Positions 1 through 32,000 of a DNA stretch of 32,000 nucleotides are shown here, in pieces (positions within the stretch are counted from its first letter, which is position 1; every line of letters starts with the position of its first letter). The notes under the pieces are model-generated. The model worked only from the letters and a program-made list of their open reading frames with translations, did no database searches and was not told the DNA's origin. Source of the stretch: Acaryochloris marina S15 (GTDB taxonomy: Bacteria > Cyanobacteriota > Cyanobacteriia > Thermosynechococcales > Thermosynechococcaceae). The position numbers and the translations under genes are program-made. The stretch covers positions 30,001 to 62,000 of the forward strand of contig NZ_CP064925.1 of NCBI RefSeq assembly GCF_018336915.1, written 5' to 3'.

Positions 1-402
1 AATGGGTTGCCCTCCACGGTGATCTTTGTTGATTGATGCAGCTTCTCTATCTCTGGTGGCAAGCTACTCAGTTGATTGCCCCGGAGGTCTAGCGTTTGTA
101 GCTTGGTAAGCTGTCCAATTCCTGATGGCAAGCTACTCAGTTGGTTGCTCGATAGGTTTAGCGATTGCAGATTGGTAAGCCATAGGATCTCTGGTGGCAA
201 GCTACTTAGTCGGTTACTCGACAGGTTTAGCTTTTGTAGCTTGGTAAGCTGTATGATTCCTGTTGGTATTTGGGTAAGTGACAGCTCGCTCAAATCTAGC
301 TCAGATGCCTTTGTCTCTTTTGCCACTTGAATTCGACGCTGGACCTCAAAATAGCGTTGAACTTCTTTGGGTAATTGTGATTGCGCTAGATGTGTAGAAT
401 CC
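1..402 (-). pseudogene. Leucine-rich-repeat (LRR) protein, 3' part of a gene split by an IS4-family insertion. It continues beyond the left window edge.
   Basis: The minus-strand frame is open from 402 to 1. It reads ..DSTHLAQSQLPKEVQRYFEVQRRIQVAKETKASELDLSELSLTQIPTGIIQLTKLQKLNLSSNRLSSLPPEILWLTNLQSLNLSSNQLSSLPSGIGQLTKLQTLDLRGNQLSSLPPEIEKLHQSTKITVEGNP. This shows 23-aa (69-nt) LxxLxxLxLxxNxLxxLP periodicity. It is absent from the ORF track because it has no start or stop inside the window. Confidence 0.85.
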
Positions 403-583
403 CAATACAGTCCGGATAGCTTCTAAGCCGTGTTGGGTATAGCAAAAGCTAATCTCTCTAAATTGCTTCCACTGCCCCTATGTGCTGGTTTCCTTGAGGG
501 GAACTTCGACCTTGGTTTTTTGACGACCCTGGGGTTACTTCTTCCCTGTCGAGGCGGGATGGTCTGGTCTAGGATCTCATGAG

Positions 584-1775
584 CTAACCAACTGAGAAAA
601 AAGGGAGTTCTTTAGGTGGTGTGGCTTGAAAAGTAGGAACTGCTCTGCGTAGAACTTTGAGGGTTCCAGTGAAGCCTATATTCAAAGGAGAAATCTCACC
701 GTGTTCCGCCGCTTGGAACATCAAGCAACGGACAGCCCAATGTGCCAATAACCACCCATATACTTCTTGAACCACTTCCCGAGGATTCTTGGAGCGAATA
801 GGGGTTTTACGACCATTGAGGTGCGTTTTGAATTCATCGAGTGTATTTTCTACTTCCCATCTTTGGTGATATTCTTGCGCCAATAATAGAGCTGGGAATT
901 GTTCAATATCTAGCAAGTCAGTCATCAATCGGTAAACCTACGGTTCGTCCTCATCATCAATGATGTACTCAATGATTCGAACCTGAATCCGTTGTCCTCC
1001 TTTCTTCTTAGATTTGCGGTCTGGAGCAATCCAACTCAAATAAGACCCATCTGCACATTCTTCTACCCGTTCAAATTTCACATTGGCCGGCACTCGTCCG
1101 AGCAGGTGACACTTCTGTTTGAGAGTCGCGTTGACCATCTTGTAGGAATGAAGTCCTCGATCCCACATCAGGAGCATCCCTTCGCTGACAGAGCGTAACA
1201 GTTTAATGGCGCGAACTCGCTCCCCGATCCGATAGGGACACATCAGGGCATCTGTGATCAAATGAGTACCCGATTCAACCAAGATGACTAATCGAGCTTT
1301 GGGAAAAGCTGCACGAGTCCCTGCACGAGAGCCAGGATATCCAAACACTCTGGCATTGGCGTCAGTATCAGGGACATCAAAGACTGTCCCATCGACACTC
1401 ATCACTCTCAAACCACCCAGGAATGCACCAGAGGTTTGTGCTGTTCCTAAAGGACGAGCTATCAAAGCAAACAATTGACTTATCACCCGAGGCCCCACCC
1501 GTTGACGCGCTTCACTAATTGACGATTTGCTGGGTACTCGCCATCGTTGAGCTAGCCGAATCCATTGCTCACTCAAGCCAGAGACTAAGTTCTTGAGTAC
1601 ATCAACGATGGAGTCATGAGACCAAAAATGCATTGCAATGACCAAAGCCACAACGACATGTGTAGGTAAGCGTCGATTCCGTTGCTCTCGGCTACCTGTG
1701 GAGTCAATCGCTTCGGTAATCTTGTCTGTGGGAATAGCTGTCTCAATTGCCTGGAATAGTTCTCCTGGCTTTATA
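584..1775 (-). pseudogene. IS4-family DDE transposase body. The first 12 codons lie at 2720-2754 on the other side of the IS630 insertion.
   Basis: ORFs 938-1651 and 584-928 are in the same frame, separated by a single TAG (935-937). The frame stays open upstream to 1775 (IKPGELFQAIETAIPTDKITEAIDSTGSREQRNRRLPTHVVVALVIAMHFW). After IS630 removal it joins MLLRDFTLISPD (ATG at 2754). Catalytic motifs present are VMSVDGTVFDVPD, LLMWDRGLHSY and the YREK signature. Confidence 0.85.
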
Positions 1776-2717
1776 TAGCACTACGGGAATATGTTAGTAC
1801 ACTCCTTAAAGGCAGCATCTACACAATCACGAAAAGTGTCAAACTCATCCCATCGCTGCTTCATCCAGTTTTTGAGTACAAACCACCATCGCTCAATTTT
1901 GTTGAGATCAGGAGAATAGCTCGGTAGATACCAAATCTCACACCCTGCTTCAGCTACGATTTCTTCGATACTTTGTCCATGGTGAAAACTGGCATTATCA
2001 ATCACGATAATATCGCCAGGGTGTAGCTGGGGCAGGAGACTCTGCTGTAACCACGCCTCAAATAACAAACGATTGCAAGACCCTTCGAAAGTCATCGGGG
2101 CAAATAACTGTCGCTCTTTGAGCGCAGCAATGAAACTGACTCGCTCTGTCCGCTTGCCTGATTTAAGGTCATAGAATCGTTGACCAATGGGGCAATATCC
2201 ATAGGGATAATCCGCTCGATTATCGATACCTGCTTCATCCACATAGACTATCTGGTGAGGATGTTTGGTCTGTAACCGCTCTATAAAGGCTTGGCGTTGC
2301 GTTTCATCCCGTTCTCGATAGCCATAGGTCTTTTTTTTCGACTCAATCCTAATTTCTTCAAGGCATCACTGATATTTTGCTGGGTGACATTATCACCCCA
2401 TAATTTAGCCATTTGGGCCTGAGTCTTTCCCCCATGCTCTTGAGCAAATTCACGAAAGCGCTCCCAATCTGTAATTTTGTGGCGAGCTCCTTGCTGGTAG
2501 TGGGTAATGGCCTGACAATCACCGGTCGATTCCTCTCGCGCTATCCATAAGTGCAAGGTGTTCCGACTGATGTTTAACATCCGGCATACGTCGACTTTCC
2601 GTTCTCCATTCTTGACCGCAGCAATCGCTTTGCAGCGAAGGTCATAACTATAAGGGGCTGGCATACTTCTGCAGTGATAGCTTCTATTTATAGTACTAAC
2701 ACAGTTTCGTAGTGCTA
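1776..2717 (-). mobile_element. IS630-family (Tc1/mariner-like) insertion sequence nested inside the IS4 element
   Basis: The 25-bp terminal inverted repeats are tagcactacgggaatatgttagtac (1776-1800) and gtactaacacagtttcgtagtgcta (2693-2717), matching at 21/25 positions. The element is flanked by TA at 1774-1775 and 2718-2719, the TA duplication typical of IS630. Confidence 0.85.
1781..2664 (-). CDS. IS630-family transposase, two frames joined at an A8 slippery run (putative -1 frameshift)
   Basis: The N-terminal HTH part starts at ATG 2664 (MPAPYSYDLRCKAIAAVKNGERK..LGLSRKK). Shifting -1 in the minus-strand A8 run (2331-2338) gives KKKTYGYRERDETQRQAFIERLQTKHPHQIVYVDEAGIDNR. This continues into ORF 1781-2242, which carries the DDE motifs VYVDEAG, IVIDNASFH and SPDLNKIERWW. 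Confidence 0.8.
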
Positions 2718-2823
2718 TATCAGGAGAAATTAGAGTGAAATCTCTCAACAGCATAGGTATGTTGACTTGCTAGTAGGGATAGTCAACAATTTATCTTGCT
2801 TTATGCTTATCCGAACAGTATTG

Positions 2824-2949
2824 TGTAGAATCCTTATGAGCTGGATTTGCCAGTACAACTACAAACTTTCTACCCACTGAGTTGCCTAGCCCTACTGCCA
2901 GAGCTACCAACACCACAATTCCTTGAGAGAGTCTCCTAATATGTGACAT
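2824..2949 (-). pseudogene. LRR protein, 5' fragment (start codon plus a hydrophobic signal/anchor segment), separated from its body by the IS4 element
   Basis: ATG at 2949 (minus) gives MSHIRRLSQGIVVLVALAVGLGNSVGRKFVVVLANPAHKDST. Deleting 403-2833 joins this in frame to the LRR frame at 402 (..PAHK|DSTHLAQ..). Confidence 0.8.
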
Positions 2950-3011
2950 ATTCCGCAGCTTCCTCAGAAAAAAGAATAACTGTACTCAAGTCTAGATCTA
3001 CCCTGCTATTA

Positions 3012-3416
3012 TCACCCCCAGGCCCTCGCCACCCGCTCCCGATCCAGCCACACTCCGATCATCTCCTCAATCCGCTCAAACGTCTCACCTGCCCTCAGCC
3101 CGATCACCCGCGAAATATCGAACGTGTCCTCTAACTCTAGTGATGCCTCAAAGCAGAATTCTGCTGTATCGAATGGCTGTCTGATGAATGGCTTACCACT
3201 GCCCTCGACAGTAATCCAGAATTTCCCTGAACTGCTTTGGGAAACGGTCAGATACTCAAGCTGCTCCTTTTGCTTGGTCTGCTCAATCAGAGTCTTTTGA
3301 CTCTGCTCAAGTGCGTGGAATTTTGCCTCAAAGTCTCTGGATACTCTGGGGGGTCGAACTCGTCCTACAGGGGCAGCGCAAGAAAAATGAAGCTGTAATA
3401 TGCTTTGGAACTCCAT
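3012..3416 (-). CDS. Small conserved protein of unknown function, paralog copy 1. Its native 5' end is displaced by the ISAs1 element, and the current first 16 codons are IS-derived.
   Basis: The C-terminal 70 aa (KFWITVEGSGKPFIRQPFDTAEFCFEASLELEDTFDISRVIGLRAGETFERIEEMIGVWLDRERVARAWG) align with the copies at 17234-17527 and 5968-6141. Positions 3368-3416 of the ORF lie inside the IS left end. Confidence 0.6.
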   Translation of the reverse strand: MEFQSILQLHFSCAAPVGRVRPPRVSRDFEAKFHALEQSQKTLIEQTKQKEQLEYLTVSQSSSGKFWITVEGSGKPFIRQPFDTAEFCFEASLELEDTFDISRVIGLRAGETFERIEEMIGVWLDRERVARAWG

Positions 3417-4697
3417 TCTGTTAAAAGGGTTTCCCCATGGCTACAGGATTCAGCAAGCCTCCTTCCTCACCAGCTTCCACTGACTCATCCTCGTCACTCC
3501 TGCCTGCCAGTGATTGCGATCAGGCTTATCAACAATTGTCCGAGTGTTTTGAAGATTTGCCTGATCCACGTGGAGGCCAAGGTGTCCAGCATCCGTTTGT
3601 CAGCATCGTCGTGATTGGACTATTGGCAAGTTTAGGTGGCGCACAAGGGTGGGAAGACATTGAAACCTATGGTCTAAGCCATCAAGATTGGTTGTCGAGT
3701 TTTCTGAGGCTACCGTCCGGGATACCGACAGCAGACACCTATCGACGAGTGTTTGAGCGTATTTGCCCCTCCGCTTTTGAGCGGAGTTTCAATCACTGGT
3801 TGGATCAGGTAGTGACAACCCTCGGCGCTCAAGTGATACCGATTGACGGCAAACAACTCAGAGGTTCCTATGATCGCAATCAAGACCAATCCGCATTGCA
3901 TCTGGTCAGTGCTTGGGCCAGTGAGTATCGGTTATTTCTAGGACAGGTCAAAGTTGCAGACAAGAGTAACGAAATTACCGCTATTCCAGCACTGCTAGAG
4001 CTATTAGACATTGCCGGGTGCATTATTACCATTGATGCAATGGGAACTCAGCACGAGATTGCCCGCCACATTCAAGCTAAAGAGGCTGACTATGTGCTGG
4101 CCCTCAAGGAGAATCATCCCACGCTGTTTGAGCAGGTTGAGCAATGGTTTGAAACGGCTGAAGCGAATGAGTTTAAGGGCATTGAGCACAGCTATGATGC
4201 CCGGGTGGAAGCAGGGCACCATCGTCGCGAGAAACGACAAGTTTGGGCCGTGTCCCTTCAACAGATGGGTCCTCTCTACAAGCAGGCGCAGTGGAAGGGC
4301 TTGCAAACCATCGTCAAGGTCGCTCGGACCCGCCACTTGTGGAACAAAACCACCTATGAGGTGATGTTTTATATCAGCTCTCTACCGCCAAATGCTCAGC
4401 AGTTGGGCAAAGCCATCCGCCAGCATTGGTCGATTGAGAACCAACTCCACTGGGTCTTAGATGTGACCTTTGGCGAAGATGCTAGCCGCATTCGCACAGG
4501 ACATGCACCGGAAAACATGGCCATCCTGAGGCGCTGGAGCATCAACCTTCTCAATCAAGAAACGTCCTTTAAGAAAAGTACCCGTCAAAAACTAAAACGG
4601 GCGAGCATGGATGAAGCGTATATGCTCAAAGTTCTAGGCGCTTCTATTCCTTTACAGTCTAGCCTTTCAGAGGCTTGATTTTCTTGCGCTTACCCTG
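3368..4697 (+). mobile_element. ISAs1-family insertion sequence
   Basis: The imperfect ~26-bp inverted repeats are caggggcagcgcaagaaaaatgaagc (3368-) and gcttgattttcttgcgcttaccctg (-4697). A perfect 10-bp direct repeat actcgtccta lies at 3358-3367 and 4698-4707. Confidence 0.9.
3437..4678 (+). CDS. ISAs1-family (H-repeat-associated type) DDE transposase
   Basis: 413-aa intact ORF. It has the family-typical N-terminus FEDLPDPRGGQGVQHPFVSIVVIGLLASLGGAQGWEDIETYG, plus WLSSFLRLPSGIPTADTYRRVF, ITIDAMGTQ and HWSIENQLHWVLDVTFGEDASR. Confidence 0.9.
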   Translation: MATGFSKPPSSPASTDSSSSLLPASDCDQAYQQLSECFEDLPDPRGGQGVQHPFVSIVVIGLLASLGGAQGWEDIETYGLSHQDWLSSFLRLPSGIPTADTYRRVFERICPSAFERSFNHWLDQVVTTLGAQVIPIDGKQLRGSYDRNQDQSALHLVSAWASEYRLFLGQVKVADKSNEITAIPALLELLDIAGCIITIDAMGTQHEIARHIQAKEADYVLALKENHPTLFEQVEQWFETAEANEFKGIEHSYDARVEAGHHRREKRQVWAVSLQQMGPLYKQAQWKGLQTIVKVARTRHLWNKTTYEVMFYISSLPPNAQQLGKAIRQHWSIENQLHWVLDVTFGEDASRIRTGHAPENMAILRRWSINLLNQETSFKKSTRQKLKRASMDEAYMLKVLGASIPLQSSLSEA

Positions 4698-4931
4698 ACT
4701 CGTCCTATCGTGTGCCGAGCTGAATATCCTTGCTGCTCCAACTAGGGCTGGTCAATAAGCTGAAACCCTCAAAAAGATTTGTGTCAGACGCATTAAGATG
4801 AGCAGAGGTAAGGTTGAATTATTGGCTTTAAACCGAGCCTGAGGTGATTTTTTGTCACAGAGATGTTCGTTCACTGCGTTAGACTTCCCATACTAATACA
4901 ATAGACGCCCTCCCCTTGCTTCAACTCAACT

Positions 4932-5840
4932 ATGACTGCTGCCCCCACACCTCAACTGATCATTACTGCTGACACTTCCCAATCAATTGATCTCACCACC
5001 CAGCAAACTTGGACAGTAGGACGTAGCTCGATTAATTCAATTGTGTTAGCTGAGAAATCGGTCTCTCGCCACCATGCAAAATTTGAAGTGCTTGATAATC
5101 GACATTGTTATTTTGTTGATCTCAATAGCAGTAATGGCTCTCAGATTAACCAAAAACAGGTGGCCGAACCATTACTGCTTAAACATGGAGATGTGATTAC
5201 GATTGGGGCAACGGAGATTCGGTTCAATTTTCCGTATGTGACCCATGCCGGTTCCACGGTTTCTTTAAGGCCCAAACAAGTGTTAATGATGCAGGAGTCC
5301 GCCACCCAAGGTATCATCTGGCAGGAAATCCTCTGCTCACAAGGGTTTGATATGCAGTGGATTCCACCTGCGACCGATCTACAGCAACGGATTAGCTTGG
5401 ATGCAGCCGCGAATGTACTACCCGATTTGCTTCTGGTTGATTTGGCAGCGTATAAGGGAGATGACCTAGCTTTTTGTGGATGGTGCAATCATACCTACCC
5501 TCACTTACCATTGTTTCTGACCCTCAGTAGAAAAGAATCGGTCCCGATTGTGGATATAAATGCGACACTACCCACAGGCACTGAGAAAATATTGCCTGCT
5601 TTACCCAGTATGAATCTTCCTCAGAAAATCGACATCTTTGCCCAACAACTAAAATCGGTGTTAGATGAAGTCAGTGGGAGTACCTTTAACCGGGAAAATT
5701 TGGCCGTGACGTTGAATTCCCTGGAAGAAATTCTCAATCATGCTAGTATTTCACCTCTGATCGCTAATCGCATAGATGATGGTTCAGAGATGGATGAGTT
5801 TACAATCTTAAAGCATCAGAGAAAACCTCTAGCAAGCTAG
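4932..5840 (+). CDS. FHA-domain protein with a C-terminal receiver-like (degenerate) domain
   Basis: The FHA core is WTVGRSSINSIVLAEKSVSRHHAKFEVLDNRHCYFVDLNSSNGSQINQKQV..GDVITIGATEIRF. The C-terminal half has a CheY-like beta/alpha pattern (QVLMMQES..DLLLVDL..LFLTLS) but lacks the N-terminal acidic pair. Confidence 0.8.
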   Translation: MTAAPTPQLIITADTSQSIDLTTQQTWTVGRSSINSIVLAEKSVSRHHAKFEVLDNRHCYFVDLNSSNGSQINQKQVAEPLLLKHGDVITIGATEIRFNFPYVTHAGSTVSLRPKQVLMMQESATQGIIWQEILCSQGFDMQWIPPATDLQQRISLDAAANVLPDLLLVDLAAYKGDDLAFCGWCNHTYPHLPLFLTLSRKESVPIVDINATLPTGTEKILPALPSMNLPQKIDIFAQQLKSVLDEVSGSTFNRENLAVTLNSLEEILNHASISPLIANRIDDGSEMDEFTILKHQRKPLAS

Positions 5841-5964
5841 AAAGTTGTTGTTATAGAATTGTCGTTCTTCAATAGCTAAGCATTCTCATCAGCCCAGATA
5901 CAACAGGGTGAAGCCAATAATCGTGCAAATTCCACGACAACCCATTCACCCCCAAACTCTCGAC

Positions 5965-6141
5965 TCACCCCCAGACCCTACTCACCCGCTCCCGCTCCAA
6001 CCACACTCCGATCATCTCCCCGATCCGCTCCATCGTCTCCGGTGGCCTCAGTTCAATCACTTGCCAAATATCGAACGTGTCCTCAATCTCAACGGCGCAC
6101 TCCAAGCAGAACTCAGCCGAAGCAAAAATCTCCCTGACTAC
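5965..6141 (-). pseudogene. 5'-truncated remnant of the small conserved protein family (paralog copy 2)
   Basis: The minus frame reads REIFASAEFCLECAVEIEDTFDIWQVIELRPPETMERIGEMIGVWLERERVSRVWG* with its stop at 5965-5967. The frame is closed by TAA at 6142-6144. There is no start codon, and the WITVxGxGKPF segment is missing. Confidence 0.7.
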
Positions 6142-6424
6142 TTAAAAGTGTCGCTCTAAAAGAGCCGCACCCTACGCCATTACTGGATACAGCTTGACTT
6201 TTATGTGGCACAGCTTTTGTCAGCCAACCAGTTCCGCCGACATTGCTTACAGCGAAACATGGCATAACTGAGATTGGGGTTTACGCGTAGAAAGGAAACT
6301 CGGGTAGATCAGCAACGAAGACAATCCATGAAAGATAGATAGAGCATGGCTTAGGGTAAGCAATCAGCCTATCAGACTGGCAGTGATTCCTCAATTTTGG
6401 CTACTCAAGGCTGACAGTTTCGAT

Positions 6425-6805
6425 TTAATTGCATGATTCCCAGCCCAGTATTTTAGCCACCTGAGTCGTTAACGTTAGGGGTTCAAAAGGCTTGCTAATT
6501 ACTCCGAAAACATCCAATTCGGCGTATTTCAATTGATCAGCGGGCTCTGCCCTTGCTGTTAGCATGATCACAGGCATGGATTGGGTTGATGCATCCTTTC
6601 TCAACTCTCGCAGAAGCATTATCCCGTCCATCCCCGGCATCATATAATCCAGTAAAATTGCATCTGGATGCTCTTGTTTAGCTATGAATAATCCTTCTGG
6701 ACCAGACTCAGCCATTGACACTTTATACCTACCAAAAGCAACCAGACAAGTCTTTACTACCGTTCTGATATACGCTTCATCATCAATCAGGAGGATGTGT
6801 TTTTC
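6425..6805 (-). pseudogene. CheY-like single-domain response regulator interrupted by IS256. Its first two codons lie at 8189-8194.
   Basis: The minus frame upstream of ORF 6425-6721 stays open to 6805 (KHILLIDDEAYIRTVVKTCLVAFGRYKVSMAESGPEGL..ILLDYMMPGMDG..IMLTA..ISKPF). Removing 6806-8188 joins ATG-TCA (8194-8189) in frame, giving MSEKHILLIDDE.. of about 128 aa. Confidence 0.85.
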
Positions 6806-8180
6806 GTTAGTGTCCCTATTTATTCGCCACGGTTTTTGAGGCGATCATGCTTGGCATGATCCCTACGAGAGACGAGAAAGAAAATCGCTAAACAGCTCTC
6901 CTCATTTGGGAAAGCACCAATTTCGTCAGCCTTGGTTCGGAATTTCCGGAACAGCCTTTCTAGCGCATTGGAAGTACGAATCAGCGAATGAAGGGATTCA
7001 TCAAAATCATAGAAACTCAAGGTCAGGGCAAAATCTTTGATGAAGGTTCTAACAGCATCGGGTTCAAGGTCTGTCCATTTCTGTGCAAACACGAGCAACG
7101 TCACAATCGCTTCTTCCCAGTCTGGCGCTTTATAGATAGCATAGGCATCGTGTTTAATTTGTGAATATCGCAGCTTCTTTGCTTCAGAGTGGGAGAGTTC
7201 TTGTCCTTGAGCATCCAGGTGTGGCAATTGCTCATAGCCCAAATGCCGGAGCATCGCTCGAACCTTGTGGGTAATGCATCGTTGATGTTGTGCGAGGGGA
7301 AACAGAGCGCGAATTACCTTAGGTAGTCCAGTGGTGCCATCACTGACAATCAGCTTCACCAAATGGGTTTGCAATCCTCGGTGCCGCAGGTGCTCAAAGA
7401 ACAGTAGCCAGGCTGCCTCAGATTCTTGGACAGCCATTTCGTAATGAAGAACGGTTTGTGTCCCATCTGGCCATATCGCCATGGCCACTAAGATGACTCG
7501 GTCTTCCGCACGACGTAGCTTCCGGATATGTCCAGCTTGGTCTTCCCAAAAGTCTTCGGAGGCGCATTGAACACTCGCCCACACTCCATCAACAATCAGA
7601 ATAAAAGGGGTTTTCTCAAGACGAGTTTGACGACTTTGGAGCATTTGCTTCTGAGCTTTGAGAGTAATCCGGTTAATGGCATTCACGGATAAAACTGCTC
7701 CCAGGATCTCATAGAGAGCTTCTTGCAAGTCTCGAAGCGATAAACCCATGACATACAAGCCCAGGCAAAACTCTAGAAGGCTACCGAGGGCTCGTTGGTA
7801 ACGCTCTAGAATCTTCCACTCTCGGTCTGCATTCCCTTTCCGTAGTTTCGGGACAGATAGTTGAGCAATCCTGCCGTACTGGGTATCAAGAACCCGCTGA
7901 TAATAGCCTGAACGTCGAGGGCGAGTCCCTTGAAGCTCTGATAGATAAGCTTGGACTTCTTCGTCTAGTGCTGACTCTACTGCTATCTGGGTAACTCGGT
8001 TAGCCTCAAGGCGCAGGGTTGCTTCTAAAGCTTTGTTAATAGAGGCATATGAACTTTGAGACTGGATACGGATAATCTGCTGCTCACGTTGGGAAATGTT
8101 CATCAAGGAGTGCTCCGAATTCTCTATTATCAGAGCATTTCAGCTATTCCAGCTCATGGCGAATAAATCAAGACACTAAC
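6806..8180 (-). mobile_element. IS256-family insertion sequence
   Basis: The 24-bp inverted repeats are gttagtgtccctatttattcgcca (6806-6829) and tggcgaataaatcaagacactaac (8157-8180), with 3 mismatches. An 8-bp direct repeat tgtttttc lies at 6798-6805 and 8181-8188. Confidence 0.9.
6820..8106 (-). CDS. IS256-family (Mutator-type) transposase
   Basis: 428-aa intact ORF. Typical features are RRSGYYQRVLDTQYGRIAQLSVPKLRKG, LIVDGVWASV, LIVSDGTTGLPKVIRALFP..QRCITHKVRA and TSNALERLFRKFRTKADEIGAFPNEES. Confidence 0.9.
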   Translation of the reverse strand: MMNISQREQQIIRIQSQSSYASINKALEATLRLEANRVTQIAVESALDEEVQAYLSELQGTRPRRSGYYQRVLDTQYGRIAQLSVPKLRKGNADREWKILERYQRALGSLLEFCLGLYVMGLSLRDLQEALYEILGAVLSVNAINRITLKAQKQMLQSRQTRLEKTPFILIVDGVWASVQCASEDFWEDQAGHIRKLRRAEDRVILVAMAIWPDGTQTVLHYEMAVQESEAAWLLFFEHLRHRGLQTHLVKLIVSDGTTGLPKVIRALFPLAQHQRCITHKVRAMLRHLGYEQLPHLDAQGQELSHSEAKKLRYSQIKHDAYAIYKAPDWEEAIVTLLVFAQKWTDLEPDAVRTFIKDFALTLSFYDFDESLHSLIRTSNALERLFRKFRTKADEIGAFPNEESCLAIFFLVSRRDHAKHDRLKNRGE

Positions 8181-8243
8181 TGTTTTTCTGACATCAGATC
8201 TTCTTGTCCTAAAGTAAGTAATCCTTCTGCTGCTAACCTTGCA

Positions 8244-10310
8244 CTATCTGCTTTCTGGTTCAGGGAGCGTAAAGCAAAAGGTACTGCCTTGGCCTAACTC
8301 GCTATCTGCCCAAATAGTGCCGCCATGCTGCTGCACGATATTTCGACAGATAGCTAAGCCAAGACCTGTGCCTCCTTGCTCACGGGAATCAGAACCATTG
8401 ACTTGTTGAAATCGATCAAAAATGATTTCCAATTTATCCGCCGAAATTCCCTTGCCATGATCTTTGACCTGAAATAGGACATGTGAAGAAGCGGAAATAC
8501 CCCTTTCAAGAGAAGCTTGTTGATTACCCTGTGATAGCAATAGCGTATTGCCATTCTGCGTTAGAACACTGAGCCCTATCGTTGATCCAGAACTTGAGAA
8601 TTTAATCGCATTGCTAACGAGATTCACAAGAACTTGAATGATACGATCTTCATCCGCCCAGACTTGATGGGTGGTCGGTGTAATGACGAGGCAGATATCT
8701 TTGTTATCCGCTGTATGGCTTAGGAGTTCAACAACTCTCTGCATCAGTAATGCCGCACTGCACCACTGCTGATGCAATATGATTTTGCGTAATTCAAGAC
8801 GTTCTAAATCTAAGATGTCATTCACCAGGCGAACCAAACGTTCTGATTCAGTAGCAGCAATTTCGAGCATCTGTTTACTTGTTTCTGGCTGTTCATTCAG
8901 TACCCCAGATGCTAATAATCCTAGTGAGCCATGAATAGAGGCAAGCGGGGTCCGCAGCTCATGGCTAACACTGGAGATAAACTCATTTTTCATCTGCTCT
9001 AGAGCACGACGTTCGGAAATATCTACAACCTGTATAACAAAATAGAGTGGCTCCCCTTGAGAATCGCGAACAAGGGAGCCACTACAAATGGTCCATAGGG
9101 TCTTACCCAATTTATGGAGTAACTTACTTTCAATCTGAAGATTAGATGTCAGATTAGTGATTAACTGTTGAACGCAGTTAGGATAATCACCAAGTTCTTG
9201 TGGCTGGATAAGGTCTTGAATGTCTAGCTGGAGTAGTTCTGGTTTGGAATAGCCTAAGAGTTGGCAGAGGGCTGAGTTAACTTGCATGAAATGCCCGCTC
9301 ATGGTGAGCATAGCCATCCCATTCACTGCATTCTCGAAGGCGTTGCGCAGATGTGTTTCCCTGCTTAGGATCTGGGAGTAACTGTCGGATTGCTTCAGAG
9401 CAATCGCCAACTGATTGCTGATATCTTGAAGTAGTTCAGCATCACTAGTCTGCCACTGACGATAGTAAGAACAGCTATGGATAATTAACAGACCCCATAC
9501 CCGCGGCAAATGGTTGTCATCCATTTGCACAATGGGCGCAACAATTTTCGTTTTGACCCCAACCTGCTCCATGAACTCTGCTAGACAGTCAGCCCATTCA
9601 TCTTTGAACACATCTAAAACAATGCGAGGGTTCCCCTGACAGTAATGCTCATAGCATTCATCCGGAAAACATTCATCCAGAAACATCATTTCCAATGTCA
9701 TCGGGTATTCTGGCACGACAGATTCCTTTATGACTATCCCAGATCCTTGTGAGGTGAGATGAAAGATAAGTACTCGATCTGCTTGTAAAGCTTGACGGAC
9801 TTCGGTAACAGTTGTGGATAAAATTTCGTCAAAGTCTAAAGACTGTCGGATATTTTGGGTGATATTAGCGAGCAGTTGCTTGCGGGCGAGTTGTTCTTCT
9901 AGGTGCCTCGTTCGGGATTGAAACTCAGGCTCTATTTCCTGATTGAGATTGGGGTGGTTTATCTGTGGCTCCTGATCTCTGATAATGTAACCTTCTACCC
10001 ATAGAAAGATAACCTGGCCTGATTCTGAGAAAATGGGTTTTATCGACAGTGTGAAGGGGTTGGAGATACCTGATAGGCTGATATAGGTGACATCTTGCTG
10101 AATCCTTTGTCCCAAAGCTACTTGAGCGATAGATGCTTGTAGCTGCTCTTGAAGGTCTGGTGAGTGTGTCCACCAAGGTGCTTCCCCAAAAAATTGACCG
10201 AGAATATTTGTCTTCTCTAAACCAATAGCATCTAGAGCTAATTGGTTTACCTCTAGAATAGTTCCATTAACAGTGAGTAATCCAATCAACTCAAAAGGCT
10301 GATTTGCCAT
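8244..10310 (-). CDS. Sensor histidine kinase (PAS-GAF-PAS-HisKA-HATPase)
   Basis: 688 aa. The H-box is FISSVSHELRTPLASI. The ATPase G-boxes are DHGKGI and GGTGLGLAICRNIVQQHGGTIW. The GAF-like segment is DEILSTTVTEVRQALQADRVLIFHL. PAS-like segments flank it. The stop at 8244 lies 50 nt upstream of the response-regulator ATG (8194). Confidence 0.9.
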   Translation of the reverse strand: MANQPFELIGLLTVNGTILEVNQLALDAIGLEKTNILGQFFGEAPWWTHSPDLQEQLQASIAQVALGQRIQQDVTYISLSGISNPFTLSIKPIFSESGQVIFLWVEGYIIRDQEPQINHPNLNQEIEPEFQSRTRHLEEQLARKQLLANITQNIRQSLDFDEILSTTVTEVRQALQADRVLIFHLTSQGSGIVIKESVVPEYPMTLEMMFLDECFPDECYEHYCQGNPRIVLDVFKDEWADCLAEFMEQVGVKTKIVAPIVQMDDNHLPRVWGLLIIHSCSYYRQWQTSDAELLQDISNQLAIALKQSDSYSQILSRETHLRNAFENAVNGMAMLTMSGHFMQVNSALCQLLGYSKPELLQLDIQDLIQPQELGDYPNCVQQLITNLTSNLQIESKLLHKLGKTLWTICSGSLVRDSQGEPLYFVIQVVDISERRALEQMKNEFISSVSHELRTPLASIHGSLGLLASGVLNEQPETSKQMLEIAATESERLVRLVNDILDLERLELRKIILHQQWCSAALLMQRVVELLSHTADNKDICLVITPTTHQVWADEDRIIQVLVNLVSNAIKFSSSGSTIGLSVLTQNGNTLLLSQGNQQASLERGISASSHVLFQVKDHGKGISADKLEIIFDRFQQVNGSDSREQGGTGLGLAICRNIVQQHGGTIWADSELGQGSTFCFTLPEPESR

Positions 10311-10351
10311 CTTAAATGTTTAGGCTTTTAGACCTTGGGGAGAGACTTGGA

Positions 10352-11838
10352 CGGGCGTAAGCAAAGGATCGGGGATGCATGGCTCAAAGAAAAACGGGTC
10401 AAGGACAATAGATCCTGTACCCGAACCAAAAAACTATCATGACCCTACCATCGCAATTGCTAACCGTGCTAGCCCATGACGAATTTCTAGAACAAACTGA
10501 AGCACTCAAAGTATCAACCAGCCTGAGTCAGATGGTTTATATCGTTCTGCAAATGGGCTTGTTTCTAGCTCGCTGTCTTCTGGAGGATGAACTCTCAAGG
10601 CGCGCGAAAGCAGTATTTGTATGGCCTGTATGTACTACCTGCGGAACCCGCTTACATTCGAAGGGATGGGAATCTCGTCAGATGCAGACACTGGTAGGCA
10701 CTATCTCTTGAAAGCGACGGGTGGGCCGTTGTCCCAAAGGATGTCCAGGCAGTCTGTTGACTCCCCTGGATCAAGCCATTGGGATTGCCCCCTATCAGCA
10801 CAGCAGCGAAGAACTGGTGCGTCTGGGCTGCTTGTTGAGTCTGTTCATGCCCTATGAACTGGCCAGTTGGATGCTGGGTCAGTGGAGTGGTCTATCCGTG
10901 AGTCCATCCAGTTTGTGGAACTGGGTGCAATCCGTGGGTAACAAAGCTCAGCAGGAATTAGAAGCTCAACTCAACGCTCAATCATCAGGGACTCAGGCCC
11001 CTTGTGAAGCGATTTCAGAGATGTTATCTGCTCTACCTTTGGCCATTGCCGCCGATGGTGTGATGGTCCCCTTTCGCCCCACCCCGAACTCACCCAAGGG
11101 AAAAATCCAGTGGCGAGAAGTCAAAGTCGCCATCTTAGCTCGCCTGGGAACACGGGTTACCCGAGCTAAAAAGGAGGTCCCCCAATTACTGCGTCGAAGA
11201 CTGGTGGCAGTATTGGGCGATATCGACCAGTTCATCCCTTTACTTCAACTCGAAGCTCACAAACAAGACTTTGAATCTGCTCCAAAAGTCATCTGGCTCA
11301 GTGATGGGGGACGAGGCTTCTGGCGAGTCTATCGCACCTTGTTCTCTCATTGTGCTGTGGCAGTCCTCGACTTTTTCATTCAGCAGGCCATCTGGCACGA
11401 GCAACTAAAGCGATGTTTGGAGATGCCCGCTCTGCTCAAGCCCAAGCCTGGTTCCGGCACTGGCGACACCAATTGCGACACGGGCAACACCTACTTGTAT
11501 TACGGTCCTTGACGATATTGATTCACTCACAACTGTTAACGGGAAAGTCTTTTTCAACGTTGCTCCAGGTGCAGGCTTATTTCCAACGCCATCATAACCA
11601 CATCCGTTATCGGCACTTTGAACAGCAACAGATTCCTCTCGGGTCAGGAATGGTTGAAAGTGCATGCAAGTGGTTGATTCAGCAGCGCTTTAAGGGAGTT
11701 GGCATGCGCTGGAGTGAGGATGGTTTCAACCATTTACTGATCTTGAGAATTGCCTGGGTCAATGAACGGTTTGACTCCTTATTCCCAGAGGTGACCATTC
11801 CGAAAACTAAGGCATCCCCGATCCGCTAAATACGCCCG
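10352..11838 (+). mobile_element. ISKra4-like insertion sequence, decayed
   Basis: The 27-bp imperfect inverted repeats are cgggcgtaagcaaaggatcggggatgc (10352-10378) and gcatccccgatccgctaaatacgcccg (11812-11838). A 7-bp direct repeat acttgga lies at 10345-10351 and 11839-11845. Confidence 0.7.
10439..11829 (+). pseudogene. ISKra4-family transposase pseudogene (one in-frame TGA, one frameshift)
   Basis: ORFs 10439-10711 and 10721-11512 share a frame, separated by TGA at 10709-10711 (..TLVGTIS*KRRVGRCPKGC..). The reading frame then shifts in the T5 run at 11372-11376 (..AVAVLDFF / HSAGHLARATKAMFGD..). The C-terminus is IPLGSGMVESACKWLIQQRFKGVGMRWSEDGFNHLLILRIAW. The family assignment is from memory of such motifs. 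Confidence 0.7.
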
Positions 11839-12231
11839 ACTTGGACATATGCCTAAAAAGGATTATAGGACTTGGGGTGCTGAGTAGATTGCGAGCTGCG
11901 GTATTTGCTAGCTAGACAATCTGCCCTTCATCCATGGAGTCTGTCCTTCAGTAAAGCCTTTATAAAGGTTGCTGTTAGAATTTTCATCATTAGCCCAGTG
12001 CCATTGATGTATTTTTTATAACGGATCAGATGGTCAAAAGAATTGAATTCATACAAAATTAACTTGTAAAACAGTCCAAAATGAAGAGCAGCAACAGTTA
12101 AGTTTATGATGCAGTCCATAGTTAAAGTCTGATCTGGCAAGCTGTTCTTTTCAAGTTGAGAGATTAATGATGTAGTATCTCAACTCAATCTACTAAGCAT
12201 TTACACGTTTTTGAAACCTATACCTAAAGTA

Positions 12232-12513
12232 TTACCAAGCAGGACCACCGCCACGATTTGCCATCCGATTTTTCTTGGGAGTTGCTTTATTCACGTTGAG
12301 ATTACGTTCCATCATCTCGACACCATCAAGAGCTGAAATGGCAGCCTCTTCCTCGCTATTAGCTTCCATGTCTACAAAAGCAAAACCTCTAGGACGACTT
12401 GTCTCACGGTCTGTAGGAATATTGCCCCTAGTGACTGTTCCATACTCTGAAAAGACTGTATTGATATCCGCTTCAGTCATAGTAAAAGACAGGTTACCAA
12501 CATAAATTGACAT
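12232..12513 (-). CDS. RRM-type RNA-binding protein (cyanobacterial Rbp-like, short C-terminus)
   Basis: It starts at ATG 12513: MSIYVGNLSFTMTEADINTVFSEYGTVTRGNIPTDRETSRPRGFAFVDME.. RNP2 is IYVGNL and RNP1 is RGFAFVDM. Its N-terminus is the same as the second copy at 17812. The longer track ORF (to 12549) uses a non-ATG start upstream. Confidence 0.9.
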   Translation of the reverse strand: MSIYVGNLSFTMTEADINTVFSEYGTVTRGNIPTDRETSRPRGFAFVDMEANSEEEAAISALDGVEMMERNLNVNKATPKKNRMANRGGGPAW

Positions 12514-12876
12514 AGTTAATTTTCCTAAGATAAAAGGTGATGCTGTCAAGCACTGTTAAATATAGTCTCGAGGAATCTGATGAAGTTCTTAACAATCGTC
12601 ACCTACCTATCCAGCTGAGATTTTGAACCATAGCAAATTTCATCTTCCTAAATTTAGGGCTCAAATATGAGGAAATTGTGAGAATTAAAAGTAATTTCAT
12701 CTATTTTTAGAAAACTGGCATTAGAAGAATAGAATTGTATCTATCCCACAATTTTCTTTAGCTTAGTCAATATTTCTCCTAAAAATGAGAGGAATTTACG
12801 TAGAGTGTACAATTACTTATTAGAAGATAAAAATATTTACTGAAAGCTTTGGGAAAGGCTAGGCCATCCCTAGATG

Positions 12877-12902
12877 CTATGTCTGAGTTCTCAGACATAG
12901 CA
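12877..12902. promoter_or_regulatory. Perfect 26-bp palindrome upstream of the hybrid kinase gene (candidate operator or hairpin)
   Basis: The sequence gctatgtctgag-tt-ctcagacatagc has 12-nt arms and lies 96 nt upstream of ATG 12998. It is followed by a tandem near-repeat of cctttt(t)aagat in ..aggccttttaagattaagacctgcctttttaagatg.. (about 12943-12976). Confidence 0.4.
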
Positions 12903-12997
12903 AGAAAATCACATTACTAGCCATTCAAGCTAAGGTTCCTAGGCCTTTTAAGATTAAGACCTGCCTTTTTAAGATGTCCTCTTAGCTTTTCATAGTT

Positions 12998-15900
12998 ATG
13001 CGGCAAATCTCAGCTTTTTCGTTGGATCAGACACTCGATCTCCTTTCGCTTACGGTTGCGCCTGATACGCCTTTGCCTGCAGCAATTTGTCAAATGGGGC
13101 AGACCTCGATTCATTGTCCTCTTCCTTCAAGAAAGAATGCGGCCCCTCATCAGCGATCGACGGCTGTTCAGCACAGAGGTTGTGTTGTTGTGTTGGACAA
13201 TTCCCAACTAGTCGGTATCCTGACTGAACGAGATATTGTCAGGCTGATTGCAGAACATCGATCTCTAGCTGAACTAACCGTTGCGGATGTCATGTCGCAG
13301 CAGGTCATGACCTTGAAAGCTGAGGATAACCTAGATGTTCTCTCGACTCTAGATCTGATGCGACATCATCAGATTCACCATTTACCAGTGATTGATGAGC
13401 AAGGACAGGTTTTGGGGTTGCTAACACCCAGCCAGTTACGTAGTCTTCTAGAGCCTGCTGATTTGATGGAAATCCGTCAGGTCCATGAAGCAATGAACTC
13501 GATGGTCATTCATGCATTGCCGAAGGAGTCATTATTCCAGATTACTCAGATCATGACTCAACATCAGGTGAGCTGTGTGGTGATTGTTAAACCAAGAGAT
13601 GGACCTGCCCATGCTCTCAGCCCGATTGGGATCATTACTGAGCGAGATATTGTCCAGTGCCAGCGGCTAGAGTTGAATTTGGAGCGAACCCAGGCTGAGA
13701 AGGTGATGAGTACACCGCTTTTTCTTGTTGACCCAAAAGATTCTCTATGGACAGTACACCAGACGATGCGACGCCATAAAGTGCAACGGCTAGTGGTGGC
13801 TGATACTCAAGGGAACTTGCAGGGAATTATTACACAGAGTCATCTGTTGCCTGTGGACCCAGTTGAGATGTACGAAATGCTGGATCTGTTGCAGCAACGC
13901 AATCAGAACCTTGAGCAAATGGTTCAAGAGCGATCCTCGAAGCTACAGCGACGTGAAGAGATGCTGCACAACTTAGCATTGGGGGTGGCAGCGGAGACAG
14001 GGAAGGATTTTTTGAGATCGCTAGTGAAAGCGCTAACCAAGTCATTAAGAGTAGACTATGCCTTCATCGGTGAAGTTCGTGAGCCTGTTCACTGCATACG
14101 CACCCTAGCCGGTTATGGTGACGGGCAGGAGATAGAGAATTTTGAGCACGATTTGACTGAAACTCCCTGTGAGAGAGTTGTGGAGAAAGAGACCTGTCTC
14201 TATCCATCCAATGTTCAGCAACTTTTTCCTCAAGACTTATTACTCCAGCGTTACCAAGTTGAAGGATATTTAGGGACACCCTTGATTAATGCTGCGGGTG
14301 AAGTTATCGGATTAATCTCTATTTTGAGTCGTCGCACCCTGCCAGACCCGCAGCTAATGACAGAGGTGCTGCAAGCTTTTGCAGCACGGGCTGCTGCTGA
14401 GCTAGAGCGACAAACTGTAGAAATTGAGCGGCAGCGATTCTTTGAACTATCTCTGGAGATACTCTGTATAGCTGGTTTGGATGGCTATTTCAAGCGGATC
14501 AATCCAGCTTTTGAGCGCATCTTAGGGTATACAAATGGACAGCTGTTGACGCAACCCTTTCTGAACTTTGTCCACCCGGAGGATCGTGCGGCCACTGCTG
14601 CTGAGGCGGAATCACTGGCTAGTGGTAGGCAGACCCTTACCTTTGAAAATCGATATCGCTGCTCAGATGGCTCTTATAAGTGGCTGTTGTGGAGTGCGAC
14701 ACCGGATCTTGAACAGCAACTGATCTATTGTGTCGGGCATGATATTACGGAGAGTAAGCAAGTTAAAGTAACTCTCCAGAAAAGTGAATCAAAGCTTCGT
14801 AGTTTCTTTGACAGTGCCCCCATGATGATGGGCGTTGTGGAACTCTTAGAGGATGACATTTTACATATTTCTGACAATGTAGTGACAGCTCGTTTGTTCA
14901 ATGTCACCCCAGTCGAGATGCAAAACAAACGAGCCAGCAAATTGGGTGTTCCCTTAAGCTACATTCGACAATGGATTGCTCAGTACCGGGAGGCGGCACG
15001 AACCCAAAAACCACAGAATTTTGAATATTCACACGAAACGGAGGTGGGTCAACGATGGTTATCCGCAACTGTAGTGGCCATCAAAGATAGGGTTGAACAA
15101 CCAACACGATTTGCTTATATCGTTAACGATATAAGCGATCTCAAGCAGGCAGAGACTGCCCAACAAGAAAGTCAACAGCGACTGAGCAGTATTCTAGATT
15201 CCCTGCAAGATATTGTCTGGTCTGTAACGGCAGATTCATTTGAGATGCTTTATCTCAGTCCTGCCGCTGAGACAATTTATGGTCAACCCATTACTGATTT
15301 TCTAAAACACCCGGAACTTTGGCTGCAAATGGTTCATCCTGATGATCGAGGTCGAATCAGAGCTTTTACGAATTCACTGATAGAAACTGGCAGCAATGAA
15401 ATGGAATATCGGATCGTTCGGCCTGATGGATCTATCCGCTGGTTATTGGACCACGCTTGGGTAATCTATGACGATGGCGGTACACCGATGCGGTTAGATG
15501 GTGTGGCCACTGACATCACGGATCGTAAACTTGCTCAACAACAGGTCCAAGAGCAAGCAGCGCTTTTGGATGTTGCAACAGATGCCATTTTGGTTCGAGG
15601 CATAGATAACCGGATATTATTTTGGAATAAAGGAGCAGAAACCCTCTATGGTTGGGCTTCTGAGGAAGTCTTAGGTCAAAATGCTAATCAGTTGCTCTAT
15701 CACGATGCAATGGATCAAGAAGAAGAAATTCATCCGTCCTTGACTCGTAAAGGGAGATGGGAAGGCAAATGTCAGCAAATCACAAAAGGGGGACAAGACA
15801 TCACGGTTATGAGTCGATGGACATTAGTGAAGGATGAGCTAGGCAACCCTAAATCAATCCTGACCGTCAACACAGACATCACTCAGCAAAAGCAATTAGA

Positions 15901-17077
15901 AACCCAGTTTCTTCGTGCCCAGCGACTAGAGAGTATTGGCACACTCACAAGTGGAATTGCCCACGATCTCAACAACATTCTTACTCCTATCTATGGGGTC
16001 GCTCAGCTCTTACCGATGCAACTCCCTGATACCAACGAACATATTCAGCATCAGTTTGAGATTTTGCAAGATTGTGCCAAACGTGGTGCCAAGATCATTA
16101 GCCAAATGCTATCGTTCTCCAGAGGTGTGGAGGGTGAACGCACGGCGCTGCAAATTAAACATTTAATTACAGAAATTCAGAGCTTCGCCTATAGAACCTT
16201 TCCAAAATCTATTGAACTCTCTATAGATGTGCCTGAAGATCTTTGGTCTGTTAGAGGAGATGCAACCCAGCTCGATCAGGTGTTCATGAACCTATTCATC
16301 AATGCTCGTGATGCGATGTCTGAGGGCGGAATTTTAAGCATTTCTGCAACGAATCTAATGCTAGATCAAACCTATGCTGCCAACCACATAGAGGCTCAGA
16401 CAGGCCCCTATATTCTAGCCACGATTACGGATACAGGGAGTGGCATCTCGGAAGATCACCTTGAGCATATCTTCGAGCCCTTCTTTACGACAAAGCAACC
16501 TGAGGGAGGGACGGGCTTGGGGCTATCCACTGTCCATAGCATTATTCAAAGTCATGGCGGTTTTGTCACTGCCTACAGTGAATTAGGTAAAGGGACTCAA
16601 TTTAAGATTTATCTGCCCGCGATTGAGGCAGCAGATGCAGTAGAGCAAGAAGCGTTAGATTTGCCCTCAGGGCACGAAGAGTTGGTGTTAGTAGTAGATG
16701 ATGAGGCCCCGATCCGTGAAGTCGCCCAACGTGTTCTAGAAAATCATCACTATAGAGTAGTGGTTGCTGTCGATGGCATTGACGCGATCGCCCAATATAC
16801 CCAGCATCAAACGGATATTAAAGTAGTTTTGATGGATATGACAATGCCCACATTAGGCGGGGCAACGGCCATCCAAATTATGCAAAAAATTAACTCTCAG
16901 TTAAAGGCTATTGTCGTCAGTGGTTTACCGGGTCATGAACAGGTTTCTTCAACGATCGGGGAGAGTGTTAAAGCTTTTCTCCAAAAGCCCTATTCCGCGG
17001 CTACCTTGCTAAGGACGTTACAGGATGTCCTTGAAAACAAGTCACAGGTAACAGATGAAGATACCGCTCAAAAGTGA
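12998..17077 (+). CDS. Hybrid sensor histidine kinase: 4xCBS, GAF, about 4 PAS, HisKA, HATPase and a C-terminal receiver
   Basis: 1359 aa. There are four CBS units (e.g. LVGILTERDIVRL, HHLPVIDEQGQVLGLLT, PIGIITERDIVQ, RLVVADTQGNLQGIITQ). The GAF segment is DYAFIGEV..GYLGTPLINAAGEVIGLISIL. PAS segments end in ..GHDITE, ..NDISDLK, ..TDITDRK and ..TDITQQK. The H-box is GIAHDLNNILTPI. The ATPase motif is GGTGLGLSTVHSIIQSHGG. The REC domain is LVLVVDDE..VLMDMTMP..VVSG..QKPY. Confidence 0.92.
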   Translation: MRQISAFSLDQTLDLLSLTVAPDTPLPAAICQMGQTSIHCPLPSRKNAAPHQRSTAVQHRGCVVVLDNSQLVGILTERDIVRLIAEHRSLAELTVADVMSQQVMTLKAEDNLDVLSTLDLMRHHQIHHLPVIDEQGQVLGLLTPSQLRSLLEPADLMEIRQVHEAMNSMVIHALPKESLFQITQIMTQHQVSCVVIVKPRDGPAHALSPIGIITERDIVQCQRLELNLERTQAEKVMSTPLFLVDPKDSLWTVHQTMRRHKVQRLVVADTQGNLQGIITQSHLLPVDPVEMYEMLDLLQQRNQNLEQMVQERSSKLQRREEMLHNLALGVAAETGKDFLRSLVKALTKSLRVDYAFIGEVREPVHCIRTLAGYGDGQEIENFEHDLTETPCERVVEKETCLYPSNVQQLFPQDLLLQRYQVEGYLGTPLINAAGEVIGLISILSRRTLPDPQLMTEVLQAFAARAAAELERQTVEIERQRFFELSLEILCIAGLDGYFKRINPAFERILGYTNGQLLTQPFLNFVHPEDRAATAAEAESLASGRQTLTFENRYRCSDGSYKWLLWSATPDLEQQLIYCVGHDITESKQVKVTLQKSESKLRSFFDSAPMMMGVVELLEDDILHISDNVVTARLFNVTPVEMQNKRASKLGVPLSYIRQWIAQYREAARTQKPQNFEYSHETEVGQRWLSATVVAIKDRVEQPTRFAYIVNDISDLKQAETAQQESQQRLSSILDSLQDIVWSVTADSFEMLYLSPAAETIYGQPITDFLKHPELWLQMVHPDDRGRIRAFTNSLIETGSNEMEYRIVRPDGSIRWLLDHAWVIYDDGGTPMRLDGVATDITDRKLAQQQVQEQAALLDVATDAILVRGIDNRILFWNKGAETLYGWASEEVLGQNANQLLYHDAMDQEEEIHPSLTRKGRWEGKCQQITKGGQDITVMSRWTLVKDELGNPKSILTVNTDITQQKQLETQFLRAQRLESIGTLTSGIAHDLNNILTPIYGVAQLLPMQLPDTNEHIQHQFEILQDCAKRGAKIISQMLSFSRGVEGERTALQIKHLITEIQSFAYRTFPKSIELSIDVPEDLWSVRGDATQLDQVFMNLFINARDAMSEGGILSISATNLMLDQTYAANHIEAQTGPYILATITDTGSGISEDHLEHIFEPFFTTKQPEGGTGLGLSTVHSIIQSHGGFVTAYSELGKGTQFKIYLPAIEAADAVEQEALDLPSGHEELVLVVDDEAPIREVAQRVLENHHYRVVVAVDGIDAIAQYTQHQTDIKVVLMDMTMPTLGGATAIQIMQKINSQLKAIVVSGLPGHEQVSSTIGESVKAFLQKPYSAATLLRTLQDVLENKSQVTDEDTAQK

Positions 17078-17233
17078 AGCAACAATAATCCGTTAGAACA
17101 AGAAGCGAACGATCATACTGGAGAATCGTTGGGGTGCGGCCATAGGCAGTGTGCAGTGTTCATAGCAAAGGGTGAGGACTGAAGAGTTTCCTGGGTCTTT
17201 TCAGGGAGTGTCAAGACTTTTGTGTAAGCCCAA

Positions 17234-17527
17234 TCACCCCCAAATCCTCGCCACTCTCTCCCGCTCCAGCCCCATCTGAACCATCTCCCCGATCCTCTCC
17301 ATTGTCTCACCAGGACGCAGCTCAATCACCTGCAAAACCTCAAAGTTCTCCTCAATCTCAACGGCGCACTCCAAGCAAAAATCAGGAGTAGCAAACGATT
17401 CCCTCACAAAAGGCTTCCCCGTTCCCGCAACCGTAATCCAGTACTGCCCGAATCCATTCTTGGCAACAGCCAGCTCCTCCAGCTCCCCTCGCCTCCTGGT
17501 CTGCTCAAACAAATTCTTCTGACCCAA
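17234..17527 (-). CDS. Small conserved protein of unknown function, paralog copy 3 (start uncertain)
   Basis: ..QYWITVAGTGKPFVRESFATPDFCLECAVEIEENFEVLQVIELRPGETMERIGEMVQMGLERERVARIWG. Amino-acid similarity to copy 1 continues upstream of the listed TTG start (RQPRIPSISADLERRFRNLE vs RVRPPRVSRDFEAKFHALE) up to a TAG. The overlapping ORF 17404-17745 is in another frame. Confidence 0.6.
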   Translation of the reverse strand: MGQKNLFEQTRRRGELEELAVAKNGFGQYWITVAGTGKPFVRESFATPDFCLECAVEIEENFEVLQVIELRPGETMERIGEMVQMGLERERVARIWG

Positions 17528-17811
17528 CTCCAGATTCCTGAATCGCCTCTCCAGGTCAGCCGATATACTAGGAATTCTCGGTTGACGGGAACTCTGTTTT
17601 GCCTAAAAGCTTCGGGGTGGGAGTAGCGGGCTTGGGTTGCTCCGGGGTGGTCTGGGGGGTGGGCTTGGAGTTGAGGCTGATGATTTGGGGGTTCATTAGC
17701 TTTTGCTGGATACGTTAGCATGATCATTGAGAGTGCCAATATCAAATCACCAGTTACTTCTCTGAAGTTGGCACAAAAACTTAAGCAACATACTACTTTG
17801 GATTATTTGTC

Positions 17812-18069
17812 ATGTCGATTTATGTTGGCAACCTTTCCTATGAAGTTACTGAGGAAGCCTTAAACAAAATATTTGCGGAATACGGTGCTGTGCAAAAGGT
17901 TAATATTCCCACTGACAGAGAAACAGGCAAGATTAGAGGGTTTGGCTTTGTAAAGATGATTGACGAAACTGAAGCAGCTCAGGCCATCGAAGACTTGAAC
18001 GGGGCTGAGTGGATGGGGCGCACCCTGAAAGTGAATATGGCAAAACCCCGTGCTAGCAAGGGAGGGTAA
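17812..18069 (+). CDS. RRM-type RNA-binding protein (cyanobacterial Rbp-like)
   Basis: MSIYVGNLSYEVTEEALNKIFAEYGAVQKVNIPTDRETGKIRGFGFVKM.., 85 aa, with RNP2 and RNP1 motifs present. Confidence 0.92.
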   Translation: MSIYVGNLSYEVTEEALNKIFAEYGAVQKVNIPTDRETGKIRGFGFVKMIDETEAAQAIEDLNGAEWMGRTLKVNMAKPRASKGG

Positions 18070-18090
18070 CCCCTGCGAAATGGAGCCAGT

Positions 18091-18531
18091 TTAAGAAAGT
18101 AAACCCAACAACTCCCCCGCAGCCTTCACCTTTGCCTGCTTCTTTGACGGCCCCTCACCAATTCCTTCTATGCCCATAGCCCGCACTGCACAGCGAAAAC
18201 CTTCCGGTATCACCTCAAACTCATATCTGGGCATAGAGATTTGCTGACGCTGGCATAACTCCTGCAATGCCCCAATCGGATTCTCCACCACATCACCAGG
18301 CAAGCTCATGGGTTCTTCTGGGTCTTCCTCCAGGTCCTCAGCTTCTTCCTGGCCTGGGTGCAAGACCCTCACCTGTTGCTCAGCTCTGAGAATAGCTCGG
18401 TTTCTGGCGCAATCTAGAAATTTGATCAATGCATCTTCAGGATCATCATTGGGGTAAAGGTAGGCGAGGAATCCAAGGTGTTCGGGGGTTAGGTGGATGG
18501 TCAGACTGGAGATTGGCTGATGGAAGGGCAT
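18091..18531 (-). CDS. Stand-alone double-stranded-RNA-binding-domain (dsRBD) protein with an unknown acidic N-terminal region
   Basis: The C-terminal 70 aa fit the alpha-beta-beta-beta-alpha dsRBM pattern: NPIGALQELCQRQQISMPRYEFEVIPEGFRCAVRAMGIEGIGEGPSKKQAKVKAAGELLGLL. This includes the SKKxAKxxAA helix. No RNase III catalytic signature is present. The start lies 2 nt after the P450 stop. Confidence 0.7.
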   Translation of the reverse strand: MPFHQPISSLTIHLTPEHLGFLAYLYPNDDPEDALIKFLDCARNRAILRAEQQVRVLHPGQEEAEDLEEDPEEPMSLPGDVVENPIGALQELCQRQQISMPRYEFEVIPEGFRCAVRAMGIEGIGEGPSKKQAKVKAAGELLGLLS

Positions 18532-18533
18532 GG

Positions 18534-19889
18534 TTAGAGGTTGGAAGACTCCAAAATCATCTTAATTCCATGTTTTGGACGCAAAGTTATTGACGGTAAC
18601 AGCTCAATAGACTGGTCCGGGACAAGTTTGAAGTAATGTTGTTTTGAAATCATCGCTAGTATTAGCGTCGCCTCCATCATGGAAAAGGCTTTGCCAATGC
18701 AACTCCTTGGTCCTGCTCCAAAAGGGAAATAAGCACAGCGTGGCAGATTTAGTTCTAATTCACCCATCCATCGCTCAGGTGAAAACTTCTCAGGATTGTC
18801 AAAGAAGCGGGCATCTCGATGGACAATCCATTGACTGAAATAAACAGACGTTCCTTTCTCCAGCAAATAAGGGCCAATCATGCAGTCTTGGGCAACTTCG
18901 CGAGTCAGCGCCCAAGCTGATGGATACAGACGCATTGACTCTTTAAGAACCATCTCTGTGTAAGGCAAGAGGGGAAGGTCTGTGATGTCTGGTTCTCTTC
19001 CCTTCAGGACGGATTGCGTCTCTAAGGTTAGCTTAGTTGCAACTACCGGATTTTGAGCCAACAGCATTAGCGTCCAGGTTAGGGAATTGGCTGTAGTCTC
19101 ATGCCCTGCTAGTAATAGCGTCATAACTTCATCGCGCAGCTCATCCATCGAGAGCTGATTACCATCTTCATCTTGGGTGGAGAGAAGACTTGACAACAAA
19201 TCATCTTGCGGAGAATGACGACGCTCTTCAATGATGGACACTACGATCTTATTGAGGTATTTAATAGCCTGATTTGCTCTAAGATTACTCGGCGTAGGTA
19301 TCCAAGTAGGAACTAAAAAGCTAGTCTGTCCCCTGTGATAGCTTTGAAGCATAATTGCTTCTAAGGCATCCCCAATCTCTAAAGCTACTTGGGTAACATC
19401 AACGCCAAAGAGAACTTTGGTAATCACCTTAACGGTAAGCTGACTCATCTCCTGGTGGATATCACGGACCTCTCCGTTCTTCCAGGTATTGAGCATCTCA
19501 ACAGTGCTTTCTATAGCCGTAGCAGCATAGGCCGATATCTTGTCCTGAGTGAAGGCAGGCTGCATAAGACGCCGATGTCGTTGCCAGAGTTCTCCATCAC
19601 TCAGCAGTAGACCATTACCAAGGAATCCTTTCAAAGAACGATAGCTAATGTCCTTAATAAAATGCTGATTTTTTTTGCTGAGGACTTCGGAAATCAGGTC
19701 AGGATGATGAAAAATATAGATATGGGTTGAACCAATACTTATCCTCTCTACATCTCCATATTCCTTAGCGGACTTGATCGAAAATTCGATCGGTTTTCGA
19801 GAGAACTGTATCAGTTGCCAGACAGCAGAGAGGCCGTTAATTCCTGGTACTTCATTGGGATAAGTAGGCGTAGGAGTACTAGTTGTCAT
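18534..19889 (-). CDS. Cytochrome P450
   Basis: 451 aa. The I-helix is LLAGHETTA, the ExxR motif is ESMRLYP, and the heme-Cys loop is FPFGAGPRSCIGKAF. Confidence 0.93.
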   Translation of the reverse strand: MTTSTPTPTYPNEVPGINGLSAVWQLIQFSRKPIEFSIKSAKEYGDVERISIGSTHIYIFHHPDLISEVLSKKNQHFIKDISYRSLKGFLGNGLLLSDGELWQRHRRLMQPAFTQDKISAYAATAIESTVEMLNTWKNGEVRDIHQEMSQLTVKVITKVLFGVDVTQVALEIGDALEAIMLQSYHRGQTSFLVPTWIPTPSNLRANQAIKYLNKIVVSIIEERRHSPQDDLLSSLLSTQDEDGNQLSMDELRDEVMTLLLAGHETTANSLTWTLMLLAQNPVVATKLTLETQSVLKGREPDITDLPLLPYTEMVLKESMRLYPSAWALTREVAQDCMIGPYLLEKGTSVYFSQWIVHRDARFFDNPEKFSPERWMGELELNLPRCAYFPFGAGPRSCIGKAFSMMEATLILAMISKQHYFKLVPDQSIELLPSITLRPKHGIKMILESSNL

Positions 19890-19985
19890 AATTTACAGAG
19901 ATCATTGATGAGCTGGAGTCAGGCAGCTAAGACTTAACAATAGGATCACACTCGCCAGATACTAGGTGGCTTAAAATACTGTGAA

Positions 19986-20060
19986 GAATAAAAATTCAAT
20001 TTGGTTTACAAGATAGAAAAACTAAGTATTTTTATAAAGCATAGGATGAATAAAAATTCA
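19986..20060. repeat. 13-bp direct repeat pair in the AT-rich divergent P450/tpsA intergenic region
   Basis: gaataaaaattca occurs at 19986-19998 and 20048-20060, a 62-bp spacing, inside the 351-bp intergenic region 19890-20240. Confidence 0.5.
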
Positions 20061-20240
20061 GGATTGTACAGTTACATTACTTGATAACACTTAGTTTCTA
20101 CAGGTATGCTTGTTGACGCTAGATTTTTTATTATGGAAATCTTTTTTGCTTCACGTAAGCATCTATATTCTTTCAAAGAAATGCTTAATAAACAGATGGC
20201 TATTTTTAAGCATCATTTAGTTAATATATAATGCATTTTC

Positions 20241-22757
20241 ATGAATTCACTTAGATTTTGGAGTCATTCGTTATCATCTTTTTGCTTCATTCTAGTATCA
20301 ACAGTCCAAGCGGATGCTCAGATTATTCCTGACTCTACACTTGGGGCAGAAAGTTCAATTGTTAATTCTATCAATGGCACTCCTAATACTAGGCTAACAG
20401 GTGGAGTAACTAGAGGTTCAAATCTTTTTCATAGCTTTTTAGAATTTAGTATTAACAACGGCCAGGGAGCTTATTTTGATACTTCTAATAATATACAAAC
20501 AATTATAACGAGAGTAACAGGAAATAAAACTTCTCTAATTAATGGAGCTTTAGGTAACTTAGGAAATGCTGATCTCTTCTTTCTTAATCCCAATGGCATC
20601 ATTTTTGGTCGAAATGCCTCTCTAGACCTCAATGGCTCCTTTATTGGTAGTACTGCAAATAACCTTTGGTTTAAGGATAAATCAATCTTCCCTGCTAATC
20701 CTTCGCTTAAATCTCTTGTACTTACTAGTAGCACCCCAAGTAGTCTTGAATTCTCAGAAAACCCTGGCCTTATCCAGATAGTTGGTGAAGGCAACAGACT
20801 CGCAGATTTCACGATTTTCCCACTATTCAATCCTTTTAATGTTCCAGCTGGACTTTCTTTAAAGCCGAATAATACTCTTGCATTGATTGGTGGGAGAATC
20901 TTAAGTCAAGGAGGAGTAATAAGATCCTCAAGTGGTCGAATTGAATTAGGTAGTATTTCCAGCGGTGAAATAGAACTCAATAAGATTAATTCAGGTTGGG
21001 CATTTGATTACTCAAATGTAAACTTATTCCAAAATATTGAACTCACTGAAAGATCACTTATTGATACTTCCGGTATTGTAGGTGGATCAATTAATTTACA
21101 AGGTCGAAGCATTACTTTAGACGGGGGTTCTACCGTCTTAATACAAAATCTGGGAGATTTACCTTCAGGGAATATCACAGTAAGTGCTTCGGAAAGTCTA
21201 ACAGTAAGTGGAATATCTGATGATCCTCGTTTCATCACTCCTGTAATTGCTGCAATTGCCGGGGATGACTTAAATATTAAAATCCCTAGCACCTTCTTAA
21301 CAGAAACTATTGGTCAAGGAGAATCAGGAGATATTAAAGTTTCCACCTCAAAATTAGTTGTTAATGATGGTGCTCAAATCCTTACAAGAACTTACAGTAC
21401 TGGGGAGACTGGGAAGATAGATATTAAAGCTACTGAAACTATTCAAGTTTTAGATTTTGCACCAACTTTACCAGTGGTCTTTAGCAATATTAGTACTGCT
21501 ACATTTAATTCGGGTGATTCTGGAGATCTAACGCTATCCGCCAAAAATATAGTTGCCTCTAACGGTGGTAGTATCGGTTCTGCTACTTTCAATATTGGGA
21601 ATGGGGGAGATGTAAATATTAATGCAACAGACATTACTTTGACAGGGGTAGTACCATTTTTATTTATTCCTAGTGGAATTACTGGAGCTACATTTAGCTC
21701 CGGCTCCGCAGGTACAATAACAATCAATACGTCTTCTTTGTCATTAATAGATGGTGGTCGTTTAGGAACATCTACAGTTGCATCTGGTGATGCTGGTGAA
21801 GTTACGATTAATGCTGCTCAGTTTGTAAAAGTTAGTGGGACTGTTCCTGGCTCAATAAACCCCAGCATAATAGATTCCTCCGCTAATATTATTGATCCTG
21901 CCTTAAGAGTTGAATTAGGGCTGCCTGGAAGTCCACTGCCAATAATACCTAGTGGAACTGCTGGTGACGTATCCATCAGCACCCAGAATTTACTTGTTGA
22001 TAATGGTGGTCTAATTAGTGTTCGAAATGATGGTCAAGGAGATGCAGGATCACTAACAATTGATAGCAAAAGAATTAGTCTGAATAATGGAGCTATTGTC
22101 GCTAGCACCAACGGCGGTAATGGTGGAAACATTGATCTTTTATCAGAGCTATTGATATCAAACAATGGCTTAATTTCTGGATCGGCTCAAGGTGATGGAA
22201 CGGGTGGCAACTTAACTATCAATTCAGATCTAATCGTTTCATTCAATAACAGTCTATTTTCTGCAAATGCAGAGCAAGCAACAGGTGGAAATATTTTGGT
22301 TAACACTCAAGGAATATTTCTAGGTGAAGATAGCAAGATCACGGCTTCATCCTTATTAGGGGCGCAATTTACTGGCAATATCGAAGTCAATAGTCCCAAC
22401 ATAGATTTCACAAAGGCAACATTGGATCTAGCGATTAGACCTGAAATTGAGCGAGTGACAACTAGCTGTAATATCAGCCCTGGAGAAGCAGCGAGTGAAT
22501 TCACTCGTCCTGGGTCCGGGGGGATTGCATCAAACTCTGATAGTTTTGGGGAAATTAGTGTAGCTACAACCAGTCAAGCTAATCTGCAAGCCCAACAAGA
22601 ATATTATCTTGATCCAGAAACAGGGAAGCCAGAAAAATACCCCAACGTTGTTGGCTGGAAAAACAATCCAGATGGCACAATTGCATTTACTTCTGATCCA
22701 ACAGAAGCAGTCCAAACTAAAGCGTTCTGCTCAAAAGCTGCCTCAAAAGAATCATAG
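20241..22757 (+). CDS. Two-partner-secretion exoprotein (TpsA), with a filamentous-hemagglutinin-type N-terminal TPS domain plus beta-helix
   Basis: The signal peptide is MNSLRFWSHSLSSFCFILVSTVQADA. The TPS domain is GGVTRGSNLFHSFLEFSI..ITRVTG..SLINGAL..ADLFFLNPNGIIFG. At least 9 rung-like motifs of the form GxxGD/N-h-x-h-x-A/S/T occur (GDSGDLTLSA, GNGGDVNINA, GSAGTITINT, GDAGEVTINA, GTAGDVSIST, GDAGSLTIDS, GNGGNIDLLS, GTGGNLTINS, ATGGNILVNT). Confidence 0.9.
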   Translation: MNSLRFWSHSLSSFCFILVSTVQADAQIIPDSTLGAESSIVNSINGTPNTRLTGGVTRGSNLFHSFLEFSINNGQGAYFDTSNNIQTIITRVTGNKTSLINGALGNLGNADLFFLNPNGIIFGRNASLDLNGSFIGSTANNLWFKDKSIFPANPSLKSLVLTSSTPSSLEFSENPGLIQIVGEGNRLADFTIFPLFNPFNVPAGLSLKPNNTLALIGGRILSQGGVIRSSSGRIELGSISSGEIELNKINSGWAFDYSNVNLFQNIELTERSLIDTSGIVGGSINLQGRSITLDGGSTVLIQNLGDLPSGNITVSASESLTVSGISDDPRFITPVIAAIAGDDLNIKIPSTFLTETIGQGESGDIKVSTSKLVVNDGAQILTRTYSTGETGKIDIKATETIQVLDFAPTLPVVFSNISTATFNSGDSGDLTLSAKNIVASNGGSIGSATFNIGNGGDVNINATDITLTGVVPFLFIPSGITGATFSSGSAGTITINTSSLSLIDGGRLGTSTVASGDAGEVTINAAQFVKVSGTVPGSINPSIIDSSANIIDPALRVELGLPGSPLPIIPSGTAGDVSISTQNLLVDNGGLISVRNDGQGDAGSLTIDSKRISLNNGAIVASTNGGNGGNIDLLSELLISNNGLISGSAQGDGTGGNLTINSDLIVSFNNSLFSANAEQATGGNILVNTQGIFLGEDSKITASSLLGAQFTGNIEVNSPNIDFTKATLDLAIRPEIERVTTSCNISPGEAASEFTRPGSGGIASNSDSFGEISVATTSQANLQAQQEYYLDPETGKPEKYPNVVGWKNNPDGTIAFTSDPTEAVQTKAFCSKAASKES

Positions 22758-22765
22758 GCAGATAC

Positions 22766-24466
22766 ATGTTTAATAGAAATTTTTTGCTGCTTAGTCTGGT
22801 TGGGCCATGTATCTTTTCGCAACCTGCTTTTTCTCAAGCACAACTTCTAAATCCATCTGATCTAACACCCAGGAAATCTCCTATACCAGATTTTCCAATA
22901 CTACCTGAGTTAGATCCCTTACTGGAAAAACCTTCGTTACCTGAGCAAATTCCACCCGATTTTTTACAGGATTCTGTTGAGGTAGAAAGCTTTTTATTCA
23001 AAGGAGCTACTGTTTATCGTGACGAGGATTTACAGAAAATTTCTGCACCATATCTGGAAGGACCACAAAGTATTGTTGAGCTACAAGAACTCACTCAGGA
23101 AATTGTTGCTTTTTACGAAAATGCTGGATATGTTGCAATCTCAGCAGCTCTGGCACAACAGCAAAACTCCAAGATAGATCCCAGTAAAGCCGTCGTCACA
23201 ATCCTGATCACGGAAGGTACTCTTGAGAACATTGATATCCAGGGAGCTAAGCGCCTGGAGAAGTATGTTCGGCAGCGATTGCCCAAGCTAAATTCAATAA
23301 TTAACGAAGACACGATCCTAGAAGATATCCGAATACTACAAGCAGACCCACTGGTTGAGAAAATTTCAGTTGGTCTGACAAAGGGGTCTTTCTTGAATCG
23401 ATACACCCTAAACGTTGAAGTTACCCCAGCAAAACAAAGGAGTCTAGTTCTTGCCCTCGACAACGATCGCCCTCCTACTGTAGATACGTTTCAACGCAGC
23501 ATCGAATTCACAGATCGCAACCTCGTTGGATGGGGGGACAACCTCAACCTCAAAGTTAGCAATACAGACGGCAGCACCTCTGTTCAGTTTGCCTATTCTC
23601 TGCCAGTAAATCCCCAAAACGGCACCGTGGGTGTGAAATATTTCTACGGTTCGAGCAAGGTGGTAGAAGACCCTTTTGATGGACTGGATATCGAGGCTGA
23701 TGCAGAGCTTTGGGAATTATGGTTTAGGCAACCCATTATCCAAAAAGCAACCACAAATTCAGTAGAAGAACTTGCATTAAGGATCGCATTCACTCGTGAA
23801 TCCAGTGACTTCTCGCTATTGGGCATCCCTTTCCCGGTTTCAAGAGGTGCCGATGCATTAGGCCGAACCCGAACATCAGTTCTTCGCTTTTCTCAGGACT
23901 GGTCTAAGCAGAGCAATGAAACTATTCTCTTCTTGAGGTCACAGTTTAATTTTGGTCTAGATATTCTAGGCGCGACAACAGATGATGACGGTCCTGATGG
24001 TCGCTTTTTCGCGTGGAAGGCACAAGGGCTTGTGGTAAAACGATTGTTTGATGATTGGACAATAGCTTTAAGATCCGAGCTGCAACTTGCTGAAAGTACC
24101 CTCGTCCCTTCAGAGCAAGTCTCTTTGGGGGGATTCTCCTCTGTCCGTGGTTATCGCCAAAATCTATTGTTGGGTGATAATGGTTGGCTTAGTTCAATAG
24201 AACTAGGGATTCCCCTTTACTCAGGAGCCGTTGGTAATTTTAGGCTAGCGCCATTTTTTGAGGTCGGTACAGTTTGGAATAACGAGCCTCAATTTATTCC
24301 TACTGCAAATACCCTTGCTGCAGTAGGAATTGGTTTGCGCTATCAGCAAGGAGACTGCCCAAGTGTCCGTCTTGACTGGGGTATCCCCTTGCTAAACACT
24401 CCAGAACAAAGGCCATCTCTTCAAGAATCAGGCATCTACATATCAGTACAATGCGATATTTTTTAA
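22766..24466 (+). CDS. TpsB outer-membrane transporter (ShlB/FhaC/HecB family, POTRA plus beta-barrel)
   Basis: The signal peptide is MFNRNFLLLSLVGPCIFSQPAFSQA. The POTRA-like segment is VESFLFKGATVYRDEDLQKISAPYLEGPQSIVELQELTQEIVAFYENAGY. The barrel motif is LGGFSSVRGYRQN and the terminal residue is Phe (..SVQCDIF*). The start lies 9 nt after the TpsA stop. Confidence 0.9.
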   Translation: MFNRNFLLLSLVGPCIFSQPAFSQAQLLNPSDLTPRKSPIPDFPILPELDPLLEKPSLPEQIPPDFLQDSVEVESFLFKGATVYRDEDLQKISAPYLEGPQSIVELQELTQEIVAFYENAGYVAISAALAQQQNSKIDPSKAVVTILITEGTLENIDIQGAKRLEKYVRQRLPKLNSIINEDTILEDIRILQADPLVEKISVGLTKGSFLNRYTLNVEVTPAKQRSLVLALDNDRPPTVDTFQRSIEFTDRNLVGWGDNLNLKVSNTDGSTSVQFAYSLPVNPQNGTVGVKYFYGSSKVVEDPFDGLDIEADAELWELWFRQPIIQKATTNSVEELALRIAFTRESSDFSLLGIPFPVSRGADALGRTRTSVLRFSQDWSKQSNETILFLRSQFNFGLDILGATTDDDGPDGRFFAWKAQGLVVKRLFDDWTIALRSELQLAESTLVPSEQVSLGGFSSVRGYRQNLLLGDNGWLSSIELGIPLYSGAVGNFRLAPFFEVGTVWNNEPQFIPTANTLAAVGIGLRYQQGDCPSVRLDWGIPLLNTPEQRPSLQESGIYISVQCDIF

Positions 24467-26925
24467 ACAGCCTTTTACTTTCAGCATTAATAGCCCTAGC
24501 AAGCATCCCTGCCCTGGCTAGCCCTATTGAGAAGGCAGAGCAACTTACCACTCAAGGGCATCAGCATCTACGACAGGGCAATCCTGGCAATGCGATTGAG
24601 ACGTGGCTAAAAGCATTACAGATTTACCAAAAAGAGAATTCAGAAGATGGTGAGAAAAGTACTCTGATTCACTTGAGCTTGGCTTATCGAGCAAAAGGCC
24701 AGTATCCCAATGCCTGCTGGGTGCTGACGGATGCCCTAGAGGTAGACGACAGTGCTATTTGTCGCAACGTCAACCGACCAACCGCTGAAGAGGTTGCTAC
24801 CGCCCTTCAAATCATTAAGGAACAGCCTGATACTTTACTGACTCTCAAAGCTTTGCAAGAGCTAGGCATAGTTTTACGAGTCATTGGAAATCTAGATGAA
24901 TCTGTGTCAGTCCTAGAGATAGCTCTAGCCTCAGCTCAGAGACAAAATCTAACTTTTGAGCATTACGCACTTAGAATGAGCTTGGCAAACGTTCAAGCGG
25001 ATCTTATTCGCCAAGCCCAAAATCGATTTTCTTTATCGGATAATCCACTAACAAAAGCCCAGTTTATTGAGGTTGCAACTTCAACGCTACCCGATGTCTC
25101 AAAAACGTATCTGGAACTAGCAGCAACAGGGCCAAGATTCCTCCGAGCAAGATTGAATTGGCTCAAAATTTTCTTATCCATCAACCAATGGGCTAATCAA
25201 GATCCGACAAATCCTGAACTATCTGCGTTGAGAAGCAGCCTAATTCCTGGCTTGGATTCCACGCTGGATAAAGCCTTAGTAGCGGATTACTCGAAAGAAT
25301 CACCGATCCAAAGTGTATACAGCCGAATCAAATTAGCAAAATACCTTCTGGAAATACAGAAGAGTGATTTACCTGTAACCACCGAGAAGCACATCCTCAT
25401 CCTCGCTTTTGAACTTGCGAATTCAGCTAGGAACGATGCACTGAGTCTAAAAAATGAGCGGGCAGAGTCCTTTGCTGTCGGAGTAACGGGCCTACTATAC
25501 AAGACTACAAAGCAGAACGATTTTGCACAAAGATCTTTCAAGGCTGCGAGGGATTTAGCGGTATCAAGCAACTCTGCTGATTCTGCCTATGAGTGGGAAT
25601 GGGAGCTAGCAAAACTATATCAAGCGCAGGGTCAAACCCAGGATGCAATCTCAGCCTATGAACGATCAATCAAAAACCTTGATCAGGTTAGAGGTGATCT
25701 GCTCCCTATTGACTCTGAGCTGCAATTCAGATTCGCAGACAAAGTTAAGCCCGTTTATCAACAATACATCAGCGTACTATTGGAGTCTGATACGCCAAAT
25801 TTAGAGAAAGCTGTATTAACAAACGAGCGGCTGCAAGTTGCTCAAATCGAGAATTTCCTGCACTGTGGAAAGCTAGTTTTCGTCTCCACAACCCAAATCG
25901 AGAATGCACCAACTACAATCCATGTTCTGGAACTGGAAGACAGTTTTGAGATACTTGTACCCAACAACGGGACTTGGGCAAGGTTCTCAGCCAATGGGGA
26001 GCGGGTCAGAGGTCTTGCTAGTAAAATCTTAATAGAGCTTCAAGATGAACAATTTTCCAGCACTGAAGACGATTCCTTGCTAGCAGAATCCCAAGCACTT
26101 TACCAGCTACTACTAGACCCAATTGAGAAGCAGGGGCTATTGCCAGAACAGGACGACACGATTGTGTTTGTCACTGATGGAATTCTTAGTAATATTCCCC
26201 TATCAATGCTCCATGATGGCAAGAAGTATTTGGTCGAACGATATAGTATTGCTACTAATCTGGGCAGACTGCAAGCTCCTGAAGCGGTTAGTCCCCAGCA
26301 GCTCAAATTACTGATCACAGGGATATCGAAAGCAAGCCCTAGCCTAAATGCTCCTCAAATTCCGTCAGGGCTGGATGTCTTATCGGAAACAGAAGAAGAA
26401 GCCACTCTGGTTAGCAGTAGCAAAATAGAATCATCTACTTTACTCAATAGCAAGTTTACTGCCAACAACTTAAGAAGAAAGTTGAGTGGCGATTACAATG
26501 CGTTGCACATTTCCACTCACGGGCAATTTTCTTCAGATCCAAATCAAACGTTTTTACTGGCATGGGATAAACCCGTCCCATTACAAGAGCTTGATACCAT
26601 CATTAGGCAAGGAACTCAAGTTGCTGCTAATAACTTGGAGCTACTTTTCCTGAGTGCCTGCCAGTCTGCAAAAGGTGACCAGCTATCTAGCCTGGGTATT
26701 GCGGGTGTGTCAATCCAAGCTGGTGCAAAATCAACAGTCGCATCCTTGTGGCTAGTTGATGCTGAATCTACTGCTCAGCTTGTAGGAGACTTTTACAAAT
26801 CATTGGCAAATGGAAAGACGAAAGCAGAGGCCCTGCGAAAAGCTCAATTGGCACTATTGGGTAAACCTGCTACTCGCCACCCTTACTACTGGGCACCATT
26901 TGTCTTGTCGGGAAGCTGGCTTTGA
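24451..26925 (+). CDS. Exported TPR-CHAT domain protein (caspase-like protease fold)
   Basis: The Sec-type signal is MRYFLNSLLLSALIALASIPALA|SP. The N-terminal two thirds are TPR-like helices. In the C-terminal CHAT domain the His is in LHISTHGQF (codon 26518-26520) and the Cys is in LLFLSACQSAKG (26659-26661). The family-typical end is HPYYWAPFVLSGSWL*. The start overlaps the tpsB 3' end by 16 nt. Confidence 0.88.
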   Translation: MRYFLNSLLLSALIALASIPALASPIEKAEQLTTQGHQHLRQGNPGNAIETWLKALQIYQKENSEDGEKSTLIHLSLAYRAKGQYPNACWVLTDALEVDDSAICRNVNRPTAEEVATALQIIKEQPDTLLTLKALQELGIVLRVIGNLDESVSVLEIALASAQRQNLTFEHYALRMSLANVQADLIRQAQNRFSLSDNPLTKAQFIEVATSTLPDVSKTYLELAATGPRFLRARLNWLKIFLSINQWANQDPTNPELSALRSSLIPGLDSTLDKALVADYSKESPIQSVYSRIKLAKYLLEIQKSDLPVTTEKHILILAFELANSARNDALSLKNERAESFAVGVTGLLYKTTKQNDFAQRSFKAARDLAVSSNSADSAYEWEWELAKLYQAQGQTQDAISAYERSIKNLDQVRGDLLPIDSELQFRFADKVKPVYQQYISVLLESDTPNLEKAVLTNERLQVAQIENFLHCGKLVFVSTTQIENAPTTIHVLELEDSFEILVPNNGTWARFSANGERVRGLASKILIELQDEQFSSTEDDSLLAESQALYQLLLDPIEKQGLLPEQDDTIVFVTDGILSNIPLSMLHDGKKYLVERYSIATNLGRLQAPEAVSPQQLKLLITGISKASPSLNAPQIPSGLDVLSETEEEATLVSSSKIESSTLLNSKFTANNLRRKLSGDYNALHISTHGQFSSDPNQTFLLAWDKPVPLQELDTIIRQGTQVAANNLELLFLSACQSAKGDQLSSLGIAGVSIQAGAKSTVASLWLVDAESTAQLVGDFYKSLANGKTKAEALRKAQLALLGKPATRHPYYWAPFVLSGSWL

Positions 26926-27851
26926 TATTGATCCAGAGCTTGCAAGCCAGCTTGAGCTTTCTCTAGGGCAACTTGATTATTCTGAGACTTTGCTAACTGC
27001 ATAGCCTTCAAGTACTTCTCTCTAGCTTCATCCAGCAACCTTACATCAATAAAGCGTTCTGCCAACACCGTAAATATTTCCGGGTGACTACTTCCTGCCT
27101 GTATTCTGGCCTCTAACACTTTAATACTTTCGTCCAGTACACCTTTGGACAGATAGGCGGCATTGAGATCTAAATATGCCTCTCGGTCTGGATCGAGCTT
27201 AAAGCTACGAATTAGTCCAATCATCTGCTGAAGATCTTTCGCGTCTTCGGTCTTCAGCAAGCGGAATATAGAAGAATCCGCAACAATCGGAACCTCATTT
27301 TTATAGGCAATCACGTTGACCTTATAACGATTCCCTGGACTCAAAGGAGCGTGTTCATCAGGATATTCTAAAAACGCTGATGTAGTGGTTTTTGACCACA
27401 AATTTTTCCTGGGAGATCCAAACTCAAACCGATATCTTGTTGCACCGTCAACAGCAGACCAAGAGAACTGTGGTCGGGGTTCCAGTAGCCAACGACCATA
27501 AGGGGTGATTATTCTTGGCTTTACTGCACGGCTACCACCTTTCCTTCGATTACAAAAGCTACGAGAAGGGAGAGGGCATTTTTTAAGGTTGGAATCCCTG
27601 GTCTGTTTTTTAGGCCGACATTGTTGCTCGGATGGATTGAAGTAGCAGAGGACAAAGCTACCTGATATTTGCGAAACAATCTGATCGCCACTACAAAGCA
27701 ATTTACCGACGAGATTCTGCTGACTCGCCTTCAAGATTCGGCCAATCGGTTCACAGGTTTCTTTCTTGGGCTGCGATTGAGCTACAGCCGAAGCAGGCCA
27801 AATAATTTGTGAGGCCAACAGAATCAGGGTTGTTTGCTTCGCAAGATTCAT
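26886..27851 (-). CDS. Exported Cys-rich protein with a C-terminal TPR-like region (possibly DUF928-like)
   Basis: The signal peptide is MNLAKQTTLILLASQIIWPASAVA. There are six Cys in the first 100 mature residues. The segment RRKGGSR..PRPQFSWSAVDGATRYRFEF..LSPGNRYKVNV resembles the GGGTRG / PTFxW / xEFxL / LxxGxxYxW pattern I recall for cyanobacterial DUF928. The C-terminus is helical repeats. The DUF928 link is tentative. Confidence 0.6.
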   Translation of the reverse strand: MNLAKQTTLILLASQIIWPASAVAQSQPKKETCEPIGRILKASQQNLVGKLLCSGDQIVSQISGSFVLCYFNPSEQQCRPKKQTRDSNLKKCPLPSRSFCNRRKGGSRAVKPRIITPYGRWLLEPRPQFSWSAVDGATRYRFEFGSPRKNLWSKTTTSAFLEYPDEHAPLSPGNRYKVNVIAYKNEVPIVADSSIFRLLKTEDAKDLQQMIGLIRSFKLDPDREAYLDLNAAYLSKGVLDESIKVLEARIQAGSSHPEIFTVLAERFIDVRLLDEAREKYLKAMQLAKSQNNQVALEKAQAGLQALDQYQSQLPDKTNGAQ

Positions 27852-27899
27852 ATGTTGGGAAAAACACCTATTTCTTTCTTCGTTAAATAAGATTATAGG

Positions 27900-29639
27900 C
27901 TATGGCTCTGGGAACAAGCGATTGAGTACGAGGCTCTTCCATTCATCTACCTCTGGTAAAGATGAATCGAGTTGTAGACAAGTTTTCCAAGCTTTTTGTG
28001 CCAAGGGCTGTTTACCTTGCTCTTGATAGACTTGGGCAATAAGACAGTGGGCTGCTGCCATCTCGGGATCTAGGCTAGTTGCTTGTTTTAAATGATCTTC
28101 AGCTTGCTCGTGCTGTTCAAGTTTGAATTCTGCCCAGCCCAGATTTTTCAACAGCAGCGCCCTATCTAAGTCTCTTGCTGCAGTCTCCCCTACCACTCTT
28201 GTCACCAATTTCTTTGCTTCAGCATAATTACCCTGCAATATTTTAAGGCGCGATAGATTATTGGCCGATCCGACAGCTTGGGCATCCGTAGCATTCTCAA
28301 TCACCCGTCTGTAATATTTCTCGGCTAACGTAGCGTTTCCTTGATCCTCATATAGGCTAGCCAGATTGAAAGTCGAGATCCAATAACTGGAATTTACTTG
28401 AGCTGCTTTTTTGTAGTTTTCGATAGCACAAGGGAGATCACCCTCGACCTGACAGATAATACCTAGATTGTTGAGGGTTTCTTCGTTGTTGGGATTCAGA
28501 TTTAGAGCTTTTGCATAATTCTCTTTAGCTGCACTCAGTTGATTGTTCGATTGCTCTACATACCCCTTGTAAAAGTAGTGTTCTGCCATAGACTGACTGT
28601 AGAATTCCTTCCCCTCTTTGATACCTACGTATCCCAGTACAGCGATACAGACAGCAAAAACCCCTAAACCCAATTTGAAATATGGAGATCGGCTGGCTTT
28701 CTCCCAAAGCTCCAGCTTTTCAATGTCTTGAAGGAGGTACTTAGTGCTTTGATGGCGATCTCCTGGTTGGATCGCCATCATTTTGTCCAGCAGATTAGCC
28801 AGTTTGCGATCCAATCGAGGTAATTTATCTCGCCAAATAGGTTCTCCTGTTTTCTTGTCGATAGGTAGCTTATAAGGCTGAACCCCTGTCAGTACCTCAA
28901 TAATGGTGCGTCCCAAGGCATAAAAATCTGACTGGGGCAGCGCTTTGCCGTTGACCTGCTCTAGGGGGGAGTACCCCATGCTTTGAATTAAAGTAATGTC
29001 GTCAAAGCGCTCAGTAATACCGTCAGTGTTCTCAGGTGTGGCTAACTTAGCAATGTACGTTTCCGTGATGGGCCTAATAGCACCAAGATCTATTAATGCC
29101 AGCTTTCCATCTGGCCTCACAATTATGTTTGACGGTTTGATATCTCGGTGAAAAAAGCGCTTTTCATGAATTGCATGGAGGATTTGAGCCAGTTGCTTCA
29201 GCCAATCAAAAGCTTGATGAGGAGATACGGGATCATGAGTTTTCAGCCATTCCTTAAGCGTCACCCCCTCTATTTTTTCCATCACAAATCCATAAATCTC
29301 ACATGGATCTTGTAATGGGTTTAATTTTATTTTGAAATACTCGTACCACTCTGCTCTCGGCACACACGGATGCCGAATACTTCTAAGTGCTACATATTCA
29401 CGCTCAAACATTGTGACTAGCTTTGGCTGAACATCCTTGAGGATTTTTATGATCTTGACATCCTCATCCCCTGCCTGCGCCTCAAAAACCTCTGATCTCC
29501 TTAAAGGATGGAGATCGCCCAATGGTTTTAGTAAGCGATAGCGATCTCCTATCAGCAAGGAGGCCCCACAGTTTTGACATTGATCCAATTGGTCTGGATT
29601 TAGTCGTTGATCACATATAGGATTCGGACAATAGCTCAC
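27900..29639 (-). CDS. Membrane-spanning Ser/Thr protein kinase: 4-Cys zinc-ribbon prefix, kinase domain, one TM segment, C-terminal TPR repeats
   Basis: The 4-Cys prefix is CPNPICDQRLNPDQLDQCQNCG. Kinase motifs are VKIIKILK, HRDIKPSNII, DLGAI and SPLEQ. The TM segment is FKLGLGVFAVCIAVLGYVGI. It is followed by about 6 TPR-like repeats (..AKENYAKALNLNPNNEETLNNLG..AIENYKKAAQVNSSY..). Confidence 0.9.
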   Translation of the reverse strand: MSYCPNPICDQRLNPDQLDQCQNCGASLLIGDRYRLLKPLGDLHPLRRSEVFEAQAGDEDVKIIKILKDVQPKLVTMFEREYVALRSIRHPCVPRAEWYEYFKIKLNPLQDPCEIYGFVMEKIEGVTLKEWLKTHDPVSPHQAFDWLKQLAQILHAIHEKRFFHRDIKPSNIIVRPDGKLALIDLGAIRPITETYIAKLATPENTDGITERFDDITLIQSMGYSPLEQVNGKALPQSDFYALGRTIIEVLTGVQPYKLPIDKKTGEPIWRDKLPRLDRKLANLLDKMMAIQPGDRHQSTKYLLQDIEKLELWEKASRSPYFKLGLGVFAVCIAVLGYVGIKEGKEFYSQSMAEHYFYKGYVEQSNNQLSAAKENYAKALNLNPNNEETLNNLGIICQVEGDLPCAIENYKKAAQVNSSYWISTFNLASLYEDQGNATLAEKYYRRVIENATDAQAVGSANNLSRLKILQGNYAEAKKLVTRVVGETAARDLDRALLLKNLGWAEFKLEQHEQAEDHLKQATSLDPEMAAAHCLIAQVYQEQGKQPLAQKAWKTCLQLDSSLPEVDEWKSLVLNRLFPEP

Positions 29640-29654
29640 TGAACAAGAACCCTA

Positions 29655-31043
29655 CTAAACTTTCTGGGAAATTCGCGCCTTCACAGCTCCAGACGGATCT
29701 GTAAGCAGATATTTCCTAATGACGGGAGGCATCCTAAATTCCAAGGCTTTTGCGGTGAATTCTTTCTCAATAACTGAACGCTCAGTGAGAGAATTCAACG
29801 CTTCCAGGATTTGAGACTTTGATGTGCTAAATTGCTGTTCATCAATTATGTGCGTAATCAAGCTATCCAGCGTAATTGAATCATCAATTTCTAACTGTTG
29901 AGCCATAAGAACTAAGATTTGCATCTCTAAAAGGCTAAGTCTCCCGCCTATCCCAAATTGCTGATCAAATCTAGAAGGGAAAGAACTACCTAGCCATATA
30001 GTTTCATATTCAATAAATCGACTTATTTTCCCATCGAAAAAGTCTTTAATTCGGTCTGCTATATTGTGGAGTGCAAGAGGATTTCCACGATACTGGTCAG
30101 TAATTTTTAACCAATCATCTCGCCCTTGCAAAGCATACTCTTCATATATTTCAAGTGATTCACTAGCAGAAAGACCTGTTAAATGAAATGTTGTAACTGG
30201 TTTTTTAGCTTGGCTAAGCTCATCCAAGTCTTTGAAATTTTCTCTACTTGTTAAAACTACAACACTATTATGAGATTCCTCTACAACTCTTCTTAGTAAA
30301 TAGCCGTAGCCAATATATTTTTCACCGTAAGGATTAATATTGTCACCTTTTAGAATAGAGTCAGCTTCGTCTAGGATTAAAAAGCATCTATTTACTTTAA
30401 GGAATCTAATAAATTCATCACTCGAATAATCTTTGTCTCTATCCTTAGAGTCCTGATTAATATCTTGAATAATATTTTGGTATAAATCTTCTAGATGAGG
30501 ACCATGATAAATTGACTTCCAGATATAATAATCAAATTCATAATCATCCGACCGACTAACTAAGTCTATTAGCTTTGCTGCTAAGGAGCTTTTACCTATA
30601 CCCACTTGCCCTGTAATAACGATACAGCGGCTATCTTGTGTTCTCATGAGTAATTTTTTCAGCTCTGATGATCGACCATACAGCTTCTCAGTAGAAGGTA
30701 GGTAATCAATATTTGACTGCGATCTACCAGCGTTCCAAACCCGGTCATCTCCAGGTAGAACACCAACTGTATCAATTAGCTCTTCAACAACATCCTTGAT
30801 ATAAGGCTTGCCAATTCGGTATTCCTCTCCTAATATCTGCTGGAGAAATCGCCATAATCCAGGGCCAGCAGTATTTTGTAGGTAAGCTTTTTCAAATCGC
30901 GAGTCAGCCGCTAACGCTTCGTAAGACAATCCTTTTATTGAGCCATGCAAAATACACCGCTCAACCTCGGTAAGCTTTTTTCCCCGTATTTTTAGGGATT
31001 GACTATCAACCCAAGTGTAGAAATCATCAAGCGTTAAAGCCAT
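29655..31043 (-). CDS. STAND-class NB-ARC ATPase with an N-terminal HTH-like module and no C-terminal repeat sensor
   Basis: The N-terminus is KLTEVERCILHGSIKGLSYEALAA..GPGLWRFLQQILGEE, the helix-turn-helix-like cap seen on many cyanobacterial NB-ARC/WD40 proteins. Walker A is ITGQVGIGKSSLAAKL and Walker B is CFLILDEAD. VVVLTSRE and the NB-ARC GxPLA motif (YRGNPLAL) are present. The C-terminus is winged-helix-like. The protein ends at 462 aa without WD40, TPR or LRR repeats. Confidence 0.8.
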   Translation of the reverse strand: MALTLDDFYTWVDSQSLKIRGKKLTEVERCILHGSIKGLSYEALAADSRFEKAYLQNTAGPGLWRFLQQILGEEYRIGKPYIKDVVEELIDTVGVLPGDDRVWNAGRSQSNIDYLPSTEKLYGRSSELKKLLMRTQDSRCIVITGQVGIGKSSLAAKLIDLVSRSDDYEFDYYIWKSIYHGPHLEDLYQNIIQDINQDSKDRDKDYSSDEFIRFLKVNRCFLILDEADSILKGDNINPYGEKYIGYGYLLRRVVEESHNSVVVLTSRENFKDLDELSQAKKPVTTFHLTGLSASESLEIYEEYALQGRDDWLKITDQYRGNPLALHNIADRIKDFFDGKISRFIEYETIWLGSSFPSRFDQQFGIGGRLSLLEMQILVLMAQQLEIDDSITLDSLITHIIDEQQFSTSKSQILEALNSLTERSVIEKEFTAKALEFRMPPVIRKYLLTDPSGAVKARISQKV

Positions 31044-31449
31044 CTCAGTCCTTGCATATATTTTCTGCTAAATATTTAATAGGTTGGTGACAATAGTATA
31101 GATGGAAATCAGTAAAGTATTAAGTAATCATTTTATCTTAATGCGACTTAGCAAGAGACTGACACTCTTAAAGGATTTCTGAGAAGTGGGTTTAATGTTC
31201 CTCATTAGATCTTTGGTAGGTAGCGTAAGAGACTGAAACCTCGTCTTTCCATTGGGCTAGATGACCAGAAATCTTTCCTGGAGATTTTTTGACGTTTTCT
31301 GAGCCAATAACTCATAGCAATCTGTATGTATTTCAGGGTAAAGCACTAATTATCATCAGCATGGTAGCAAGTGATCGACAAGTATGATATTAACTTAATA
31401 GTACCTAATCACTACTAAGCCACTATTTTCTGTAAATGGAGTCAAGATT

Positions 31450-32000
31450 ATGCAGGAAAGCTACAATTCCACTGCCAATCAGAGTCAGCCACAGCTAGTA
31501 AAACTCTCTCAAATACAGCTAGATCCTGAGATCCAACCCCGACAGCAGCTCAATCAGGAAGTGGTCACTGAATATGCTGAAGCTATGGGGCAAGGGACTA
31601 CGTTCCCGCCTGTGATTATTTTCTACGACGATTCTAGGTACTGGTTAACTGATGGATTCCACCGAGTAAAAGCTAAGGAGTCCATTGGCGGACATGAGAT
31701 ATTAGCAGAAGTGCGATATGGTTCTCGTCGTGATGCAATACTTTTTGCAGCAGGAGCAAATTCAGCATATGGCCTTCAGAGATCCAATGCCGATAAGCGC
31801 AGAGCAGTTGAGAGATTGATCCTTGATGAAGAATGGTTTAGATGGTCCGATCGTGAAATTGCTAGGCGGACATCTGTGAGTCAACCGTTTGTGAGTAAAT
31901 TGAGGAACCAGTTCCTTGAAGGTGATAACCGTTATCAGATAAATGTAGGCTTGGATACATCTTGTAGATTAGCTTGTCGCAATGGAAAATCATACAACGT
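31450..32000 (+). CDS. ParB/sulfiredoxin-like N-terminal domain protein (partial, runs off the right edge)
   Basis: ATG at 31450. It reads MQESYNSTANQSQPQLVKLSQIQLDPEIQPRQQLNQEVVTEYAEAMGQGTTFPPVIIFYDDSRYWLTDGFHRVKA..AGANSAYGLQRSNADKRRAVERLILDEEW. It has the ParB-N DGxHR motif. The frame is open to 32000, and it is absent from the track because there is no stop in the window. Confidence 0.75.
   Translation, partial: MQESYNSTANQSQPQLVKLSQIQLDPEIQPRQQLNQEVVTEYAEAMGQGTTFPPVIIFYDDSRYWLTDGFHRVKAKESIGGHEILAEVRYGSRRDAILFAAGANSAYGLQRSNADKRRAVERLILDEEWFRWSDREIARRTSVSQPFVSKLRNQFLEGDNRYQINVGLDTSCRLACRNGKSYN

Follow-up and report, generated by a model that had tools for sequence, protein, structure and literature searches.

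Do two facing operons of Acaryochloris marina S15, one encoding a two-partner-secretion pair and a protease and the other a kinase and an ATPase, form a single system across the cell envelope, as the initial annotation of this DNA proposed? The window analyzed is a 32,000-nt stretch of an Acaryochloris-type cyanobacterial replicon (NZ_CP064925.1, positions 30,001 to 62,000 of the forward strand), and all coordinates are positions in it. The six intact open reading frames (ORFs), the convergent operons, and the overlap of their last genes lay exactly where they had been described:

20241–22757, plus strand: tpsA, encoding an 838-aa two-partner-secretion exoprotein
22766–24466, plus strand: tpsB, encoding a 566-aa Omp85-family outer-membrane transporter
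24451–26925, plus strand: TPR-CHAT protease gene (824 aa, export-type N-terminus)
26886–26925: 3'-end overlap of the convergent CHAT and 321-aa genes (40 bp, from the ORF coordinates)
26886–27851, minus strand: gene of a 321-aa protein with an export-type N-terminus
27900–29639, minus strand: receptor-type Ser/Thr kinase gene (579 aa)
29655–31043, minus strand: minimal STAND ATPase gene (462 aa)

The ORFs are closely packed, with gaps of 8, 48, and 15 bp, and tpsB and the CHAT gene share 16 bp. The convergent overlap of the CHAT and 321-aa genes was retained, at 14 to 43 bp, in loci L001, L003, L009, L011, L013, L015, L017, L019, L021, and L033, and was absent from L014, L016, L018, L020, L024, and L066.

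Profile searches bore out five of the initial domain calls (TpsA, TpsB, CHAT, kinase, and STAND), and the catalytic motifs are intact in all enzymes of the cluster. TpsA carries a TPS domain at residues 26 to 285 (PF05860, 163 bits; also TIGR01901), with the motifs NLFHSF at residue 61 and NPNGI at residue 116, followed by a beta-helix shaft. TpsB matched PF03865, PF08479 (POTRA_2), and PF01103, giving the POTRA and ShlB-type barrel of an Omp85 protein. The N-termini of both resemble signal peptides on a crude hydropathy read only. The third protein combines TPR repeats with a CHAT domain (PF12770, 181 bits, residues 546 to 822) containing the motifs HISTHG and LSAC. H686, H690, and C737 were invariant across a 7-sequence alignment in which identity fell as low as 32%, in agreement with the intact His/Cys dyad (H690/C737) claimed earlier:

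26518–26520, plus strand: His690 codon
26659–26661, plus strand: Cys737 codon

Its hydrophobic N-terminus ends in ALA/SP and is signal-peptide-like by hydropathy only. The protein is predicted to be an exported caspase-fold protease.

The kinase matched Pkinase, TPR families, and NF045510, and carries HRD at 164, DLG at 184, and an SPLE motif. Its parts are as follows:

27903–28607, minus strand: TPR ectodomain
28611–28688, minus strand: transmembrane (TM) helix (hydrophobic 19-mers, residues ~318–343)
28740–29492, minus strand: kinase domain
29556–29633, minus strand: 4-Cys prefix

Since this TM helix, called by hydropathy only, is the sole one, the TPR domain is placed outside the cytoplasm, as had been suggested. 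The STAND protein matched NB-ARC and NACHT and contains a Walker A (GQVGIGKS), a Walker B (FLILDE), and a GNPLAL motif:

29724–30686, minus strand: NB-ARC NOD, ending at the winged helix
30759–31043, minus strand: N-terminal HTH_VMAP-M9 cap (PF26355, precomputed Pfam)

The winged helix is the last domain of the STAND protein, and a repeat sensor is lacking. Its AF2 model (pLDDT 72) matched the fold of Apaf-1, CED-4, and plant NLRs. The NB-ARC part of the earlier call of a STAND with a DNA-binding-like cap therefore stands; the cap is a precomputed match for the identical protein P0010 that our local Pfam scan did not reproduce, and its HTH or DNA-binding nature was not confirmed by our own searches.

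The sixth protein had been called exported, Cys-rich, and DUF928-like. The first two traits were recovered, the N-terminus being signal-peptide-like by hydropathy only, and the rest of the protein divides into two domains that the AF2 model covers with confidence (residues ~110–315; residues 1–107 are poorly modeled):

26907–27251, minus strand: TPR-like helical domain (Foldseek matches to TPR-type domains)
27252–27524, minus strand: FN3-like beta-sandwich (Foldseek matches to FN3 domains)
27531–27773, minus strand: Cys-rich region

We rejected membership of DUF928: the protein had no Pfam match, and none to DUF928 even at an E value of ≤10, so that what links the two families is a weak, remote similarity (hhalign probability 70.7%, E = 3.8e−5) and an analogous position.

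Are the six genes linked beyond this window? The six families occur together in L009 at 30 to 39% identity, with unrelated flanks, and in metagenome loci at 26 to 43% protein identity, where neither changed flanks nor inversions have parted them. Six metagenome loci carry the CHAT, 321-aa, kinase, and STAND genes and also tpsA (L015, L017, L019, L024, L033, and L066); tpsB is close by in four of them and inverted or displaced in three of these four, and L015 and L019 have the STAND gene in the opposite orientation. Where CHAT-anchored metagenome loci were long enough to judge, kinase and STAND accompanied CHAT in 6/6 loci with the 321-aa gene and 0/39 without it (Fisher test; P = 1.2e−7, a value that overstates independence since the loci are phylogenetically related). 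All 14 members of the core CHAT clade are of the 321-aa type. Every locus of this type that extends far enough has the kinase, and every one that reaches far enough upstream has a tpsA ortholog. The least constant member is tpsB, present in 12 of the 17 mapped 321-aa-type loci (the window counted), inverted in L014, L024, and L033, and displaced in L019. Recurrence in so many divergent loci places the arrangement far beyond chance; it is not a matter of tpsA and tpsB alone co-occurring, the outcome that would have told against the proposed linkage. By sequence comparison, the six genes are one conserved cluster across distantly related cyanobacteria.

From this we infer, at a probability of roughly 45%, that they act as a single conserved, envelope-spanning functional module that couples TpsA/CHAT to the kinase-STAND pair. 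Co-divergence of all six genes and their retention despite rearrangement argue for it. Against it are loci where the two halves part. The DNA of L027 is 75% identical to that of L024 as far as the CHAT stop codon, keeping tpsA-tpsB-CHAT, and then has a VMAP ternary system in the slot of the 321-aa/kinase/STAND arm; L022, a short contig close to L024, keeps tpsB-CHAT and has an nSTAND6-like gene there. The tps-CHAT operon can thus exist without the arm. Conversely, a STAND-kinase pair (L004) and STAND genes (L005 and L007) occur without TPS or CHAT. These slot replacements would suit two independent systems, a TPS/CHAT surface system and a STAND-kinase conflict module, that are neighbors in a variable defense or mobile island, as would the plasmid and mobile contexts (conjugative pREB6; neighboring ParB, DUF3854, and Uma2) and a STAND that diverges or is swapped much faster than the genes beside it. 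Such independence is nevertheless quite improbable given the co-occurrence counts in metagenome loci and core clade, held at low identity through several rearrangements, and given the 321-aa gene, which bridges the operons. Its family has 166 representatives at E < 1e−30 and was CHAT-linked in all retrieved contexts long enough to judge. When located independently of CHAT, it again lay beside STAND, kinase-TPR, and CHAT genes, or in trios of a TPR protein, a 321-aa-like protein, and TPR-CHAT; in L016 it is on the CHAT strand. A gene that sits in the putative kinase-STAND transcript yet is always CHAT-linked ties the two operons together.

The single-module reading gains further from a sister CHAT clade, which has DUF928 and a CHASE2 membrane protein in the equivalent slot. 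DUF928 adjoins CHAT in 33 of 80 loci, in keeping with the earlier remark that TPS, CHAT, and DUF928 genes occur together in cyanobacteria. DUF928 and CHASE2 are both present in 27 loci, and DUF928 never shares a locus with the 321-aa protein. In L051, CHASE2 is fused to a kinase bearing the same 4-Cys prefix. Both clades encode a small exported beta-sandwich protein by CHAT and then a membrane transducer, and their TpsA proteins end in the same C-terminal domain; the window differs in having the FN3-TPR protein in place of DUF928, a TPR instead of a CHASE2 ectodomain, and a kinase and a distinct STAND where the sister clade has a fused cytoplasmic caspase. The loci with DUF928 and a CHASE2-caspase or CHASE2-kinase thus appear to be a sister variant of the same logic. 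Their caspase-CHASE2, DUF1822, and ECF-sigma part is the EACC2-caspase conflict system of Kaur et al. 2021 (PMC8195603). The matched swap, 321-aa protein with TPR and DUF928 with CHASE2, speaks for partners that interact directly in the periplasm. In L001, the kinase is split in its conservation: its ectodomain keeps step with CHAT and the 321-aa protein (52 to 80% identity), and its kinase domain with STAND (35 to 48% and 28%).

In Streptomyces, the Ser/Thr kinase AfsK acts on the STAND-type transcription factor AfsR, which combines a SARP DNA-binding domain with TPRs at its C-terminus. The window likewise pairs a Hanks-type kinase with a DNA-binding-cap and NB-ARC STAND; it differs in the HTH_VMAP-M9 cap, the lack of repeats, and a membrane-bound kinase with an ectodomain, whose phosphorylation of the STAND is putative. 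The two proteins might be an AfsK/AfsR-like couple of sensor and regulator only, controlling tps-CHAT transcription upon an unrelated envelope cue, with the 321-aa protein a protease or secretion accessory and no direct periplasmic coupling. The HTH-type cap and the occurrence of the pair on its own favor this, and dedicated regulators are common for tps operons (PMC5422565). We consider it unlikely, because the small exported protein is swapped in step with the ectodomain type and because trios (L002, L097, and L098) keep a TM-TPR protein, a 321-aa-like protein, and CHAT without kinase, STAND, or tps genes. Nor did a search find a motif common to the promoters of both operons, a result that also counts against a single module. 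The upstream region of tpsA was as follows:

19890–20240: leader/promoter region 5' of tpsA (351 bp, AT-rich)

GC content was 0.345 over 20001–21000. The leader had no match in Rfam, its promoter-like sites were no commoner than chance, and its GAATAAAAATTC element, present twice, is specific to the window.

The cap also relates the STAND to the VMAP system (2020; PMC7159879), since it belongs to the VMAP-M9 module family and the corresponding slot of L027 is filled by a complete VMAP system; the window itself has no MoxR, vWA, or VMAP-C component.

What might the module act on? The end of TpsA is a candidate:

22374–22751, plus strand: conserved TpsA C-terminal domain (residues ~712–837; bracketed by Cys743 and Cys830)

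This domain has no Pfam annotation. An HMM of the segment matched the extreme C-terminus of CHAT-adjacent TpsA ORFs (783 to 2,172 aa) in ~60 loci of both the 321-aa and DUF928 types, and its presence in all CHAT-linked TpsAs, like the partner swap, supports one module. Within the Acaryochloris clade it is the most conserved region of TpsA. This speaks against a contact-dependent inhibition or polymorphic-toxin system that would use TpsA to deliver a toxin carried at its C-terminus: although CdiA/CdiB systems belong among TpsA/TpsB pairs (PMC5422565), there is no variable toxin tip, no small immunity gene 3' of tpsA in the window, and no toxin domain in a Pfam scan of TpsA, making this reading highly implausible. 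In HMW1 and HxuA of Haemophilus influenzae, a C-terminal domain secures the protein within the TpsB pore, acting from the periplasm (PMC5422565). HMW1/HMW1B and HxuA/HxuB share with the window a small Cys-bracketed domain at the extreme TpsA C-terminus; the window's is ~125 residues long and unrelated in sequence, with putative location and disulfide, and those two systems have no dedicated protease or signaling genes. By these precedents and that of CdrA, the domain is a candidate periplasmic anchor, and it is also a candidate protease target.

The closest working analog is CdrA-LapG-LapD, although it is made of unrelated parts. In Pseudomonas aeruginosa, the TpsA adhesin of the system formed by CdrA/CdrB, LapG, and LapD is anchored at the surface and undergoes regulated proteolysis in the periplasm (PMC5422565), a precedent, like other periplasmic C-terminal anchors, for the module. 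In both cases, TpsA is exported by TpsB and has a Cys-containing C-terminal tail able to stay in the periplasm, and each system includes a cysteine protease of the periplasm and a transducer in the inner membrane that connects this protease with a cytoplasmic signal (predicted in the window). The window differs in that the protease is a TPR-CHAT protein of caspase fold rather than LapG, a Ser/Thr kinase bearing a TPR ectodomain takes the place of the c-di-GMP-binding LapD as transducer, an FN3-TPR protein and an NLR-like STAND are added, and the direction of signaling is probably opposite. Its protease gene also lies within the tps operon, whereas the TpsA maturation proteases known so far have their genes at other sites (review, PMC5422565).

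The parallel in architecture admits control of adhesin release from the inside out. The cytoplasmic STAND and kinase would determine which state the kinase's periplasmic TPR domain is in, and this domain, with the 321-aa protein, would sequester or free the CHAT protease; once free, the protease would cut the periplasmic tail of TpsA and the filament would be shed, for example as an aggregation/dispersal switch. TPR and FN3 are protein-binding modules fit for sequestration, and the position of the protease gene agrees with such a role. Still, this chain as a whole is rather unlikely. Receptor-type Ser/Thr kinases and CHASE2 proteins are as a rule outside-in sensors, domain scans gave no domain binding c-di-GMP or another second messenger, a search for a c-di-GMP riboswitch found none, and the constant presence of an NLR-like STAND with an HTH cap would go unexplained.

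We favor the module working from the outside in. TpsA would be threaded through TpsB to the surface, with its Cys-bracketed C-terminal domain tethered in the periplasm as in HMW1, HxuA, and CdrA. The periplasmic CHAT protease would act on this tail, on the 321-aa protein, or on both, and the FN3-TPR protein would couple the proteolytic state to the kinase TPR ectodomain. The kinase would then signal to the HTH-NB-ARC STAND, which, once switched on, may give a transcriptional or conflict-type output.

The idea of a trans-envelope system is thus supported through conserved linkage, its mechanism being a proposal. The cluster is so far unstudied: the literature searched contained no published description of this composition, as first supposed, and no account linking the 321-aa or DUF928 variant to TPS and DUF928. 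Joining a surface filament and an exported protease to a kinase in the membrane and a switch protein of NLR-like type, the cluster probably passes a signal across the envelope of these cyanobacteria.

The cluster comprises six long and intact open reading frames, all of them present in the ORF list at the positions given by the initial annotation:

20241-22757, plus strand: tpsA
22766-24466, plus strand: tpsB
24451-26925, plus strand: gene of the TPR-CHAT protein
26886-27851, minus strand: gene of an exported, Cys-rich 321-aa protein with FN3-like and TPR-like parts
27900-29639, minus strand: gene of the kinase-TPR protein
29655-31043, minus strand: gene of the STAND protein

The arrangement in two tightly packed, convergent operons whose last genes overlap was recovered. 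Spacing is operon-like, with gaps of 8 (tpsA end to tpsB start), 48 and 15 bp and a 16-bp overlap between tpsB and the CHAT gene, while the two terminal genes, encoding the CHAT and 321-aa proteins, share 40 bp at their 3' ends. Promoter and terminator scans remained at chance level, and the 3' overlap held no convincing terminator. The search for an operator common to the tpsA and STAND promoters gave no 10-mers above shuffles, and Rfam had no match across the window or in the tpsA leader. The N-termini of TpsA, TpsB, CHAT and the 321-aa protein are signal-peptide-like as judged by hydropathy and inspection only, and the topology of the cluster proteins was predicted from hydropathy only. Five of the six domain assignments made initially were supported by Pfam and NCBIfam. 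The sixth, the label "DUF928-like" for the 321-aa protein, was not, since this protein has no Pfam match whatever.

TpsA contains a TPS domain (PF05860, 163 bits, residues 26-285; TIGR01901 also matched) with the motifs NLFHSF at 61 and NPNGI at 116, the latter of the NPNG type that serves as a criterion for TPS. TpsB, encoded directly beside it, matches PF08479 (POTRA_2), PF03865 and PF01103 (ShlB/Omp85 barrel). Together the two genes make up a genuine type Vb (TPS) pair, to which further parts are added, and TpsB-dependent export of TpsA is predicted. The C-terminal end of TpsA forms a further domain:

22374-22751, plus strand: TpsA C-terminal domain (residues ~712-837), ~125 residues bracketed by Cys743 and Cys830, unannotated in Pfam

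This domain is the best-conserved part of TpsA within the Acaryochloris clade. It occupies the extreme C-terminus of CHAT-adjoining TpsA ORFs in ~60 related loci (L013-L092), at any protein length (783-2172 aa) and in both locus variants described below, that is, in essentially all TpsAs adjoining this CHAT family, and carries the motifs S.C...G..S.F...G.GG[IL]P and EAQGW..n.dGt..[LF]T ... C. Its sharing among these proteins argues for a putative specific coupling of TpsA to CHAT. A C-terminus conserved across ~60 loci is therefore not a polymorphic-toxin tip, and since tpsB directly follows tpsA and no immunity ORF is present, we rejected membership in the CDI family (CdiA/CdiB/CdiI) and regard a CDI-type toxin system as extremely improbable.

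The CHAT protein consists of TPR repeats and a CHAT domain (PF12770, 181 bits). Its catalytic dyad, initially described as intact, corresponds to H690 (HISTHG) and C737 (LSAC), which together with H686 are invariant in the CHAT alignment (A4) down to 32% identity. By its conserved catalytic His and Cys the protein is a CHAT/caspase-fold peptidase with predicted activity. The kinase presents, in order, a 4-Cys prefix, a Pkinase domain (76 bits), a single transmembrane helix (the one hydrophobic helix, at ~318-343) and TPR repeats. With HRDIKPSN at 164, DLG, a DFG variant, at 184 and SPLE at 224, it is a Hanks-type Ser/Thr kinase by the HRDxKxxN, DFG and APE criteria; its activity is predicted, and the glycine-rich loop appears degenerate on inspection. 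Residues 1-313, including the 4-Cys prefix, match the PADLOC model of the PD-T4-6 kinase (PDLC04044, 303 bits), a lead only, as many such models match generic Ser/Thr kinases. PD-T4-6 is a single-gene defence, whereas the cluster kinase is fused to a transmembrane helix and TPR repeats and is embedded in a six-gene block.

The STAND protein is a member of the NB-ARC/AP-ATPase clade of STAND NTPases (NB-ARC, 48 bits), with a Walker A motif GQVGIGKS, a Walker B motif FLILDE and an invariant GNPLAL (GxP motif). Its predicted structure matches the fold of Apaf-1, CED-4 and plant NLRs, and it stops at the winged helix, having neither a repeat sensor nor an effector domain. The DNA-binding-like cap proposed for it held in part: PF26355 (HTH_VMAP-M9) is precomputed for an identical protein, whereas our own searches left the HTH unconfirmed. 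The cap gave no match in the local Pfam scan, and Foldseek with the full-length protein matched only NOD. A profile of the cap (alignment A8; residues 1-95, window 30759-31043) run against the PDB gave weak matches to LuxR-type response-regulator HTHs (E~0.6). Among PDB sequences, this profile matched best the Cpl-7 lysozyme (5i8l), in its three cell-wall-binding CW_7 repeats (summed E=1e-3). The STAND of one related locus, L066, has a second, classical sigma-70 region-4-like segment preceding the cap.

The 321-aa protein is distinct from DUF928. Neither the window protein nor its orthologue in locus L009 nor the homologue P0009 matched DUF928 (PF06051) at E<=10, while true DUF928 neighbours in related loci score 195 bits against the same model. 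A comparison of the profiles of the 321-aa family (A6) and of true DUF928 proteins from related loci (A5) with hhalign gave a probability of 70.7% (E=3.8e-5) over 125 columns, which take in the motifs of the beta-sandwich and some of the helical tail, and one multi-repeat relative (P0179) lies at the DUF928 threshold (25.9 bits against a cut-off of 26). A remote relationship, and not family membership, is plausible from these comparisons. AF2 modelled residues ~110-315 with confidence and the Cys-rich first 107 residues poorly, and Foldseek identified an FN3-like sandwich and, after it, a helical domain resembling TPRs. The full HMMER search revealed a family of 166 representatives at E<1e-30 and 1,829 at E<1e-10; word-index homologue searches had badly under-counted both this family and the STANDs. 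In this light the scan of reference genomes, in which one peptide pattern from a five-sequence alignment retrieved only pREB6, is a weak negative; the alignment including P0009 offered no usable conserved stretch for it. The FN3-like central module, whose tandem copies bear the Pfam name Ig_Rha78A_N, is also found as 10-31 such copies in giant proteins of 1,000-6,800 aa (P0064-P0068, P0081, P0134, P0153, P0157 and P0168, all from the full HMMER search). A 291-aa ORF between tpsA and CHAT in L010 was considered as an analogue of the 321-aa gene and rejected, having no signal peptide and no similarity.

The linkage of the six genes is kept well beyond close relatives and is not confined to tpsA-tpsB, as the gene-neighbourhood check suggested in the initial annotation revealed. 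Acaryochloris marina MBIC11017 carries the block on its conjugative plasmid pREB6 (100510-111305; ~74% DNA identity), and the Acaryochloris-type contigs L001 and L011 contain it too. In L009 all six genes retain order, orientation and the 3' overlap at 30-39% identity, in unrelated flanks. A metagenome scan with the CHAT alignment produced 80 full-length relatives (30-38% identity), whose surroundings were mapped with six family profiles. The 321-aa gene adjoins the CHAT gene in 12 of these 80 loci, the components of which show 26-43% identity to those of the window throughout. Kinase and STAND genes accompany it in every such locus that is long enough (L015, L017, L019, L024, L033 and L066); another, L013, breaks off inside the kinase. 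The genes stay linked where tpsB is inverted or displaced (L014, L019, L024, L033), where the STAND gene is flipped (L015, L019), where a Uma2 gene is inserted (L024) and where the 321-aa gene has moved to the CHAT strand (L016). When loci with 5.5 kb or more of sequence downstream of CHAT were compared, kinase and STAND were found in 6/6 with the 321-aa gene and in 0/39 without it, a difference whose significance (Fisher p=1.2e-7) is overstated because the loci, sampled by CHAT similarity, are phylogenetically related and not independent. In a CHAT tree, built by neighbour joining only, 14/14 members of the core clade are of the 321-aa type. Look-ups independent of CHAT, anchored on distant members of the 321-aa family, returned three loci (L093-L095) with STAND, kinase-TPR, 321-aa and convergent CHAT genes in that order, and a fourth (L096) with the same order up to the 321-aa gene, where the contig stops. 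More divergent loci (L002, L097, L098) have a same-strand trio of a 2-TM TPR protein, a 321-aa-like protein and TPR-CHAT. HIP1 octamers were strongly enriched in all 10 non-Acaryochloris loci checked, six of 321-aa type among them, which presumably points to cyanobacteria. That the two operons are unrelated systems, simply neighbours in an island, is in our view very unlikely.

Elsewhere in the CHAT clade, other genes follow CHAT. The slot contains DUF928 in 33 loci, in agreement with the earlier remark that TPS, CHAT and DUF928 genes occur together in cyanobacteria. In 31 loci, 27 of which also have DUF928, there is a gene for a membrane protein that combines a CHASE2 ectodomain with a CHAT/caspase domain in the cytoplasm, and DUF1822 appears in 12 loci of the sister CHAT clade. 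Modules of caspase-CHASE2, DUF1822 and ECF sigma factors were described as conflict systems (Kaur et al. 2021, PMC8195603), in passages of that article that mention no link to TPS or DUF928. DUF928 and the 321-aa family were never found in one locus among the mapped CHAT loci. In L051, DUF928 is accompanied by a kinase-CHASE2 protein whose 4-Cys prefix is the same as that of the window kinase; therefore, which small exported protein is present co-varies with the ectodomain type of the transducer. DUF928 pairs with CHASE2 and the 321-aa family with TPR, while the cytoplasmic module varies. This co-variation is the best argument that the small exported protein and the transducer ectodomain may act together in the periplasm.

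Loci L024 and L027 share 75% DNA identity over a stretch that starts upstream of tpsA and runs as far as the CHAT stop codon, exactly where synteny breaks: a complete vWA-MoxR/VMAP ternary system (L027, 9539-17250), made of CHAT-EAD9, EAD9-VMAP-M1-VMAP-C, a MoxR-type AAA and two FGE-sulfatase proteins, replaces the arm of 321-aa, kinase and STAND genes (L024, 11295-15868). In L022 the slot contains an nSTAND6-like gene of 1163 aa. Thus, a tps-CHAT operon need not be accompanied by the kinase arm, and conflict-type modules built on NTPases are drawn to the slot. The STAND also occurs elsewhere, alone with a membrane kinase of different ectodomain (L004), by itself in a polysaccharide cluster (L005, L006) or beside a WD40 protein (L007). 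Within Acaryochloris it is of two very different types, the window protein being 28% identical to that of L001 or L011, despite CHAT identities of 87% and 70%, respectively. The STAND genes compared were:

window 29655-31043, minus strand
L001 2202-3554
L011 10771-12123

L001 shows an apparent recombination break inside the kinase gene (ectodomain 52-80% identical, kinase domain 35-48%), so that the STAND is accompanied by the cytoplasmic half of the kinase, and the 321-aa protein and CHAT by its periplasmic half. Kinase and STAND recall AfsK/AfsR only in their logic, and the reading of both proteins as a mere regulator pair for the tps operon seems quite unlikely to us.

The contexts of these loci are often mobile (conjugative plasmid, ParB genes, DUF3854, Uma2). 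The first 8 kb of the window hold three transposase genes (938-1651, 3437-4678 and 6820-8106; two IS4/DDE_Tnp_1 and one Mutator), consistent with a plastic, plasmid-like region. GC content dips to 0.35-0.37, against ~0.45 elsewhere, at 20001-21000, 30001-31000 and 12001-13000, which are the 5' ends of both block operons and the spacer before a large hybrid kinase gene. The stretch upstream of the cluster encodes a protein with an FHA domain and two large sensor histidine kinases of PAS/GAF type (4932-5840, 8244-10310, 12998-17077); one of these kinases, of 1359 aa, is a CBS-GAF-PAS hybrid that includes a receiver domain. Since phospho-threonine is the ligand of FHA domains, a link between the FHA protein and the cluster Ser/Thr kinase is conceivable. 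A dsRNA-binding-motif protein and a cytochrome P450 are encoded as a pair at 18091-19889; genes of both types also lie left of the block on pREB6, ~3 kb apart, and a P450 gene flanks tpsA in L001. A radical-SAM gene lies directly 5' of tpsA in L001 (13017-14066) and L011 (311-1354), both Acaryochloris-type. It is reduced to a short remnant on pREB6 (L003, 6664-6954) and is missing upstream of 20241 in the window, where a 351-bp AT-rich spacer and the divergent P450 gene are found instead. Within the window, the palindrome-like element GAATAAAAATTC is unique to this region, with two copies 62 bp apart (19986-19997 and 20048-20059). It is not kept in the other 321-aa-type loci checked, the corresponding stretch of L001, L003 and L011 being radical-SAM coding sequence or its remnant.

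The literature searched contained no description of the six-gene set or of a TPS-CHAT-DUF928 combination, in line with the initial statement that no characterised system has this composition. We rejected an Avs identity, as the STAND lacks the N-terminal effector domain and the C-terminal repeat sensor and ends at the winged helix; the Avs4 model scored 15.7 bits against a cut-off of 1500, and PADLOC returned just weak P-loop matches. A vWA-MoxR-VMAP system was also rejected, because no MoxR AAA+, vWA or VMAP-C was detected in the six proteins or the scanned window ORFs; only the VMAP-M9-type cap is common to both. Among known systems, CdrA/CdrB-LapG-LapD is the one whose working the cluster would resemble most. 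In HMW1 and HxuA, a small C-terminal domain with a disulfide bond stays in the periplasm and retains the protein in its TpsB pore, and CdrA's C-terminal tail in the periplasm is cut by the periplasmic protease LapG under c-di-GMP control, while known TpsA maturation proteases are encoded outside tps operons (PMC5422565). The resemblance is functional and architectural only: the six proteins include no LapG-family protease and no LapD-type HAMP-GGDEF-EAL c-di-GMP receptor domains, and with no protease or transducer family in common the cluster is not a member of the Lap-type systems. LapD-like inside-out control of TpsA release is a reading that we consider unlikely.

We rate the cluster as a TPS system with in-operon proteolytic and signalling accessories. 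Our preferred reading, to which we give a probability of roughly 45%, is a six-gene trans-envelope module working from the outside in, with every step inferred. TpsA would be displayed via TpsB and kept tethered by its Cys-bracketed C-terminal domain in the periplasm. The exported TPR-CHAT protease would act on the TpsA tail and/or the 321-aa protein, and the latter, through its FN3-TPR architecture, may relay the protease-dependent state to the TPR ectodomain of the receptor kinase. The kinase would then signal to the minimal HTH-NB-ARC STAND, with a transcriptional or conflict-type output. That the cluster represents a new class of trans-envelope signalling seems somewhat unlikely.

A broader and somewhat unlikely proposal takes both variants as a cyanobacterial family of trans-envelope proteolytic signalling cascades, leading from a TpsA sentinel to an NLR-like or caspase output. 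Perturbation of a surface-tethered TpsA filament would cause the periplasmic caspase-like CHAT to cleave either the TpsA tail or a Cys-rich FN3-type pro-ligand (the 321-aa protein or DUF928), and the product would engage a membrane receptor of the TPR-kinase or the CHASE2-caspase kind. A response in defence, cell fate or transcription could then be launched by an NLR-like STAND or by a cytoplasmic caspase together with an ECF sigma factor. Such a cascade would be a bacterial counterpart, in logic, of protease-cascade receptor pathways like Spaetzle-Toll-Pelle, and the first case of type Vb secretion feeding an NLR-type switch.

Periplasmic CHAT proteases, DUF928 and the FN3-TPR family are common in cyanobacteria and have no assigned role, DUF928 being named in a single paper of the literature searched. 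The cluster offers them a testable context, a TPS filament with an in-operon protease, a receptor kinase and an NLR-like ATPase, and Acaryochloris marina MBIC11017, with the block on pREB6, is a tractable strain for such tests. If the outside-in model is true, the cluster would provide a novel means of controlling adhesins at the cell surface or of sensing events there. It would also join type V secretion to STAND/NLR signalling, so far studied as a purely cytoplasmic sensor class, and would account for a great number of cyanobacterial gene neighbourhoods now labelled "hypothetical".

Follow-up and report, generated by a model that had tools for sequence, protein, structure and literature searches.

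Why should a gene for a caspase-like protein that carries an export signal be the third gene of a two-partner secretion (TPS) operon, and on what would its product act? In the window, i.e. the whole 32,000-nt stretch of Acaryochloris marina S15 DNA analysed here, tpsA, tpsB and a CHAT gene form a single block transcribed in the same direction, composed as follows:

20241..22757, + strand: tpsA, 838-aa secreted beta-helical exoprotein with signal peptide and TPS domain (residues 26-285)
22766..24466, + strand: tpsB, 566-aa Omp85-type transporter with signal peptide, POTRA and ShlB-type barrel
24451..24466, + strand: overlap of tpsB and the CHAT gene, 16 nt, read from the sequence
24451..26925, + strand: CHAT gene, third gene of the TPS operon, encoding an 824-aa TPR-CHAT protein
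24451..24519, + strand: Sec-type signal peptide (CHAT protein residues 1-23), predicted cleavage ALA↓SP
24520..25860, + strand: TPR superhelix made up of some 21 helices (from residue 24 to about residue 470; Pfam TPR_12, TPR_2)
26086..26916, + strand: CHAT protease domain, clan CD, caspase-like (PF12770, 6e-53; residues 546-822)
26518-26520, + strand: codon of His690
26659-26661, + strand: codon of Cys737

TpsA contains the motifs NPNGI and NLFHSF and is matched by Pfam TPS (PF05860, 1.7e-47) and NCBIfam adhes_NPXG (TIGR01901, 3e-19), while TpsB is matched by ShlB (PF03865, 1.2e-22), POTRA_2 (PF08479, 3.4e-7) and Omp85 (3.3e-14). With the TPS domain at the N-terminus of TpsA, and with POTRA and an Omp85/ShlB barrel in the adjoining TpsB, the pair belongs to type Vb secretion. 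Only 8 nt separate tpsA from tpsB. The latter ends in CAA TGC GAT ATT TTT TAA (Q, C, D, I, F, stop; TAA at 24464-24466), and the ATG of the CHAT gene at position 24451 does lie within its last 16 nt, as claimed by an earlier reading of this DNA that was made from the sequence alone (henceforth the sequence-only reading). Direct reading reveals no Shine-Dalgarno-like sequence up to 15 nt upstream of this ATG; from this and from the overlap we infer that translation of the CHAT gene may be coupled to that of tpsB. As a general link, however, the coupling to tpsB emphasised by the sequence-only reading does not stand. In most of 80 related cyanobacterial CHAT loci tpsA is located directly upstream on the same strand, tpsB intervening in a few of them only, which makes tpsA the conserved neighbour and the overlap with tpsB a local detail. 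The spacing between the upstream gene and the CHAT gene ranges from -49 to +437 nt (median 53), with overlapping junctions in 12 of the 43 measured cases.

The N-terminus of the CHAT protein reads MRYFLNSLLLSALIALASIPALA up to the predicted cleavage site and SPIEK behind it. Its leader consists of an n-region (MR, with Arg2), an h-region (YFLNSLLLSALIALASI, about 17 uncharged residues with a mean Kyte-Doolittle value of 2.09) and a c-region (PALA↓SP) which places A-L-A at positions -3 to -1; a lipobox cysteine is not present in it by direct reading. Had the true start been located downstream, the leader would be lost. ATG 24451 is, however, the only usable start: it is the first one in a frame which opens, behind an in-frame stop, at about 24376, and no further ATG, GTG or TTG occurs in this frame before about residue 74. 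This position is already within the conserved TPR helices (G36, G43, W52, Y59), so that no alternative start would do away with the leader. A leader-like N-terminus persists in aligned orthologues of as little as 30% identity and, by a strict rule, is found in 61 of 78 members of the CHAT family, against a rate of 17.6% (111 of 631) among the long ORFs of the host genome. A loose signal-peptide rule is uninformative given its background rate of 46%, so that the strict rule and the direct reading are what counts. In some distant relatives, the length of the hydrophobic stretch would suffice for a membrane anchor instead of a cleaved leader. Direct reading, unique start and leader conservation hence bear out the clear Sec signal noted before, and the CHAT protein is predicted from its sequence to be exported via this N-terminal signal.

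The match to PF12770 scores 180.6 bits against a cut-off of 24 and spans profile positions 3-289 of 289. Both catalytic residues are retained, as had been noted: His690 (within ISTHGQFS) and Cys737 (within LSACQSAK) do not vary in any of three alignments (17, 49 and 29 sequences), and the flanking motifs THG.FS and LSAC.(T/S)A.GD are likewise invariant over the 49 diverged sequences and the fused family described below. Judged by these features the protein is a genuine TPR-CHAT with an intact His/Cys pair and a predicted protease. An AF2 model (pLDDT 88.2, pTM 0.86), in which helices extend from H25 to H470 of the TPR region with pLDDT mostly above 90, supports a caspase-like fold of the CHAT domain. 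A Foldseek search with this model gave Csx29 (8eey_B) as best match (1.6e-15), followed by DdvA (about 1e-13) and separase (7nj1, 5.5e-11). Csx29, the protease of the type III-E CRISPR system Craspase, and separase share with the window protein the order of a TPR superhelix and a C-terminal CHAT domain, yet sequence similarity to either of them is undetectable. In contrast to the window protein both are cytoplasmic or nuclear and have no leader, Csx29 being activated by Cas7-11 and RNA and separase being controlled by securin. We rejected an assignment to Craspase, as no cas genes are found nearby (the neighbours being TPS, kinase, NB-ARC and P450 genes) and the leader is present.

The association of the CHAT protein with TpsA is not confined to gene order. 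Besides four plasmid copies and one chromosomal copy of the cassette, the host genome encodes a 2092-aa TpsA::TPR-CHAT fusion, and most of the best 120 long relatives of this fusion contain both PF05860 and PF12770. The CHAT part forms the C-terminal end of the fusions. There are hundreds of cases in which a CHAT part adjoins TpsA or is fused to it. On the tree, fused forms are intermingled with split ones, with 8 changes, at least 5 of which are forced by supported branches, while none of 500 shuffles required as few as 8. In the fused forms, the CHAT part crosses the inner membrane by means of the TpsA signal peptide, and split forms regularly possess a leader of their own; from this we argue that the CHAT part must leave the cytoplasm.

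If TpsA is the partner, its C-terminal tail is the candidate target:

22467..22730, + strand: TpsA C-terminal tail between C743 and C830, candidate periplasmic retention module and CHAT target
22494-22538, + strand: degenerate family motif SEFTRPGSGGIASNS
22647-22688, + strand: degenerate EAQGW..G.v.L hairpin VVGWKNNPDGTIAF

C743 and C830 are the only cysteines of mature TpsA and bracket its last 88 residues. Exactly two cysteines are present within the last 175 aa of 47 of the 49 TpsAs encoded upstream of CHAT genes; of these 49, 41 harbour the motif C..F..G.G and 39 the hairpin. In the partner TpsA tails the two cysteines are accompanied by a (T)GRGGLP-type motif (C..F..TGRGGLP). In the fusions, C79, F89, G95, G96 and P101 are invariant and R94 is conserved to at least 90%; conservation of the motif thus equals that of the catalytic residues. 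An AF2 model of the fusion junction presents the motif as an island of confidence (pLDDT 73-87) between linkers below 50, which suggests that it is ordered and says nothing on where it might dock. The arginine which this motif has in the wider family is not retained in the clade of the window (SEFTRPGSGG in the window, FVNTGAGG in locus L030), so that a simple rule of cutting after arginine cannot hold there.

The analysis itself shows that the protein has an export signal, both catalytic residues and the TPR-CHAT fold, that its gene keeps its neighbourhood among relatives, that fusions with TpsA exist and that the TpsA tail is conserved. The explanation which we favour, with moderate confidence, is that the CHAT protein is a soluble periplasmic TPR-CHAT cysteine protease, which serves as a dedicated third TPS partner and acts on a periplasmically retained TpsA tail. 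The single operon would yield TpsA, TpsB and the CHAT protein, each of which would cross the inner membrane by Sec. TpsB would then export the beta-helical part of TpsA, while the two-cysteine tail would remain in the periplasm as a retention module. There, the TPR arm of the CHAT protein would bind the tail and the His690/Cys737 site would cut it, leading to maturation of the fibre or to its release from the cell. In many relatives the protease forms the C-terminus of TpsA itself and would act in cis. We infer that the tail resides in the periplasm, that it is the substrate, that it is cut, and what follows from the cut. Since the same protease family adjoins or is fused to secreted TPS fibres across cyanobacteria, the data suggest that the CHAT family is an unstudied, built-in periplasmic processing enzyme of cyanobacterial TPS fibres. 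We found no paper on the pairing of TPS with an exported CHAT protein.

By analogy, the window system would resemble LapG acting on CdrA, albeit by means of an unrelated protease family. In the CdrA/CdrB system of Pseudomonas aeruginosa, the TpsA is held at the TpsB pore by a periplasmic C-terminal "cysteine hook", and the periplasmic cysteine protease LapG cuts the CdrA tail, whereupon the fibre is shed (PMC5422565, PMC13405001). Similarly, the window combines a TpsA having exactly two tail cysteines with the gene of an exported cysteine protease in the same operon. LapG is, however, a transglutaminase-like BTLCP (PF06035), whereas the window protease is a clan CD CHAT protein with a long TPR arm. 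No match to PF06035 is present in the 99%-complete host genome, and direct reading of TpsA residues 700-838 reveals no TAAG cleavage motif. Furthermore, the c-di-GMP receptor LapD controls LapG, the gene of which lies apart from cdrAB, whereas proteases of the window type adjoin TpsA or are fused to it. DegP and CtpA are involved in the processing of FhaB. In the FhaB/FhaC system of Bordetella, the C-terminal part of FhaB is periplasmic and is removed by proteases, SphB1 among them; the disulfide-containing C-terminal tails of Haemophilus HMW1 and HxuA likewise stay periplasmic (PMC5422565). The proteases maturing other TpsAs have been described as "yet unidentified" (PMC5422565, PMC13405001). 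Unlike the window protease, those processing FhaB, HMW1 and HxuA are general, unlinked or unknown, and none is a CHAT protein or encoded in, or fused to, a TPS operon.

The sequence-only reading had remarked that CHAT and caspase-like proteases are mostly discussed as cytoplasmic effectors. A periplasmic TPR-CHAT does have a precedent in DdvA, which is, to our knowledge, the only such protein described. DdvA of Myxococcus xanthus is a transmembrane anti-sigma factor with a periplasmic TPR-CHAT, solved in 2024 (PDB 8rot, 8rw5; PMC11506125). It shares the TPR-CHAT fold and the His-Cys dyad with the window protein, and a signal-induced cleavage in the periplasm has been proposed for it (PMC11506125). 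In contrast to the window protein, which has a mere 23-aa leader and no anti-sigma domain, DdvA is membrane-anchored and binds an ECF sigma factor through a zinc anti-sigma domain in the cytoplasm; in addition, it is dimeric, lacks three active-site helices and has no TPS partner. A DdvA-type anti-sigma factor was rejected as an assignment, since only 23 residues precede the TPRs and none of the neighbouring genes encodes a sigma factor.

Three genes on the opposite strand lie downstream of the operon:

26886..27851, - strand: gene of a 321-aa exported protein; leader ..WPASAVA↓QSQ, beta-rich middle, TPR-like C-terminus
27900..29639, - strand: Ser/Thr kinase gene (Pfam Pkinase, 4e-21, and TPR matches)
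29655..31043, - strand: NB-ARC/STAND ATPase gene (Pfam NB-ARC, 1e-12)

The 3' end of the first of these overlaps that of the CHAT gene by 40 nt. A profile search with the 321-aa protein gave no Pfam match, and its orthologues gave weak TPR matches only, together with one DUF928 match (E=0.11). Hydropathy predicts one membrane helix in the kinase (residues 321-342), with its TPR domain on the periplasmic side. In the closest clade all three genes are always kept beside the cassette. The CHAT protein might be a signal-activated envelope protease which, instead of TpsA, targets the 321-aa protein or the TPR domain that the kinase would expose to the periplasm. TpsA would then act as sensor at the surface, and the NB-ARC ATPase would provide the output in the cytoplasm. 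The constant company of the three genes, the leader of the 321-aa protein and the topology of the kinase speak for this, as does the structural match to DdvA, which is proposed to signal through CHAT cleavage; the 321-aa protein, the kinase or the NB-ARC protein may hold the real substrate, which counts against the TpsA tail. We still consider this rather unlikely, as most family members comprise tpsA and the CHAT gene without kinase or NB-ARC gene, and the fusions are mostly to TpsA and not to signalling proteins. Nor does it exclude cutting of the TpsA tail, which could itself be the signal. That TpsA, with its fibre and its periplasmic tail, and the exported TPR-CHAT together make up a signalling device from the surface to the periplasm strikes us as improbable. 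In such a device, the tail would become exposed to the caspase-like protease when the fibre undergoes a mechanical, contact or phage-derived event, and a cut in the tail, the 321-aa protein or the kinase ectodomain would activate both the membrane-bound Ser/Thr kinase and the NB-ARC ATPase. If true, a bacterial "caspase" pathway operating outside the cytoplasm would be linked to an NLR-like regulator, and most large cyanobacterial genomes would encode several copies of it.

The sequence-only reading had offered two roles, maturation protease for TpsA or second cargo, of which the comparative data favour the former. As cargo, the CHAT protein would be a toxin-like or degrading protease delivered by TPS to the surface or to target cells, comparable to the C-terminal toxin domains of CdiA or the caspase-like toxin domains of polymorphic toxins. 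CHAT is indeed the most C-terminal domain of the fusions, i.e. in the position of a toxin domain, and C-terminal caspase-like domains have been described to act as toxins (Zhang et al. 2012, PMC3482391). The only T5SS-linked peptidase named there is, however, HINT (PMC3482391), and the C-terminal end at which CHAT sits is periplasmic in HMW1, HxuA, CdrA and FhaB (PMC5422565). The profile search detected no TPS domain in the 824-aa protein, so that a split form with a plain Sec leader offers TpsB nothing to recognise. Moreover, the TpsB pore passes unfolded chains (PMC5422565), so that a TPR solenoid of 800 aa, once folded, would suit it badly as a substrate. The CHAT gene is not followed by a small immunity-like gene, and the CHAT domain is not polymorphic at the C-terminus but conserved throughout the family. 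Delivery as cargo is thus very unlikely.

Equally hard to credit is a purely structural role of the TPR-CHAT as periplasmic chaperone, plug or anchor of the TpsA tail which does not cut. TPR arrays are binding modules, and the CHAT site of DdvA is resting and incomplete, its dyad mutants being without phenotype (PMC11506125), but the invariance of His, Cys and their flanking motifs over the 49 diverged sequences and the fused family is hard to explain without catalysis. That the leader is non-functional, the protein being cytoplasmic like Csx29 or HetF and its adjacency to TPS incidental, is extremely improbable given the unique start, the canonical n-, h- and c-regions, the retention of the leader in diverged orthologues and the recurrent link to TpsA.

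The sequence-only reading had proposed an exported CHAT protease whose gene begins inside tpsB. The genes concerned are, by window coordinates and strand:

20241-26925 (+): three-gene same-strand block, read directly
20241-22757 (+): tpsA, product with signal peptide plus TPS secretion domain (PF05860, 1.7e-47; TIGR01901, 3e-19)
22766-24466 (+): tpsB, encoding a POTRA domain and a ShlB/Omp85 barrel (profile matches)
24451-26925 (+): CHAT gene (ORF; PF12770)

The 3' end of tpsB reads CAA TGC GAT ATT TTT TAA, and direct reading of the sequence confirms that the ATG of the CHAT gene sits 16 nt inside tpsB. Since this ATG is the earliest start codon of the open frame and the next candidate follows about 74 codons downstream, within conserved TPR helices, any synthesis of the protein will include the N-terminus MRYFLNSLLLSALIALASIPALA/SPIEK. 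The objection that the true start might lie further downstream, which would remove the leader, is thereby ruled out. Promoter and terminator scans of window positions 19800-28000 yielded no signal exceeding shuffled expectation.

In the N-terminus of the CHAT protein, all three regions characteristic of Sec signal peptides can be recognised; a lipobox is missing. A loose signal-peptide rule, which takes the best of all candidate starts, accepted not only 73 of 80 family members but 46% of the long ORFs of the genome as well and was for this reason discarded as uninformative. A strict rule demands 15 uncharged residues with a mean hydropathy of at least 2.0, closely preceded by K/R, and a start codon no more than 30 codons away. 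With the start sites in the related loci being our own predictions, 61 of 78 family members pass it versus 17.6% of the long ORFs in the host genome. Most of the failing members retain a shorter leader, e.g. MIKRRDWFKYVFSSILGLLTVVG/KPS, and some distant relatives possess a hydrophobic stretch of anchor-compatible length. Be it a cleaved leader or an anchor, the bulk of the CHAT protein is predicted to reside on the periplasmic side. At the sequence level, the earlier claim of a clear Sec signal is thus borne out by the three regions, the unique start and the enrichment within the family. A C89-C104 disulfide considered as a separate sign of export was dropped, as those cysteines are kept in the close clade only.

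The protein comprises a TPR superhelix (approximately residues 25-470), followed by a CHAT domain that is complete (residues 546-822; Pfam profile, 6e-53). Both catalytic residues are indeed present within the motifs quoted in the sequence-only reading, H690 and C737 being invariant in alignments of 17 close and distant homologues and of 49 diverged family members. Submitted to Foldseek, a confident AlphaFold2 model built on such an alignment (pLDDT 88.2, pTM 0.86) retrieves the Craspase protease Csx29 as top match among solved structures (8eey_B, 1.6e-15). Its best matches further include DdvA, an anti-sigma factor with a periplasmic TPR-CHAT (8rw5 and 8rot, ~1e-13), and separase. Searches of solved structures with the sequence of the CHAT domain, either as a single sequence or as a 29-sequence profile, found no CHAT structure; hence, the catalytic residues of Csx29, DdvA and separase are not alignable by sequence and are linked to the present ones via Foldseek only. 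To the description of CHAT proteases as cytoplasmic effectors, DdvA with its periplasmic TPR-CHAT constitutes an exception.

A search for relatives, restricted to one genome per species, returned 581, the best 80 of which were examined for their neighbourhoods. The label is cyanobacterial in all of these 80 but a few MAGs, namely three designated "uncultured bacterium" and one "Actinomycetota". The contig of the latter (L091, "MAG: Actinomycetota bacterium") encodes a CHAT leader, MKLTRSLRQAIL..., which is near-identical to MKFTRSLRQAIL... of Microcoleus/Microcoleaceae, and may be mis-binned cyanobacterial sequence. In most of these best 80 of 581 relatives tpsA lies immediately upstream on the same strand, and tpsB is placed between tpsA and the CHAT gene in a handful. 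Based on predicted starts, the spacing to the upstream gene ranges from -49 nt (overlap) to 437 nt, 12 of 43 junctions overlapping and 19 of 43 lying within 30 nt. Because tpsB intervenes so rarely and the spacing varies, the 16-nt overlap represents a local arrangement; the tie to tpsB emphasised previously is true here but not general, and the conserved feature among these relatives is tpsA followed by the CHAT gene.

In the host genome, one 2092-aa ORF joins a TPS domain, a beta-helix, TPRs and a CHAT domain in a single polypeptide. Most of its best 120 long relatives harbour both PF05860 and PF12770; cyanobacteria are their main source, and some are labelled Desulfobacterales or Myxococcota. 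On a FastTree phylogeny of 143 TPR-CHAT regions, which provides local support values only, fused and split forms are intermixed. Their distribution takes 8 changes, of which well-supported branches force at least 5; with the labels shuffled 500 times, so low a number was never reached. The CHAT protein of the window falls into a fully supported clade of 19, all of them split. In the fusions the CHAT part crosses the inner membrane behind the TpsA signal peptide, while the separate CHAT protein carries its own leader, a pattern to be expected if the protease must act beyond the cytoplasm and next to the TpsA C-terminus.

The TpsAs encoded upstream of CHAT genes share a C-terminal tail of the form ...DPSxGLxxLP...C(x5-12)SxFxxTGRGGLPxxP...W.DL...(variable)...EAQGW..dG.v.L.A...C. 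Exactly two cysteines within the last 175 residues are found in 47 of 49 of these TpsAs, the C..F..G.G motif in 41 and the hairpin in 39. The window TpsA ends in a degenerate copy of this module (SEFTRPGSGGIASNS and VVGWKNNPDGTIAF), and C743 and C830 are the sole cysteines of the mature protein. In the fused family, the first half of the module matches the catalytic residues in conservation, C79, F89, G95, G96 and P101 being kept without exception, and the TPRs start directly after the module. An AlphaFold2 model of the fusion junction assigns the motif a pLDDT of 73-87 and the flanking linker stretches values below 50, a predicted island of confidence such as short segments docked onto a folded body commonly show. 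A cut after the motif arginine, conceived by analogy to separase, was rejected: R94, with a conservation of at least 90% across the fused family, is not retained in the clade of the window.

Precedents exist for a C-terminal end of this kind. The disulfide-containing C-terminal anchors of HMW1 and HxuA stay periplasmic (PMC5422565), and a C-terminal "cysteine hook" ties CdrA to CdrB until the periplasmic cysteine protease LapG cuts the tail and the protein is shed (PMC5422565, PMC13405001). The proteases maturing other TpsAs are "yet unidentified" (PMC5422565). No LapG homologue was found in the host genome. On the grounds of these precedents and of the missing LapG, we propose that the exported TPR-CHAT protein would bind and cut, within the periplasm, the two-cysteine tail of the TpsA it accompanies, in trans at the window and in cis in the fusions, thereby maturing or releasing the fibre. 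To this proposal we assign about an even chance of being correct. The systems would have periplasmic proteolytic processing of a TPS protein in common and would differ in the protease, which here belongs to another, hard-wired family. The role of a maturation protease, one of those envisaged in the sequence-only reading, is favoured by the linkage to tpsA, the fusions and the tail. While export, fold, intact dyad, linkage and tail could be shown, the topology of the tail as well as substrate and cut are inferred.

A serious alternative, if a rather unlikely one, is a signalling protease analogous to DdvA, whose substrate would be the product of one of three flanking genes and whose activity may coexist with tail cleavage. 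In the clade of the window, three genes on the opposite strand always accompany the CHAT gene. One codes for an exported 321-aa protein and overlaps the CHAT gene with its 3' end by 40 nt; the others code for a Ser/Thr kinase, which has a single membrane helix and an outward-facing TPR domain, and for an NB-ARC ATPase. The lone hydrophobic helix of the kinase (window 27900-29639, -) comprises residues 321-342; as it separates the kinase from the TPR domain, the TPRs would face the periplasm, the compartment of the CHAT protein. The convergent 3' overlap (window 26886-26925, 40 nt) recurs, judged by ORF ends, with 26-59 nt in eight related loci of other genera (L022, L024, L025, L028, L030, L031, L033 and L070) and thus looks conserved in itself. 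Assignment of the 321-aa protein to "DUF928" was abandoned, there being no Pfam match even at E=10 and one match (E=0.11) among nine orthologues. True DUF928 genes (PF06051) occur on the host chromosome (G000:C1) at 2278797-2279306, ~1.7 kb upstream of the TpsA::TPR-CHAT fusion, and at 5581263-5581889, ~2.3 kb downstream of the CHAT gene C1:5578130-5578930.

That the TPS pair delivers the CHAT protein as a second cargo or toxin, as also considered in the sequence-only reading, fits poorly and is quite improbable: the split protein bears no TPS domain, there is neither an immunity-like gene nor C-terminal polymorphism in the CHAT family, and a TpsB pore is unlikely to convey a large, folded solenoid. 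A polymorphic-toxin survey lists HINT as the only peptidase for type V (T5SS) systems (PMC3482391). We likewise see little prospect for a non-catalytic plug or chaperone, with which the invariant dyad motifs are hard to reconcile. A cytoplasmic CHAT protein is extremely improbable, as it would require a non-functional leader despite its conservation.

Two-partner secretion is regarded as a two-protein pathway; here, an entire protease family is firmly tied to TpsA at the genetic level, being encoded by the gene that follows or making up the C-terminus of the TpsA polypeptide itself. Periplasmic proteolytic processing in TPS is known, but we found no paper joining CHAT or TPR-CHAT with two-partner secretion, hemagglutinin, TpsA, TpsB, ShlB or FhaC; one preprint merely lists both annotation labels. 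The maturation proteases of most TpsA proteins are unknown (PMC5422565). Should CHAT cut the TpsA tail, the missing maturation or release enzyme would be named for a large class of TPS systems, a second extracytoplasmic CHAT role would stand beside that of DdvA, and a substrate motif would be defined for a family with hardly any known bacterial substrate.

The pairing of CHAT proteases with TpsA may also account for the abundance of "CHAT domain-containing" and "filamentous hemagglutinin" genes in cyanobacterial genomes. Of the 33 genomes searched from the class to which the host belongs, 29 possess the family (30 of 34 with that of the window included), often with up to 11 matches each, and it was not found in the small-genome families sampled; public annotation reads "CHAT domain-containing protein" or "filamentous hemagglutinin family protein" only. 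The window is part of a 298-kb contig in an Acaryochloris-like genome of 7.1 Mb. This genome repeats the cassette on three further small contigs, and its chromosome carries a tpsA-tpsA-CHAT cluster. In a paralogous cassette on one small contig (G000:C4:63232-69947) the CHAT gene is intact, and tpsB (63232-63981 and 65055-66137) and tpsA (66100-66825 and 68064-69947) are each in two pieces, the gaps of ~1.1-1.2 kb probably being insertions. The chromosome encodes five tpsA and the fusion versus one clear tpsB (G000:C1:3449497-3451287), a further ShlB match (C1:2159429-2159737) remaining sub-threshold with 20.8 bits at a cut-off of 22.7; a single chromosomal transporter may serve several exoproteins, or divergent transporters may have been missed. 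On a Tolypothrix contig (L089:4636-18254) two cassettes are arranged tail to tail, tpsA-CHAT facing a converging tpsA-tpsB-CHAT on the opposite strand.
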